Positions 1-30,416 of a stretch of DNA of 30,416 bases are shown here, piece after piece. Below the pieces are notes generated by a model, which saw only the letters and a list, made by a program, of their open reading frames with translations, ran no database searches and was not told the origin of the DNA. The stretch is from an archaeon. GTDB taxonomy: Archaea > Aenigmatarchaeota > Aenigmatarchaeia > CG10238-14 > SCSR01. Location of the stretch: positions 1 through 30,416 of the forward strand of contig DATDXT010000033.1 of assembly GCA_035289185.1 (NCBI GenBank). Reading direction: 5' to 3'. Each line of letters begins with the position of its first letter. Positions within the stretch are counted from its first letter, which is position 1. A program made the position numbers and the translations under genes.

Positions 1-321
1 AGTATCCATTTTCTTGAAATGCATGTCAGATACGTAATCACTTTTATTCGCAATGTTAGCAAAAAAACTCCAAAGATAGTGTCCAAGTTCATGTATTTCT
101 GTATTTAGGAGGATGCCTGTCATATAAATGCCGTAACTAAAGGATTGTATCAGCATCGAAGAACCCAGTTTTGTCTTGTTTATAACATTTCTTGATTTCA
201 GCATTTTAGTAGGCTTGCCTTTCTTTTTAAATCCCTTGCTTTCTATCCTGTCTTTGTCCAAATTTGCATAGAATAAGTCATGTAGCAGAAAATCTAAATC
301 ATCTTTATTAACATTTTCCAT
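1..321 (-). CDS. Partial CDS (N-terminal 107 codons, runs off the window start). HExxH-motif protein, putative zinc metallopeptidase
   Basis: My own translation of the minus strand starts at the ATG at 321..319 and is open to position 1: MENVNKDDLDFLL...NTEIHELGHYLWSFF... It contains a HELGH (HExxH) zinc-binding signature. It is absent from the ORF track because it has no stop codon in the window. Confidence 0.5.
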   Translation of the reverse strand, partial: MENVNKDDLDFLLHDLFYANLDKDRIESKGFKKKGKPTKMLKSRNVINKTKLGSSMLIQSFSYGIYMTGILLNTEIHELGHYLWSFFANIANKSDYVSDMHFKKMDT

Positions 322-392
322 AATTTTCACTTTAATTAACTAATGATTAACAATCTGATAAATAGTTCTGATTTTAGAACAATGTACAAAAC

Positions 393-1379
393 TCACTTCT
401 TTGCAGTTATCTTCTGGGCTATCTGTTCAATCGTTTTTTGCTGGTCATTTGCTTCCATACCCATCCCAAAACCTACCCCTGCAGACAATCCGCCCATAAT
501 GCTTGGGAATGACATAGGCAGTACGACTTTTGAATTTTCCGAGCTGCTGATCTTTTCCAAAGCTTTCATATACAAGTAGGTGAGCGCATTCGGATTCAAT
601 CTTTGTGCGGCATCTCCCAGGACTTCTGTCGTTACTCTGGTTGCTTCGGCCTGGAATCTTGCAGCCAGTGTTTTCTGTTCTTCGGTTATAGGTTCAGATA
701 AAGCATTCAATAAAGTCTCAGGCAAAGTTATCTTCAAAATCTCCACGGCATTTAGTATTATTCCCCACTGTTCAAGCATAGTCAAAGATTTAGTCTTCAT
801 GTTCAAGGTTATCTCTTCCATGTTACTGAAAACTTCTCTCATACCAAATGCACCTACACTGTTCCTTACCAATCCTTGGAAGAAAGTTTTTACCGCGTGA
901 TCTACAGCAGTTACTTGAAGTATGGCTTTCTTAGGATCTGCTATCGCGTAGAAAAATGTAAGATCAAAGCTCAATGGTATATCGTCTCTTGTGATAGCTG
1001 TCGCTCCGTTTATAACTTCTGTCTTAGTCCTCACATCAACTTTCTTGAATTCGTTCTCGAAAAATGGTATGATTACAGACCATCCAGGTCCTGCCACTCT
1101 GTTGAACTTGCCAAACCTGTAAACTATTCCCCTTTCAGTCTGGCCATACATCCTCACGAATATCTTCATGAAAGCATACAGGACTATCGAAACCAGTACT
1201 ATGTAGGGTATATTTGTAACTATAGTCGCTGCAAAAGTAGGATTGAATATGTTTATAAGTACAAGCAATGCGATGAAGCCGAAAATACCAATTGCGAACT
1301 CTTTGGCTGTAACCCTGCTATCCCCCGGGTTGAAGTCTTCTCTGGGAGCACTGACTTCGACCGATATCTCCTCTGCCAT
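393..1379 (-). CDS. SPFH/band-7 (stomatin/prohibitin-like) membrane protein
   Basis: 328 aa with N-terminal hydrophobic helices followed by an SPFH core: GIVYRFGKFNRVAGPGWSVIIPFFE..VDVRT.. The start is the ATG at 1379. Confidence 0.85.
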   Translation of the reverse strand: MAEEISVEVSAPREDFNPGDSRVTAKEFAIGIFGFIALLVLINIFNPTFAATIVTNIPYIVLVSIVLYAFMKIFVRMYGQTERGIVYRFGKFNRVAGPGWSVIIPFFENEFKKVDVRTKTEVINGATAITRDDIPLSFDLTFFYAIADPKKAILQVTAVDHAVKTFFQGLVRNSVGAFGMREVFSNMEEITLNMKTKSLTMLEQWGIILNAVEILKITLPETLLNALSEPITEEQKTLAARFQAEATRVTTEVLGDAAQRLNPNALTYLYMKALEKISSSENSKVVLPMSFPSIMGGLSAGVGFGMGMEANDQQKTIEQIAQKITAKK

Positions 1380-1414
1380 AAATAAAAGACTGTTTTAAAA
1401 CTTTTTAAATTAAA

Positions 1415-2572
1415 CTATCTGGCTGCTACTATCTTGATTACATCACCATTCTTCAGAATATGGTCCTTTCCTACCCTCTTCTTTGTCCTTGCATCTATGG
1501 CTGAAATGAACTTTTCGCCTATACTGGTATGTACTTTGTAGGCCATATCCAAAGCAGTCGAACCGTTCGGCATCAGTAATGCATCCGGTAGCACATTTTT
1601 GTCCTTGTCACAGAGCTTGTTTTCATCTTCCACAGGATAGACCACTATATGGTCAAGCAACTGGAATACAGTCTTGTTCAAACATTCCTGTACTCCTGTA
1701 GAACCGTACATGTCAACCACTTTTTGGATGTGATTTAAGACCGTTTTCTGTCTTTCATCGACGCCATCCTTCAACTGAAAGTGTTTTCCATCATAATCCA
1801 CTAGATTTTTCTCTGCCGCTTTCCTCAATGCAATCTCAGCCTCGGCACTTGTGGGCAATATCAACATTTCTTTAAAAATTCCCATTAGTTTCTCAAAATT
1901 CTTCTGTGCGTTTTCCATATCCATCTTGTTCGCAGCTACGAGCATAGGTTTGGACATCTTCCTTATGATAGTCGCAAATTTCCTCACATCAGAAATACCA
2001 GAATCAGAAAAAGCCCTGTCTATCTGGTCTTTGCTTACATTCAATCCAGTTAATTGTTCATGTAGCATGTTGACGACATTGTCTTTACTTTCCATCTTAG
2101 ATTTAGCACCAATTTTCTTCAGAGCTCTGTCTATTATATCTGAAAACCAAAGATCTATCTCATCCTGCAAAAATCTTATCTCTTCTGAGGGGTCGTGATT
2201 GGTCGTCGGTTTGCCTTCATTGTCAGTCATCCCAGAAGTGTCTATGACTTGAATCAAAACAGATGCTTGCCTTACATCATCCAAAAACTTCGAACCAAGT
2301 CCTTTACCTTCATGCGCTCCTGGCACCAGTCCGGCAATGTCCCACAGTTTTACAGGTATGTAGCGCTTCCCATTCTTACAATAACCATGCTTTGGTTTAC
2401 AGTTTGTATTGAATTCTTTTTCTACACAATCGATTACTACATGTGCCATACCGGTATTTGGTTCTATGGTGGTGAATGGAACCGGCGATACCTTTACATC
2501 TATCATCGTAGCCGCTTTGAAGAAGCTGGACTTTCCACTGTTTGGTTTTCCAACAAGACCTATTTCTATCAT
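1415..2572 (-). CDS. Obg-like GTPase/ATPase of the YchF/Ygr210 type with a C-terminal TGS-like domain
   Basis: 385 aa. G1 motif GKPNSGKSS, G3 DIAGLV, G4 NKMD, and C-terminal GDVIKIV (TGS-like). Confidence 0.85.
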   Translation of the reverse strand: MIEIGLVGKPNSGKSSFFKAATMIDVKVSPVPFTTIEPNTGMAHVVIDCVEKEFNTNCKPKHGYCKNGKRYIPVKLWDIAGLVPGAHEGKGLGSKFLDDVRQASVLIQVIDTSGMTDNEGKPTTNHDPSEEIRFLQDEIDLWFSDIIDRALKKIGAKSKMESKDNVVNMLHEQLTGLNVSKDQIDRAFSDSGISDVRKFATIIRKMSKPMLVAANKMDMENAQKNFEKLMGIFKEMLILPTSAEAEIALRKAAEKNLVDYDGKHFQLKDGVDERQKTVLNHIQKVVDMYGSTGVQECLNKTVFQLLDHIVVYPVEDENKLCDKDKNVLPDALLMPNGSTALDMAYKVHTSIGEKFISAIDARTKKRVGKDHILKNGDVIKIVAAR

Positions 2573-2628
2573 ACTTATAAAACTCTTTAAACTAGCATAA
2601 ATTATTGTTAATTAAGGCGAATTGCCTA

Positions 2629-3369
2629 ATGACAAATCCCATACAACTTAACATTAAAAAAGCATTGGCAGATAGGCTGGCAGAGTATCTTTTTGAAGAG
2701 GTGACGACAAATCCAAATTTCGAAGCATTTAAAATGTATTTTTTGGAAGATATCGATAATTTTTACAAGACTAAATCAAACAAATCTTCAGGTTTGTCAA
2801 TATCGTACCAATTTTTGGACGGCTACGATCAAAATACAGACGACATAAAAAAAGCAGTCGATGTTTTTAAAAACGTCACTTCTTATTTGTCAAGAATGCA
2901 GTATTTTTCCCACGATTCTATAAGAAAATCATACAGAAAACAATTGGAAACTTTCAAGGAGTTCAATATAGGCAAAACTCATATTGATAATTACATAAAA
3001 ATTTACGAACAGATTTTTGATGTTGCTAAGACTAAAGACAGAATCATCGAATTTTTAGTAAAAGAGGCAAATGCCTATGGAAATTGGGAAAAAGTAATAT
3101 TGAAAGAAAATAGATACAGAATAATAAGAAATTTTTTCCCAACAGAAAAAAACTATGTTAAATTCGTCAAAAAAGAAATTGTTGCAAAAGAACAATTGTC
3201 AAAGTGCATAAGAAGTATAATGATGTTCCATGAAAACAACAAGCCATCCGAAAGAACTATCTACAGTTTAATAATTGAAGAAGATATGGCATCCTTGTCC
3301 AAAAAACTTAGGACAGTCCAATTGCAGAGAGAAGTCGCAGAAATTTATGGAAATCTGGTGTCACCATAA
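2629..3369 (+). CDS. Hypothetical protein (orphan, no recognisable motif)
   Basis: The ORF-track ORF 2605..3369 begins at TTG. The first in-frame ATG is at 2629. The gene is visibly more A/T-rich than its flanking genes and is convergent with rpoD, with only 4 nt between the two stops. Confidence 0.55.
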   Translation: MTNPIQLNIKKALADRLAEYLFEEVTTNPNFEAFKMYFLEDIDNFYKTKSNKSSGLSISYQFLDGYDQNTDDIKKAVDVFKNVTSYLSRMQYFSHDSIRKSYRKQLETFKEFNIGKTHIDNYIKIYEQIFDVAKTKDRIIEFLVKEANAYGNWEKVILKENRYRIIRNFFPTEKNYVKFVKKEIVAKEQLSKCIRSIMMFHENNKPSERTIYSLIIEEDMASLSKKLRTVQLQREVAEIYGNLVSP

Positions 3370-3373
3370 CAAT

Positions 3374-4159
3374 TCAAACCTTATTCAAAGATTTAGAGAA
3401 ACCATCTAGCTTCCCATCTATCACATCAAGCGCATCTTTAACAATCTCATGAGATTCAAGACTAGAAGCACTTTCAACATTGAAAATAAAACTCTCATGT
3501 ACAGGCTTCACCTGTATCTTTCCGTCGCTTACATCGACACATTTCATGCAAAGTATACAGTTCAAAGGTCTGTTCACAGCAACCTTGTCGCCTTTCAGAT
3601 CAAATACATTAACAGGACAGCTATCTACATGTTCCTTCTTCCCATGCAGATCCTTATCCACAGTTATTTCGGCTTTATTCCTATATCCAACAACAGCTCC
3701 CTGCCATTTGGCATGCTTCTTTCCTATACCAAGTTTTGCAACTGCAGTAAATTCTATCTCTTCACCTGTGTTGAACATCTCTGTTATCGGTATGTTGTCA
3801 AAAACAGGCTTTACGTCCTTGTCAGTCGTCTTTATGTCTCCAGAATAGACTATGCCAGGACCTTTCTTCTTCAAAATCAATTCCACTTGACAATTGCTGC
3901 ATCCTTTTCCATCACATTTGCATTCCTCAGGAAGATTGTAACTCTTCTCATCGAAAGTAAGAGGTATCTGTCCAAGTCGGTTTGCTATTATGTCATCGTT
4001 CAATGAAGAGCCGTTCTTTTTGAATTCGACTATATCTATTGCCATGGTCTTGACTTCAGAAATCATGATCCTTCTCAAAGCAGAGACCAGCGAGACTGGA
4101 GCATCTTCCACCAAAAAGCTCATGTCTTCCTTGTTTTTATGCAATATTTTCAATTCCAT
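3374..4159 (-). CDS. rpoD: DNA-directed RNA polymerase subunit D (Rpo3) with a Cys-rich Fe-S type domain
   Basis: 261 aa. N-terminus LVSALRRIMISEV, typical of Rpo3/RpoD. Cys clusters CKCDGKGCSNC and SCPVNVF...NCILCMKC. The ATG lies 3 nt after the rpoA'' stop (TGATAAATG). Confidence 0.9.
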   Translation of the reverse strand: MELKILHKNKEDMSFLVEDAPVSLVSALRRIMISEVKTMAIDIVEFKKNGSSLNDDIIANRLGQIPLTFDEKSYNLPEECKCDGKGCSNCQVELILKKKGPGIVYSGDIKTTDKDVKPVFDNIPITEMFNTGEEIEFTAVAKLGIGKKHAKWQGAVVGYRNKAEITVDKDLHGKKEHVDSCPVNVFDLKGDKVAVNRPLNCILCMKCVDVSDGKIQVKPVHESFIFNVESASSLESHEIVKDALDVIDGKLDGFSKSLNKV

Positions 4160-4162
4160 TTA

Positions 4163-5323
4163 TCATTCACCTTTCTTTTTCTTTTCTTTTTTCCTTATCA
4201 AAAGTTCGAACATTCCTGTACCTGCTGGTATGACTTGTCCTATCATTACATTTTCAAATATACCTTTAAGTTCATCCTTCTCATTCCTTACACTTGCCTT
4301 GACCAAATGTTTTATTGTCTCTTCGAAAGCGGCTCTAGCAAGGATAGAACTCTTGCCTCCTGCTACACCATACCTTCCAATAGCTTCCACCTTCCCTGAG
4401 AATGTCATGATGTCTCCCACCAAATTTATATGTCTGACATCTACATCCAATCCCTGTTCGTTCAATGTGTTTGTAGCTTCGTTCAAAACAGAATTCCTCG
4501 CAGCTTCCACACCCAAGACACTTTCAACTTCAAAAATATTGTTAGTAATGGTCCTTGTATCATCCACCTCTTCCAACTTCAGTATCTCTTCAAAGTTAGA
4601 ACCTACAGTATTTATCGTCCATTCTTCACCTTCACGTCTTACTATCGCACTGGTTATGCCTTTTATGCCTTCTACACTTGCGCTCAATATCTTTTCCCTG
4701 ACCTTCTTGATGTCGGTCTCTTCTTCAACTCCAAGCTTGTTCTTTGCAAGATTAGGCTTTATTATAATGTTACCGCTTTTCTCTTTGACATCGAATGCCT
4801 TCAAAATCTCTTTCAACTTCTTTGCAACAGTATCCAACTTCCTTTTTTCAGAAAGTTCCAGTTCAAGATTGTTCTCAGACAAGTTTATCGATATGTTGCT
4901 TATCACGTCTCTGACCCTCTTCTCGACAATCTCTTCAGCTAATCTTGTGGCATCTTCTTTGTTTTCGAATTTCTTTTTCAAGTAAATTGTAGTGAATGGA
5001 GTCTCCGGCTCCCTTTTTGCATCAAAAATTTCTATGAGTCTAGGCAAACCTTGTGTAACTTTTACACCGGCGGATCCTGCAAAGTGGTAAGCACGCATCG
5101 TCATCTGTGTAGAAGGTTCAGATATGCTCTGTGCAGAAATGATACCTATAGCTTCACCTGGTTCGAACCTTCTGATTATATATTCTCTCTTTACATCTTC
5201 AAGCAACTTCCTGCTCTGTTCAGCATCGAGTTTTCTATTCTTGACCACTTTATCAAAATCTTCCATCAGCTTCGGAGGAAGATCCACTTCAATCCAAAAG
5301 TTTTCTTGCGATTCTTTCGACAT
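4163..5323 (-). CDS. rpoA2: DNA-directed RNA polymerase subunit A''
   Basis: 386 aa with [28 protein letters not shown] (trigger-loop region). The ATG at 5323 overlaps the rpoA' end by 35 nt. An alternative GTG at 5287 lies 1 nt after the rpoA' stop and would give MDLPPKL... Confidence 0.92.
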
Positions 5324-7787
5324 CTACTCCACCTCTTTCTACTTTGGACGGATCTATCCCATCTCCGCCTGGGAAAAATTGCACTATGTTGTTTGAACTA
5401 TCCCTTACTGTACCATCGTATTCTACTTTCAAATCCTGCAATGCGCCTACAAGCCTTCTTTCCATGTAACCGGAATGTCTTGTCTTGAGAGACTTGTCCA
5501 TCAAGGATTCTCTTGAGTTGATTGCATCAAAAAAGAACTCGAAAGGCATAAGCCCATTCACGAAACCTCTTCCTACAAAACCACCTGTCTCCAAAGTCAC
5601 ATCTCCTTTTCTGAAATGAGGAAATACTCTTTGATAGTATCCTTTTTCTATCCTTTCGCCCATTATCATTTCCTGTCCGACCATTGCTGCAGTCTGTACT
5701 ATGTTGACTACATCTCCTCTTGCACCGCTTACAGCCATCTGCAACGTAGGATTGTCTTTCATATGTTTGGTGATGACGTCTCCAACCTCATTCAATGCTT
5801 TGTTGGCTCTTCTCTTGATCAATGTCTCTACACTTTCTTTCGGTGTCCTTCCCACCAAAATTTTCAATTCATTCTTCTTGTATTGCCTTAGCAAATCATC
5901 AGTCTCTGATTTAACCTGTACCAAGATATCTCTTACTTTTCTTTCTCCGCTCTCATCCAATGACTGATCTGATATGCTTATTGAAAATCCATGTTTCATC
6001 AAGAAGCTGAGAGAAAGCTTTGAAAGCTTGTTCAAAAATTCTATGACATATGCACTGCCGAACTGGTCGCCCATCTTGCTCAATATCTTTCCACTCTCTG
6101 CACCAACTGCGGCTTTATCAATATATCCTTCCTTTAACATACCATCTTCTATTACAACTTTTTCACCGGACTTGGCTCTGAATTCTATGAACAGTCCTTT
6201 AGGCAGGAAAAGACTCAATATCTCCTTTCCATTCATTTTGTTCTTGTCAGGTATCTCTATGTTCTGGTCAGCCGATCTTATCAGCTGTATGAAATCCTTC
6301 CTTTCCAATTCAGGATTGTACTTGGTCAAAAGATAAAGACCAGTTACATAATCTTGTCTCAATCCAATAATAGGACCGGAAAATCTGGGACTTCTCAAAT
6401 TCTTTTCTACAGACATCAAGTTCTCAGCTTCGACAATCGCTTCCTCTAATTGTGGTATATGCAAGTTCATCTCATCCCCGTCGAAATCTGCGTTATAAGG
6501 AACAGTGACTATAGGGTTCAATCTCAATGTCCTGTGGTCCAAAACCTTTACTCTGTGTGCCATTATACTCATCCTGTGCAATGATGGTTGGCGATTGAAG
6601 AAAGATATATCTCCATTGATCAAATGCCTTTCAACAATATATCCGGGAGATAATTCTTTTGTCAATTCCTTACCATTTTCAGCAGTTACCTTTTTCTTCC
6701 TAGCATCAGGTCTTATGATGTAGTTTGCACCAGGCCATACTTCAGGTCCACGCTCTACAAACTTCTTCACAGTTTCCAGATTTTCTGATGTTATCCTGAT
6801 AGGAACAGTCAATTCTTTTGCTATGACCATAGGCACTCCTACTTCATCTATGTCTATGAATGGGTCTGGACTGATTACACTTCTTGCACAAAAATTCACG
6901 CGCTTGCCAGCAAGGTTTCCCCTGAACCTGCCTTCCTTCGTCTTCAATCTCTGCGATAATGTTTTCAATATTCTTCTTGATCTGTGTCTTGCAGGAGGCA
7001 CGCCTGTAAGTTCATTGTCGAAATAAGTAGAAACGTGATATTGTACAAGCTCCCATAGGTCAACAAGTATGAAATCCGGCGCTCCCAATTCTATGTTCTC
7101 CCTCAACCTCTCATTTATTCTTACAATGTCTACAAGCTTGTGAGTCAAATCATCTTCAGACCTTTCTCCTGTCTCCAAAGTAATCGACGGTCTGACAGAA
7201 ACTGGAGGCACAGGGAACAATGTCAGGACAAGCCATTCTGGCCTGAAGTTCCTGAATCCCATTAATTTGAAATCTGCATCTGTGACCTTCTCCAACTTTT
7301 CCCTTATCTGCACAGCGCTCAATATCTCGCTGCCGTCTGCTATGCTGTAAGGCTTTATGAACTTCAACTTCCCTTGTTCGGCCTTGCAGTAGGGGCATTT
7401 CTTTTTGACAGCTTTTATCAGATCCTTCAAGCTGGTCTTCTTTTCTTTTGCCTTGTCCAATTCTTTTTCATCTATCATTATCCTGCTGCACTTTTTGCAT
7501 GTGACTTTCAAGATAGAGAAAATAATCTTTGCATAAAGAACATGTATGATAGGTTTTGTCAATTCTATATATCCAAAGTGTCCGTTGCAGTCACCGATAG
7601 TTCCACCACAAGTCCTGCATCTTATTCCAGGATCGACGACTCCCATTCTTGGATCCATTATGCCACCTTCTATAGGATAGCCTTCCTCATCATAAAGATC
7701 AGTCTTAGTAATCTTTGCCGCAGCCATCTTCTTTACCATTTCTGGATTTACTATTGTGAATTCTATCGAGTTAACTAGCATAATCAT
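5289..7787 (-). CDS. rpoA1: DNA-directed RNA polymerase subunit A'
   Basis: Contains the catalytic [10 protein letters not shown] motif and N-terminal zinc-finger cysteines (CRTCGG..C..H, CKKCSR). The ORF track starts at 7829. I prefer the ATG at 7787, which shares its A with the rpoB' TGA stop (TGATG). Confidence 0.93.
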
Positions 7788-9583
7788 CAAGTCTCCTTCA
7801 GATTTATCTTTGGATAGATAAGCATGCATTTCAATTCATCCAACATAAGTTTGAATGCATAGCTCATTTCCACCTCGACAACATTAGATTCATTGCACAC
7901 AACACAATACTTCTTGTTCTTGATCTTGTCTTCTATAGCTACAAGGCCACATGTCATGCAGACAGGAATCACTGCCTTGTCAGAATCAAATCTTTCCTTT
8001 AAAGCAAGAGCTGCACCGTGCGCTATCAAACAGTCCTTTTCCATTTCACCCAATCTCAATCCACCTTCCTTGCTCCTTCCTTCTGTAGGCTGTTTAGTGA
8101 GAAGTGTGACTGGTCCTCTTGATCTTGCATGTATCTTGTTTGAAACAAGGTGGTCCAATTTCTGGTAGAAGCAGTTTCCTATAAACATCAAAACGTTGAA
8201 ACCTTCTCCAGTCCTTCCGTTGTACATCATCTCCATTCCATCGCTTCTGTATCCATAGCTTGTTAGCATACTCTCAAGTTGCTTCTTGTCTGGTGAATTG
8301 AATGCTGGTGCATAAACATAATTTCCACTCAATGCCGCAACTTTTCCGGCAATTATCTCTAGCATCTTACCCATGGTCATTCTTGAAGGAATTCCGTGCG
8401 GGTTGAAGATTATGTCGGGTACAATTCCGTCTGAAGTAAACGGCATATCTTCCTGTGGTACAATCGCTGCTACCACACCTTTCTGTCCGTGGCGTGAAGC
8501 AAACTTGTCTCCGACTTCAGGCCTTTTGCTGTCTCTTACAACCGTTTTTATCAACATCGTCCCGTTTGAAGTCTCTGTTATAAAGACTCTATCTACAGTT
8601 CCTAAATCTCCATGCCTCAAAGTTACTGAAGTTTCTCTTATATTTTCAATTCCTGCGACGAACTGGTCTGCTGTCCCCAAGAATCTCAAAGGAGAAGTCC
8701 TTCCAATAATTACATCATCTCCTTGCACAACAGTTTCTGGATTCACAATACCGTCTTCTGGCAGATGTTTATAGGCATCCTCGCCAAGATACCCTTTCAC
8801 CCCAGCCTGAGGTATTCCTATCACATCTTCCTGTCCGCCCATGTATCTTTTCTTCTCAGATTCATAAGTCCTGTACATGAAAGACCATAGCAATCCACGC
8901 TCGACAGAACTCTTGTTGATTATTATTGCATCATCCATGTTGTACCCGTCAAAGCACGCTATTGCAATGACTATGTTGGTTCCGTTTGGATGGCTGGAAT
9001 AGTTGATAGGTTTGTGTATGAACGTCTGCACAAGAGGTGTCTGAGGATAAACCATAAGATTGGATTTAGTATCCACCCTGTTCAGGAAATTCGTTGAAAA
9101 AAGACCTATGCTCTGCTCTACCATTTTAGCGCCGAAGTTGACTCTGTCACCACGGTTGAATTCTGGAAAAGGTATAGTAGAAGCTGATAGACCTAAAATA
9201 ACTGATGGGTCAAGCTCAAGATGAGTATGATCCTTGTTAAGGTCGGCTTCTCTCAATGCGATATAAGTTCCTTCCTCCTCTTCAGAATCCAAATATTCTA
9301 TTACGCCATGCTTGACAAGTCCGTTCCAGTCGAGCTCTCCTTTCTTGACTTTTTCCAAAATCTCTTTGGTCAAAGTAGACTTACCATCATGTATAACAAT
9401 CAGTGGCCTTCTTACTCTTCCTCCTTCTGTCAAAATCTTGACTTCTTTCATATGTTCTAGATAAACGACATTTACTTGTTCAGACAATTTTCCATGTCTT
9501 CTAGCTTCCAATACATTGGCTACCAATTTCTTCGGATCGTTGGTCATCCCGACATATTTTCCATCTAAGAATATTTCTGCCAT
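7787..9583 (-). CDS. rpoB1: DNA-directed RNA polymerase subunit B' (C-terminal part of split B)
   Basis: 598 aa with FASRHGQKGVV and a C-terminal zinc ribbon CMTCG...CVVCNE. GGAGGG sits upstream of the ATG at 9583. Confidence 0.95.
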   Translation of the reverse strand: MAEIFLDGKYVGMTNDPKKLVANVLEARRHGKLSEQVNVVYLEHMKEVKILTEGGRVRRPLIVIHDGKSTLTKEILEKVKKGELDWNGLVKHGVIEYLDSEEEEGTYIALREADLNKDHTHLELDPSVILGLSASTIPFPEFNRGDRVNFGAKMVEQSIGLFSTNFLNRVDTKSNLMVYPQTPLVQTFIHKPINYSSHPNGTNIVIAIACFDGYNMDDAIIINKSSVERGLLWSFMYRTYESEKKRYMGGQEDVIGIPQAGVKGYLGEDAYKHLPEDGIVNPETVVQGDDVIIGRTSPLRFLGTADQFVAGIENIRETSVTLRHGDLGTVDRVFITETSNGTMLIKTVVRDSKRPEVGDKFASRHGQKGVVAAIVPQEDMPFTSDGIVPDIIFNPHGIPSRMTMGKMLEIIAGKVAALSGNYVYAPAFNSPDKKQLESMLTSYGYRSDGMEMMYNGRTGEGFNVLMFIGNCFYQKLDHLVSNKIHARSRGPVTLLTKQPTEGRSKEGGLRLGEMEKDCLIAHGAALALKERFDSDKAVIPVCMTCGLVAIEDKIKNKKYCVVCNESNVVEVEMSYAFKLMLDELKCMLIYPKINLKET

Positions 9584-11070
9584 TCTACTCCCTCCGTTTT
9601 CTTTATAACATTCTCCAAGTTAACAGTCACATCTTCACTTGTCCCTTTTGTGACCTCTGCTAAAATTGCCAAATATTTCCTCAGACCGATTGTCGCCCCT
9701 TCTGGTGTCTGGCTTGTACAGACTTTTCCCCAATGTGTAGGATGCAATTCTCTAGCCTCAAAATGTTCCTGTGTAGATGTAAGAGGAGAAAGTATGTTCC
9801 TCATGTGCGACAGTGTCTTTATGTAGCTTCCCCTATCCACACGCTGGCACACTCCTGTCCTTCCACCCACCCAGCTTCCTATAGCCATGGATGATACTAT
9901 CTGGTTTGTCAAAACGTTAGACTCAACAATAGCCTGCAGTGGTGGCATCCTTCCTCTCTTGGTAAGCTTCCTGTAGTTGTAGGAAACACGTGTCACGAGA
10001 CCCCACTTACCCAAGATTATAGACCTTAGCAAAATCTCCATCAAGTCCCCGGCCAATCTCAATCTCTTGTTTGAATAGTGGTCCAAGTCATCTTCTTCCA
10101 CTTTATCCAGATGCAGTTTTATCAGTTTCCCTATGGCTTTTGATAAGAACAATGCCTTCTTCAACCTGTCTTCTGGATTCTGGCCTAAATGTGGCAATAG
10201 ATATTTGTCCACAAGCTTTGTAGCCCTTTCTATCCTGTACTGCGGCTGTGGTATCTTCAAGTATTTTCCAATCTCTTCCAATCCTTCAGCTACATTTGCA
10301 GCCGTTGTTTCAAGAAGGTTTACATAGAACTCTTCTTGTACTTCAGGATCGTCTGAGACAGCTGTTACAATTTCCTTGTCGTTAGTCAAACCTAAAGCTT
10401 TCAACAAATAGACAACTGGCAATCTTGTTATGTTGGCGAAACTTATTGTCACCATACCGTCTATCTTCCTTTCCATCAAATGCCTTTGGACATACCCCTC
10501 TTTCTCAGAGTGTATCCTTGCTAGTTCTTCAATACTGCCACTAGAAACTTTTGCAGTTATTATCCTGTTGGGTGCTATCTCTTCCACAAGTACCAGCAAT
10601 CTTTCTGTTCCGTTTATGATGAAGTAGCCTCCTGGATCGTCTGGGTCTTCACCGACTTGTATAAGTTCATTCCTGTTCATTGGAGCAAGCGGACATAATT
10701 TGGACTTCAACATTATAGGTAGGTCACCGAAATTTATGTTCTTCGGTTCGCTTTGGATATTGTTCAAGACAGAAGTCATCTCCACGTACATCGGAGAAGC
10801 GTAAGTTATGTCTCTTATCCTTGTTTCAAGTGGAAGCACTGGTCTCAGAGAACCGTCTGCCTCTTTTGCCATCGGTCTTTCTATAGAAAACTTCCCAAGT
10901 TTTATCTTCAGATTTCCAAGTTCTGGTACGTCAGGTTTTATCGTCCCTATCTCTTCCAGAATCTTTGGTATCTTCCTGTCCAGAAAATCGTTGAAAGAAT
11001 CAACTTGGAATTTTACAAGGCCTCTCTCTTTGATGAAAGCATTCAACAATGAAACATAGGCCTCGTTCAT
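9565..11070 (-). CDS. rpoB2: DNA-directed RNA polymerase subunit B'' (N-terminal part of split B)
   Basis: 501 aa with GGYFIINGTERLLV. Overlaps the rpoB' start by 19 nt. The ATG is 4 nt after the rpoH stop. Confidence 0.95.
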   Translation of the reverse strand: MNEAYVSLLNAFIKERGLVKFQVDSFNDFLDRKIPKILEEIGTIKPDVPELGNLKIKLGKFSIERPMAKEADGSLRPVLPLETRIRDITYASPMYVEMTSVLNNIQSEPKNINFGDLPIMLKSKLCPLAPMNRNELIQVGEDPDDPGGYFIINGTERLLVLVEEIAPNRIITAKVSSGSIEELARIHSEKEGYVQRHLMERKIDGMVTISFANITRLPVVYLLKALGLTNDKEIVTAVSDDPEVQEEFYVNLLETTAANVAEGLEEIGKYLKIPQPQYRIERATKLVDKYLLPHLGQNPEDRLKKALFLSKAIGKLIKLHLDKVEEDDLDHYSNKRLRLAGDLMEILLRSIILGKWGLVTRVSYNYRKLTKRGRMPPLQAIVESNVLTNQIVSSMAIGSWVGGRTGVCQRVDRGSYIKTLSHMRNILSPLTSTQEHFEARELHPTHWGKVCTSQTPEGATIGLRKYLAILAEVTKGTSEDVTVNLENVIKKTEGVEWQKYS

Positions 11071-11074
11071 TGTC

Positions 11075-11329
11075 TCACCCCTTAATGACGACTCTGTAAT
11101 AAATAATCTTGCCTATATGTTCCTCTTCTCTTGTTATTCTTACGACATCTCCGATCTTAGCACCTATAGTTTTTATTATAGGATCAGTCGAGAATATCCT
11201 AGGCAATTGTCTTACAGCAATCCCAAATTTGGCTAAAAGTTCTTCCTTTTCTCTCTCGCTAAGTATTTCGTGTTTCGGTACAAGTATGTGTTTCAATATG
11301 TCTATATTTTCCAGTATACCACCGATCAA
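11075..11329 (-). CDS. rpoH: DNA-directed RNA polymerase subunit H (Rpo5)
   Basis: HILVPKHEILSEREKEELLAKFGI...QLPRI...DP...GDVVRITR is the classic RpoH/Rpb5 C-domain. There is no in-frame ATG. Candidate starts are TTG at 11329 or TTG at 11296, so the start is uncertain. Confidence 0.88.
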   Translation of the reverse strand: MIGGILENIDILKHILVPKHEILSEREKEELLAKFGIAVRQLPRIFSTDPIIKTIGAKIGDVVRITREEEHIGKIIYYRVVIKG

Positions 11330-11538
11330 GAGCGTTCAATGAAAATGTTTATGTAAAAATTCATCAATGACTTAACCAAACTGTTCAAAAGTGCGTAGCT
11401 TTTTCTATCCATATATTAACCACCCGAAATTGTCACAGAGGCCAGTTGTATATCATTTATTTTAGTACACTAAGGTTTTTAAAGCTTTCGAAAACCGTAA
11501 TTTTGACCTGTATAATGTCCTGTTTATCGGAACAATGT

Positions 11539-12339
11539 TCAATGTCGCAAATCCAGGACACGTCTGCTCATGTAAAGTACAAAGATTGCAAGCAGAGGAA
11601 ATCCTAAAAACACCACGATGTTCAATGTAAGACCTGAGTATGTATTTGGAAAATCTGCTATATAGAAAAGAGTACCTAATGCAACAAAGTAAATCAATGT
11701 GCTGTAGATCAATTTGCTGAATTTTCTTATGTCTTTGAACTGGTAGTAGAGTATGCTGTATGCAACTGAAAGCAAAAGTATCATCTGGAACAGCATGTAT
11801 ATTCCAAAAGTGCTGTAAAAAGGTTCTGCCATGAAAATTAACTGCCATAATCCAAGATCTGTGCCTCCTCTTACGTCTTGGGTATATCCAGAAGTCACTG
11901 TGTAGCACCAAAAGAAGTCATGCAGGTTGTTTGCAGCGAATCCTATGAAAAAGAAAGCAGCAAAAGTAAGTAAGAAATTCCTCATTGGAAATCTTTTTAT
12001 TTTAAGCAGGAACAGTGACCAGAAGTCGGCGAATGCAAAAGGCAGTAACATGAACAAAGAACCTCCATAGAGCCAGAAACCAAAATTCCAAAGCTGTGGC
12101 AGTCCAAGTGCTTTGGCATGGAAGTTAGCTGCCACGAAAATTATAAAAATGAAAAGCGAAACAGAGAAACAGACTTTCAGATTATAGAAATTTTTAAGTT
12201 TCTTTCCAGAAAGGAACAATTTTGGTTTTTTCTGCACGAATCTTTTTAATTTTCCTGTCAGAAGAACATATGCAAACCCCGCGTAAAGAAGCGCGAAAAT
12301 TATTGCCACATGTAAAGTTTTTGCAAGTTCAGGAGTCAT
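11539..12339 (-). CDS. Polytopic membrane protein of unknown function
   Basis: About 266 aa with multiple long hydrophobic segments (about 7). The ATG at 12339 shares one base with the TGA stop of the upstream nucleotidyltransferase (TGATG), which suggests translational coupling. Confidence 0.7.
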   Translation of the reverse strand: MTPELAKTLHVAIIFALLYAGFAYVLLTGKLKRFVQKKPKLFLSGKKLKNFYNLKVCFSVSLFIFIIFVAANFHAKALGLPQLWNFGFWLYGGSLFMLLPFAFADFWSLFLLKIKRFPMRNFLLTFAAFFFIGFAANNLHDFFWCYTVTSGYTQDVRGGTDLGLWQLIFMAEPFYSTFGIYMLFQMILLLSVAYSILYYQFKDIRKFSKLIYSTLIYFVALGTLFYIADFPNTYSGLTLNIVVFLGFPLLAIFVLYMSRRVLDLRH

Positions 12340-13208
12340 CAAGCATCATCCAATTCAGGCAGATCTTCTCCAAGCAATTCCTCTGGTAAAAGCTTCTTGA
12401 ACCTTTCTATCATGTCCTTTGTCAGAATCAATGCCTTTTCCAAATGATCTGTTGTTACGTCTTTCACAATCTTGTGGTCTATGTCTTTCCAAAGCTTGTC
12501 CAATTCGGCGAACTTGTCTATGAAGTCTCTTTCCAACTTACCTTCTTTTACCAACTTCTCTAAAAACTCAGGAGCTTTCTTGTAGTCAGGCTGCTCTTTG
12601 AAATGGTGCATCACGACAGCTTGCACTATGTCCAACATCGTGTATCTCAATTCAAAAATCATCGATTTGATATCCAATCTTATTCTCTTTAATCTTATTT
12701 CAGCCGACTTGGCTTTCAATGTTATCGTCTCATCACTCGGAGGAATCAACCCCATTTGAAGCATCTTCTGCACAGGTTTTATGAAACCATTGTCGAAAAT
12801 AGGCAGACCGTATCTCAAAAAGTTTACAAACTCAGGCGATCCTACTCTTATCGATTGCCAGAATGCAGTCAGAGTATGAACTTGCACGTGGAGGTCTTTT
12901 ATCTGTGATGCTATGTGATGAAGGTTGGCCTGCACTCTGTTCAAATCCTCGCTTGATTTTGTTGCAGTATCATCCAAAAGAACCCAAACATCCACATCGC
13001 TTGTCTTCTTTGCATCTCCTCTTACTACAGAACCGAAAATCAGAACTGATTTTATAATGTCACCATACATCTTCCTGGCTTCGGTAGCAAACTTCACTGC
13101 CCTGGAATAGATTTCCCTAGAAGTTTCATCCTTAAACACATCCTTATGCTGATCAATCTTCACAAGCTTCGTATCTTCAAGCTCTCTTTCCAGTTTGTCC
13201 AATGCCAT
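12339..13208 (-). CDS. Pol-beta superfamily nucleotidyltransferase with a helical C-terminal (HEPN-like/KNTase-C-like) extension
   Basis: 289 aa with the minimal NTase motif GSVVRGDAKKTSDVDVWVLLDD (GS...DxD). The C-terminal half is all-helical and I see no clear Rx4-6H motif. Confidence 0.8.
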   Translation of the reverse strand: MALDKLERELEDTKLVKIDQHKDVFKDETSREIYSRAVKFATEARKMYGDIIKSVLIFGSVVRGDAKKTSDVDVWVLLDDTATKSSEDLNRVQANLHHIASQIKDLHVQVHTLTAFWQSIRVGSPEFVNFLRYGLPIFDNGFIKPVQKMLQMGLIPPSDETITLKAKSAEIRLKRIRLDIKSMIFELRYTMLDIVQAVVMHHFKEQPDYKKAPEFLEKLVKEGKLERDFIDKFAELDKLWKDIDHKIVKDVTTDHLEKALILTKDMIERFKKLLPEELLGEDLPELDDA

Positions 13209-13230
13209 AATAATTCATTGAAGATGTAGT

Positions 13231-13238
13231 TTTATAAA
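13231..13238 (-). promoter_or_regulatory. Putative TATA box (TTTATAAA) for the nucleotidyltransferase gene
   Basis: TTTATAAA lies 22 nt upstream of the ATG at 13208, in the 31-nt gap after flpA. The geometry fits an archaeal leaderless transcript. Confidence 0.4.
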
Positions 13239-13239
13239 T

Positions 13240-13911
13240 CTATTTCATCTGCATTACAACGAATAAATGATGTTTCTCATAAGGATCCAATTTGACTTGA
13301 TCCAAGATCTTGAAATGCTTTTTAAACTGTTCCAATGATTCTTCATAGATTTTTTCCGGTCTTTTTGTCACGTCTATTGACTGGCTTTTGATTGCTATCA
13401 TCGCGAACCCGCCAGGTTTTAGGAATTTCTCACAGTTTCTTATCAATATCGGTATCTGGTCATCGCTTGCAACATCCTCGTAAACCAAATCCATCTTTTC
13501 CATTACCATCTTCTCATACATCTCTGGCATCCTGCCATCTCCTAGTATAGGAATCATGTTGCCTCTTTTCTCGCATATCCTTATGGATTCTCTAAGGCTC
13601 CTCTCGGAAATCTCCACTCCATAAATTATACCATTCTTTCCTACGATGTCGCTGAAGAACGATGCAGTCTTCCCTTCAGCCAGTCCAAGATACAAAACTT
13701 TCATGTCTTTCTTCAATGGAAAAGTCTTTAATTTCTGTCTCATTGCAGCGCTAGGTTTTGACGTGTAAGAATCCCATGTCCTGTATTCTATTCCATCAAC
13801 TGTGACCAGTTCTTCGTTTGAGCTTTTGAACCCTGGAACAAGATTTATGGTAGCAAATCTTCCGTCAACATTAAAAATACCTTCAAACTTTGTTTTTTCT
13901 ACTCTCATCAC
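13240..13911 (-). CDS. flpA: Fibrillarin-like rRNA/tRNA 2'-O-methyltransferase
   Basis: 223 aa with the SAM-binding block VLYLGLAEGKTASFFSDIVG. Sits in conserved synteny immediately after nop5. Confidence 0.93.
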   Translation of the reverse strand: MMRVEKTKFEGIFNVDGRFATINLVPGFKSSNEELVTVDGIEYRTWDSYTSKPSAAMRQKLKTFPLKKDMKVLYLGLAEGKTASFFSDIVGKNGIIYGVEISERSLRESIRICEKRGNMIPILGDGRMPEMYEKMVMEKMDLVYEDVASDDQIPILIRNCEKFLKPGGFAMIAIKSQSIDVTKRPEKIYEESLEQFKKHFKILDQVKLDPYEKHHLFVVMQMK

Positions 13912-14992
13912 TATCTTTGCTCTCTAACACTTCTTTGACTTTTGCATCAAGTTCTTTTTTCATCTCTTTCGACCTGTCATCTTTTGAGAAAAAGTCTATC
14001 TTAGCAGCCATCGATATCTTCGATGCAAGAACCCTTGCTAACTTCCCTCTTTTCTCGTCAGGCGAGCCTTGTATCAGAGGATGGAAGAATATTATTCCGT
14101 ATTTTGGTGATCTATTATTGCCCCTTGAATGTAAAAATCTGAACAGAGCCTTTTCGCTTCCTAACAGTTGTATCGTGTTGGACGTCATCTTTGCAAGCCT
14201 GTCTATGCCGCCTGCCTTTGAAATAAGTTTTGATGCTATGCTTGTGCCTGCTATCTCTGAAAGGTTTGGAGCCATCTCCTTCAATACACTCTCCAGATAT
14301 TTTGAAAGCCTTTCCCTAATCTCATTCAGGCTTCTTATCTGAGCAGCAAATGCCTGTATCTCTGCAACATCCAAATGAGACAGTTCAATCCCTATGCTTT
14401 TTTCTGCAAGCTTCTTCAGATGCTCCTCGTCTATCTTGTCTCTGCTTCCGAACTTTTCCACCAGCTTGACGAACCTTTCGTGGCTTTCCACATTTCTGTT
14501 TATCTCAGGGAAATGCAATCCGTACCATTCTCTCAACCTTTCCACAAAAATGTTAACAGACTTGTCTATCTCTTCCATGGCCCTGTTGACCTGCATGATT
14601 ATGACATCTCTCTTGACAGATTTTTTTATGTCGCTCTTTGTCATTTCTATGTTTGTCTTTGTAAGCAATTGATTAAATTCCAACCTGTCTTTCACGAAAT
14701 GGTGCTTCAAAGACAGCTCGAAAAGGTGTTCTTTCACGTAAGCTTCAGCAGAATTGTTTTCCTCGAATTCCTGCACTCCTGGTTTCCTCTTGCTGAAGAC
14801 TATATGCTTGTATCCTCTCTTTTCCAATTCTTCGTACAGTTCCTTTTCCTCTTTCAAAAGCCTGTTATCTGCTTCTGTGAACCTGCTTATCATTACTTGC
14901 ATGTCTTTAGGGAAAGGCCTGAAGCTAACGACCTTGTTTCCATCATCCACGGCAAAAGTCCCGATTAAGCTGTTCACTATGTAGACTTTCAT
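13883..14992 (-). CDS. nop5: Nop56/58 (Nop5) C/D box sRNP core protein
   Basis: 369 aa with NOP domain GSEKALFRFLHSRGNNRSPKYGIIFFHPLI. Overlaps the flpA start by 29 nt. Confidence 0.93.
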   Translation of the reverse strand: MKVYIVNSLIGTFAVDDGNKVVSFRPFPKDMQVMISRFTEADNRLLKEEKELYEELEKRGYKHIVFSKRKPGVQEFEENNSAEAYVKEHLFELSLKHHFVKDRLEFNQLLTKTNIEMTKSDIKKSVKRDVIIMQVNRAMEEIDKSVNIFVERLREWYGLHFPEINRNVESHERFVKLVEKFGSRDKIDEEHLKKLAEKSIGIELSHLDVAEIQAFAAQIRSLNEIRERLSKYLESVLKEMAPNLSEIAGTSIASKLISKAGGIDRLAKMTSNTIQLLGSEKALFRFLHSRGNNRSPKYGIIFFHPLIQGSPDEKRGKLARVLASKISMAAKIDFFSKDDRSKEMKKELDAKVKEVLESKDSDESRKNKV

Positions 14993-15028
14993 AGATTTTT
15001 ATTTGTTCCCCATAAGTTATTATACATT

Positions 15029-15898
15029 ATGGAATGGTACATTTTCGCCCTATTGTCGGCAGTTTTCAGTAGTTTCCTGCCTATAATCAACAAAAAGGTC
15101 TTGAAGAAAGTAAGCCTCATGGACTTCTCTGCCGTCTATTCCATATTGACTTTCCTCTTCAGCCTTAGTTTTCTATCGCTGGTCAAGATAACTTTCGATT
15201 TGAAGGTAATTTTTCTTATATTTTTGGGTTCAGTCTTCAGTACTCTTGGGTTTTATGCGATTAACAAAGCAATCAAACGAAGTGCTGTCTCTCTTGTATC
15301 TCCTTTGAGGAGTTTCAACCCAGTCGTATTGCTCATAATGTCCATGTTCTTGCTCGGAGACAAGATTAATGCTTCAAACATAGTGGGGATAGCTTTCATA
15401 GTGCTCGGTGCGTATGTGATAGAAGCAAGGGACATGCTGCACAAGCCGCTGGAACCATTAAAAAGGATGCTCAAGTCTAGCCTGCTATTTCTAATAATGT
15501 CTTCTGCCATCTTCTACGCAGTCTCTTCAATCATAGACAAGGTGGTGCTTTCATTCTATGACATATTCGGATTCTTCGTCTTGATACATCTTTTCATAGC
15601 CCTTAACTTTTTCGTTATAAATATCTTGGAGACCAGAAGACTTCCATGGAACGGCCATATAAAATCTTCCTTTTCTTTGATAATCTTGGCATCTGTAGTT
15701 ACCATATTTTCCAGAATATTTCTTTTGCAGTCAATATCTTTGGGCATAGTGTCTCTTGTAATTGCTATAAAGCATACAGACACACTGATTGCGACTACGA
15801 TAGGCGGCGAGATCTTCCACGAGAAGCATCTGAAGAAGAAGATAGCGGCCGCTTTTATAATGTTGGTGGGAGTGATGTTCGTTATTTTAAAACCTTAA
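15029..15898 (+). CDS. EamA/DMT-family transporter
   Basis: 289 aa with about 10 hydrophobic helices arranged as two EamA-like halves. Divergent from nop5 across only 36 bp. Confidence 0.8.
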   Translation: MEWYIFALLSAVFSSFLPIINKKVLKKVSLMDFSAVYSILTFLFSLSFLSLVKITFDLKVIFLIFLGSVFSTLGFYAINKAIKRSAVSLVSPLRSFNPVVLLIMSMFLLGDKINASNIVGIAFIVLGAYVIEARDMLHKPLEPLKRMLKSSLLFLIMSSAIFYAVSSIIDKVVLSFYDIFGFFVLIHLFIALNFFVINILETRRLPWNGHIKSSFSLIILASVVTIFSRIFLLQSISLGIVSLVIAIKHTDTLIATTIGGEIFHEKHLKKKIAAAFIMLVGVMFVILKP

Positions 15899-15957
15899 TC
15901 AAACATTAATACAATCAAGTAAATGTTTATTTACTAAAAATCATCTAGGCGATAAAT

Positions 15958-16356
15958 ATGGCAGACAAGCAGCAGGAAATGGAAGAAATCATGAACAACT
16001 ACAAGATGCTAGAGACTAGGTTGGATACTTTGGCAAAGCAGAGAGAAGTTGTAGCTACAAATATTGCAGAGATTAGGGCTACTATAGACAGCATAACCGA
16101 GATAGAGAACAGCAATGAGATGCTTTTCGCCATAGGAAGAGGAGCTTTTGTAAAAGGAAGAACATTGGACAAGAAGAATGTTTTGGTGAATATTGGAGCT
16201 GAAGTATTCATCGAGAAGAGCGCCGAAGACGGTAAAAAGTCCATGGAAGCAAGGCAGCAGGAATTCGAGAAAGTATTTGGACAAATAGAAAAAGAGATGA
16301 TTAACATATCTTCCTTGTTGGAACAGCTTAATTTAAAAATGCAAACCCTTCTTTAA
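15958..16356 (+). CDS. pfdA: Prefoldin subunit alpha
   Basis: 132 aa coiled-coil with central double hairpin LFAIGRGAFVKGRTLDKKNVLVNIGAEVFIEKS. Conserved archaeal pfdA-ftsY synteny. Confidence 0.82.
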   Translation: MADKQQEMEEIMNNYKMLETRLDTLAKQREVVATNIAEIRATIDSITEIENSNEMLFAIGRGAFVKGRTLDKKNVLVNIGAEVFIEKSAEDGKKSMEARQQEFEKVFGQIEKEMINISSLLEQLNLKMQTLL

Positions 16357-16367
16357 GATGATGGAAT

Positions 16368-17636
16368 ATGTTTGATTCGCTGAAGAAGAAATTATCCAAG
16401 CTAGTAGACGTATTCTCAAAGAAAATAGAGAAAAAAGAGGAGAAGAAGGAAGAGCAGGTTCAAAAAGTAGAAGAAGTAGTCAAAAAAATAGAGCCGCAGA
16501 TTTTAGAGGGAAATCCAGAGCAGATCATAGAAGAGATAAAAGAAAAAGTAGAAGCCAAAGTACCTGAGATCAAGGAAAAGGTCGAGGAAGTTATAAAAGA
16601 AATAACTCCTGTCGCCCCGCCGGTTGAAGAGGAGGAGAAGGAAATCCTTGAAAAGATAGACGCCAAGCATGAGCCTGAGATAGAGAAAATAATCGAAGAG
16701 CCAAAACCTGAAATAAAGATAGAGACCAAGAAGGAGAAAAAATCCTGGATAAAGAAGATTTCTGAGAAGATAGTAAAGACGATAACTGAGAAGAATCTGG
16801 ATGAGAAAGATGTAGAGCCGTTCTTGGACGATCTGGAGAGAGAATTGCTCGAATCGGATGTTGCTTTGGAAGTGGTGGAAAAAATAAAGAAGGATTTAAA
16901 AATTTTCCTGACAGAAAGGACCATACAGAGAGGCCATGAGAAAGAATACATACTTGATTCTATAAGGAAGAGCCTCGAAGGAATTTTGTCGCTTTCTGAA
17001 ATTGATTTGAAGGCCATGGGTAAGACAAAGAAACCGTTTGTGATTTTATTCCTGGGCTTCAACGGCAATGGAAAGACTACTACTATAGCAAAAGTGGCGA
17101 AATGGATGTTGGACAACAAATTTTCCTGTGTGATTTCTGCTTCCGATTGCTTTAGGGCAGCTGCGATAGACCAGATAGAAGAACATTCTAACAAACTTGG
17201 TGTCAGATTGATAAAGCATACGTATGGTGCAGACCCGGCAGCTGTAGCTTTCGATGCTATATCTCATGCAAAAGCAAACGGTATAGATTTTGTTCTAATT
17301 GATACCGCAGGCAGGACACAGAACAACGTAAATCTGATGAGGGAGATGGAAAAGATAGTCCGTGTAAGCAAGCCCGACTTGAAAGTGCTGGTGATAGATT
17401 CATTGATAGGTAATGATGCTGTCGCCCAGGCAAAGACGTTCAACGAGATGATAGGCATAGACAGCGTGATCTTCACAAAGACAGACATAAACCCGAAAGG
17501 TGGGTCGATTTTGTCCATTTCCTACATGATAAAAAAGCCTATATTATTTGTGACGGTAGGACAGGAGCATGAAGACATAAGGTCTTTCAGCAAAAAGTGG
17601 TTTATAGACCAACTGTTGGGCAATAAAAACAGTTGA
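16368..17636 (+). CDS. ftsY: Signal recognition particle receptor FtsY
   Basis: 422 aa. Lys/Glu-rich acidic A-domain followed by an NG domain with GFNGNGKTTTIAK, DTAGR and TKTD. Confidence 0.93.
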   Translation: MFDSLKKKLSKLVDVFSKKIEKKEEKKEEQVQKVEEVVKKIEPQILEGNPEQIIEEIKEKVEAKVPEIKEKVEEVIKEITPVAPPVEEEEKEILEKIDAKHEPEIEKIIEEPKPEIKIETKKEKKSWIKKISEKIVKTITEKNLDEKDVEPFLDDLERELLESDVALEVVEKIKKDLKIFLTERTIQRGHEKEYILDSIRKSLEGILSLSEIDLKAMGKTKKPFVILFLGFNGNGKTTTIAKVAKWMLDNKFSCVISASDCFRAAAIDQIEEHSNKLGVRLIKHTYGADPAAVAFDAISHAKANGIDFVLIDTAGRTQNNVNLMREMEKIVRVSKPDLKVLVIDSLIGNDAVAQAKTFNEMIGIDSVIFTKTDINPKGGSILSISYMIKKPILFVTVGQEHEDIRSFSKKWFIDQLLGNKNS

Positions 17637-17664
17637 AGATTTATTGTTGCGAGGGTAAATTTAA

Positions 17665-18969
17665 TTGGAGATATGTATAGTCAATTACGTGGATAAATCT
17701 ACATTGGAAACACTTGAGACAAAACTTCTTCTAGACAACGAAACCCGTGATGTATATGCCGCTCATAAAAGTGCGATAGAACTTTACATAGAAAACGAGA
17801 ATGACTACAGCCTTAAAGATCGTGTAAAGACACTGAAAGAAATAAAACTTCCAAACGACAAGCTTGACAGGATATATGAGAAGTACGGTCATACAGAGGA
17901 ATCTGCAGATATAGACGGATTAATAAGATACACCATAGGCGATGTGTTCGATGAACTTATCCAGGATGCCAAGAAAGCGGCTTTTGAGGAAGTCGACAAA
18001 AAGATAGTTGATGAACTATTATCCGACATAAAGGAAAAAGCAAGCTGCAGAAGAAGCATGTCCATCAGGGAAATTTTCTACGGTTTTAGGCACAACTTTT
18101 ACAAGGCTGGATATCTGAAAGATGTATACGATGGCATGCTATGCAAGGTAAATTACAATCTGTTGGGCAAGCATGAATACAGGGACATGAGAGTTTTGAT
18201 CAGGAGAAAGACTCCTATGTCCAAAAAAGTAGATGTGATTGCAATGTATGATGTCAAAAGAGATGCTGGAGATATAGTTCAGGGAATGACTTTCCTTGAA
18301 GACGTCTATGAAAATGAGATAAAAAAAGTAGTCCCAAACCCATCCAAACATTACGGAAAACCAAGATGGCTTACTAAAGGAGACATTACATTCTTTGCAA
18401 CTGTGGCTGCTTCTTATGCTATAACATCTGTCTTTCCTGGTATAGAAGGGATGCTTCATGATGGAGGGCCAATAAGGTTCCTGGGATATACATTAAATGC
18501 TGTTGGAATAGCTCCTGTCGCATTGGAAAAAGTAGGTGCAATCTATGTCTTGAAGAAAATAATCGGCAGACGTACAAGAGGATACATGAATAAGAGAACT
18601 CTTAATACAATAGCCAGAGGTTATGATATAGACAATTTTGGCCTTCTGGCAAACAAAGTTACGAAACAGCAATCCATAAGAGCACATCTTTGTTATGCGA
18701 CTATATGGCTATACCACGATGTTGATAAAAATACACTGTATGAAAGATTGAAAAGATATAACATTGAGAAAGACGAGATAGACGATTTTTTGGACATATT
18801 CGAAAATCATATTAGGATAGTGGAGATCGAGAATGACAAGTATACTCCAAACAAGATGTTGATAGACATACCTATATCCAAGATCTCAAAAATTGGCGTG
18901 AGCGAAAAAGTTAAAGTAATCAGCAATAGAGTAGACAGTCTTGAAAACGATTATCCTTTAAGTATTTAA
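17665..18969 (+). CDS. Hypothetical protein with a central pair of hydrophobic helices
   Basis: 434 aa. TTG start preceded by GAGGGT 8 nt upstream, and no early in-frame ATG. Hydrophobic stretches ITFFATVAASYAITSVFPGI and FLGYTLNAVGIAPVALEKVGAIYVL. No family motif recognised. Confidence 0.6.
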   Translation: MEICIVNYVDKSTLETLETKLLLDNETRDVYAAHKSAIELYIENENDYSLKDRVKTLKEIKLPNDKLDRIYEKYGHTEESADIDGLIRYTIGDVFDELIQDAKKAAFEEVDKKIVDELLSDIKEKASCRRSMSIREIFYGFRHNFYKAGYLKDVYDGMLCKVNYNLLGKHEYRDMRVLIRRKTPMSKKVDVIAMYDVKRDAGDIVQGMTFLEDVYENEIKKVVPNPSKHYGKPRWLTKGDITFFATVAASYAITSVFPGIEGMLHDGGPIRFLGYTLNAVGIAPVALEKVGAIYVLKKIIGRRTRGYMNKRTLNTIARGYDIDNFGLLANKVTKQQSIRAHLCYATIWLYHDVDKNTLYERLKRYNIEKDEIDDFLDIFENHIRIVEIENDKYTPNKMLIDIPISKISKIGVSEKVKVISNRVDSLENDYPLSI

Positions 18970-19391
18970 GCCGAAACTGGTTGTTTGTAGTAGTAAACAT
19001 TAGGAGGAGATCCTTCTGCCACCCCTGCGTTTTTAAAAGCGTTCCTGCCTTCATTCATCTTTAGCATGTATTTGTCAACCAAAAAGCGAAAATGATATCC
19101 GTCCTTGTTATATTCGACCCAAGCATCACCCTTGTTTGGTCCTCTGACTTTCATCACATATGGTCTTTTGCCATCGTGGTGCAATTTTATGTATATGCCA
19201 TTTTGATAAAGCTTTGCTGCTTCGTCTCTGTAATGCTCAAAATTTATACCTTCAAATTCTTTGATCATCTCTGGTGTGAACTCTGTATATAGTTCAGTGG
19301 TTAATTCTTTCATTGCAAACATCCGTAGACGGTACCTCAAAGTAGTCCGTTTGTCACTTAGGATACCTATAATATAATTGGTTTTCCCCAT
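18966..19391 (-). CDS. Hypothetical protein
   Basis: 141 aa with ATG at 19391. Its stop overlaps the stop of the convergent 434-aa gene (shared TTTAA at 18965-18969). No motif recognised. Confidence 0.5.
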   Translation of the reverse strand: MGKTNYIIGILSDKRTTLRYRLRMFAMKELTTELYTEFTPEMIKEFEGINFEHYRDEAAKLYQNGIYIKLHHDGKRPYVMKVRGPNKGDAWVEYNKDGYHFRFLVDKYMLKMNEGRNAFKNAGVAEGSPPNVYYYKQPVSA

Positions 19392-19549
19392 ATTTAAACA
19401 TAACTATTGCAATATCTATGTTCTCCCTAATCCTAATCATTGTAATCTTCCGACATATTTCCTAATTGTTCGACACTTCATACAATTATAGGAAAGTTCA
19501 TAGAAAAATGTTGTGTTTTTATTTGTTTGCAGACCAACAGATATTAGTT

Positions 19550-20890
19550 ATGGTATTGGAAGACCTTGGAGGAGGATTGAAAGCAGCTTTCAACAGGCTG
19601 GTATCCTCAGTCACAGTGGACAAGTCATTGATAGAGCAGACAGTCTCAGACATAAGAAGGGCTTTAATTCAATCAGATGTAAATCTCCAGCTTGCAAATG
19701 ATATTGCAGACAAAATAAAGAAAAGATCGATGGAGGAAAAGACACCTTCTGGCATGAGCAAGCGTGAACAAGTAGTAAAGATAGTATACGAAGAGCTCGT
19801 GAACATGCTTGGAAAGAAGTTCCAGCCATTGAAGCTTGACAAGAAACCATCCATCATACTTATGGCAGGCTTGCTTGGAGCAGGAAAGACCACAAGCACG
19901 GCCAAACTGGCAAGATACATACAGAAGCAGGGAAGGAATGTCGGAATCATAGGAGCAGACGTCTACAGACCAGCGGCTTTAGCGCAATTGGAACAGTTAG
20001 CAAAGCAGATCAACGTCCCAGTGTACGGTGAAAAGGGAAATAAGAATGCTGTGAAGATTGTAGAGAACGGGATGAAAGAGTTTGCGAAGAAAGATGTCAT
20101 CATTATCGATACAGCAGGCAGGTACAAGCAGTCAGAAGAGTTGATGAAGGAGATAAGGCAGATAGGCGAAAAGGTCAAGCCGGACGAGACCATACTCGTC
20201 ATCGATGCCACTATAGGACAGCAGGCCAAACAACAGGCTGAAGCATTCCACAAGGCAGTTCCGATTGGCAGCGTGATGATAACAAAGATGGATGGTACTT
20301 CAAAAGGCGGAGGCGCGTTGAGCGCTTGCAGTGTCACTGGAGCTAATGTCAAGTTCATAGGAATGGGAGAGAAGATAGACAGCCTTGAATTGTACGATCC
20401 TGACAGGTTTGTTTCCAGGATGTTAGGTTTGGGTGATTTGCAGACATTGCTGGAGAAGGTGAAGGAGACAGGAGTCAGCAAAGAATCAATGGAAAAGATG
20501 ATGGAAGGAAAATTCACATTGCAGGACTTCATAGAACAGATAGAGAATGTAAGCAAGGTAGGATCTTTATCGCAGATAGCAGGAATGATACCTGGGTTTG
20601 GCAGCGTGAAACTGCCTAAGGAAGCATTGGAGAAGCAGGAAAGAAAGATGAAGATATGGAAGTTCATAATCCAGAGCATGACAAAGAAGGAGAGAGAGGA
20701 TCCAGCGCTTGTTGATGCAGCTAGAATCAAGAGGATAGCAAAAGGTTCTGGCAGGCAGGAGATGGAAGTAAGGGAATTATTGAACCAGTACAGTTCAATG
20801 AAGAAGATGATGAAGGGACTTGGCGGAGTAAGAGGAATGGATAGGGGTCAGATGAAGGAATTGGCCAAGCAAATGGGATTGAAGTTTTGA
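19550..20890 (+). CDS. srp54: Signal recognition particle protein SRP54
   Basis: MVLEDLGGGLKAAFNRL..., GLLGAGKTTSTAKLA, DTAGR, TKMDGTSKGGGALS, and a Met-rich M domain. The ORF-track start at 19466 is a TTG, and the homologous N-terminus begins at the ATG at 19550. Confidence 0.95.
   Translation: MVLEDLGGGLKAAFNRLVSSVTVDKSLIEQTVSDIRRALIQSDVNLQLANDIADKIKKRSMEEKTPSGMSKREQVVKIVYEELVNMLGKKFQPLKLDKKPSIILMAGLLGAGKTTSTAKLARYIQKQGRNVGIIGADVYRPAALAQLEQLAKQINVPVYGEKGNKNAVKIVENGMKEFAKKDVIIIDTAGRYKQSEELMKEIRQIGEKVKPDETILVIDATIGQQAKQQAEAFHKAVPIGSVMITKMDGTSKGGGALSACSVTGANVKFIGMGEKIDSLELYDPDRFVSRMLGLGDLQTLLEKVKETGVSKESMEKMMEGKFTLQDFIEQIENVSKVGSLSQIAGMIPGFGSVKLPKEALEKQERKMKIWKFIIQSMTKKEREDPALVDAARIKRIAKGSGRQEMEVRELLNQYSSMKKMMKGLGGVRGMDRGQMKELAKQMGLKF
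20863..20890 (+). repeat. Direct repeat copy 1: the functional 3' end of srp54 (AKQMGLKF*)
   Basis: GGCCAAGCAAATGGGATTGAAGTTTTGA recurs at 21960-21987 with 23/28 identity by my manual alignment. Both copies encode AKQMGLKF-stop. Confidence 0.8.
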
Positions 20891-20897
20891 GTTATCA

Positions 20898-20913
20898 TGT
20901 AACACGTGTTACA
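20898..20913. promoter_or_regulatory. Perfect 16-bp palindrome TGTAACACGTGTTACA
   Basis: Read directly from the sequence, 8 nt after the srp54 stop. CACGTG core. Confidence 0.6.
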
Positions 20914-20921
20914 CAGCCAAA

Positions 20922-20968
20922 TTTTGTAGTCACCTATATACAAAAAGTTTATATATTGTAGTCACCTA
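20922..20968 (+). repeat. Two direct copies of TTGTAGTCACCTA flanking the fic TATA box
   Basis: TTGTAGTCACCTA occurs at 20924-20936 and 20956-20968, 32 bp apart. TTTATATA (20948-20955) lies between them. The second copy sits between the TATA box and the ATG. Confidence 0.8.
20948..20955 (+). promoter_or_regulatory. Putative TATA box for fic
   Basis: TTTATATA lies 22 nt upstream of the ATG at 20978 (leaderless geometry). Confidence 0.45.
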
Positions 20969-20977
20969 ATACTTATT

Positions 20978-21928
20978 ATGCACGTGGAAATAAGGAACGT
21001 TGGCAGAAAGAAAAAATATTACCTTGCACACTCATTCAGGCATGATGGGAAGGTCAAAAAGTTCAGATTTTATCTTGGAACTGATTTGACAAAAACAGAA
21101 TTAAACGACAAAATAAAACACGCAAAGGAAATTTTGGATGAGAGGATAAAAGCATATGGAAAAGTAGGAGACCCGTTCTATACAGTTATTACATCCAAAG
21201 AATTGGAATATGTAAAACATCTGGAAGATAAATACAGGATGGAAGAAATAAAAGTTTTGCACCTGTCTGAAAAAAACTGGGCCGAATTTACAAAAGCATT
21301 CACATACGATACCAATGCCATAGAGGGATCCACCGTGACTTTTACAGAAGTCTCTGACATATTGGAAAAAAAAGAATGGCCTAAAGAAAAGCAAAAATGG
21401 GAGATATCTGAAACATATGGAGTTGCGGAAGCCGTTGATTTCATAAGAAATTCTAGGGAAGACATCTCTTTAAAATTGATAAAAGAACTCCACAGGATTG
21501 TGTTCAAGAATTCCAAGGATTTTGCAGGCAAATTCAGGAAGAATGGAGAGGAGGTCGCTGTAGTGGACGCCTTTGGCAATATAAAACATAGAGGAGCCCC
21601 ATCATCGCAGATTGTCAGGCTTCTTAATGAATTGATACGTTGGTATGGCAAAAACAACCGGAAATATCCTGCATTGGTGTTGGCTGCTGTGGTACACAAT
21701 CATTTTGAAACTATACATCCATTCAAGGACGGAAATGGGAGAGTCGGAAGGCTTTTGTTGAACAACATATTGTTGAAGCACGGTTTGCCGCCCGTCAACA
21801 TAGAGCTGAAAAGCAGGCAGGAATACTACAGGGCACTGCAGGAATATCAAAAAATGAGGAATCTTCGACCAATGATAGAGCTTATATTGAGAGAATACAG
21901 GAGATTTATGAAAAGCCTGAACAGGTGA
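20978..21928 (+). CDS. fic: Fic-domain protein (AMPylator-type), class II with an N-terminal inhibitory helix
   Basis: 316 aa. Canonical Fic motif HPFKDGNGRVGR (HxFx[D/E]GNGRxxR). Upstream inhibitory motif TNAIEG ([S/T]xxxE[G/N]). Confidence 0.92.
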   Translation: MHVEIRNVGRKKKYYLAHSFRHDGKVKKFRFYLGTDLTKTELNDKIKHAKEILDERIKAYGKVGDPFYTVITSKELEYVKHLEDKYRMEEIKVLHLSEKNWAEFTKAFTYDTNAIEGSTVTFTEVSDILEKKEWPKEKQKWEISETYGVAEAVDFIRNSREDISLKLIKELHRIVFKNSKDFAGKFRKNGEEVAVVDAFGNIKHRGAPSSQIVRLLNELIRWYGKNNRKYPALVLAAVVHNHFETIHPFKDGNGRVGRLLLNNILLKHGLPPVNIELKSRQEYYRALQEYQKMRNLRPMIELILREYRRFMKSLNR

Positions 21929-21954
21929 CTACATTTCTATGTTTTGTAGTCACC
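21924..21954. repeat. Perfect 10-bp inverted repeat GGTGACTACA-N11-TGTAGTCACC (hairpin) overlapping the fic stop codon
   Basis: Read directly from the sequence. The left arm contains the fic TGA (21926-21928). The right arm is the same TTTTGTAGTCACC found at 20922-20934. Confidence 0.8.
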
Positions 21955-21959
21955 CAGTC

Positions 21960-21987
21960 GGCCAAGCAGATGGGATTGAAATTCTAG
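21960..21987 (+). pseudogene. Displaced remnant of an srp54 3' end (AKQMGLKF*)
   Basis: GGCCAAGCAGATGGGATTGAAATTCTAG. It differs from 20863-20890 only at CAA/CAG, AAG/AAA, TTT/TTC and TGA/TAG, which are all synonymous or stop-to-stop. Confidence 0.7.
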
Positions 21988-21995
21988 AAATCCAT

Positions 21996-22958
21996 CTATT
22001 TTAGATAGTTGTAAATGGTTCTAGATACATTGCTGGCTGTTTCACTGAAATCTTTTTTTGTTGTCCCAGAACTCATTATACATAACATATAAGGTTTGTT
22101 TGGTGCATAGATTATTCCACAATCATGATAGCTTTTTGTAGGACCCCAATCGCCTATCTTATGAGCCACTTTTATATTGTCTGGCAAACCAGATACTATT
22201 CCGTAATCAAATTTTGTATCTGAAAGCAGAGAAAGTATAAAGTTAGAAAATGTTCTTCTAAGATAGGCAGAATAGTATAAAGCGCGTAAAATGTTCATAT
22301 AATTTTTTGGAGTGATTGCAGTCGAACTTATATCAGGCGAAAATGAGGGTGGAGGAAGTCCCATTGCAATATAAGCTTCTGCCAGATCGCCATATGTCAG
22401 TTGTCTGACAAGTACATTGTATGCTGTGTTATCAGATTCGTTTATAACAAAGTTCAGAGCAGATTTCACATCAATGTCATATCCATATCCCTTAGAAGCT
22501 AGACTGCCAAATGTAAGATTAGGTTCTATATCAGCCTCGGAAATTGTCAATTTTGTTTCCATAGACAGGTAGCCATCCTCTAATTTTTTTACTATAGCGA
22601 TCACTGCTGGAGTTTTAAGTAGGCTTGCTGGTACGAACATATCCCTTTCATTAATTCCAAACCATGCTCCTGTTATAAGGTCTTCAAAATAAATACCATA
22701 ATGGCCTTTTGACGAGTTTGTTATTTTCTCAACTTCTGTTTTTAATGGTGTATACGAAACTGTAAGGTATTGTTGTCCCCGAAGAAAATTATTCACTTCC
22801 ATACTTGCTGTCTGAGGATCAATGAGTGCATAATTATCAGAACGGTCTCTTTCCCAAGAGTTGCTTATGATGTAAACTATGAGCGAAATATTTATAACAA
22901 CCATTATAGAAAACCAAAACTTGAGAGATTTCAAATCTATTTCAATTTTAGACACCAT
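21996..22958 (-). CDS. Class-A beta-lactamase-like / penicillin-binding-fold serine hydrolase with an N-terminal membrane anchor
   Basis: SxxK (ASLLK), SDN (ESDNTAYN) and KTG-like (HKIGD) motifs in the right order and spacing. N-terminal TM segment FWFSIMVVINISLIVYIISN. The ORF-track start at 22967 is TTG, and the ATG at 22958 is preferred. Confidence 0.72.
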   Translation of the reverse strand: MVSKIEIDLKSLKFWFSIMVVINISLIVYIISNSWERDRSDNYALIDPQTASMEVNNFLRGQQYLTVSYTPLKTEVEKITNSSKGHYGIYFEDLITGAWFGINERDMFVPASLLKTPAVIAIVKKLEDGYLSMETKLTISEADIEPNLTFGSLASKGYGYDIDVKSALNFVINESDNTAYNVLVRQLTYGDLAEAYIAMGLPPPSFSPDISSTAITPKNYMNILRALYYSAYLRRTFSNFILSLLSDTKFDYGIVSGLPDNIKVAHKIGDWGPTKSYHDCGIIYAPNKPYMLCIMSSGTTKKDFSETASNVSRTIYNYLK

Positions 22959-22966
22959 TTCTACCA

Positions 22967-22996
22967 ATTATACAATAAATAGATTTATTGTATAAT
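22967..22996. promoter_or_regulatory. 30-bp near-perfect palindrome ATTATACAATAAAT-AG-ATTTATTGTATAAT in a divergent promoter region
   Basis: Two perfect 14-bp arms (22967-22980 and 22983-22996), checked base by base. Lies between the serine-hydrolase ATG (22958) and the trmY ATG (23015). Confidence 0.75.
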
Positions 22997-23014
22997 AAAC
23001 CAAAGATAACTTTC

Positions 23015-23614
23015 ATGAGAGAATTCATCCTAAGGGCATCCAAGACAGTGACCAATCCTAACTACATCAATCTGAATGACTTGCCTGGTGCAGGAAGACT
23101 TGATCTTGTTTGCAGGTGTGTTACAAATGCTTTGTTCATCTCCAACGACATGCGCAGAGATACAATCATCCATGTCGTGCTGGAAGGCCCAAACTACCCG
23201 CCTAAGACTGTAAGTTTTGATGGAAACGAGTTGAGAAGTCTTGCTCCGGACGAAAGGAACTGCGCATCCCACATAAAGATAGCGTTGGAAAGAGGAGACA
23301 GTCTAAAGATAGGAGAAAGCAAGAAATCTGAGGACGGTATAACTGTAAGCAAGAAAAGCTTTGAGGCTTGGATAAAGGAGAAGAGCAAGACAAACCAGTT
23401 GATATATCTTCATCCTGAAGGTAAGGACATAAGGGAGTTCAAGTTCGAGAAAGATGTCTGTTTTGTGATGGGCGACCACGTGGGTTTGGAAAAAGTAACC
23501 GAGAAGCTTCTGAAGAGGTTCGGTGCTGTAAAAGTAAGTCTGGCTCCTGCATACTATCTGGCATCGCAATGCATAACCATCTGCCATAACGAGCTTGATT
23601 TAAGGCTAAAGTAG
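23015..23614 (+). CDS. trmY: SPOUT-class tRNA (pseudouridine54-N1)-methyltransferase TrmY-like protein
   Basis: MREFILRASKT...LPGAGRLDLVCRCVTNALFISNDMRRD...APDERN matches my recollection of the archaeal TrmY (DUF358) N-terminal signature. The ATG at 23015 is preferred over the ORF-track TTG at 22988. Confidence 0.8.
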   Translation: MREFILRASKTVTNPNYINLNDLPGAGRLDLVCRCVTNALFISNDMRRDTIIHVVLEGPNYPPKTVSFDGNELRSLAPDERNCASHIKIALERGDSLKIGESKKSEDGITVSKKSFEAWIKEKSKTNQLIYLHPEGKDIREFKFEKDVCFVMGDHVGLEKVTEKLLKRFGAVKVSLAPAYYLASQCITICHNELDLRLK

Positions 23615-23617
23615 GGC

Positions 23618-23625
23618 TTTATATA
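23618..23625 (+). promoter_or_regulatory. Putative TATA box for the 23665-24747 operon
   Basis: TTTATATA lies 39 nt upstream of the ATG at 23665. AAGGTG (SD-like) sits 6 nt before the ATG. Confidence 0.4.
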
Positions 23626-23664
23626 CTTTTACTACCTTATAGTGACATAAGAAAGGTGTCTAAA

Positions 23665-24306
23665 ATGTCAGAGTTAAAAGAACTGTTAGGTTCATTGGAA
23701 GACTTGTCTAGCAGAGCAGCTTATCATGCTGTTAATCAGGAGCCAAGATTAGCTTATAAGACATTATCAGATTTAGAAAACATGCTAAACGATGAGAATG
23801 TTAAAAAAGTCTTACCTCAGAATTCTTACAATGCTTTTCTTGAAAGAAAAACCCAGATAGAAAATTATATGAACAAAACAAGTAAAAAAAGGACAGAATT
23901 TGCAAAAAAATCAATGGCCGCATCACAAGTATATGGTTTTTTATACAGCGCAGAAAATGCTTTAGAATCTGCAATATTATTCTCGTCTCCAAAGGAAGAG
24001 ATGAAATATTATGTGTCCTCTTTAGACTTTGTAAAGAAAATGGAAGCTATGTCTTTTAACTATGGAATAGATGTTCCACAGAGAGCCGTGGATTTCAAAC
24101 AAAAATTGGAAAAAGCAGCCAAAGACAGATATCTAAAACACGCAGATGCACTTATAGAATCGAAAAGATTCCCAGAAGCTGAAGACATGTTGAATGATGC
24201 AGAACAGTTTATAATTACATTAACAGATAAAGTCGATACAGAAGATCTTGACATAGAACAGCGTAGAAAAGTGATAAGAGAATCTTTTACTAGAACAGGT
24301 GATTAA
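23665..24306 (+). CDS. Hypothetical all-helical protein
   Basis: About 213 aa from the ATG at 23665 (the ORF track uses the GTG at 23656). Composition looks helical or coiled. No family motif recognised. Confidence 0.6.
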   Translation: MSELKELLGSLEDLSSRAAYHAVNQEPRLAYKTLSDLENMLNDENVKKVLPQNSYNAFLERKTQIENYMNKTSKKRTEFAKKSMAASQVYGFLYSAENALESAILFSSPKEEMKYYVSSLDFVKKMEAMSFNYGIDVPQRAVDFKQKLEKAAKDRYLKHADALIESKRFPEAEDMLNDAEQFIITLTDKVDTEDLDIEQRRKVIRESFTRTGD

Positions 24307-24307
24307 A

Positions 24308-24571
24308 ATGTCAGAACAAACAACTGTTAGAGAAGGTATTGCAAAACAGATTATGCTTAGTTATTTTCCAGAGCTTAGAAACGACCAGCCAAAAAATATG
24401 ATTAAAGTTTATGGAAGAGACCAGTCTGCCATAGGTTTCTACATTACAAAGATTGCTGGAGCTCCAAACAGAGCAGGAAGACCATTGTACAGAGTCAGAC
24501 AGGGAGAGATTGGTGGAACAACTGACATACCTATTACAGATCCTGAAAATTATAGAAGGGTATTAATGTAA
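24308..24571 (+). CDS. Hypothetical small protein
   Basis: 87 aa from the ATG at 24308, 1 nt after the upstream stop and preceded by GGTGAT (SD). Shares the same TAAAATGTCAGA start context as the upstream gene. Confidence 0.55.
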   Translation: MSEQTTVREGIAKQIMLSYFPELRNDQPKNMIKVYGRDQSAIGFYITKIAGAPNRAGRPLYRVRQGEIGGTTDIPITDPENYRRVLM

Positions 24572-24609
24572 TAACTTTATTTTCCAGAGAAGGCGAGCGT
24601 CTTTTAGAA

Positions 24610-24747
24610 ATGGCTGAAAGAGCAGTAAGATCGAAAGAATATGCTGAAAAAGTTGAAGCTAAGGTTGATGCAGCAGAGGCAAGATATAGAGAGACGCGTC
24701 CTTTATGCAACCCTGTTATCATTGAGAAAAAGCCGTTGCCTGAATAG
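24610..24747 (+). CDS. Candidate small ORF (45 aa, MAERAVRSKEYAEKVEAKVDAAEARYRETRPLCNPVIIEKKPLPE)
   Basis: My own translation. It falls below the ORF-track size cutoff. It is on the same strand as the operon, 38 nt downstream of it. It reads as a helical, charged sequence. Confidence 0.3.
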   Translation: MAERAVRSKEYAEKVEAKVDAAEARYRETRPLCNPVIIEKKPLPE

Positions 24748-24779
24748 AATATAGATTATAGTTACAGATTAGTTTTGTG

Positions 24780-24810
24780 AAAAATAAAAAAAAGAAAAAA
24801 GAAAGGAAAA
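24780..24810 (-). terminator. Oligo-T tract (minus strand) downstream of ftsZ
   Basis: The plus strand reads A-rich (AAAAATAAAAAAAAGAAAAAAGAAAGGAAAA), so the minus-strand transcript carries long U runs. This is the usual archaeal termination signal. Confidence 0.5.
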
Positions 24811-24814
24811 GTTT

Positions 24815-24889
24815 TCACTCATCTATTGTGTTCTCAGTAGAATCCTCTGAATCGAATTCATCCAGGGGGTCCCACATGTCTTCTTCCAT
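24815..24889 (-). CDS. Candidate micro-ORF (24 aa, MEEDMWDPLDEFDSEDSTENTIDE)
   Basis: My own translation. The ATG at 24889 is preceded by AAGGAAGGGAAAAG. The stop lies 4 nt before the oligo-T tract. The ORF sits between the ftsZ stop and the terminator. Confidence 0.25.
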   Translation of the reverse strand: MEEDMWDPLDEFDSEDSTENTIDE

Positions 24890-24937
24890 TTCTTTTCCCT
24901 TCCTTTAAGCTTTTTGAAGAATTGGGCGAGGTTACCC

Positions 24938-26116
24938 TCACCTAATTATGTCAATACCGAGCGCTCTACTGATTTCCTTAACTACAGGCTTCTCGAAGCT
25001 TACAGGACCTACTATGTACGGCGACTTTACGCCAGTTATGATAGTGATTACCTGTAATCTTCCTTCGAAATCAGGAAGTACTCTTGCTCCCCAGTAGATT
25101 TGTGCTTGGGAATCCAGATGTTTGGACACTGATTCACCGATCATATTGACCTCATCTAATCTGAGATCAGTACCTCCGGTTATGTGTATCAAAGCACCGC
25201 TGGCTCCTGCGTAATCCACTTCAAGCAAGGGGTTTTCCAATGCCTTCGTTATGGCGTCTTTTGCTCTGTCGGAACTGTTTGACTCGCCAACACCGATAGC
25301 TGCCACTCCACCAGAATGCATCAACGCTTTCACGTCTGCATAGTCCAGGTTTACTAGACTTGGCAGGGTTATAGTCTCGGTTATTCCTTTGACCATGCTA
25401 GCGACTAGTTCGTCTGCTACTGCGAATGCCTGTTGGATCGTAAGGTTTCCTGCATACTTCAGCAATCTATCGTTCTCGATGACAATGGCTGTATCACAGA
25501 CTTGTCTGAGCATAGCCAAACCATCTTCGGCTTTTATTTGCCTAGATCCTTCCAACTTGAAAGGCATGGTAACTACTGCTATTACAATAGCTCCCATTGA
25601 TTTTGCCACTTCGCAAACGATTGGAATGCTTCCAGTACCGGTACCTTTTCCAAGGCCCGCAAGAGCGAACACTAGGTCTGCACCATCTATCGTGTCTTTG
25701 ATTTCGCTTCTAGACTCTTCAGCAGCTTTCTTACCCACTTCTGGGTAACCGCCTGCGCCTAGACCGCGAGTCAACTCTTTTCCTATGAGAATCTTTTTGT
25801 CTGCTTTTCCTACTGCTAAATGTTTAGCATCTGTGTTCAATGCTATGGTTGTTGCACCGTCAATGCCCATTTCTGTCAATCTTGTGATTGTGTTTTGTCC
25901 CGCACCACCGCAGCCGACTACTACGATCTTTGCTCTTTTCACAGCAAAGCCGAATTCCTGCTCGGCCAACTTGTAATAATCTACATTACTGTATGTAGCG
26001 CCAGATGTGTTCTCTAGTTTGAATCTGTTTCGAGGTGTTTCTTCTACCCAATTGCTCTTCCCTATCGCGTTTTTTATTATCGAATCCATTTTTTGTTCAC
26101 CTATGTTTTTTATCAT
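24938..26116 (-). CDS. ftsZ: Cell division GTPase FtsZ
   Basis: 392 aa with VVGCGGAGQNT, NTDAKHL, GAGGYPEVGKKAAEES, AGLGKGTGTGS (a variant of GGGTGTG) and ENDRLL. Confidence 0.93.
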   Translation of the reverse strand: MIKNIGEQKMDSIIKNAIGKSNWVEETPRNRFKLENTSGATYSNVDYYKLAEQEFGFAVKRAKIVVVGCGGAGQNTITRLTEMGIDGATTIALNTDAKHLAVGKADKKILIGKELTRGLGAGGYPEVGKKAAEESRSEIKDTIDGADLVFALAGLGKGTGTGSIPIVCEVAKSMGAIVIAVVTMPFKLEGSRQIKAEDGLAMLRQVCDTAIVIENDRLLKYAGNLTIQQAFAVADELVASMVKGITETITLPSLVNLDYADVKALMHSGGVAAIGVGESNSSDRAKDAITKALENPLLEVDYAGASGALIHITGGTDLRLDEVNMIGESVSKHLDSQAQIYWGARVLPDFEGRLQVITIITGVKSPYIVGPVSFEKPVVKEISRALGIDIIR

Positions 26117-26138
26117 ATATTTTCCAGTATCTAAAACC

Positions 26139-26146
26139 TTTTATAT
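26139..26146 (-). promoter_or_regulatory. Putative TATA box for ftsZ
   Basis: The minus strand reads ATATAAAA, 22 nt upstream of the ATG at 26116. Confidence 0.4.
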
Positions 26147-26170
26147 GGTCTTGGATAACTTATCTTTAGA

Positions 26171-26233
26171 AAGAAATAAACTATTTTATTGGTACTCGTA
26201 CCAAAAAAGAAATAATCTCGACAATTATTTCTT
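26171..26233. promoter_or_regulatory. Cluster of repeats in the ftsZ/receiver divergent region
   Basis: AAGAAATAA occurs at 26171-26179 and 26207-26215 and inverted at 26225-26233. The latter two form a 10-bp perfect inverted repeat, AAGAAATAAT-N7-ATTATTTCTT (26207-26233). TTGGTAC-TC-GTACCAA lies at 26189-26204. Confidence 0.55.
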
Positions 26234-26395
26234 CCAATTTACAAGTTAAAGCTATTACTATAAAACGATGTATATATTCAATCATACACTTTCGCTGAAT
26301 TTTCGGAAAAGAATCTGAATTTTCATACAAAATTTTGGACTGGAAGATGATTTTATAAAGATTTCTGTCCAATTGTTGTTTGGAGATGGTAATAG

Positions 26396-26833
26396 ATGCA
26401 GGTTTTTGCAGATAGAACAGAGACGATAGAGAAACCACATGAAGTTAGCTATGGAAACAGAGAAAAGATGGCTCTGCATGTGGATGATGAGGAAGAATGG
26501 AGAGACATTGTTGAAAGGTCGCTGACAAGTTTGGGCTATAAGGTAGTGCAGGCGGCCAATTTCCAAGACGCAGAGTTTTCTGCAAAGAACCAAAGGTTTG
26601 ATCTTTATGTGATTGATGGTACTTTTCCCATGAAACCCGAGGAAGCTGGTGACAGGGAAGCCGGATTGAAGCTTTACAAGCTATTGAATGACTTGCATGG
26701 CGATAGTTCGAAATATGTGCTCCTTTCTGGTGATGGCTATGTGGAAGCAATATGCAATAGGGACGGAATACCTTTCTTGTATAAAAGACATTTTGCTAAA
26801 AAATTCCAGGATTTTGTCAGAAAACTAGGTTAA
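26396..26833 (+). CDS. Stand-alone CheY-like receiver domain protein
   Basis: VDDEEE (acidic pocket), DLYVIDGTFP (candidate phospho-acceptor Asp), VLLSGDG and a later YK. No output domain. GGAGATGGT lies 5 nt upstream of the ATG at 26396. The alternative ATG at 26468 would give MALHVDDEEE... Confidence 0.7.
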   Translation: MQVFADRTETIEKPHEVSYGNREKMALHVDDEEEWRDIVERSLTSLGYKVVQAANFQDAEFSAKNQRFDLYVIDGTFPMKPEEAGDREAGLKLYKLLNDLHGDSSKYVLLSGDGYVEAICNRDGIPFLYKRHFAKKFQDFVRKLG

Positions 26834-26917
26834 AAGGTAAATAGTCATTACTTGAGGATAATGAAAGCTTTAAATAGTTTGCTGTCCTATAATAAGTTAA
26901 GAAAATGGTGAGGAAAA

Positions 26918-27313
26918 ATGAACGATATGTGGACTGAGAAAGACGGCTTATCGCATTTGAATATGCTACCAAATTTATTGGTGGCATTGGCCGAGGGTAA
27001 CGGTTCCTTGAGAAAATATTCTGAAACAAGATATGGTTTAGCTTCTGTAACCTACAAAATCAGAATAAGAGAATATTCTTTGCGTTTGGAGGACGGCACA
27101 GATGTTCTATATAAAGTAGAAGAAGATGGCATACAAAAATTACAAGAAACCATAAAGCTAAATGGAAAGGTTGCGTTTGAAAGACCAAATGTTATTAATT
27201 TCGAAAACACATTCTACGAATTTAATCCACGATCAAAGCTAGATAAGTTGCATGAAATAAATAAGCATGAAATAAATAAGCATGAAATAAAAAAGTTTGT
27301 AGACTTAGGCTAG
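26918..27313 (+). CDS. Hypothetical protein with a C-terminal HEINK tandem repeat
   Basis: 131 aa with GGTGAGG (SD) 5 nt upstream of the ATG. The 3' end overlaps the convergent cca stop by 9 nt. Confidence 0.5.
   Translation: MNDMWTEKDGLSHLNMLPNLLVALAEGNGSLRKYSETRYGLASVTYKIRIREYSLRLEDGTDVLYKVEEDGIQKLQETIKLNGKVAFERPNVINFENTFYEFNPRSKLDKLHEINKHEINKHEIKKFVDLG
27251..27295 (+). repeat. 15-bp tandem repeat x3 (CATGAAATAAATAAG), encoding HEINK-HEINK-HEIKK
   Basis: Read directly from the sequence. The third copy has one mismatch. Confidence 0.9.
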
Positions 27314-28741
27314 ATTTTCCTTCTCAAAATAAGTCCTTAAAAATATACAAAAATCTTCATTCGCCATCAAAGCTTTGGAAATAGAATCTGCATCCGAATA
27401 AATCCTGAACCCTTTCATCATCTGCTCTGCTATGTAGTTCGGTATTCCCTTAGCCTTCAGTGTGTTTATGTCTTTTTTCAAGCTATCGACAAGCTTGTCC
27501 CTCGCGTTCAAGAACCTTCTTTCTATCTCCACAACCCATTTATCATTCTCTATAAAAGGACCGTTGATGATGTCTCCTTTCATGTATTTTTCAATGAACC
27601 TCTTTGCATCGTCTACGTCAAAAACGCTAGGTCCGATCCTCTTTTGAACATTGGGCAGATTCTCATAAAATTCCATCTCCAATAAAACTACAGCAATGTC
27701 CTTATCGTTCGTATAGACGTCCTTTCTCAAGACCTTGAACTCATTTTTAGTTTCTTCCAGTATGCTTTCTATCCTGTCTGCGAACTTCCTCAATTGTGGC
27801 CAAAGAATATCAGGAACAACCTTCGGAGGATCCATCTTTACCACCAGAAGCCCTGTGTTTCTTTTCTCTAGATAACTGGTCAGTTCTGCAGTAGTCAACG
27901 GCTTTACATTCTTTTTGATGAAAAATGATTTTGCAGGCTCTTTTAAGAAAGCTTTTACAACTTTTATAAGTTTGAAGAAATTCTCTGGCGAAACAGCGGA
28001 TGCAACGTTCCTGTTCTTGTCTGTAGGGTCTATCAAAACCAATGCCTCCCCCCTGAACTTGTGATTCAGGCTCTTGTAATCCTTCTTATCATAGTATTTT
28101 TCCGTGTCTATAATTTCCCCAGGCTTCCAGTCTGCAATGTTTTTCAAAACGTTCATGAATTTGCCATAGTTTATTACCAGTACTTCGCATGCATATCCAG
28201 ACAAACCTTGCGCTCTAGCATCAGCGCCATAGACTCCACCAGCTTTGCATAATTGCTTCAAAAGTCTGACCTCATCTGAAAGCGATTGTGGCAGGTTCTT
28301 GTCAAGATATCTTACATGGAAAGGTGTCCTATCAACTGCAGACTTTATCTCCTTCGTAGATTCTACAGCATAACAAGGCACTATGTCCACTTGCATTCCA
28401 TCGATTTCGCCTGTCACATAAGGATGCTGCGCATATTCCACCCAAGACGTTCCTTTCAACCTTTTGATCACCGCCCTACCTACAGATATCCCTATGTCTT
28501 CCAGTTCCTTCTCTGGCAGGCTTTTGGGAAAAACAAGGAAAACATCGCATTCTTTCTTGTCAGGCAGCCATGTATTCCTAGTAACGCTTCCAGCAGACAT
28601 CGCTTCTGCACCATACTTTTCTATCTCTATGTCCGCAAAAGCAACAATCTTCTTAGACAAAGTCTTTAGCTTTTCCTCGTCTTCCTTGCTCGGCTTTACT
28701 ATCTTCAATGCTTCGTTGATGACTTTCTGATAATTGTCCAT
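27305..28741 (-). CDS. cca: Archaeal class-I CCA-adding enzyme (tRNA nucleotidyltransferase)
   Basis: AGSVTRNTWLPDKKECDVFLVFP matches the GS...ExD catalytic block of archaeal CCA enzymes. The homologous N-terminus starts at MDNYQKVINEALKIVKP (ATG at 28741). The ORF-track ATG at 28774 lies inside the putative TATA box. Confidence 0.92.
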   Translation of the reverse strand: MDNYQKVINEALKIVKPSKEDEEKLKTLSKKIVAFADIEIEKYGAEAMSAGSVTRNTWLPDKKECDVFLVFPKSLPEKELEDIGISVGRAVIKRLKGTSWVEYAQHPYVTGEIDGMQVDIVPCYAVESTKEIKSAVDRTPFHVRYLDKNLPQSLSDEVRLLKQLCKAGGVYGADARAQGLSGYACEVLVINYGKFMNVLKNIADWKPGEIIDTEKYYDKKDYKSLNHKFRGEALVLIDPTDKNRNVASAVSPENFFKLIKVVKAFLKEPAKSFFIKKNVKPLTTAELTSYLEKRNTGLLVVKMDPPKVVPDILWPQLRKFADRIESILEETKNEFKVLRKDVYTNDKDIAVVLLEMEFYENLPNVQKRIGPSVFDVDDAKRFIEKYMKGDIINGPFIENDKWVVEIERRFLNARDKLVDSLKKDINTLKAKGIPNYIAEQMMKGFRIYSDADSISKALMANEDFCIFLRTYFEKENLA

Positions 28742-28760
28742 AAATTTATTTTCTATCTGC
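28721..28760 (+). repeat. Direct repeat copy 1: the cca start codon region
   Basis: GACTTTCTGATAATTGTCCATAAATTTATTTTCT... recurs at 29261-29300. Identity is 31 of the first 34 nt and 33/40 overall by manual alignment. It contains the reverse complement of ATGGACAATTATCAGAAAGTC (MDNYQKV). Confidence 0.75.
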
Positions 28761-28773
28761 AAGACTATAATCA

Positions 28774-28781
28774 TTTATAAA
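28774..28781. promoter_or_regulatory. Palindromic TATA box TTTATAAA, possibly shared by divergent cca and relB
   Basis: It lies 21 nt upstream of the relB ATG (28803) and 32 nt upstream of the cca ATG (28741) on the opposite strand. Confidence 0.4.
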
Positions 28782-28802
28782 CTGTAGTAACAATAGGAAT
28801 TT

Positions 28803-28988
28803 ATGACAGAGCTTGAAACTTTGCATGCAGAAATAGATGAAATAAGGTCAAATGTGACAAAGATACTATTCATACTTGAAAACGAAGGCGAAGTAAATAA
28901 AAAAGTATTGAAAGAGCTGAAAGAAAGTAAAAGTGCTACAAAAGACAAATTCTTGCCCCACGAAACTCTTAAGAGATCTTTGAAATGA
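28803..28988 (+). CDS. relB: Archaeal-type RelB-like antitoxin
   Basis: 61 aa, helical and charged, resembling archaeal aRelB as I recall it. ATGA stop/start overlap with the downstream RelE gene. Confidence 0.7.
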   Translation: MTELETLHAEIDEIRSNVTKILFILENEGEVNKKVLKELKESKSATKDKFLPHETLKRSLK

Positions 28989-29242
28989 CATGGCATATAG
29001 AATGGTACAGAAAGGCCGCAAAAAATCTGGAATCTTTACCCAAAGAAATTCGTGATAGAGTTGTTAAATACATAGACAAAGTTCAACAAGCCCCATTTAA
29101 TTTTCTAGAACACTTTGAGCTGAAAGGCTATTATAAAATCAGAGTAGGTGATTATAGGGCAATTGCTTCTGTAGATTTTCAAAACAAAATCATTTCTATT
29201 ATTATATTTGATCATAGGAAAAGAATTTACAAAAGACTTTAA
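28985..29242 (+). CDS. relE: RelE/ParE-family toxin (mRNA interferase)
   Basis: 85 aa. WYRKAAKNLESLPKEIRDRV...YYKIRVGDYRAIASVDFQNKIISIIIFDHRKRIY is a typical RelE/StbE pattern. Confidence 0.88.
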   Translation: MTWHIEWYRKAAKNLESLPKEIRDRVVKYIDKVQQAPFNFLEHFELKGYYKIRVGDYRAIASVDFQNKIISIIIFDHRKRIYKRL

Positions 29243-29260
29243 TAAGTTCCATTATAAAAA

Positions 29261-29300
29261 GACTTTCTGATAAATGTCCATAAAATTACTTTCTGTTTAG
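29261..29300 (+). repeat. Direct repeat copy 2: orphaned pseudo-start of cca
   Basis: GACTTTCTGATAAATGTCCATAAAATTACTTTCT... On the minus strand it reads ATGGACATTTATCAGAAAGTC (MDIYQKV) and then hits a stop after a few codons. Confidence 0.75.
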
Positions 29301-29416
29301 TTAAAGAAAAATTAGGAATGTTATACGTATAACAAATCATATAATTACTCAAAAATGGTGAAAAAGTTGGGTATTTAAAGTTTAATTTTCTATAGAAAGT
29401 TAAGAAAGTGATTAAA

Positions 29417-29899
29417 ATGGAAGAAGGTCTGACAGCAGGACAGCAAGAACTTGTAGACAAACTAGATAAAATTATTGATAAATTAGATAGCAGACATGGA
29501 TATGTTGACAGCGAAAGTCTAAGACATAATGTGGAAAGCATGTATAACTTAGGAATGTTGAATTATGATGGTGGTTTTAAAAGAACAGTTGCAGGAAGAG
29601 AATCTTCTATACCAAATGAAATGCTAGAAGTCGCAATTGCCCTGTACGTTGATAAGTCTCTTATTAAAAAATTGAGAGCCTTGGCAGCAGCGAATGACAT
29701 AGAACTCGATCCAAGCAAGGTCAGATATGTCGTAGCTTTATACGGATTGGATAAAGAAGAAAAGGGATATGTGGTGGAGCTTATTAAAAACCATGAGGAG
29801 AGATGGGGAAAGAGGATTGAAGATGGTGTTTTGTACAGACCAAATAAAGAAAATGTGGCAACGATAACAGATTTATTGTCAAGAGAAGATGCCAAATAA
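29417..29899 (+). CDS. Hypothetical protein
   Basis: 160 aa from the ATG at 29417, preceded by AGTGAT (SD-like). The ORF track uses the GTG at 29408. No motif recognised. Confidence 0.55.
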   Translation: MEEGLTAGQQELVDKLDKIIDKLDSRHGYVDSESLRHNVESMYNLGMLNYDGGFKRTVAGRESSIPNEMLEVAIALYVDKSLIKKLRALAAANDIELDPSKVRYVVALYGLDKEEKGYVVELIKNHEERWGKRIEDGVLYRPNKENVATITDLLSREDAK

Positions 29900-29992
29900 A
29901 CTGCATATTTCTATAATTACTCTAAAGTAGTCAATAATTAAAGCTTTATATACTTAAGAAGCATAATAATTGTAACTAAAAAGTGGTTACAA

Positions 29993-30416
29993 ATGACAGG
30001 AACAAAAAGCAATTATGTGAGTGAATGGAAAACAGTTAGTGACAATAGTCTCTTGGAAATCATGCCAGAATTTTTAATCGATTGGATAATAAGAGGTTCT
30101 AATGAGCAAGGCAGAGGAATAGATGAATATACTATAGAGCCTAAACACAACCCATTAGCAGCTTATTTTCAAAAACTTGGTATTAAGACAGATAGACAAG
30201 TAGGATGTTCTGTTATAGAATATATAAGAGTGACAAATTCTGGTGCACGTTATGTTTACAGAAGCCTATCACCACGTGATCATTATGAAACAGATTCTGA
30301 AACGAAGCTTAACAGGGTAGAACAGATACTTGTCGGAGACTCTGTAAAATTGGAAAGAATTGTAAGAGAAGAGCTGGTTAAAGTAGAAGAAAAGTATAAT
30401 GATCCGACACGTTTCT
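29993..30416 (+). CDS. Partial CDS (N-terminal 141 codons, runs off the window end), hypothetical protein
   Basis: My own translation from the ATG at 29993 is open to the window end: MTGTKSNYVSEWKTVSDNSLLEIMPEFLIDWIIRGSNEQGRGIDEY... It is absent from the ORF track because it has no stop in the window. Confidence 0.5.
   Translation, partial: MTGTKSNYVSEWKTVSDNSLLEIMPEFLIDWIIRGSNEQGRGIDEYTIEPKHNPLAAYFQKLGIKTDRQVGCSVIEYIRVTNSGARYVYRSLSPRDHYETDSETKLNRVEQILVGDSVKLERIVREELVKVEEKYNDPTRF

Follow-up and report, generated by a model that had tools for sequence, protein, structure and literature searches.

A single-gene Fic cassette between two srp54 3' ends, a candidate integrative element that encodes no recombinase

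Behind the essential gene srp54 in a contig of a DPANN archaeon lies a 1.1-kb unit that holds one gene, a class II fic, between two copies of the srp54 3' end, and the layout of this unit is conserved at related loci across a large family. We give about even chances to the reading that this is a non-autonomous single-gene integrative cassette, which would enter by reciprocal recombination at the srp54 end, depend on a recombinase supplied in trans and keep its Fic under operator control. Full-text literature searches found no description of this Fic cassette family, a large one that encodes no recombination enzyme and is apparently undescribed.

Results

Two srp54 ends with coding-preserving differences bound the cassette

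We analyzed a stretch of 30,416 nucleotides, referred to below as the window. Its insertion site comprises the following features:

19550..20890, + strand: srp54, the target gene, encoding 446 aa (Pfam SRP54_N, SRP54, SRP_SPB); its last 28 nt are the left repeat
20863..20890, + strand: left direct repeat, attL-like, GGCCAAGCAAATGGGATTGAAGTTTTGA; functional srp54 3' end, AKQMGLKF-TGA
21960..21987, + strand: right direct repeat, attR-like, GGCCAAGCAGATGGGATTGAAATTCTAG; displaced second srp54 3' end, AKQMGLKF-TAG
21996..22958, - strand: convergent gene for a Beta-lactamase2-family serine hydrolase (Pfam PF13354, E = 6.6e-39)

The first-pass annotation had noticed that the last 28 nt of srp54 recur 1097 bp downstream, and re-reading the sequence bears this out. 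The copies at 20863-20890 and 21960-21987 share 23 of 28 bases, at most 11 of them consecutive, and each translates in frame to AKQMGLKF followed by a stop. Just beyond the repeat, identity falls to background (8/30 on the upstream side, 6/30 on the downstream side). When the 3 kb downstream were shuffled 2000 times, the closest match to the srp54 end scored 21/28 and none reached 23, and a 20-nt core pattern allowing up to three mismatches occurs at only two places in the window, the two copies, where 0 were expected. At both ends of the unit, the direct repeats (28 nt, 23/28) contain the srp54 3' end, as in an attL/attR pair. The srp54 frame is completed by the left, element-proximal copy with the same peptide as in the right copy, and the resulting 446 aa equal the length of the SRP54 relatives P0002-P0013; no ORF body lies upstream of the right repeat. 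That repeat ends at 21987 and the hydrolase stop occupies 21996-21998, so that 8 nt separate them, the distance originally reported. The hydrolase gene itself is a flanking gene outside the cassette.

The copies differ at CAA/CAG, AAG/AAA, TTT/TTC and TGA/TAG, and codon comparison agrees with the initial observation that all five differences are synonymous or exchange one stop codon for another. It had also been argued that a simple duplicate would not decay in this way. A statistical test supports the argument: the probability that five random substitutions leave peptide and stop unchanged is P = 6.5e-5 (4.8e-4 if transitions are favored), and that for all three sense-codon changes being synonymous is P = 0.0035. 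A simple duplicate in decay would thus be very unlikely to diverge in a coding-preserving way, and since the two copies differ in this manner, they point to two separate evolutionary histories.

The cassette encodes an autoinhibited Fic with its own control sequences

The 1,069 nt between the repeat copies (repeat period, 1,097 bp) contain one real gene, fic; the remaining ORFs are antisense and nested inside it, and the cassette holds no separate small antitoxin ORF. The first-pass description of this interior as a self-promoted class II fic gene with no integrase was upheld. Its features are listed here, the palindrome and promoter as read from the sequence:

20898..20913, no strand: perfect 16-bp palindrome TGTAACACGTGTTACA, just inside the left end of the cassette
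20925..20934, + strand: distal copy of TGTAGTCACC, putative operator, upstream of BRE/TATA
20940..20955, + strand: putative archaeal-type promoter, a purine-rich BRE-like ACAAAAAG followed by the TATA box TTTATATA
20957..20966, + strand: proximal copy of TGTAGTCACC, putative operator, between TATA box and start codon
20978..21928, + strand: fic, encoding a 316-aa class II Fic/Fido protein (Pfam Fic, E = 1.7e-21)
21924..21954, no strand: inverted pair GGTGACTACA-N11-TGTAGTCACC, overlapping the fic stop, with the TGA inside the left arm

The protein has a Fido fold, preceded at residues 1-62 by a three-stranded sheet and a helix. Its catalytic motif HPFKDGNGRVGR at residues 247-258 (nt 21716-21751) follows the pattern HxFx(D/E)GNGRxxR, and the core H247-P-F-x-D-G-N-G-R-x-G-R258 is invariant in 65 homologues. 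The family-invariant inhibitory motif TNAIEG at residues 112-117 (nt 21311-21328) places the (S/T)xxxE(G/N) helix motif on the same polypeptide and N-terminal to the core, the arrangement of class II. Judged by these motifs, the cassette protein is an autoinhibited class II Fic with predicted AMP-transferase activity, and the toxin role given to it in the first-pass annotation is an assumption. The family comprises 3,193 database proteins at E <= 1e-20, the best 120 of which are 59-70% identical to the window Fic.

The 10-bp motif TGTAGTCACC is present in four copies in the cassette and has no other exact copy in the window. For most of the related loci examined, the homologue of the distal copy begins 50-53 nt ahead of the ATG, and the proximal motif begins 19-22 nt ahead of it in 35/39 loci. 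The TATA box TTTATATA lies 23 nt before the fic ATG, with a TTTAAATA/TTTATATA box at the equivalent place in related loci. Downstream of fic, the inverted pair can form a 10-bp stem as a single strand (z = -4.37), and its spacer, measured by eye, was 11 nt in 8/8 related loci. The motif matched 90 times at Fic gene ends versus once elsewhere in 226 kb of the same loci, and non-Fic loci gave a single match in 531 kb. It is probably an operator through which Fic is repressed and not a mobility site.

The TGTAACACGTGTTACA palindrome folds no better than shuffles as a single strand (z = -1.05) and could be an srp54 3' structure or a protein-binding site. An 11-nt inverted match, TGTAGTCACCT/AGGTGACTACA, is set in from the flanking repeats by 34 nt on the left and by 26 nt on the right. 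Base composition showed no clear difference between cassette and flanks, and a scan for sigma-70 promoters and terminators, which is not applicable to an archaeon, returned nothing.

The same unit recurs at unrelated tRNA and protein-gene ends

The cassette layout recurs in 38 related loci examined (Fic identity 45-70%), which keep both the motif/TATA/motif/ATG spacing and the motif pair after the stop. At about ten independent loci, direct repeats of 14-52 nt bound the cassette 1.08-1.22 kb apart, and the repeat-bounded unit always has this size, with Fic as its sole gene. Flanking repeats are detectable in only about one third of related loci; in a flank test, 8 of 36 own pairs scored at least 16, versus 0.08% of 1260 mismatched pairs. 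The repeats are tRNA 3' ends (as in L061, L063 and L181), the 3' end of another protein gene, or array spacers between cassettes. Those of different loci are unrelated in sequence and variable in length, with no common core, and some pairs are identical or nearly so (L068, 16/16; L074, 14/14, with 15/15 in its duplicate contig L076; L061, about 42/43). Fic lies downstream of its target and co-oriented with it in all ten independent loci with an identifiable target.

Three loci extend this picture. At L058, the cassette sits downstream of another protein gene, and a diverged second 3' end follows it, in frame, with a stop at the homologous position and with protein-level similarity to the target that reaches upstream beyond the nucleotide repeat. 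L063 has the order tRNA-Fic-repeat-second Fic. L190 is an array of four cassettes with different cargo and five direct repeats between them, in which the neighbors of the Fic cassette carry other cargo and lack the TGTAGTCACC motif, yet have the same bounding repeats. These array repeats showed no hairpin folding (z ~0), and Rfam returned nothing relevant.

The attL/attR-like reading put forward in the first-pass annotation gains indirect support from the coding-preserving divergence, from independent recurrence in L058, L061, L063 and L181 and from the constancy of the unit. That annotation had left two options open, a small cassette mobilized in trans or a decayed remnant. The former fits better than the latter, because the same minimal unit occurs at many unrelated sites and is a member of the L190 array.

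Searches for a recombinase, an empty site and a donor lineage

No recombinase candidate was found in any region searched, whether units, the 30-kb window or neighborhoods. Fic being the sole gene between the repeats, the unit contains no integrase or recombinase of the kind that attL/attR elements carry. The 30-kb window yielded core genes only and no integrase, no recombinase is annotated within 5-10 kb (L176-L192 and L188), and none of the families matched by at least 2 of 85 neighbor ORFs is an integrase.

In this strain the cassette is present in 3/3 contigs, and no empty site, circular junction or polymorphism was seen there. GTDB representative genomes contain no SRP54 above 46% identity. 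The nearest SRP54 relatives, from the protein collection, are 77-81% identical, and what follows their genes differs each time: a convergent repeat-like gene, a 203-aa ORF or ParA/MinD. The order proposed in the first-pass annotation for the time before insertion, with srp54 directly facing the hydrolase gene, was not seen in these relatives. Among hydrolase relatives, P0392 is this very protein minus an internal segment, and the nearest real one, P0393 (52%), is encoded between FmrO and a peptidase, not adjoining srp54. No other SRP54 ending in AKQMGLKF was found, the nearest ending in AKQMGMNF, and the srp54 DNA ends of relatives are too diverged to assign either repeat copy to a lineage. 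An IMG/VR scan with the family profile returned only Fic cores of at most 35% identity without the N-domain, and no larger element with this Fic subfamily. Because no empty site or circular form was found, mobility of the cassette is something that we infer.

A model of insertion by exchange of gene ends

In the proposed mechanism, the srp54 3' end on a circular form of the cassette would recombine with the chromosomal srp54 3' end, and the cassette would enter the chromosome by this one reciprocal (Campbell-type) event. As the incoming srp54 end would replace the resident one, SRP54 would keep its exact C-terminus and stop codon, and the displaced original end would survive as the right repeat beside the hydrolase gene. 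The present host and an earlier one closely related to it would have had diverged srp54 genes, and the synonymous-only differences would stem from this. The enzyme acting in trans would most likely be an unlinked site-specific recombinase; since the repeats of different loci lack a common core, such an enzyme would have to differ from site to site. Fic expression would be repressed through the TGTAGTCACC operator, for which the likely binder would be Fic's own N-terminal sheet-plus-helix domain. The model predicts an empty junction, with one srp54 end and then AAATCCATCTATTTTAG, and a circle junction that reads TGTAGTCACCCAGTC-(srp54 end)-GTTATCATGTAACACGTG.

Tentatively, and with less than even confidence, the cassettes may be part of an undescribed integron-like system of DPANN archaea, comprising small cassettes (Fic, HEPN-MNT and others), gene-end or tRNA-like repeats and an unlinked recombinase.

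The same cassette and single-crossover topology could also be produced by general homologous recombination of the host, acting on short cassette-borne homology with no dedicated recombinase. Flanking repeats of 14-52 nt that are unrelated between loci and share no core would suit such a process, as would targets that are conserved genes (tRNA, srp54) and would offer homology across lineages, and the lack of any integrase nearby. We nevertheless find it rather unlikely, given that the homology is very short and imperfect (23/28 in the window, with no identical run beyond 11 nt) and that several repeats are 3' portions of tRNA genes, typical of integrase att sites.

It is improbable that the cassette derives from a larger integrated virus or plasmid by an internal deletion that took the integrase and all else and left an att-proximal fic between attL and attR. 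This would account for att-like repeats with no integrase present, but the same Fic-only unit of 1.08-1.22 kb is repeat-bounded at about ten unrelated sites, where independent deletions would not converge, and no larger element with this Fic subfamily was found, the IMG/VR Fic cores being at most 35% identical and without the N-domain.

Alternatively, the 28 nt may be a host duplication made at insertion that diverged afterwards. Integrase-less selfish units with long variable repeats over gene 3' ends provide a precedent (PMC2853133), and the identical or near-identical repeats at L068, L074 and L061 speak for it. A non-functional downstream copy should however decay randomly, and all five changes in the window keep peptide and stop; the second copy at L058 likewise resembles the target protein past the repeat and keeps its stop, like the end of a diverged orthologue. 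Together, these make a duplication quite improbable.

A very improbable scenario is that the cassette is autonomous, the putative DNA-binding N-terminal domain of Fic binding the four terminal TGTAGTCACC sites and itself driving integration and excision; in the circular form, these sites would flank the att region, a proposal just as doubtful. In its core, Fic has the features of a canonical, autoinhibited AMP-transferase and none of a nuclease or recombinase, and fold matches are weak and non-specific. Moreover, the motif-less cassettes with other cargo at L190 share the bounding repeats, so that mobility looks independent of cargo, and in about six loci (L069, L077, L080, L083, L089 and L094), which lack flanking repeats, the motif set is confined to the region upstream of fic.

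That the similarity is coincidental or an insignificant local duplication, with fic an ordinary resident gene, is hardly credible in view of the shuffle tests and of the repeat-bounded units that recur at independent loci, even though Fic lies between housekeeping genes without flanking repeats at L080, L083 and L089.

Discussion

Significance

The genomes of DPANN archaea are tiny, and little is known of the mobile DNA in them. The very widespread Fic family described here consists of single-gene, putatively self-regulated cassettes, which sit where tRNA genes and essential protein genes end, restore these ends and encode no recombinase, and it points to a route of gene flow in DPANN with no identified engine. 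If a recombination activity were found, be it an unlinked integrase, host recombination or Fic itself, it would account for the insertion of accessory genes into the core regions of reduced genomes with essential genes left unharmed. Were the cassette autonomous, Fic would represent a recombination protein or directionality factor of a novel type. For archaeal Fic biology, the family offers a defined arrangement of promoter and operator, a domain that may bind DNA and a model of autoregulation that can be tested, and cassette Fics are the prokaryotic relatives closest to eukaryotic FICD.

Comparison with known systems

The closest known proteins are the class II Fics FICD/HYPE, Bacteroides BT_2513 and Clostridium difficile Fic. 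Compared with their structures, the window Fic has an extra N-terminal sheet and helix domain (residues 1-62), and unlike their genes, its gene forms a self-contained cassette with a dedicated 10-bp motif. A transposon or IS was rejected, as there is no transposase, the 11-nt inverted match does not abut the flanking repeats, and the flanking repeat is 28 nt and non-identical.

Restriction-modification units can be inserted with long target duplication, showing no mobility gene and long variable direct repeats (Furuta, Abe and Kobayashi 2010, PMC2853133). They share with the Fic cassette a selfish or defense-type gene unit and repeats that may extend over a neighboring gene's 3' end. Their flanking repeats, defined as longer than 30 bp, are near-identical duplicates of the host target (PMC2853133), whereas the Fic cassette copies measure 28 nt and differ in a coding-preserving way.

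Archaeal integron arrays often lack a nearby integrase, with 6 IntI versus 539 attC sites in 75 genomes (Ghaly et al. 2022, PMC9668308). Integron cassettes and Fic cassettes are both single-gene units of about 1 kb with no recombinase of their own, an inverted repeat after the ORF and an occurrence in arrays (L190), and toxin-antitoxin genes, a common integron cargo, add to the likeness. The Fic cassette differs in having its own promoter and in its boundaries, which are target-gene ends and not attC cores. Its palindrome after the ORF, a perfect 10-bp stem with an 11-nt loop, is specific to Fic genes and has no R/L boxes. An integron attC was rejected, since R''/L''-L'/R' boxes are missing and the left boundary, read from the sequence as GTTATCA, does not fit GTTRRRY. 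The gene is likewise no integron array ORF: it has its own BRE/TATA, forms a single cassette between core genes and is accompanied by no intI in 30 kb.

CIMEs, exemplified by ICESt1/CIME of Streptococcus thermophilus, are integrase-less satellites that use the recombinase of a helper; they arise by decay within a single helper lineage, whose att site they have in common. CIMEs and the Fic cassette are both att-flanked, devoid of recombination genes, proposed to be mobilized in trans and found in tandem with other elements. The Fic cassette is set apart by a conserved cargo module at many unrelated att-like sites and has no known helper.

Compared with integrase-mediated elements of archaea and bacteria, the Fic cassette is small (1.1 kb, one gene), has no integrase in or near the unit and is flanked by att-like repeats that are short and differ between family members. 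In both, the repeats contain the target's 3' end, tRNA genes often serve as targets, elements accrete in tandem at one site and a replacement end is supplied by the element, so that the target gene stays intact.

A class II Fic gene between two ends of srp54

The 1,069-nt interior between the two srp54 ends holds one gene, fic. As the first-pass annotation had noted, the cassette lacks an integrase, and no tRNA gene, integrase or transposase was found in the whole window.

Features of the cassette
20898-20913: perfect 16-bp palindrome 3' of the srp54 stop
20925 and 20957: promoter copies of TGTAGTCACC, flanking the TATA box
20940-20955: archaeal-type BRE/TATA, ACAAAAAG-TTTATATA, 23 nt before the ATG of fic
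20978-21928: fic, sole gene between the repeats
21924-21954: inverted pair of TGTAGTCACC with an 11-nt spacer, overlapping the fic stop codon

The window contains exactly four copies of the 10-bp motif TGTAGTCACC, all of them inside the cassette. The Fic protein belongs to class II by all sequence and fold criteria, since the catalytic motif HPFKDGNGRVGR and an upstream inhibitory motif, TNAIEG, lie on the same chain. Residues 1-62 add a further domain, in which a long helix comes after an antiparallel sheet of three strands. This domain is also N-terminal in database proteins P0337, P0344, P0376, P0363, P0353 and P0307. Some of these are 500-580 aa long and end in a PEP-utilizers mobile domain, others have a class II aminoacyl-tRNA synthetase core, and one is a HAD hydrolase.

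The final 28 nt of srp54 (20863-20890) have a second copy after the cassette (21960-21987) with 23/28 identities; when the 3 kb downstream was shuffled 2000 times, the best score was 21/28. Identity falls sharply beyond the repeat, to 8/30 on one side and 6/30 on the other, and a 20-nt core pattern allowing 3 mismatches matches the whole window only at the two copies (0 expected). Both encode AKQMGLKF-stop in frame, and the five differences between them comprise three synonymous third-position changes and TGA/TAG. The probability that five random substitutions keep peptide and stop is 6.5e-5, or 4.8e-4 with transition bias, so that the coding-preserving pattern proposed from the sequence stands up against chance. 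A convergent gene of the Beta-lactamase2 family does lie next to the right copy, whose end is 8 nt from the stop codon of that gene (21996-21998). The AKQMGLKF terminus is found in the window SRP54 only, among the 60 best database matches, so that a previous host would have to be closer than the 81% relative. One source gives SRP54 as 460 aa (P0001, upstream start, window:19508-19549); we favor the ATG at 19550 because relatives are all 446 aa.

The source organism is a DPANN archaeon, and its nearest SRP54 proteins are labelled Aenigmatarchaeota by their sources. The window is core chromosome, encoding RNA polymerase subunits, an Obg-like GTPase, Nop5/fibrillarin, FtsY, SRP54, an RNA methyltransferase, FtsZ and the CCA-adding enzyme, and the cassette is present in all three other contigs of the same strain. 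Between ftsY and srp54 lies a 434-aa ORF with no Pfam match (window:17665-18969, +); an ORF of equal length at the same place in L050-L053 (relatives with 78% SRP54 identity) marks it as a conserved lineage-specific gene.

A conserved motif layout accompanies the Fic family

At an E-value cutoff of 1e-20, the window Fic matches 3,193 database proteins. Among the 120 best matches listed, identity is 59-70% and almost every protein is 310-316 aa long; those named by a source are placed in Aenigmarchaeota or Micrarchaeota. We surveyed 38 related loci from metagenomes and assemblies (Fic identity 45-70%), across which the non-coding layout is kept in position almost base for base. In 35/39 loci, the start of the proximal motif lies 19-22 nt ahead of the ATG; the distal motif, where detected, starts 50-53 nt before it in most, with a TTTAAATA/TTTATATA box between the two. 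A motif pair or triplet lies at or just past the fic stop codon in most loci. Across 226 kb of Fic loci, we counted 90 motifs at Fic gene ends versus 1 elsewhere, and 531 kb of loci without this Fic contained 1. The motif is thus specific to this Fic gene. Centre-to-centre spacings of 21 bp (inverted pair) and about 31 bp (promoter pair) place all sites on one helix face. Archaeal repressors typically act at sites flanking the TATA box.

Target gene ends flank some related cassettes

We compared the upstream and downstream flanks of each locus with the family motif masked, using all mismatched flank pairs as controls. A score of 16 or more was obtained for 8/36 distinct loci versus 0.08% of 1260 controls (10/36 versus 0.7% at a threshold of 14). 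Flanking repeats, detected in only about a third of related loci, have a start-to-start period of 1.08-1.22 kb in every case.

Flanking repeats at related Fic loci
L061: 43-52 nt, 3' portion of a tRNA
L063: end of an intron-containing tRNA and flank
L181: last 12 nt of tRNA-Asp and 9 nt beyond
L058/L059: 52 nt, 3' end of another protein gene
L068, L074/L076, L082, L176: non-coding

At L058/L059, the downstream copy keeps the frame with a stop at the homologous position, and protein-level likeness to the target extends past the repeat (...FTLESGADFITIEGDVL versus ...HIILESGADFIAIEGDLL). This locus independently reproduces what was first seen in the window, and the attL/attR-like reading of the two srp54 ends holds, with indirect support. 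At four more loci (L056, L060, L066, L086), the cassette adjoins a tRNA gene and no second copy was detected. In 10/10 independent loci whose target could be identified, Fic is downstream of and co-oriented with it. About six loci (L069, L077, L080, L083, L089, L094) have the motif set upstream of fic only and no flanking repeats; their Fic genes look like residents.

Some flanks show further repeats. Those of the TGTAGACA-subgroup Fic cassette at L074:4700-4815 and L076:1300-1365 both contain several short ACGCCCC-containing repeats, the flanking direct repeat being one 14-15-nt copy per side. At L072:2762-2783 and L078:1567-1580, the 3' end of a tRNA-Ser gene recurs only 77 and 129 nt past the tRNA, 0.6-1.4 kb ahead of a Fic cassette, possibly as a short att-bounded scar. 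The L063 target tRNA (L063:1589-1813) has an apparent long intron, comes after a partial copy of its own 5' half, and received no call from ARAGORN.

Some cassettes lie in tandem or in an array

At L063, the tRNA-end repeat closing the first cassette is directly followed by a different, more diverged Fic-type gene (L063:2964-3576). This gene has a TATA box of its own, and its product shares the N-terminal sheet domain and carries a TNAIEGS motif; two Fic cassettes thus lie in tandem at a single tRNA. L190, an extension of L176, carries a 7.3-kb array (L190:5346-12722, the same as L176:346-7722) in which five direct repeat copies delimit four cassettes. One copy measures 28 nt; the other four measure about 95 nt and match the reference copy at 79-82% identity. 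The cargoes are an MFS transporter with small ORFs, a HEPN-MNT pair, Fic, and three small ORFs. The array repeats do not form hairpins, and no integrase was found in 21 kb. Two divergent fluoride riboswitches (Rfam RF01734, 42 and 47 bits; L190:6827-6888, -, and 7034-7098, +) lie in the first cassette, one just 5' of the MFS gene and the other of a 133-aa ORF. Elsewhere at this locus, a 774-aa eRF1 gene (L190:17733-20057, -) contains an intein (Hint, Intein_splicing and LAGLIDADG_3 matches).

L189, the closest Fic relative (70% identity), lies just past an orphan tRNA 3' fragment that comes after a nucleotidyltransferase-type gene pair. The L188 cassette follows a PIN-domain gene and a small upstream ORF, likely a VapBC-type toxin-antitoxin pair.

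Discussion

The window cassette belongs to a large and conserved integrase-less Fic cassette family in DPANN archaea; we found no description of it in the full-text literature searched. Comparative anatomy suggests that these cassettes are mobile; no empty site, circle junction or presence/absence polymorphism turned up in the sequences compared. In the best-supported scenario, a circular form of the cassette, bearing its own copy of the target gene 3' end, would be joined to the chromosomal target by one reciprocal recombination, which would explain the direct repeats, intact target, constant polarity and tandem accretion. The two srp54 ends would stem from the srp54 genes of two closely related lineages, hence their coding-preserving differences.

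Our first choice for the acting enzyme is an unlinked site-specific recombinase, given how short and imperfect the repeats are and that several consist of tRNA 3' ends, which are typical of att sites. Integration by host homologous recombination is a serious rival, favored by the lack of a core common to repeats at different loci. An origin of the repeats by target duplication is less likely, as the divergence pattern of the two srp54 ends argues against simple duplication. It is also less likely that the cassette, with its regular period, is a remnant of a larger element, or that Fic drives its mobility. Non-Fic neighbors in the L190 array lack TGTAGTCACC, indicating that the motif is a property of the Fic cargo and that mobility appears independent of cargo.

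The Fic unit would work like att-flanked integrative elements, which, unlike it, encode an integrase. It also resembles integron cassettes, reported in Archaea often far from any integrase (PMC9668308), but it has its own promoter and no attC features. A further likeness is to restriction-modification units whose insertion comes with long target duplications (PMC2853133), although the divergence between its copies speaks against such a simple duplication.

Follow-up and report, generated by a model that had tools for sequence, protein, structure and literature searches.

The question raised by this DNA, a 30,416-nt stretch (the window) of an archaeal genome (GCA_035289185.1 DATDXT010000033.1:1-30416), is how two small accessory modules, fic behind srp54 and a relBE-like pair in front of cca, came to lie between imperfect copies of the end of the adjoining housekeeping gene. 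The host is a DPANN archaeon, Aenigmatarchaeota-like, with a very compact genome, and Aenigmatarchaeota provide the nearest named homologues of its SRP54. The original prediction assigned a shared architecture to the two loci, and our analysis confirmed the repeats at both. We tentatively favour, giving it somewhat less than an even chance, a recombinase-independent insertion at gene termini of the compact genome, followed by spread through homologous recombination between strains.

Direct repeats were scored at +1/-2, with 60 dinucleotide shuffles of the window as the null. The repeats at srp54 (DR1) and cca (DR2) were the two top-scoring direct repeats of the window at 200-2500 nt spacing (scores 25 and 18), both above the shuffle maxima (mean 13.7, none >17), and no other significant repeat was detected at this spacing in the 30 kb. 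The same structures were found at both loci in independent ENA, JGI and Logan assemblies, by which an assembly artefact, a doubt raised at the outset, was rejected. The repeats at both loci are real and beyond chance. The lack of an integrase or transposase in either cassette, noticed originally, extends to every sizeable ORF of the 30-kb window according to Pfam scans.

At the srp54 locus, a 1.07-kb fic unit lies between the DR1 copies (Table 1); 8 nt separate the second copy from the stop codon of the convergent beta-lactamase-like gene. As predicted, the copy of the gene terminus is imperfect: 23 of the 28 nt are identical (82%), with at most 11 consecutive identical bases. All five differences keep the encoded AKQMGLKF* end, for which the neutral-drift probability is about 1.7e-4, and we therefore read the copies as two coding alleles; a target duplication could account for them only with a further recombination step, or else another mechanism is called for. 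The box-TATA-box layout ahead of fic was also detected upstream of Fic homologues in other contigs (L074, L076 and L079). The inverted box pair at the fic 3' end is kept in all Fic units examined, with a spacer of 11-13 nt; since a stem mismatch in L079 is uncompensated, it looks like a putative protein-binding DNA site and not an RNA hairpin.

The Fic protein was originally taken for the product of a toxin-type module; it does not belong to a two-gene toxin-antitoxin. It carries the inhibitory motif TNAIEG, upstream of the Fic core, and HPFKDGNGRVGR in the same polypeptide, and is therefore a single-gene, self-inhibited, SoFic-like Fic of class II; class I FicTA, with the inhibitory helix on a separate antitoxin, was rejected because the motif is intramolecular. 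Among solved structures its best relatives are class II FICD (PDB), and the protein matches the single-gene defence model SoFic (PADLOC). It shares with SoFic/FICD-type proteins the HPFxDGNGRxxR motif and the N-terminal inhibitory TxxxEG motif, but differs by a 65-aa N-terminal extension that has no family match and by the four conserved GTAGTCACC boxes of its unit. Fic units 66-70% identical occupy non-syntenic positions in other DPANN contigs, with identical non-coding boxes in unrelated contexts. Those of L074, L076 and L079 share the internal boxes of the window's unit, differ in their flanks and lack an srp54-end fragment. The layout in L076 and L074 differs and is nearer to a cassette array, with a repeat 'X' separating the blocks. 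Viral contig scans detected no relatives of the window's cassettes.

At the cca locus, a 0.54-kb relBE-like insert lies between the DR2 copies (28721-28754 and 29261-29294), which are identical at 31 of 34 nt (91%), can be extended to 37 nt, and span the first 7 cca codons with 13-16 nt upstream of the ATG. The cca start had been placed at 28774; homologue lengths and N-termini make the ATG at 28741 the most likely true start. There may be a third, degenerate copy at the relE stop, but the case for it is weak (p about 0.02). By gene arrangement, the toxin gene and the 61-aa ORF are a predicted type II toxin-antitoxin module (ParE/RelE): they resemble such modules in the PF05016 fold family and the small co-oriented upstream partner gene, but the antitoxin candidate has no match to a known family.

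The TATA-like boxes proposed 22 and 21 nt before the ATGs of fic and the relB-like gene are present, and these distances fit leaderless transcripts, so that the leaderless part of the proposal stands as a fit to the spacing. The pattern TTTATAWAYTGTAGTMAC occurs in the window only at the fic and relB promoters. On the opposite strand, the palindromic box TTTATAAA also precedes the cca ATG by 33 nt, and its position relative to both start codons suggests that it could be a bidirectional promoter.

Table 1. Features of the srp54 and cca loci (window coordinates).
Feature	Position	Strand	Evidence or remark
srp54, signal recognition particle GTPase, intact; target gene of locus 1	19550-20890	+	Pfam PF00448, PF02978, PF02881 (SRP54, SRP_SPB, SRP54_N)
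DR1 copy 1, functional srp54 3' end	20863-20890	+	final 9 codons and TGA stop, AKQMGLKF*
Perfect 16-nt palindrome TGTAACACGTGTTACA	20898-20913	.	just within the insert's left end; direct reading of sequence
Predicted fic promoter region, two direct TGTAGTCACC boxes around TATA-like box	20925-20966	+	boxes at 20925-20934 and 20957-20966
TATA-like box TTTATATA	20948-20955	+	ends 22 nt ahead of fic ATG
fic, class II, FICD-like Fic AMPylase, 316 aa	20978-21928	+	PF02661 E=1.7e-21; PDB FICD; PADLOC SoFic and PDC-S04
Inverted box pair GGTGACTACA-N11-TGTAGTCACC	21924-21954	.	over the fic stop codon
DR1 copy 2, dead srp54 3' end	21960-21987	+	AKQMGLKF*, stop TAG
Beta-lactamase-like serine hydrolase gene	21996-22967	-	Pfam PF13354; presumed original convergent srp54 neighbour
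cca, archaeal CCA-adding enzyme, intact; target gene of locus 2	27305-28741	-	PF09249, PF21133, PF01909
DR2 copy A, functional cca start (MDNYQKV)	28721-28757	-	with about 16 nt of 5' flank
Palindromic TATA-like box TTTATAAA (28774-28781), then TGTAGTAAC	28774-28791	.	box ends 21 nt ahead of relB-like ATG
61-aa ORF (relB-like), antitoxin by position only	28803-28988	+	no family match; 4-nt overlap with toxin gene
ParE/RelE-superfamily toxin, 85 aa	28985-29242	+	PF05016 E=6.8e-11
DR2 copy B, dead cca start (MDIYQKV)	29261-29297	-	with 5' flank; adjoins native intergenic region
160-aa gene, no assigned function	29417-29899	+	

The 160-aa gene and the hypervariable gene after it also lie between cca and a conserved 45/51-aa pair, and the region upstream of cca is for this reason regarded as an insertion hotspot. 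In a distant relative (L072, cca 67% identical), cca adjoins the conserved 44/50-aa pair directly and relBE is absent; the junction is too diverged to align. The original cca intergenic region was probably about 130 nt. Among close relatives we found no empty site, all contigs with identical RelE, 160-aa or SRP54 proteins carrying the cassettes, and the evidence for insertion is thus indirect. Counted for the direction of insertion were the closeness of the dead srp54 end to the convergent stop, the L072 arrangement and the occurrence of Fic units in unrelated contexts.

Co-occurring strains are identical except for patches of clustered SNPs (11971-12131, 20323-20368, 25493-25571, 28049-28156 and 28592-28782). 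Over 150 nt the last patch differs at 27 positions, which change 17 codons synonymously and 4 non-synonymously, and it runs from cca through DR2 copy A into the left end of the cassette, suggesting that the divergent donor also has the relBE cassette beside cca. DNA about 18% divergent has flowed into the host population, and homologous recombination between co-occurring strains is frequent.

The pattern was expected to have examples beyond the two loci, and the same geometry was found in two other DPANN lineages. In L079, an insert of 2.25 kb with a Fic unit and two genes is flanked by a perfect 23/23-nt repeat of the 3' terminus of a TFS/RpoM-like gene (..TWREYE*), and the dead TFS-like end is 5 nt from the stop of the neighbouring helicase gene. 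A 10-nt periodic, iteron-like CATTGA array is also present in this insert. In L053, a 19-nt repeat (18/19 identical; score 16, marginal alone) of the 3' end of a Lon-like gene surrounds one gene of 129 aa that is not a toxin. The L053 insert starts immediately 5' of the native stop, and a chance stop closes the frame two codons on; this junction is predicted by target duplication, rather than by an element with a tailored gene end. The gene tables of L079 and L053 contain no recombinase family. The dedicated site-specific recombinase for cassette capture that had been envisaged is not supported: the four repeats (srp54, cca, L079 and L053) have no common sequence, which makes one such enzyme unlikely, and none is present in the window. 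Toxin-type cargo as a rule is likewise doubtful, the cargo being a non-toxin gene in one case of four.

Insertion with long target duplication has been published for restriction-modification modules, with repeats that often span the translation start or stop (Nobusato et al. 2000, Gene 259:99; Furuta, Abe and Kobayashi 2010, NAR 38:2428, PMC2853133), and the pattern at srp54 and cca is not new in kind. The Kobayashi group's criterion is direct repeats >20-30 bp, longer than typical transposon duplications; the published cases are defined by empty sites, and the published mechanism is unknown (PMC2853133). By that measure our repeats (28 nt for DR1, 34-37 nt for DR2, 23 nt in L079 and 19 nt in L053) were counted as long. 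A small selfish or addictive module, direct repeats of tens of bp equal to one target copy and the absence of a mobility gene (window ORF Pfam scans; L079 and L053 gene tables) are common to the published cases and ours. The near-identity of the L079 and L053 repeats fits target duplication, whereas DR1 consists of two coding alleles; imperfect window repeats, the DPANN host and the absence of an empty site among close relatives also set our loci apart from the published cases. The cargo differs as well: our loci carry a Fic enzyme and a toxin-antitoxin pair, L053 has an ordinary small gene, and no DNA-cutting activity belongs to any of them; in this RelE and Fic are unlike restriction enzymes, which counts against the explanation that we favour.

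Other known systems agree less well. A transposon or insertion sequence, defined by terminal inverted repeats, a perfect 2-15 bp target duplication and a transposase, was rejected since the insert ends have no terminal inverted repeats, the repeats are 19-37 nt long and no transposase is present. Integron cassettes (including archaeal ones) and Xer-dependent pdif modules resemble the inserts as 0.5-1 kb single-gene or toxin-antitoxin units that lie between short imperfect repeats and encode no recombinase, but no attC-like or dif-like site, attI or IntI was detected here, as judged from ORF profiles and repeats. An integron cassette was rejected because there is no IntI-like gene and the repeats on either side are ends of host genes rather than sequence of an element.

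According to the favoured explanation, a FICD/SoFic-like Fic unit and a ParE/RelE-type pair, both equipped with a promoter, would have entered the termini of housekeeping genes without a recombinase of their own, and the insertion would have duplicated a 28-37-bp piece of the target spanning the stop codon of srp54 or the start codon of cca. The gene-side copy would keep the target gene intact, the distal copy would be a dead gene end, and the palindromic TATA box of the cassette would probably be a new promoter for cca. Related strains would receive the arrangement through ordinary homologous recombination in the flanking housekeeping genes, and a right-hand crossover at the distal repeat would leave there the recipient's own, recently functional gene end. 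We propose that the synonymous-only differences of the srp54 ends arose in this manner, two coding alleles being what the spread step predicts. Against this explanation, we know of no enzyme making 19-37-bp staggered breaks, and the absence of flanking repeats around the other lineage-specific genes of the window was also counted. Compactness does not force the start codon into DR2, given the probable length of the original cca intergenic region. The synonymous differences of DR1 are explained at least as simply by incoming DNA that brought its own srp54 end, either by Campbell-type integration or by illegitimate recombination.

Gene-end-replacing integrative elements are represented by phage 21 and e14 at icd, SXT/R391 at the prfC 5' end and ICESt1 at fda, and cis-mobilisable elements (CIMEs) are their integrase-less derivatives. 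Common to these elements and our loci are a protein-gene terminus repeated on both sides of the insert with the gene intact, silent changes in the element-side copy and, for cca, an insert-borne 5' flank and promoter. Small circular cassettes carrying their own host gene end as attachment site could accordingly have integrated in the Campbell manner with restoration of the gene end, catalysed by a recombinase encoded elsewhere (as for CIME/IME-like cis-mobilisable elements) or by host homologous recombination on 20-40 nt. The DR1 coding alleles have the look of an element-borne replacement gene end, cca would obtain a new 5' flank and TATA box just as prfC does a 5' flank and promoter from SXT, each cassette, at 0.5-1.1 kb, is a whole transcription unit, boxes are conserved at either end of the Fic unit in every lineage, and an exchange between the two repeats would release a circle without damage to the gene. 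We consider this integration doubtful nonetheless: the window has no recombinase, and four unrelated repeats imply several recombinases or none needed; the L053 insert does not restore the native C-terminus; the identical runs of DR1 are short; the srp54 fragment is absent from the other Fic units; and relatives whose SRP54 is 78-81% identical show no second srp54 end within 10 kb. A site-specific integrative element or CIME in the strict sense was rejected, there being no integrase in cis or in the 30 kb, no element at the srp54 site within 10 kb in relatives and no constant attachment sequence, as the differing Fic flanks in L074, L076 and L079 indicate; such small single transcription units are also unlike these elements.

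Homology-facilitated illegitimate recombination, the second candidate named originally, seems unlikely but still has to be reckoned with. DNA from a related donor, with the cassette beside the same gene, would have paired there; an illegitimate joint at its far end would have fallen 21-28 nt within the recipient's gene end, and the displaced recipient end would have become the distal copy. This course of events accounts for the synonymous-only DR1 differences, for the absent recombinase and for the exact limits of the similarity, at the stop codon or about 16 nt ahead of the start codon, and it is consistent with the inflow of divergent DNA and with the donor lineage of the cca patch, which has the cassette's left end beside cca. 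But the joint must fall within about 30 nt of a gene terminus in four of four cases, such events usually delete recipient DNA and do not duplicate it, the L079 repeat has no mismatch, the joints show no clear microhomology, the possible third copy at the relE stop being weak, and the first arrival of the cassette at a gene end is merely shifted into the donor. That the inserts are remnants of larger integrase-bearing proviruses or plasmids at gene ends, reduced by internal deletions to toxin modules with two att sites, is very unlikely: toxin-antitoxin and Fic genes resist loss, imperfect gene-end repeats are typical of old att sites, and the L079 array with two unrelated genes is reminiscent of a decayed plasmid, but there are no integrase fragments or other element genes between the repeats, each window insert is exactly one promoter-to-terminator unit with 5-90 nt to spare, four independent occurrences at different targets are required, and the viral contig scans turned up no cassette relative. 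Least of all can we credit coincidence, with both repeats arising from unrelated local processes (small duplications, slippage or gene conversion) separate from the arrival of the cassettes. The window has two cases only, and close relatives have no empty site, but precisely one transcription unit of foreign look lies within each repeat pair, a gene terminus marks the start or end of each repeat, the two are the only significant repeats at their spacing, and L079 and L053 show the same geometry.

Under recombinase-independent insertion followed by spread between strains, the position at gene ends would be what survives selection in a genome where convergent genes are only 5-10 bp apart. The pattern looks like the published insertion pattern of restriction-modification modules, and not like a new kind of mobile element.

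Two loci of the window, fic behind srp54 and a relBE-like pair before cca, carry DR1 and DR2, which outscore every other direct repeat spaced 200-2500 nt apart in the stretch. Scored at +1/-2, they reached 25 and 18, while the maximum in 60 dinucleotide shuffles averaged 13.7 and never exceeded 17. Gene-end repeats bracketing both loci, as claimed in the original prediction, were thus borne out, and its description is correct with two adjustments. Only one transcription unit, fic with its TATA-like box, lies between the DR1 copies, so the single unit at the srp54 end stands; it is not a two-gene toxin-antitoxin system but encodes a class II, FICD-like, self-inhibited enzyme, which also matched the single-gene defence model SoFic. 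At the second locus the ParE/RelE-family toxin gene was confirmed, while the antitoxin label of the 61-aa relB-like ORF is positional, no family assignment having been found for it.

Coordinates of the features at the two loci and on the compared contigs L074, L076 and L079 (window positions unless a contig is named)
Feature	Coordinates	Remarks
srp54 end	20890
DR1, last 28 nt of srp54	20863-20890; second copy 21960-21987	23/28 identity
TATA-like box	20948-20955	22 nt before fic ATG
fic, 316-aa Fic protein	20978-21928
Fic boxes, window	20925-20966 and 21924-21954
Fic boxes, L074	5949-5991 and 6943-6973
Fic boxes, L076	5949-5991 and 6943-6973
Fic boxes, L079	5950-5991 and 6940-6969
Repeat 'X', L076	1333-1466, 4143-4237, 5786-5920, 6977-7039, 8605-8731
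Repeat 'X', L074	2472-2529, 5891-5912, 6976-7135
cca	leftward from ATG at 28741	probable start
DR2, first 7 cca codons + 13-16 nt 5' flank	28721-28757; second copy 29261-29297	core 31/34 identity
Palindromic TATA-like box	28774-28781	between DR2 copies
61-aa ORF		between DR2 copies, overlapping toxin gene; antitoxin label by position only
85-aa ParE/RelE-family toxin gene		between DR2 copies
Divergent patches	11971-12131, 20323-20368, 25493-25571, 28049-28156, 28592-28782

The window belongs to a compact archaeal genome (G+C roughly 39%), and its SRP54 has its closest named matches in Candidatus Aenigmatarchaeota, a DPANN lineage (56-63% identity). Independent ENA, JGI and Logan assemblies of aquifer metagenomes contain the sequence too, SRR3989344 being one of the source samples. 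Almost all genes are housekeeping genes (RNA polymerase subunits, fibrillarin/Nop5, prefoldin, FtsY, SRP54, TrmY, FtsZ, CCA-adding enzyme), and integrase or transposase domains were detected in none of the window ORFs, as the original prediction had stated for the two loci. Neither a tRNA gene nor an Rfam match was found in the window, and a tRNA or known RNA was rejected as the insertion target on this ground. Other lineage-specific window genes have no significant flanking repeats; the 160-aa gene and its neighbour are preceded by similar 26-nt sequences, but the match is marginal (p about 0.02). Bacterial loci served as a crude enrichment control, which gave no usable comparison because spurious ORFs and paralogous ABC ATPases dominated it. 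The low-G+C stretch at 2501-3500 (31.6% vs about 40%) contains a 254-aa ORF (2605-3369, +) with no family match, flanked by minus-strand housekeeping genes and with no flanking repeat detected. The 131-aa ORF adjoining the cca stop has C-terminal HEINK repeats, encoded by a short tandem repeat, CATGAAATAAATAAG, present in about three copies (27245-27290).

Indirect evidence, namely the dead srp54 end (the distal DR1 copy), the gene order in a relative and the changes of Fic context, suggests that both cassettes are insertions. In the dead srp54 end both the reading frame and the stop codon are preserved, and the convergent beta-lactamase-like gene stops 8 nt away, a natural ancestral arrangement. 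On contig L072, with a 67% identical cca, the conserved order is S10 ... 50-aa/44-aa pair <-> cca - FtsZ - TrmY and cca faces the small gene pair directly, whereas in the window lineage relB, relE, the 160-aa gene and a hypervariable gene separate cca from the homologous 45/51-aa pair. Fic homologues of 66-70% identity occupy unrelated contexts on other DPANN contigs. Look-ups and scans of genome and metagenome collections revealed no empty site in a close relative. All contigs encoding an identical RelE, 160-aa, SRP54 or Fic protein have the filled arrangement; genome contigs scanned with SRP54 gave nothing closer than 46% identity, and metagenome contigs scanned with cca gave just one relative at 56% and a fragment of 1.1 kb. 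Contig L055 was rejected as a gene-less variant (scaffold gap), and no second srp54 end was found within 10 kb downstream in relatives. A viral vehicle was rejected, the viral contigs having no Fic or RelE relatives, and a plasmid vehicle likewise, the plasmid matches being distant bacterial Fic genes.

Three further sequence features were detected near the repeats. Within its left end, 8 nt past the srp54 stop, the fic insert has a perfect 16-nt palindrome, TGTAACACGTGTTACA (20898-20913). The dead srp54 end and the 8-nt spacer could fold as a small hairpin between the two convergent genes (GATGGGATT...AAATCCATC, 21968-21996, about -7 kcal/mol); these genes may once have shared it as a terminator region, and it may constrain the dead copy. 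The relE stop codon is overlapped by AAAAGACTTTAATAAGTTCCAT (29230-29258), perhaps a degenerate third copy of the cca start; the similarity is weak, with p about 0.02 when aligned to the distal DR2 copy and no significance when aligned to the copy at the functional cca start.

Gene-end duplications were also found in other lineages; together with DR1 and DR2 they number four across about 170 kb of DPANN DNA, with no sequence common to them. On L079 a perfect 23-nt repeat corresponds to the last six codons and stop of a TFS/RpoM-like gene (..TWREYE*), its dead copy lying 5 nt from the stop of the neighbouring helicase, and the 2.25-kb insert contains a 10-nt periodic array, a Fic unit and two small genes. 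The array (5766-5931, ~170 nt, CATTGAnnnn), directly upstream of the Fic unit, is iteron-like, and weaker versions are present upstream of Fic in L074. On contig L053, a 19-nt repeat (18/19; 704-722 and 1133-1151) of the 3' end of a Lon-like protease gene (LTYFVE vs LKYFVE*) encloses a single non-toxin gene of 129 aa with a signal-peptide-like N-terminus; the insert starts just before the native stop codon, and the next gene has its ATG 12 nt past the dead end LKYFVE*. The repeat on L015 was rejected, being due to tandem paralogues. In L074 and L076, Fic is flanked by repeats of 22 nt and roughly 40 nt; these were rejected as target duplications, since they are copies of a dispersed repeat, 'X', of ~135-165 nt, which occurs in five copies of the same orientation within 9 kb. 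Repeat 'X' separates an MFS block, a HEPN-nucleotidyltransferase pair, the Fic unit and three small ORFs, and this variable region looks like a cassette array.

Every Fic unit examined has four GTAGTCACC boxes, two direct ones flanking the TATA box and two inverted at the stop codon, the latter as GGTGACTAC-N11-13-GTAGTCACC. The boxes are kept although the units share just 66-70% protein identity and stand in unrelated contexts. In one lineage the inverted boxes have an uncompensated stem mismatch, and therefore they look like protein-binding DNA sites, not an RNA hairpin. The boxes are probably bound by a regulator, for which the N-terminal 65-100 aa of Fic itself are one candidate; no family assignment was found for the N-terminal 100 aa. 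On viral contigs the inverted-box pattern gave 10 matches, equal to chance expectation, and none next to a Fic gene. The relB-like promoter TTTATAAACTGTAGTAAC (28774-28791) is in register with the fic promoter TTTATATATTGTAGTCAC (20948-20965), and the pattern TTTATAWAYTGTAGTMAC occurs in the window at these two promoters only and in 0/100 shuffles, a statistic that is optimistic because both sites were already in view when the pattern was drawn up.

The DR1 copies have five differences, all of which, TGA vs TAG included, keep AKQMGLKF*. Five random substitutions would do so with a probability of about 1.7e-4, and the copies are therefore two coding alleles rather than one decaying copy. Co-occurring strains (contigs L046, L055 and L062) are identical to the window over kilobases outside short patches of clustered, mostly synonymous differences (about 15-20%). 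A mosaic of this kind is what regular homologous import from a diverged sister lineage typically leaves; the relatives concerned are about 18% divergent, and the sister lineage is also seen as contig L071. In the patch at 28592-28782, 27 differences in 150 nt alter 17 codons synonymously and 4 non-synonymously; it spans the first 50 cca codons, the gene-side DR2 copy and the first 25 nt of the cassette, so the donor lineage too has the cassette beside cca. Similar patches occur throughout the window; the cca patch therefore reflects general recombination and was rejected as cassette-specific. The hypervariable gene after the 160-aa gene (29993-30416 vs 1781-2203 on contig L054) has strongly divergent alleles in co-occurring strains, of 140 aa vs about 163 aa, with identical flanks.

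We ranked insertion with target duplication above Campbell-type integration, homology-facilitated illegitimate recombination and, last, decayed elements or coincidence. Our tentative first choice is a recombinase-independent insertion at gene termini, followed by spread through homologous recombination, which would match the 'insertion with long target duplication' of restriction-modification modules. A right-hand crossover at the distal repeat would leave there a gene end that is the recipient's own and was functional until recently, giving the synonymous-only pattern, and the gene-end position would be what selection tolerates with spacers of 5-10 nt. The L053 junction, in coding sequence just before the stop, would be best fitted by target duplication. 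Small circles with their own gene end, integrated in the Campbell manner by a recombinase encoded elsewhere or by host short-homology recombination, would account neatly for DR1, but this is doubtful, given the absence of a recombinase, the unrelated sequences of the repeats and the lack of an srp54 fragment in other Fic units. Homology-facilitated illegitimate recombination, plausible in view of the recombination seen, is unlikely, as the illegitimate joint must land within about 30 nt of the terminus each time. Larger elements that have since decayed are improbable, and coincidence is very improbable.

The cassettes differ from transposons by having neither terminal inverted repeats nor a transposase and by a duplication that is too long, from integron cassettes by having no attC, attI or IntI, and from classical integrative elements by having no integrase and no constant att. 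Of the four features of insertion with long target duplication, the long repeats and the absence of a mobility gene are present. Repeat copies that were identical at the time of insertion would fit L079 (23/23) and L053 (18/19); the two coding alleles of DR1 would need an extra recombination step or a different mechanism. The fourth feature is an empty site, which close relatives did not provide. In the literature we found no description of this pattern for toxin-antitoxin or Fic genes, nor in DPANN archaea. The kind of event is already known, and the toxin-antitoxin/Fic cargo and the DPANN host extend the known pattern.

A more speculative and distinctly unlikely reading is that the cassettes are recombinase-free DPANN mobile elements for which conserved housekeeping-gene termini serve as portable attachment sites. 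If so, the gene-end copies would recombine to release a 0.5-2-kb circle with one copy, host short-homology recombination in a related cell would re-insert it, restoring the gene each time, and the GTAGTCACC boxes and the similar relB-promoter box would belong to this life cycle or to its control.

DPANN archaea have tiny, tightly packed genomes with few recognisable mobile elements, and their accessory genes move nonetheless. Taken as insertions, the two loci would represent one route by which a defence or toxin gene enters a tiny genome, leaving the essential gene unbroken and bringing no recombinase of its own, and a pattern of bacterial restriction-modification genes would be extended to archaeal toxin-antitoxin and Fic genes. 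A short gene-terminus repeat enclosing 0.4-2.5 kb may serve as a search key for recent gene gains in metagenome-assembled genomes, and the Fic unit with its four conserved boxes would be a tractable experimental case.

Follow-up and report, generated by a model that had tools for sequence, protein, structure and literature searches.

Why does an A/T-rich set of small genes lie convergent with the division gene ftsZ in this archaeal chromosome, and does that position say anything about what the genes do? The window, by which we mean the whole stretch of DNA that was analysed (30,416 nt; GCA_035289185.1, DATDXT010000033.1:1-30416), comes from a member of the Aenigmatarchaeota (DPANN): the relatives of the window FtsZ that carry names are nearly all Candidatus Aenigmatarchaeota. 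Outside the unit studied here, the window is core chromosome, including split RNA polymerase subunits, fibrillarin, Nop5, prefoldin, FtsY, SRP54 and the CCA-adding enzyme. A sequence-only reading had described the unit as a compact operon of three uncharacterised small proteins, had taken the tight coupling to suggest that they act together as a complex, and had offered two hypotheses for their role, one an accessory function in division or the cytoskeleton and the other a small mobile or defence module. The features of the locus, with the three ORFs called g1, g2 and g3, are as follows.

23015-23614, plus strand: trmY, 199 aa from the ATG at 23015, flanking gene
23618-23625, plus strand: putative TATA box TTTATATA, 40 nt upstream of the g1 ATG, read from sequence
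23655-23658, plus strand: GGTG, a Shine-Dalgarno-like element for g1, with a 6-nt spacer to the ATG at 23665
23665-24306, plus strand: g1, 213 aa (NCBI VJH34_01760), stop codon TAA at 24304-24306
24298-24303, plus strand: GGTGAT, Shine-Dalgarno element for g2, within the 3' end of g1
24308-24571, plus strand: g2, 87-aa ORF (VJH34_01765), 5' fragment of a disrupted 186-aa gene
24572-24609, plus strand: 38-nt spacer between g2 and g3, formerly coding and open in the g3 frame (..NVITLFSREGERLLE)
24610-24747, plus strand: g3, 45-aa ORF (VJH34_01770), 3' fragment, a charged helix that corresponds to residues 142-186 of the 186-aa form
24938-26116, minus strand: ftsZ, 392 aa, flanking gene

As a description of signals and coordinates, the sequence-only reading was accurate: the putative TATA box, the Shine-Dalgarno-led ATGs, the ORF boundaries, GGTGAT, the 38-nt gap and the start context shared by g1 and g2 all lie where it had placed them, and TTTATATA agrees with the archaeal TATA consensus. 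The flanking genes that it had named trmY and ftsZ match NCBIfam equivalog models for TrmY (4.5e-72) and FtsZ (1.2e-119). The ATG of g2 at 24308 begins 1 nt past the stop codon of g1, and this gap together with the GGTGAT inside g1 indicates that g1 and g2 are probably translationally coupled. The shared start context consists of the 12-mer TAAAATGTCAGA, found at the g1 and g2 starts and with no other copy in the window, within a longer likeness in which the start region of g1 (23654-23689) and that of g2 (24297-24330) are identical at 33 of 41 aligned nucleotides. This pair ranks first among 435 pairs of start regions, with a score of 23 against 17 for the runner-up, and the reading frames diverge after codon 3 despite the nucleotide likeness. 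The ORF g3 has no Shine-Dalgarno element at a usable spacing. An Rfam search of the window returned no RNA family, and we found no flanking direct or inverted repeats of note, integrase or other mobility hallmark around the cassette.

The number of genes is settled by variants from the same population. Searching for exact copies of the g1 protein brought up sibling contigs in aquifer metagenome assemblies (ANAN16-1_SAMN... records, several ERZ assemblies and SRR3989344), and most of these contigs do not differ from the window across the unit. Two of them, L005 and L008, are longer by 121 nt, which lie between positions 24564 and 24565 of the window, and a third contig supplied a 156-aa fragment of the long form (P0005). 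All three sequences belong to the aquifer population of the window, and in them a single 186-aa ORF runs through g2, the spacer and g3. Residues 1-87 of this form map to g2 by tblastn (85/87 identical), and the start of g3 is an internal ATG of the former 186-aa frame. By this ORF, g2 and g3 are fragments of one gene, and the unit consists of two genes, not the three counted from the window alone. Because 121 is not a multiple of three, the reading frame shifts after codon 85 in the window genotype, in which the 85 native codons are followed by Leu-Met-stop. The chance that a random 121-nt insertion would be open and would join both frames is about 0.004, and for this reason we take the long allele to be ancestral and the window to carry a deletion. 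The 121-nt segment has no microhomology at its ends and no further copy elsewhere; a mobile element was considered for it and rejected, since the segment is not repeated anywhere. This deletion and two others found in the second gene are located as follows.

24564/24565: junction of the 121-nt deletion; the missing segment, TTGCTGGG...ATCTAAA, is kept in L005 and L008
24424-24478, plus strand: 55-nt deletion in L006, L097 and L098, with the imperfect repeat GAAGAGACCA / GGAAGACCA at its ends; second-hit frameshift
24364-24367, plus strand: 1-nt deletion in a T4 run in contigs L095, L097 and L098; second-hit frameshift

Further alleles were recovered by a look-up with the g3 peptide, which is independent of g1 and g2. 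The 121-nt deletion occurs by itself (the window), with the 55-nt deletion (L006), with the 1-nt deletion (L095) or with both (L097 and L098). The second-hit indels were seen only on the background of the 121-nt deletion, and every allele bearing that deletion contains premature stops. The 45-aa ORF was counted on 17 contigs, whereas the intact 186-aa form was seen on two and as the one fragment; of about 20 contigs in all, 17 have a disrupted second gene. Because more frameshifts (of 55 nt and 1 nt) have piled onto the deleted background, we class the second gene as a pseudogene that is decaying. The three-protein complex that had been proposed from the tight packing of the ORFs is not the working state of this genotype, because there are two genes and the second one is disrupted.

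The first gene presents a different picture. Wherever the sibling contigs cover it, g1 is intact, with no indels and a single synonymous SNP (23901), and the whole cassette has only one further SNP across these contigs, also synonymous (24514), being nearly SNP-free compared with the polymorphic neighbouring core genes. The disrupting indels, three in number, all hit the second gene and spare g1, a concentration that is suggestive only (P of about 0.1). Some contigs were retrieved by exact g1 identity, a procedure that hides broken g1 alleles; in the g3-based look-up, which is not conditioned on g1, we again found g1 only in intact form.

Indels confined to one gene might instead act as a reversible on/off switch, with expressing and non-expressing cells both kept in the population. 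Several alleles do exist side by side in the same aquifer sample series, one of the indels lies in a homopolymer (the T4 run at 24364-24367), and the three deletions total 177 nt, a multiple of three. However, deletions of 121 and 55 nt are irreversible by slippage, a run of four is shorter than a typical contingency locus, and the allele with all three deletions retains stop codons, which leaves phase variation scarcely credible.

Profile searches, of the kind proposed along with the sequence-only reading, matched no known family. Pfam, NCBIfam, PHROGs and PADLOC gave nothing significant for g1, g2, g3 or the 186-aa form: Pfam had no family for the 186-aa form with the cut-off at E<=5, nor for the 87-aa form at E<=1, PHROGs matches had E-values of at least 0.09, and the PADLOC-DB defence models had no match at E<=1. 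Sequence searches of the PDB returned matches at E=0.033 and E=1.4 only, the better of the two (0.033) being the helical domain of a prolyl hydroxylase. In a word-indexed search of 5.8e9 protein clusters, g1, g2 and the 186-aa form matched only themselves or their own fragments, and in an exhaustive phmmer (HMMER) search of 1.84e9 representative proteins, with g1 as the only query, the sole match was a fragment of g1 itself. Scans of IMG/VR and JGI metagenome contigs for both proteins yielded no match, and tblastn found no paralogue of g1 or the 186-aa protein in the window. By sequence comparison on this scale, g1 is without a detectable relative. The earlier remark that none of the proteins carries a recognised motif holds in that there is no family match, although the 45-aa ORF to which it was also applied is not a separate gene.

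The g1 product is acidic (pI 5.5) and soluble, with no transmembrane segment (maximum 19-residue Kyte-Doolittle hydropathy 0.80) and no internal repeat by hhalign of its two halves. Its single-sequence AlphaFold2 model (pLDDT 87, pTM 0.59) has eight helices, the longest of which spans 52 residues (52-103), and bears out the earlier description of the protein as all-helical. Foldseek searches with this model against the PDB and the viral BFVD collection returned nothing at E<=1e-3, and the best TM score was about 0.3. The model shares a tandem three-helix-bundle or helical-repeat architecture with spectrin repeats 15-16 (PDB 3fb2) and with designed helical repeats (5cwm, 6xr1), and 155 of its residues superpose at 3.0 A on tandem repeats of the spectrin type. 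In contrast, sequence identity to the helical-repeat proteins is 9-14%, the Foldseek global TM score is at most 0.30, and thousands of chains score similarly; the likeness is one of architecture and is no evidence for homology.

The 186-aa protein is basic (pI 8.45) and has no hydrophobic segment (maximum 19-residue Kyte-Doolittle hydropathy 0.44). A single-sequence AlphaFold2 model of the 156-aa P0005 fragment, unreliable at pLDDT 40, draws strands followed by two C-terminal helices. This low-confidence model suggests a beta-rich N-terminal part of about 100 residues and a charged C-terminal helix.

Base composition had been cited as a mark of the unit, and it is indeed A/T-rich relative to its flanks (GC 0.33-0.375 versus 0.44-0.45), with a GC3 of 0.26 for g1 and g2 that is the lowest among the 29 genes of the window. 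It is not peculiar in this, however: A/T-richness is common to all ORFs of the window that lack a family, and these cluster at the low-GC3 end. The open frame extends over 234 codons, compared with an average of 83 and at most 224 when the sequence is shuffled (n=1000), and the length of the 213-codon frame of g1 was not reached in 1000 shuffles. GC content by codon position follows the order GC1>GC2>GC3, as expected of coding DNA.

These properties bear on the possibility that neither g1 nor the 186-aa ORF is a functional gene, both being proto-genes of recent origin or left-over foreign DNA on which no selection acts, and that the indels are neutral decay. Such an origin would be in keeping with singletons that have no relatives, with the lowest GC3 in the window and with three independent frameshifts within about 560 nt, and the two SNPs make polymorphism too sparse a gauge of purifying selection. 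Set against it are the g1 frame, intact in all contigs and longer than shuffling produces, the putative promoter and Shine-Dalgarno element before g1, the confident amphipathic helical model of g1 obtained from a single sequence, and the codon-position periodicity. We consider a wholly non-functional cassette unlikely.

To ask whether the neighbourhood is conserved, we compared 80 species-level ftsZ loci of related Aenigmatarchaeota, with FtsZ 69-90% identical to that of the window. Searches of the 80 loci by tblastn with g1, the 186-aa form, TrmY, Fic and the beta-lactamase-like protein found none of them. The three-gene order and its adjacency to ftsZ, whose conservation across related archaea had been put forward as a check, are conserved in 0 of the 80, and a division or cytoskeleton role drawn from that adjacency loses its footing, the adjacency being missing in 80/80 related species. 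An exact look-up of the window FtsZ for a strain with an 'empty site' returned only the same arrangement. The block trmY-g1-g2 adjoins ftsZ in this lineage only. The cassette genes are what the sequence-only reading had itself set against its proposal, namely strain-specific singletons with no conserved neighbourhood.

What relatives have in this place varies. The locus L011, whose FtsZ is 90% identical to that of the window, has a RelE/ParE-like pair in the slot after ftsZ (55% GC), L012 has a retropepsin-like gene there, and L022 has a RelE-like pair. Because the closest relatives hold differing cargo, we regard the region after ftsZ as a variable slot. In 42 of the 80 loci, a PRC-barrel gene (90-110 aa; PF05239, 1.3e-10) is convergent with ftsZ and is often followed by a PqqD-like gene. 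CdpB-type PRC-barrel proteins belong to the archaeal FtsZ divisome (bioRxiv 10.1101/2023.03.28.534520, 10.1101/2023.03.28.534543). A published survey of PRC-barrel proteins reports their genes near FtsZ-machinery genes in one archaeal genome only (10.1101/2023.03.28.534520), in contrast to the convergent ftsZ/PRC-barrel pairing seen here in 42 of 80 Aenigmatarchaeota.

Taken as a whole, the evidence is best read as a population-specific two-gene accessory cassette in an Aenigmatarchaeota chromosome, lying beside ftsZ only through a lineage-specific rearrangement, a reading to which we give a probability of roughly 70%. The low GC3 of g1 and g2 and the scarcity of SNPs in the cassette next to polymorphic core genes speak for DNA of accessory or foreign origin. 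We infer that the cassette is accessory cargo unrelated to division, and under any version of such a cassette it would have no part in FtsZ-based division.

A diverged PRC barrel was examined as an identity for g2 and the 186-aa form. The segment VYGRDQSAIGFYITKI of g2 resembles the PRC-barrel motif KDVFTSKGFYCGKV by eye, and a comparison of the 186-aa form by hhalign with 46 aligned PRC-barrel proteins from Aenigmatarchaeota ftsZ loci picks the same 20 columns, with a probability of 0.4%. There is no match to PF05239, on which the ftsZ-linked protein of L015, used as a positive control, scores 1.3e-10, and the candidate was rejected. The relatives' PRC-barrel proteins found nothing better than E=0.07 by tblastn against the 30-kb window, which has no PRC-barrel gene.

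A link to division could nevertheless be imagined in which a CdpB-like PRC-barrel protein (and its PqqD-like neighbour) has given way to the fast-evolving, non-orthologous g1 and 186-aa proteins, which would act on the FtsZ ring. The cassette sits in the PRC-barrel position of 42/80 relatives in a window that lacks such a gene, the low-confidence model of the 186-aa protein, with its beta-rich domain of about 100 residues and charged tail, is loosely reminiscent of a PRC barrel with an acidic tail, and the spectrin-type repeats on which g1 superposes are the same architecture as in EzrA, a regulator of FtsZ in bacteria. The hhalign and PF05239 results speak against replacement by a diverged barrel, no relative has a homologue of either protein, and a division factor is not expected to be frameshifted in most of a population. 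We judge this explanation very improbable.

The comparison of loci uncovered a further ORF between the cassette and ftsZ.

24889-24815, minus strand: unannotated 24-codon acidic micro-ORF MEEDMWDPLDEFDSEDSTENTIDE, between g3 and ftsZ, downstream of ftsZ and on the same strand

In the window this micro-ORF has a predicted pI of 4.05, with AAGGAAGGG upstream and an oligo-T tract downstream. Among the 76 relatives that have enough downstream sequence, 51 have an acidic micro-ORF after ftsZ (16-36 codons, median 23), and its motif is (D/E)(D/E)D-x-[WFYP]-D-P; of the 54 relatives with an FtsZ identity of 75% or more, 48 have it. The relatives' copies are preceded by a Shine-Dalgarno element and followed by a T-rich tract. 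Entropy at codon positions 1, 2 and 3 is 0.61, 0.27 and 1.37, and because variation piles up at third positions we take the micro-ORF to be a real coding gene. Variants of at least 30 codons are listed in the protein collection, always under the name 'hypothetical protein', and we found no description in the literature of a small ORF downstream of archaeal ftsZ.

The cassette itself matters little, since strain-specific orphan genes are plentiful in DPANN genomes. Two general points follow from it: adjacency to ftsZ in a single genome is uninformative without comparative support, and VJH34_01765 and VJH34_01770, annotated as two genes, are really one pseudogene that was exposed by population variants alone. 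The conserved acidic microprotein gene attached to ftsZ and the conserved convergent ftsZ/PRC-barrel pairing across Aenigmatarchaeota are the more interesting leads.

If the locus is an accessory cassette, what might the intact pair have done? One possibility is a stoichiometric two-protein addiction or defence module of a toxin-antitoxin-like kind. On this view g1 would supply an acidic helical binder that neutralises the basic 186-aa product of the second gene, translational coupling across GGTGAT and the 1-nt gap between stop and start would hold the amounts of the two in balance, and once the effector gene had been inactivated the remainder would be free to decay. We make this guess because the two genes appear coupled, their products are complementary in charge, relatives have toxin-antitoxin pairs in this slot and indels are restricted to the downstream gene; the lack of family homology, the atypical gene sizes and the absence of mobility hallmarks count against it. 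The mechanism as a whole is tentative, and we hold it to be doubtful. The mobile or defence module of the sequence-only reading fares similarly, gaining a little from context (RelE-like pairs and other cargo in the slot) and nothing from homology.

A more specific version, in which g1 and the 186-aa protein are a new two-component addiction- or defence-type module of DPANN, lacking relatives in sequence and fold and captured in the variable cargo slot after ftsZ, seems improbable to us. If it were true, the population would show the stepwise inactivation of an effector whose helical partner is kept.

Comparison with known systems gives likenesses and differences on both the division side and the toxin-antitoxin side. 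Pfam and NCBIfam revealed no homology of the cassette proteins to the FtsZ regulators EzrA, ZapA/B, SepF and CdpA. EzrA and CdpA carry transmembrane segments and SepF an amphipathic helix, whereas g1 and the 186-aa form have no membrane anchor by hydropathy. The place that the cassette occupies is that of the CdpB-type PRC-barrel gene in relatives, and the 186-aa protein differs from CdpB-type proteins in having no PF05239 domain and in being frameshifted in most of the population. Kinship of the cassette proteins with viruses or mobile elements was found neither in PHROGs nor in IMG/VR or BFVD.

Set beside type II toxin-antitoxin systems, the cassette genes exceed the usual size two- to threefold. 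No toxin, antitoxin or defence domain is detected by Pfam, NCBIfam or PADLOC in any of the three ORFs or in the 186-aa form, and g1 shows neither the size of a typical antitoxin, being 213 aa long, nor a DNA-binding fold of the RHH, HTH or AbrB type. In arrangement the resemblance is closer: g1 and g2 abut and are co-directional, as is characteristic of type II toxin-antitoxin genes, and the RelE/ParE systems of L011 and L022 and the cassette are both coupled, co-directional pairs of small genes carried as cargo after ftsZ, the cassette having an acidic upstream product and a basic downstream product whose gene is being lost.

Between the SRP54 gene and trmY, the window carries a Fic-domain gene and a beta-lactamase2 family gene (20978-22958), neither of which lies near ftsZ in any relative examined; because of this absence, both appear to be accessory to the window's lineage. 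On the other flank, a receiver-domain gene and a 131-aa ORF separate ftsZ from the gene for the CCA-adding enzyme. In the related Aenigmatarchaeota locus L013 (1-930), the distance from ftsZ to the CCA-enzyme gene is about 520 nt, too short for both of these ORFs, which indicates that lineage-specific genes have gathered on both flanks of ftsZ. The genes concerned are:

20978-21928, Fic-domain gene
21996-22958, beta-lactamase2 family gene with low GC3, in divergent orientation
26396-26833, receiver-domain gene, with a weak Response_reg match under the Pfam cut-off
26918-27313, 131-aa ORF without a family

Comparison of the window with sibling contigs from the same aquifer population (L001-L008) found the differences to be concentrated in conserved core genes, in these clusters:

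19600-19999, SRP54
23015-23614, trmY
25200-25599, ftsZ

The trmY gene of sibling contig L002 differs by 48 SNPs, which fall in blocks and are nearly all synonymous. The accessory genes, comprising the Fic and beta-lactamase-like genes and g1-g3 (the 213-aa ORF g1 followed by g2 and g3, the fragments of one split gene), are nearly invariant among the sibling contigs. The clustering of SNPs in core genes could come from related strains without the accessory genes, either by recombination with them or by their co-assembly.

The translation-start regions of g1 and g2 resemble each other in nucleotide sequence (23654-23689 and 24297-24330), with 17 of 19 and 12 of 13 nucleotides identical, or 33 of 41 when aligned with a 2-nt gap, and score best among the 435 such pairs in the window. 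Despite this likeness, the two reading frames diverge past codon 3, and either duplication of the initiation region or a regulatory site common to both genes could account for the similarity. A perfect 13-nt direct repeat, TTATTTTCCAGAG, occurs at 24361-24373 and 24577-24589, with the copies 216 nt apart; about 0.16 such repeats would be expected by chance in this region. The first copy lies in g2, at the site of a 1-nt deletion in the sibling contigs L095, L097, and L098, and the second within the g2-g3 spacer. None of the observed deletions uses the repeat.

Directly 3' of ftsZ, and on the same strand, we found an unannotated acidic micro-ORF with a Shine-Dalgarno element 5' and an oligo-T tract 3':

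24815-24889, minus strand, micro-ORF of 24 codons, MEEDMWDPLDEFDSEDSTENTIDE

Related Aenigmatarchaeota (L011-L087) carry homologous micro-ORFs of 16-36 codons, located no more than 330 nt past the ftsZ stop codon, at 51 of 76 loci, including 48 of the 54 relatives whose FtsZ is at least 75% identical. These homologues share an invariant [WFYP]-D-P core, have an acidic tail that in many cases terminates with W, F, or LGI, and show the third-position wobble expected of coding sequence. The micro-ORF belongs to no Pfam family; it may encode a microprotein linked to FtsZ.

Close relatives differ in the cargo of the slot 3' of ftsZ and the micro-ORF, with identities recognized here from motifs by eye only:

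L011, 7230-7924, minus strand, RelE/ParE-like toxin and putative antitoxin, 55% GC
L022, 5774-6240, RelE-like pair
L012, 2345-2686, retropepsin-like gene

Across the 80 Aenigmatarchaeota loci compared, a conserved gene encoding a PRC-barrel protein (CdpB-like, PF05239) is convergent with ftsZ in 42 (within L014-L064), lying 140-2300 nt downstream on the opposite strand and, in many cases, preceding a PqqD-like gene. The micro-ORF sits between the PRC-barrel gene and ftsZ at 37 of these 42 loci. A survey of PRC-barrel proteins reported linkage to genes of the FtsZ machinery in only one archaeal genome (10.1101/2023.03.28.534520).

Follow-up and report, generated by a model that had tools for sequence, protein, structure and literature searches.

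A RelE-type toxin module between two copies of a cca gene start in an aenigmarchaeon: a probable insertion with 34-bp target duplication

The cca gene and the cassette beside it

The stretch of DNA analysed here, a contig of 30,416 nucleotides from a member of the Aenigmarchaeota (the window), carries on its minus strand (27305–28741) cca, the gene for the archaeal CCA-adding tRNA nucleotidyltransferase (478 aa; TIGR03671, E = 1.3e-132), which also gives Pfam matches to tRNA_NucTransf2, CAA_C and NTP_transf_2. The true start of cca is MDNYQKV at 28741. An open reading frame of 489 aa from 28774 was rejected as an over-extension, since homologs are 473–480 aa in length and have an N-terminus of the form MxxYxKV.

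Upstream of cca and divergent from it lies a small cassette on the plus strand. It begins with a palindromic TATA box, TTTATAAA (28774–28781), located 21 nt before the ATG of a 61-aa gene in the position of relB (28803–28988, from the open reading frame list), the putative antitoxin gene, whose stop codon overlaps the start of the next gene by 4 nt (ATGA). This second gene (28985–29242) encodes a protein of 85 aa that matches PF05016 (E = 6.8e-11; 43 bits against a cut-off of 23) and the PHROG RelE-like toxin (E = 4.5e-14); its score with the TIGR02385 RelE_StbE model, 17.4 bits, lies below the cut-off of 27.9. The best match among solved structures is 1WMI_A, Pyrococcus horikoshii PHS013 (aRelE), aligned over the full length (E = 2.8e-7), with Arg at the equivalents of R65 and R85, Lys at R58 and Phe at R40. 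Arg65 and Arg85 of aRelE are reportedly important for function, their roles being attributed to work by Takagi and colleagues from 2005. Judged from these matches, the 85-aa protein is a RelE/ParE-superfamily toxin closest to archaeal aRelE, and together with the upstream partner this bears out the proposal, made in an earlier note on this DNA, that a relBE-type toxin-antitoxin cassette is situated at the cca start. The 61-aa partner had no match in Pfam, NCBIfam, PADLOC or PHROGs and its best PDB match (E = 0.22) was unrelated, such that searches of five databases did not make it recognisable as RelB or as a member of another known antitoxin family; population SNPs in its gene comprise four synonymous changes and one non-synonymous change.

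Homologs of the toxin, each with a small upstream partner, are found in unrelated contexts in other Aenigmarchaeota. The partner is 61 aa long in two of these loci (L014/L015) and 75–123 aa, as called, in others (L016–L019). The L014/L015 module is 75% identical to the cassette and keeps the TATA box at an equal distance from the gene in an unrelated context; DNA homology to the L014 module runs from the TATA box to the relE stop, limits that define the mobile unit and indicate that TTTATAAA is the module's own. The same geometry (8-mer, 21 nt, ATG) is seen in the window at FtsZ, at a Fic gene and at the gene at 12339–13208, and this spacing supports the suggestion that relB is transcribed from the palindromic box as a leaderless message, which is a prediction. 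The GC content of the cassette is 30% compared with 41% for cca, and neither relB, relE nor the adjacent 160-aa gene (see below) was detected near cca in any of 83 related cca loci. The GC difference, the unrelated contexts of the homologs and their absence beside cca elsewhere show the cassette to be foreign.

The duplicated cca start and its flanks

The cassette is bracketed by a direct repeat of 34 nt, the left copy of which (28721–28754; GACTTTCTGATAATTGTCCATAAATTTATTTTCT) comprises codons 1–7 of cca and 13 nt of leader (−13 to +21). The right copy (29261–29294; GACTTTCTGATAAATGTCCATAAAATTACTTTCT) is identical at 31 of the 34 positions, both copies having been recovered by reading the sequence and with a repeat finder, and the start-to-start spacing of 540 nt leaves 506 bp of DNA as the insert between them. 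The earlier note had described such a duplication 540 bp apart, with the left copy as the reverse complement of the cca start MDNYQKV plus leader and the right one as an orphan MDIYQKV that soon terminates, and all of this stands: the orphan mini-ORF (29252–29281, minus strand) reads MDIYQKVFL-stop and runs into a T5 tract on that strand. Outside the repeat, the limits of which the note had proposed to define, similarity ceases abruptly, with 5/21 and 6/21 matches by eye in the adjoining 21 nt on either side. The statement that only a palindromic TATA box and the relB-relE pair lie between the copies is correct in that both are there, but the insert also includes a 19-nt junction segment (28755–28773) carrying a second TATA-like box.

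The surroundings are AT-rich (31% GC over 29001–30000), as would suit a chance similarity in low-complexity DNA, an alternative that the note itself had named and that can practically be dismissed. With up to three mismatches allowed, the 24-nt core of the repeat occurs twice in the window and in none of 100 dinucleotide shuffles; direct repeats of at least 21/24 at spacings of 60–3000 nt number two pairs in the window and none in 30 second-order Markov simulations. For the equivalent 34-nt start segment at 71 other Aenigmarchaeota cca loci, the best direct match upstream averages 19.5/34 and reaches 25/34 at most, and the upstream region of the ancestral cca is colinear with the flank of the orphan. 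The repeat is no artefact of assembly, as independent assemblies (L001, L008) have both copies. It is thus confirmed as real and exceptional.

Beyond the orphan, positions 29295–29416 represent a remnant of the ancestral divergent intergenic region, colinear with the p45/cca intergenic regions of L011, L030 and L031. The remnant includes TTTCTTTAA (29309–29301, minus strand), located 19 nt before the orphan ATG, and also holds a GAGTAATTATA motif together with the TATA box and leader that now serve a 160-aa ORFan gene, p160 (29417–29899, plus strand). In relatives with 62–67% cca identity there is one cca start, which lies beside p45, and the flank of the orphan aligns with their intergenic region, so that by its sequence this flank still looks like the ancestral cca promoter region. 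In the three closest relatives the neighbour of cca, in divergent orientation, is the gene pair p45/p51; in the window p160 occupies the place of the small p45 gene, within a lineage-specific islet between cca and p45/p51 as judged from synteny. The 160-aa protein has no family match, and searches for it returned only population copies. A 26-nt repeat flanks its gene (29340–29365 and 29912–29937; 21/26 bases), which is a hint only because it fails the 21/24 screen and overlaps a motif conserved in the intergenic regions of relatives.

The relB-cca spacer is 61 bp, and within it the relB TATA box stands back-to-back with the TATA-like box of the junction, ATTATAG (28765–28771, minus strand; ATTATAA in the V haplotype, see below). 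The latter is 23 nt upstream of the cca ATG, and TATAATCATTTATAAA is kept between the two population haplotypes while neighbouring bases vary. From TTTATAAA to the cca ATG the distance is 32 nt. TATA-ATG spacings at cca of other Aenigmarchaeota and at the clear cases in the window are mostly 20–24 nt (range 17–24), and because its distance fits these values ATTATAG is predicted to be the most likely core promoter of present-day cca, in preference to the palindromic box, which the earlier note had suggested could serve cca as well as relB; both assignments rest on spacing rules. As both boxes are situated in inserted DNA, the data support the broader part of that proposal, namely that whatever core promoter serves cca now belongs to the insert, although the better candidate is not the palindrome and the 19-nt junction that carries it lies outside the module as delimited by homology to L014. 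Between the old promoter and cca the minus strand has T5–T6 runs at 29256, 29020 and 28899. The further suggestion that loss of the cassette would entail loss of cca expression, as a second form of addiction, is weak, because recombination between the 34-nt copies, most likely the principal route of cassette loss, would rejoin cca to the intact-looking ancestral promoter of the orphan.

Some 25 metagenome contigs from the population all carry the cassette, including all 19 that encode the exact RelE protein and all 22 that encode the exact 160-aa protein, and the cassette is fixed in this population. A scaffold with no gene after p160 (L002) owes this to a run of Ns, and another with an odd left end and a frameshift in cca (L003) is probably a chimeric scaffold end. 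The right copy is invariant in all population contigs. The left copy exists as two haplotypes, W, as in the window, and V (GATCTTCTGATAATTATCCATAAAGCTATTTTCT), the latter belonging to a divergent patch (28592–28765) with 17 synonymous and four non-synonymous codon changes; a second divergent import occurs at 28046–28175 in L009. The V patch spans the left repeat and the junction, and the cassette is nearly identical in both haplotypes. Since the patch crosses these features, the sister lineage from which it came, L021-like at 90% in cca, has the same junction, and the cassette would be older than the split from that lineage, which differs by about 18% at the DNA level. Alleles in which cca directly adjoins the region from 29301 onward, the comparison that the earlier note had called for, were absent from the data searched: the pattern expected of an empty junction had no match in JGI metagenomes, where a search for close relatives of cca yielded a homolog at 56%, a fragment of 1.1 kb at 90% and nothing else, a first cca scan of GTDB genomes yielded nothing, look-ups of the exact RelE and 160-aa proteins returned filled sites only, and the exact 478-aa cca protein and SRP54 (19550–20890) had no database record. 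Insertion is therefore inferred from the relatives with 62–67% cca identity only.

Origin of the arrangement

The window contains a second instance of the same layout. The last eight codons and stop of SRP54 (AKQMGLKF*; 20863–20890, plus strand) are followed by a Fic/DOC-family gene of 316 aa (20978–21928, plus strand; PF02661, E = 1.7e-21) that resembles the SoFic defence gene (PADLOC SoFic, E = 2.7e-35; PDC-S04, E = 1.9e-36), and then by an orphan copy of the SRP54 3′ end (21960–21987, plus strand) in which 23 of 28 bases match. All five differences between the copies are synonymous or stop-to-stop, such that the peptide AKQMGLKF is preserved, which hints at recombination between diverged lineages rather than duplication in situ. 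Homologs of relBE elsewhere also lie between direct repeats, unrelated in sequence; L017/L018 have repeats of about 47 nt and L019 has repeats of 148 nt. L019 is array-like, its toxin-antitoxin cassettes being parted by an element of about 60 nt that is present three times. Repeats matching at 24/30 or better have a background rate of 20 per 641 kb. A 16/20 repeat flanking the L014 module was too weak to count, and a repeat match in L054 is apparently due to chance.

We consider it probable that a relBE module was inserted with duplication of 34 bp of target and thereby displaced cca from its old promoter. A RelE-type module of about 0.5 kb, with its own leaderless promoter, would have entered the transcription and translation start region of cca in this DPANN archaeon, duplicating positions −13 to +21. 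The left copy would have remained with the body of cca, leaving the gene intact, and the right copy with the old promoter as an orphan start, and cca would now be read from ATTATAG, in DNA brought by the insertion or arisen at it. The insertion would have proceeded without an integrase or transposase encoded nearby, and the type of event would be that termed 'insertion with long target duplication' for bacterial restriction-modification modules. Neither integrase, transposase nor recombinase genes were detected in the 30-kb window (Pfam, long ORFs), nor integrase or recombinase genes on the population contigs; the Pfam matches to the long ORFs of the window are restricted to housekeeping genes, Fic and relE, six ORFs being without a match.

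An unlikely alternative to insertion is one-sided homologous recombination (homology-facilitated illegitimate recombination) with a diverged lineage that already had relBE beside cca. A homologous join in the 5′ coding region of cca and an illegitimate join on the other side would have displaced the cca start and promoter of the recipient as the orphan, so that the two copies would be orthologs from two lineages, an explanation that has been proposed for orphaned gene ends at T6SS and Rhs loci (PMC5361080). Diverged DNA has been imported exactly here, as the V and L009 patches demonstrate, but the divergent V tract does not continue through the module, which is near-identical in both haplotypes. 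That the five SRP54 differences spare AKQMGLKF and the stop is expected for two functional orthologs, and Ile3 of the orphan is a plausible functional variant, given that L011 has Val there; synonymous-only differences could, however, also result if most changes hit the functional copy. Furthermore, this course needs two events, as relBE must already have been acquired by the donor, at a point 13 nt before the cca ATG. A mini-element integrated site-specifically, with the 34-nt repeats as attL and attR and an integrase acting in trans or since lost, appears improbable. Here the element would carry the end of the target gene and so rebuild the gene on integration, as e14 and phage 21 do at icd in Escherichia coli. 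Sharp-edged direct repeats that overlap a gene terminus, and the array-like L019, are in keeping with such an element, but against it stand the absence of an integrase or recombinase gene noted above, the unrelated sequences of the repeats that flank relBE modules (L014, L017, L019), and the lack of a tRNA target, the 30-kb window containing no tRNA gene. Nor is there an attC-like hairpin in the repeat region and spacer, which have no significant folding (z-scores from −1.7 to +1.4) and, at this region, no Rfam family, and 2.9 million viral contigs contain no copy of the 24-nt core of the repeat. Likewise, no support was found for an origin of the cassette in viruses or plasmids, searches of viral contigs with this core and with RelE having been unhelpful. 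An integron gene cassette was rejected because the DNA following relE shows no more folding than shuffled sequences (z +0.76 and +1.40) and no integrase was found; the L019 repeat, on reading the sequence, has no self-complementary arms. A transposon, IS or MITE was rejected because no inverted repeat was listed at the ends of the insert, the duplication is 34 bp rather than 2–15 bp, and no transposase was found.

Whether the orphan has been kept for a function is a separate matter, which would add to an origin by insertion and not replace it. The transcript of relBE, with or without p160, would include 34 nt complementary to the cca mRNA at its 5′ end and start codon and could thus repress cca in trans. 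The plus strand has no T-run of five or more between the relE stop and p160, making read-through through the orphan plausible, and a duplex energy of −44 kcal/mol is predicted, where shuffles average −14. Complementarity is, however, automatic for a direct repeat between divergent genes. The orphan is invariant in all contigs where the real start has two haplotypes, but this invariance extends over the entire cassette and flank in a near-clonal population, and genomes with the V haplotype match at only 27/34 positions, their orphan having no compensating change. Such regulation is improbable.

Known systems and implications

Insertion with long target duplication is said to have been described for restriction-modification gene complexes by Nobusato and co-workers in 2000. 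In bacterial restriction-modification modules, the repeats produced in this way exceed 30 bp and consist of host sequence that differs among insertions and frequently overlaps an adjacent gene's terminus, and no archaeal case passed the filter of the survey (Furuta, Abe and Kobayashi, 2010; PMC2853133). The cca locus resembles these in having a small addiction-type module without mobility genes between direct repeats of host sequence, those at cca (34 bp), at SRP54 (28 bp) and at the related loci (about 47 and 148 bp) differing in length. Set against the survey's criteria of repeats longer than 30 bp around a complete module, no mobile-element gene and an insert below 20 kb, the cca repeat is 34 bp around promoter, relB and relE, and the insert is 506 bp and free of mobile-element genes. 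Unlike the restriction-modification cases, these modules consist of a type II toxin-antitoxin pair and of a Fic gene and belong to a DPANN archaeon, and the duplication at cca extends across the start codon of an essential gene and parts the gene from its promoter; moreover, the restriction-modification class is defined by an empty site in a related genome that has the repeated sequence once and aligns on both flanks, and at species level the data searched contained no empty site for cca.

With regard to the module itself, the likeness is to aRelE-aRelB of P. horikoshii (PHS013/PHS014, PDB 1WMI), with which it shares a toxin alignable over its full length, including the GDYR motif and the C-terminal R-x-R-x-Y-K of 1WMI chain A, and a small upstream partner overlapping the toxin start; in contrast to aRelB, the 61-aa partner, known from sequence, has no detectable similarity to RelB families or solved structures. 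At T6SS effector-immunity, Rhs and CDI loci displacement leaves orphaned gene ends, and successive events give rise to arrays (Kirchberger et al., 2017; PMC5361080). There too a new toxin-type module lies beside a conserved gene with the orphan end pushed to its far side, and L019 is array-like, but what is displaced at those loci belongs to the same system, namely 3′ toxin domains and immunity genes, whereas here the displaced parts are 28–34 nt termini of cca and SRP54, which are unrelated housekeeping genes. A report on Microcystis aeruginosa describes a toxin-antitoxin module between direct repeats (PMC7935541), which, unlike relBE at cca, is bacterial. We rate relBE at cca as a probable further case of an already described type of insertion, now involving a toxin-antitoxin pair in a DPANN archaeon.

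The movement of toxin-antitoxin and restriction-modification modules that lack mobility genes still awaits an explanation, as does the mechanism of long target duplication, even in bacteria. One route of such movement leaves this duplication as its trace, and nearly all documented cases come from bacterial restriction-modification systems. The window provides two clean examples, one of which severs an essential tRNA-maturation gene from its promoter, and related Aenigmarchaeota loci add more, all in small DPANN genomes. A bolder suggestion, advanced tentatively and with well under even confidence, is that small toxin, antitoxin and defence modules are generally inserted without an integrase at the ends of essential genes in DPANN archaea, duplicating 25–150 bp, and that the orphan cca start in the 3′ region of relBE could be an antisense regulator. 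Were there such a process, it would yield orphan gene starts and ends, sometimes cassette arrays, and core genes with a promoter or terminator derived from the module; relBE/cca, Fic/SRP54, L017 and L019 would be four of its products. Should the pattern extend to DPANN genomes at large, orphan gene termini would provide a simple marker of recent module insertions and a handle on their mechanism, and, as the relBE/cca case suggests, a selfish module can come to supply the regulatory DNA of a core gene.

The duplicated cca start and the relBE cassette

A 34-nt direct repeat brackets the relBE cassette at the start of cca, with copies at 28721-28754 (GACTTTCTGATAATTGTCCATAAATTTATTTTCT) and 29261-29294 (GACTTTCTGATAAATGTCCATAAAATTACTTTCT) detected by sequence reading and by a repeat finder (family D8). 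The copies are identical at 31/34 positions, are spaced 540 nt apart and have sharp edges, beyond which similarity drops off at once; they form the top-ranking repeat of the window. The 24-nt repeat core, at no more than 3 mismatches, occurs exactly twice in the window and in none of 100 dinucleotide shuffles, and a scan of the entire window for direct repeats (at least 21/24, spacing 60-3000 nt) returned two pairs, compared with none in 30 second-order Markov simulations. When the equivalent 34-nt start segment was sought in the 3 kb upstream of cca at 71 other Aenigmarchaeota loci, the best direct match averaged 19.5/34 and reached at most 25/34. Both copies are present in independent assemblies. 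The duplication proposed in the earlier note is confirmed, and chance similarity in AT-rich low-complexity DNA, which that note had named as a refutation, is excluded.

The minus-strand ORF at 27305-28741 is cca, its product identified as an archaeal CCA-adding enzyme by TIGR03671 (E = 1e-132) and by Pfam domains. Because its homologs are 473-480 aa long and begin MxxYxKV, the true start is MDNYQKV at 28741, and the 489-aa ORF from 28774 is an over-extension; the names of these homologs assign the organism to Candidatus Aenigmarchaeota. On the plus strand, an 85-aa RelE/ParE-superfamily toxin (28985-29242; PF05016, E = 6.8e-11; PHROG RelE-like, E = 4.5e-14) aligns end to end with its best solved relative, Pyrococcus horikoshii aRelE (1WMI_A). 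Its start is overlapped via ATGA by a 61-aa relB-position gene (28803-28988, plus strand), whose product has no family or structure match and is an antitoxin by position only. Codon changes in relB-relE within the population comprise 8 synonymous or stop-to-stop and 4 non-synonymous, a pattern that fits genes that are still functional.

The relBE module is foreign. Its GC content is 30%, lower than that of cca (41%) and of the window (39%), and the toxin homologs inspected (P0122, P0126 and P0127; 45-75% aa identity) have a small partner upstream and occupy unrelated gene contexts, flanked by glycosyltransferase and RHS-like genes, adjacent to a HepT/MNT pair or next to a further ParE pair. 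Because the DNA alignment with the locus of the 75% homolog (L014/L015) spans from AATC-TTTATAA to the relE stop, the mobile unit consists of a TATA box, relB and relE, and TTTATAAA (28774-28781) is a promoter element of the module itself.

Beyond the population, the closest cca relatives share just 62-67% identity. At three related loci (L011, L030 and L031) a pair of small paralogs, p45 and p51, is divergently adjacent to cca across a gap of 130-178 nt, and one or the other also lies upstream of cca in several more distant relatives. Gene order in the population is cca, relB, relE, p160 (a 160-aa ORFan), a variable gene, p45, p51 and OTCase; in 83 related cca loci, tblastn detects neither relB or relE nor p160 or the variable gene. 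Judged by this difference in gene order, ∼1.75 kb of lineage-specific genes now occupy the former cca/p45 intergenic region. The orphan and its flank (29261-29419) are colinear with that ancestral region (intergenic alignment A3), comprising a p45-side leader and TATA box, next a TTTCAC...AGTAATTAT block and finally, 19 nt ahead of the orphan ATGGA, a promoter-like TTTCTTTAA; because of this colinearity, the orphan is the former cca start, still joined to its former upstream region. The p45 and p51 genes (45 and 51 aa, without family; L001 2206-2500, L011 5583-5871, L031 2795-3092) are conserved divergent neighbours of cca in several Aenigmarchaeota lineages.

Putative promoters of relB and cca

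Several window genes with an upstream intergenic region show a TATA-like 8-mer followed after 20-24 nt by ATG, most clearly FtsZ, Fic and the genes at 12339-13208, 13883-14992 and 15029-15898. The other Aenigmarchaeota cca genes inspected mostly have CTTTATAN or TTTAAA, then 20-22 nt (range 17-22) and ATG. Such spacing suggests a leaderless design, to which the relB geometry (TTTATAAA, 21 nt, ATG) is an exact fit, bearing out the placement for leaderless relB transcription read earlier. At 11539-13208, a 289-aa minimal nucleotidyltransferase-domain protein (NTP_transf_2/Polbeta) overlaps a 267-aa family-less protein in operon-like fashion, with a leaderless promoter (TTTATAAAA and 21 nt) as for relB; this pair, amid an RNA polymerase/fibrillarin neighbourhood, may be of toxin-antitoxin or defence type.

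The palindromic box had been proposed to drive cca also, yet it lies 32 nt from the cca ATG, whereas ATTATAG (28771-28765, minus strand; ATTATAA in V, one of two haplotypes of the left copy) lies at a better-fitting 23 nt. Since, moreover, TATAATCATTTATAAA is kept across haplotypes while surrounding bases vary, the sequences favour two back-to-back TATA boxes rather than one shared box. Both map rightward of 28754, where the DNA came to be upstream of cca only with the insertion, and we infer that the cassette probably supplies the core promoter of cca, as the earlier note proposed, although via ATTATAG. On its way to cca, a transcript starting at the old promoter would meet T5, T6 and T6 tracts on the minus strand; such tracts are archaeal termination signals. 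That cassette loss would entail loss of cca expression holds for imprecise deletions only: the two 34-nt copies are an obvious deletion substrate, and recombination between them would restore the ancestral arrangement with its intact-looking promoter. The interpretation in the earlier note is thus supported in part.

With cca and relBE transcribed away from each other, the orphan is placed downstream of relE in the sense direction, so that a relBE read-through transcript would include 34 nt able to pair, at 31/34 positions, with the start of the cca mRNA; no T-run of at least 5 precedes p160 in the relBE direction. Duplex prediction gives -44 kcal/mol for this pairing, compared with -14 in shuffles. 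Such complementarity follows automatically from the geometry, and any use of it would be hypothetical.

Variation within the population

The cassette lies between cca and p160 in 19/19 contigs with an exact RelE and 22/22 with an exact p160, from several ENA and JGI samples, and a junction-pattern scan of JGI metagenomes yielded no match to an empty site; the empty-site alleles envisaged previously were thus not found. Population contigs are near-identical to the window bar a patch (28592-28765) with ∼40 differences, in which the first 50 cca codons carry 17 synonymous and 4 conservative non-synonymous changes, the hallmark of a short tract imported from a functional but diverged ortholog. Because this patch spans the left repeat and 11 nt of the junction, the donor lineage shares the cca-cassette junction, and the insertion predates the split from that lineage. 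One contig (L023) is a recombinant with its breakpoint within the 34-nt repeat; the orphan copy shows no variation among population contigs.

The cca mosaic comprises patches at 28592-28765 and 28046-28175 (∼130-175 nt each; contigs L002-L007, L009 and L023) that are ∼17-23% divergent, mostly synonymously, in otherwise identical surroundings, one covering the cca start and cassette junction. In L003 (1-110) a V-type cca start is followed by a frameshifting 5-nt deletion, and the terminal ∼70 nt (1-70), where cca codons past ∼30 are expected, are unrelated to cca; this is probably a chimeric scaffold end, or less probably a cca pseudogene variant. The gene after p160, at which many contigs break, has no family match and exists in a 140-aa and a 163-aa allele (window 29993-30416; L001 1781-2203; L005 1478-1969) with 31% aa identity (51/165 alignment columns), near-identical flanks and a common start, ATGACAGGA, which is also that of p51.

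Recurrence of the pattern and probable mechanism of insertion

Of the two strong direct repeats in the window, the second surrounds a SoFic-like Fic/DOC gene (20978-21928; PF02661, PADLOC SoFic and PDC-S04) between SRP54 and a Beta-lactamase2-family gene. The last 8 codons and stop of SRP54 (20863-20890) are repeated at 21960-21987 with 23/28 identity; both copies read AKQMGLKF-stop and 5/5 differences are synonymous or stop-to-stop, a layout that mirrors relBE/cca. Within 20899-20966 and 21924-21954, the Fic cassette also contains TTGTAGTCACC in three direct copies (∼20924, ∼20956 and ∼21944) and one inverted (GGTGACTACA, ∼21924), and a perfect 14-nt palindrome, GTAACACGTGTTAC (20899-20912), shortly past the SRP54 stop, similar to GTTATACGTATAAC (29320-29333), 26 nt past the cca orphan; operator or terminator roles for these sequences are possible.

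In other Aenigmarchaeota, the relBE homolog of L017/L018 is flanked by a repeat of ∼47 nt (79% identity, spacing 660 nt; L017 489-535 and 1149-1195) of unrelated sequence. L019 (1-1400) has a 148-nt repeat (99% identity, spacing 655 nt) and a third copy of 49 nt past the neighbouring ParE pair. Three copies of a ∼49-60-nt element separate its relBE unit, an incomplete relE copy upstream and the ParE pair, which looks like a small cassette array or a tandem amplification. Background repeats (at least 24/30, spacing 300-1500 nt) numbered 20 per 641 kb, mostly within paralogous genes. A weaker direct repeat (29340-29365 and 29912-29937; 21/26, TATAATTACTC...), below the significance screen, brackets the 160-aa ORFan and may mark an earlier insertion of this type; the stretch ahead of the following gene (29938-29992) is similar to the ancestral leader of p45 (GTGGTTAC-ATG).

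The window belongs to the core chromosome, with genes for RNA polymerase subunits, fibrillarin/Nop5, prefoldin, FtsY, SRP54, FtsZ and cca. It contains no integrase, transposase or tRNA gene; terminal inverted repeats are absent from the insert, as is any hairpin from the repeat region. Site-specific integration is improbable, the window having no integrase and the loci no common attachment sequence. One-sided homologous recombination with illegitimate joining, as suggested for T6SS and Rhs loci (PMC5361080), would strand the end of the recipient's gene as an orphan. In its favour are the purely synonymous differences between SRP54 copies and the proven import of diverged DNA at the 5′ end of cca; it is nonetheless rather unlikely here, since the donor must already have carried an insertion and the divergent tract seen in the population does not cross the cassette. 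We infer instead, as the likelier course, that the module inserted with a long target duplication of the cca start. Insertion with long target duplication was defined for restriction-modification modules by repeats >30 bp of variable, host-derived sequence, often overlapping a gene end, without mobility genes (PMC2853133), a footprint matched here; no archaeal case passed that study's filter (PMC2853133). The cassette is a new archaeal toxin-antitoxin case of this known kind of insertion; its anatomy is well resolved, and the window contains another example.
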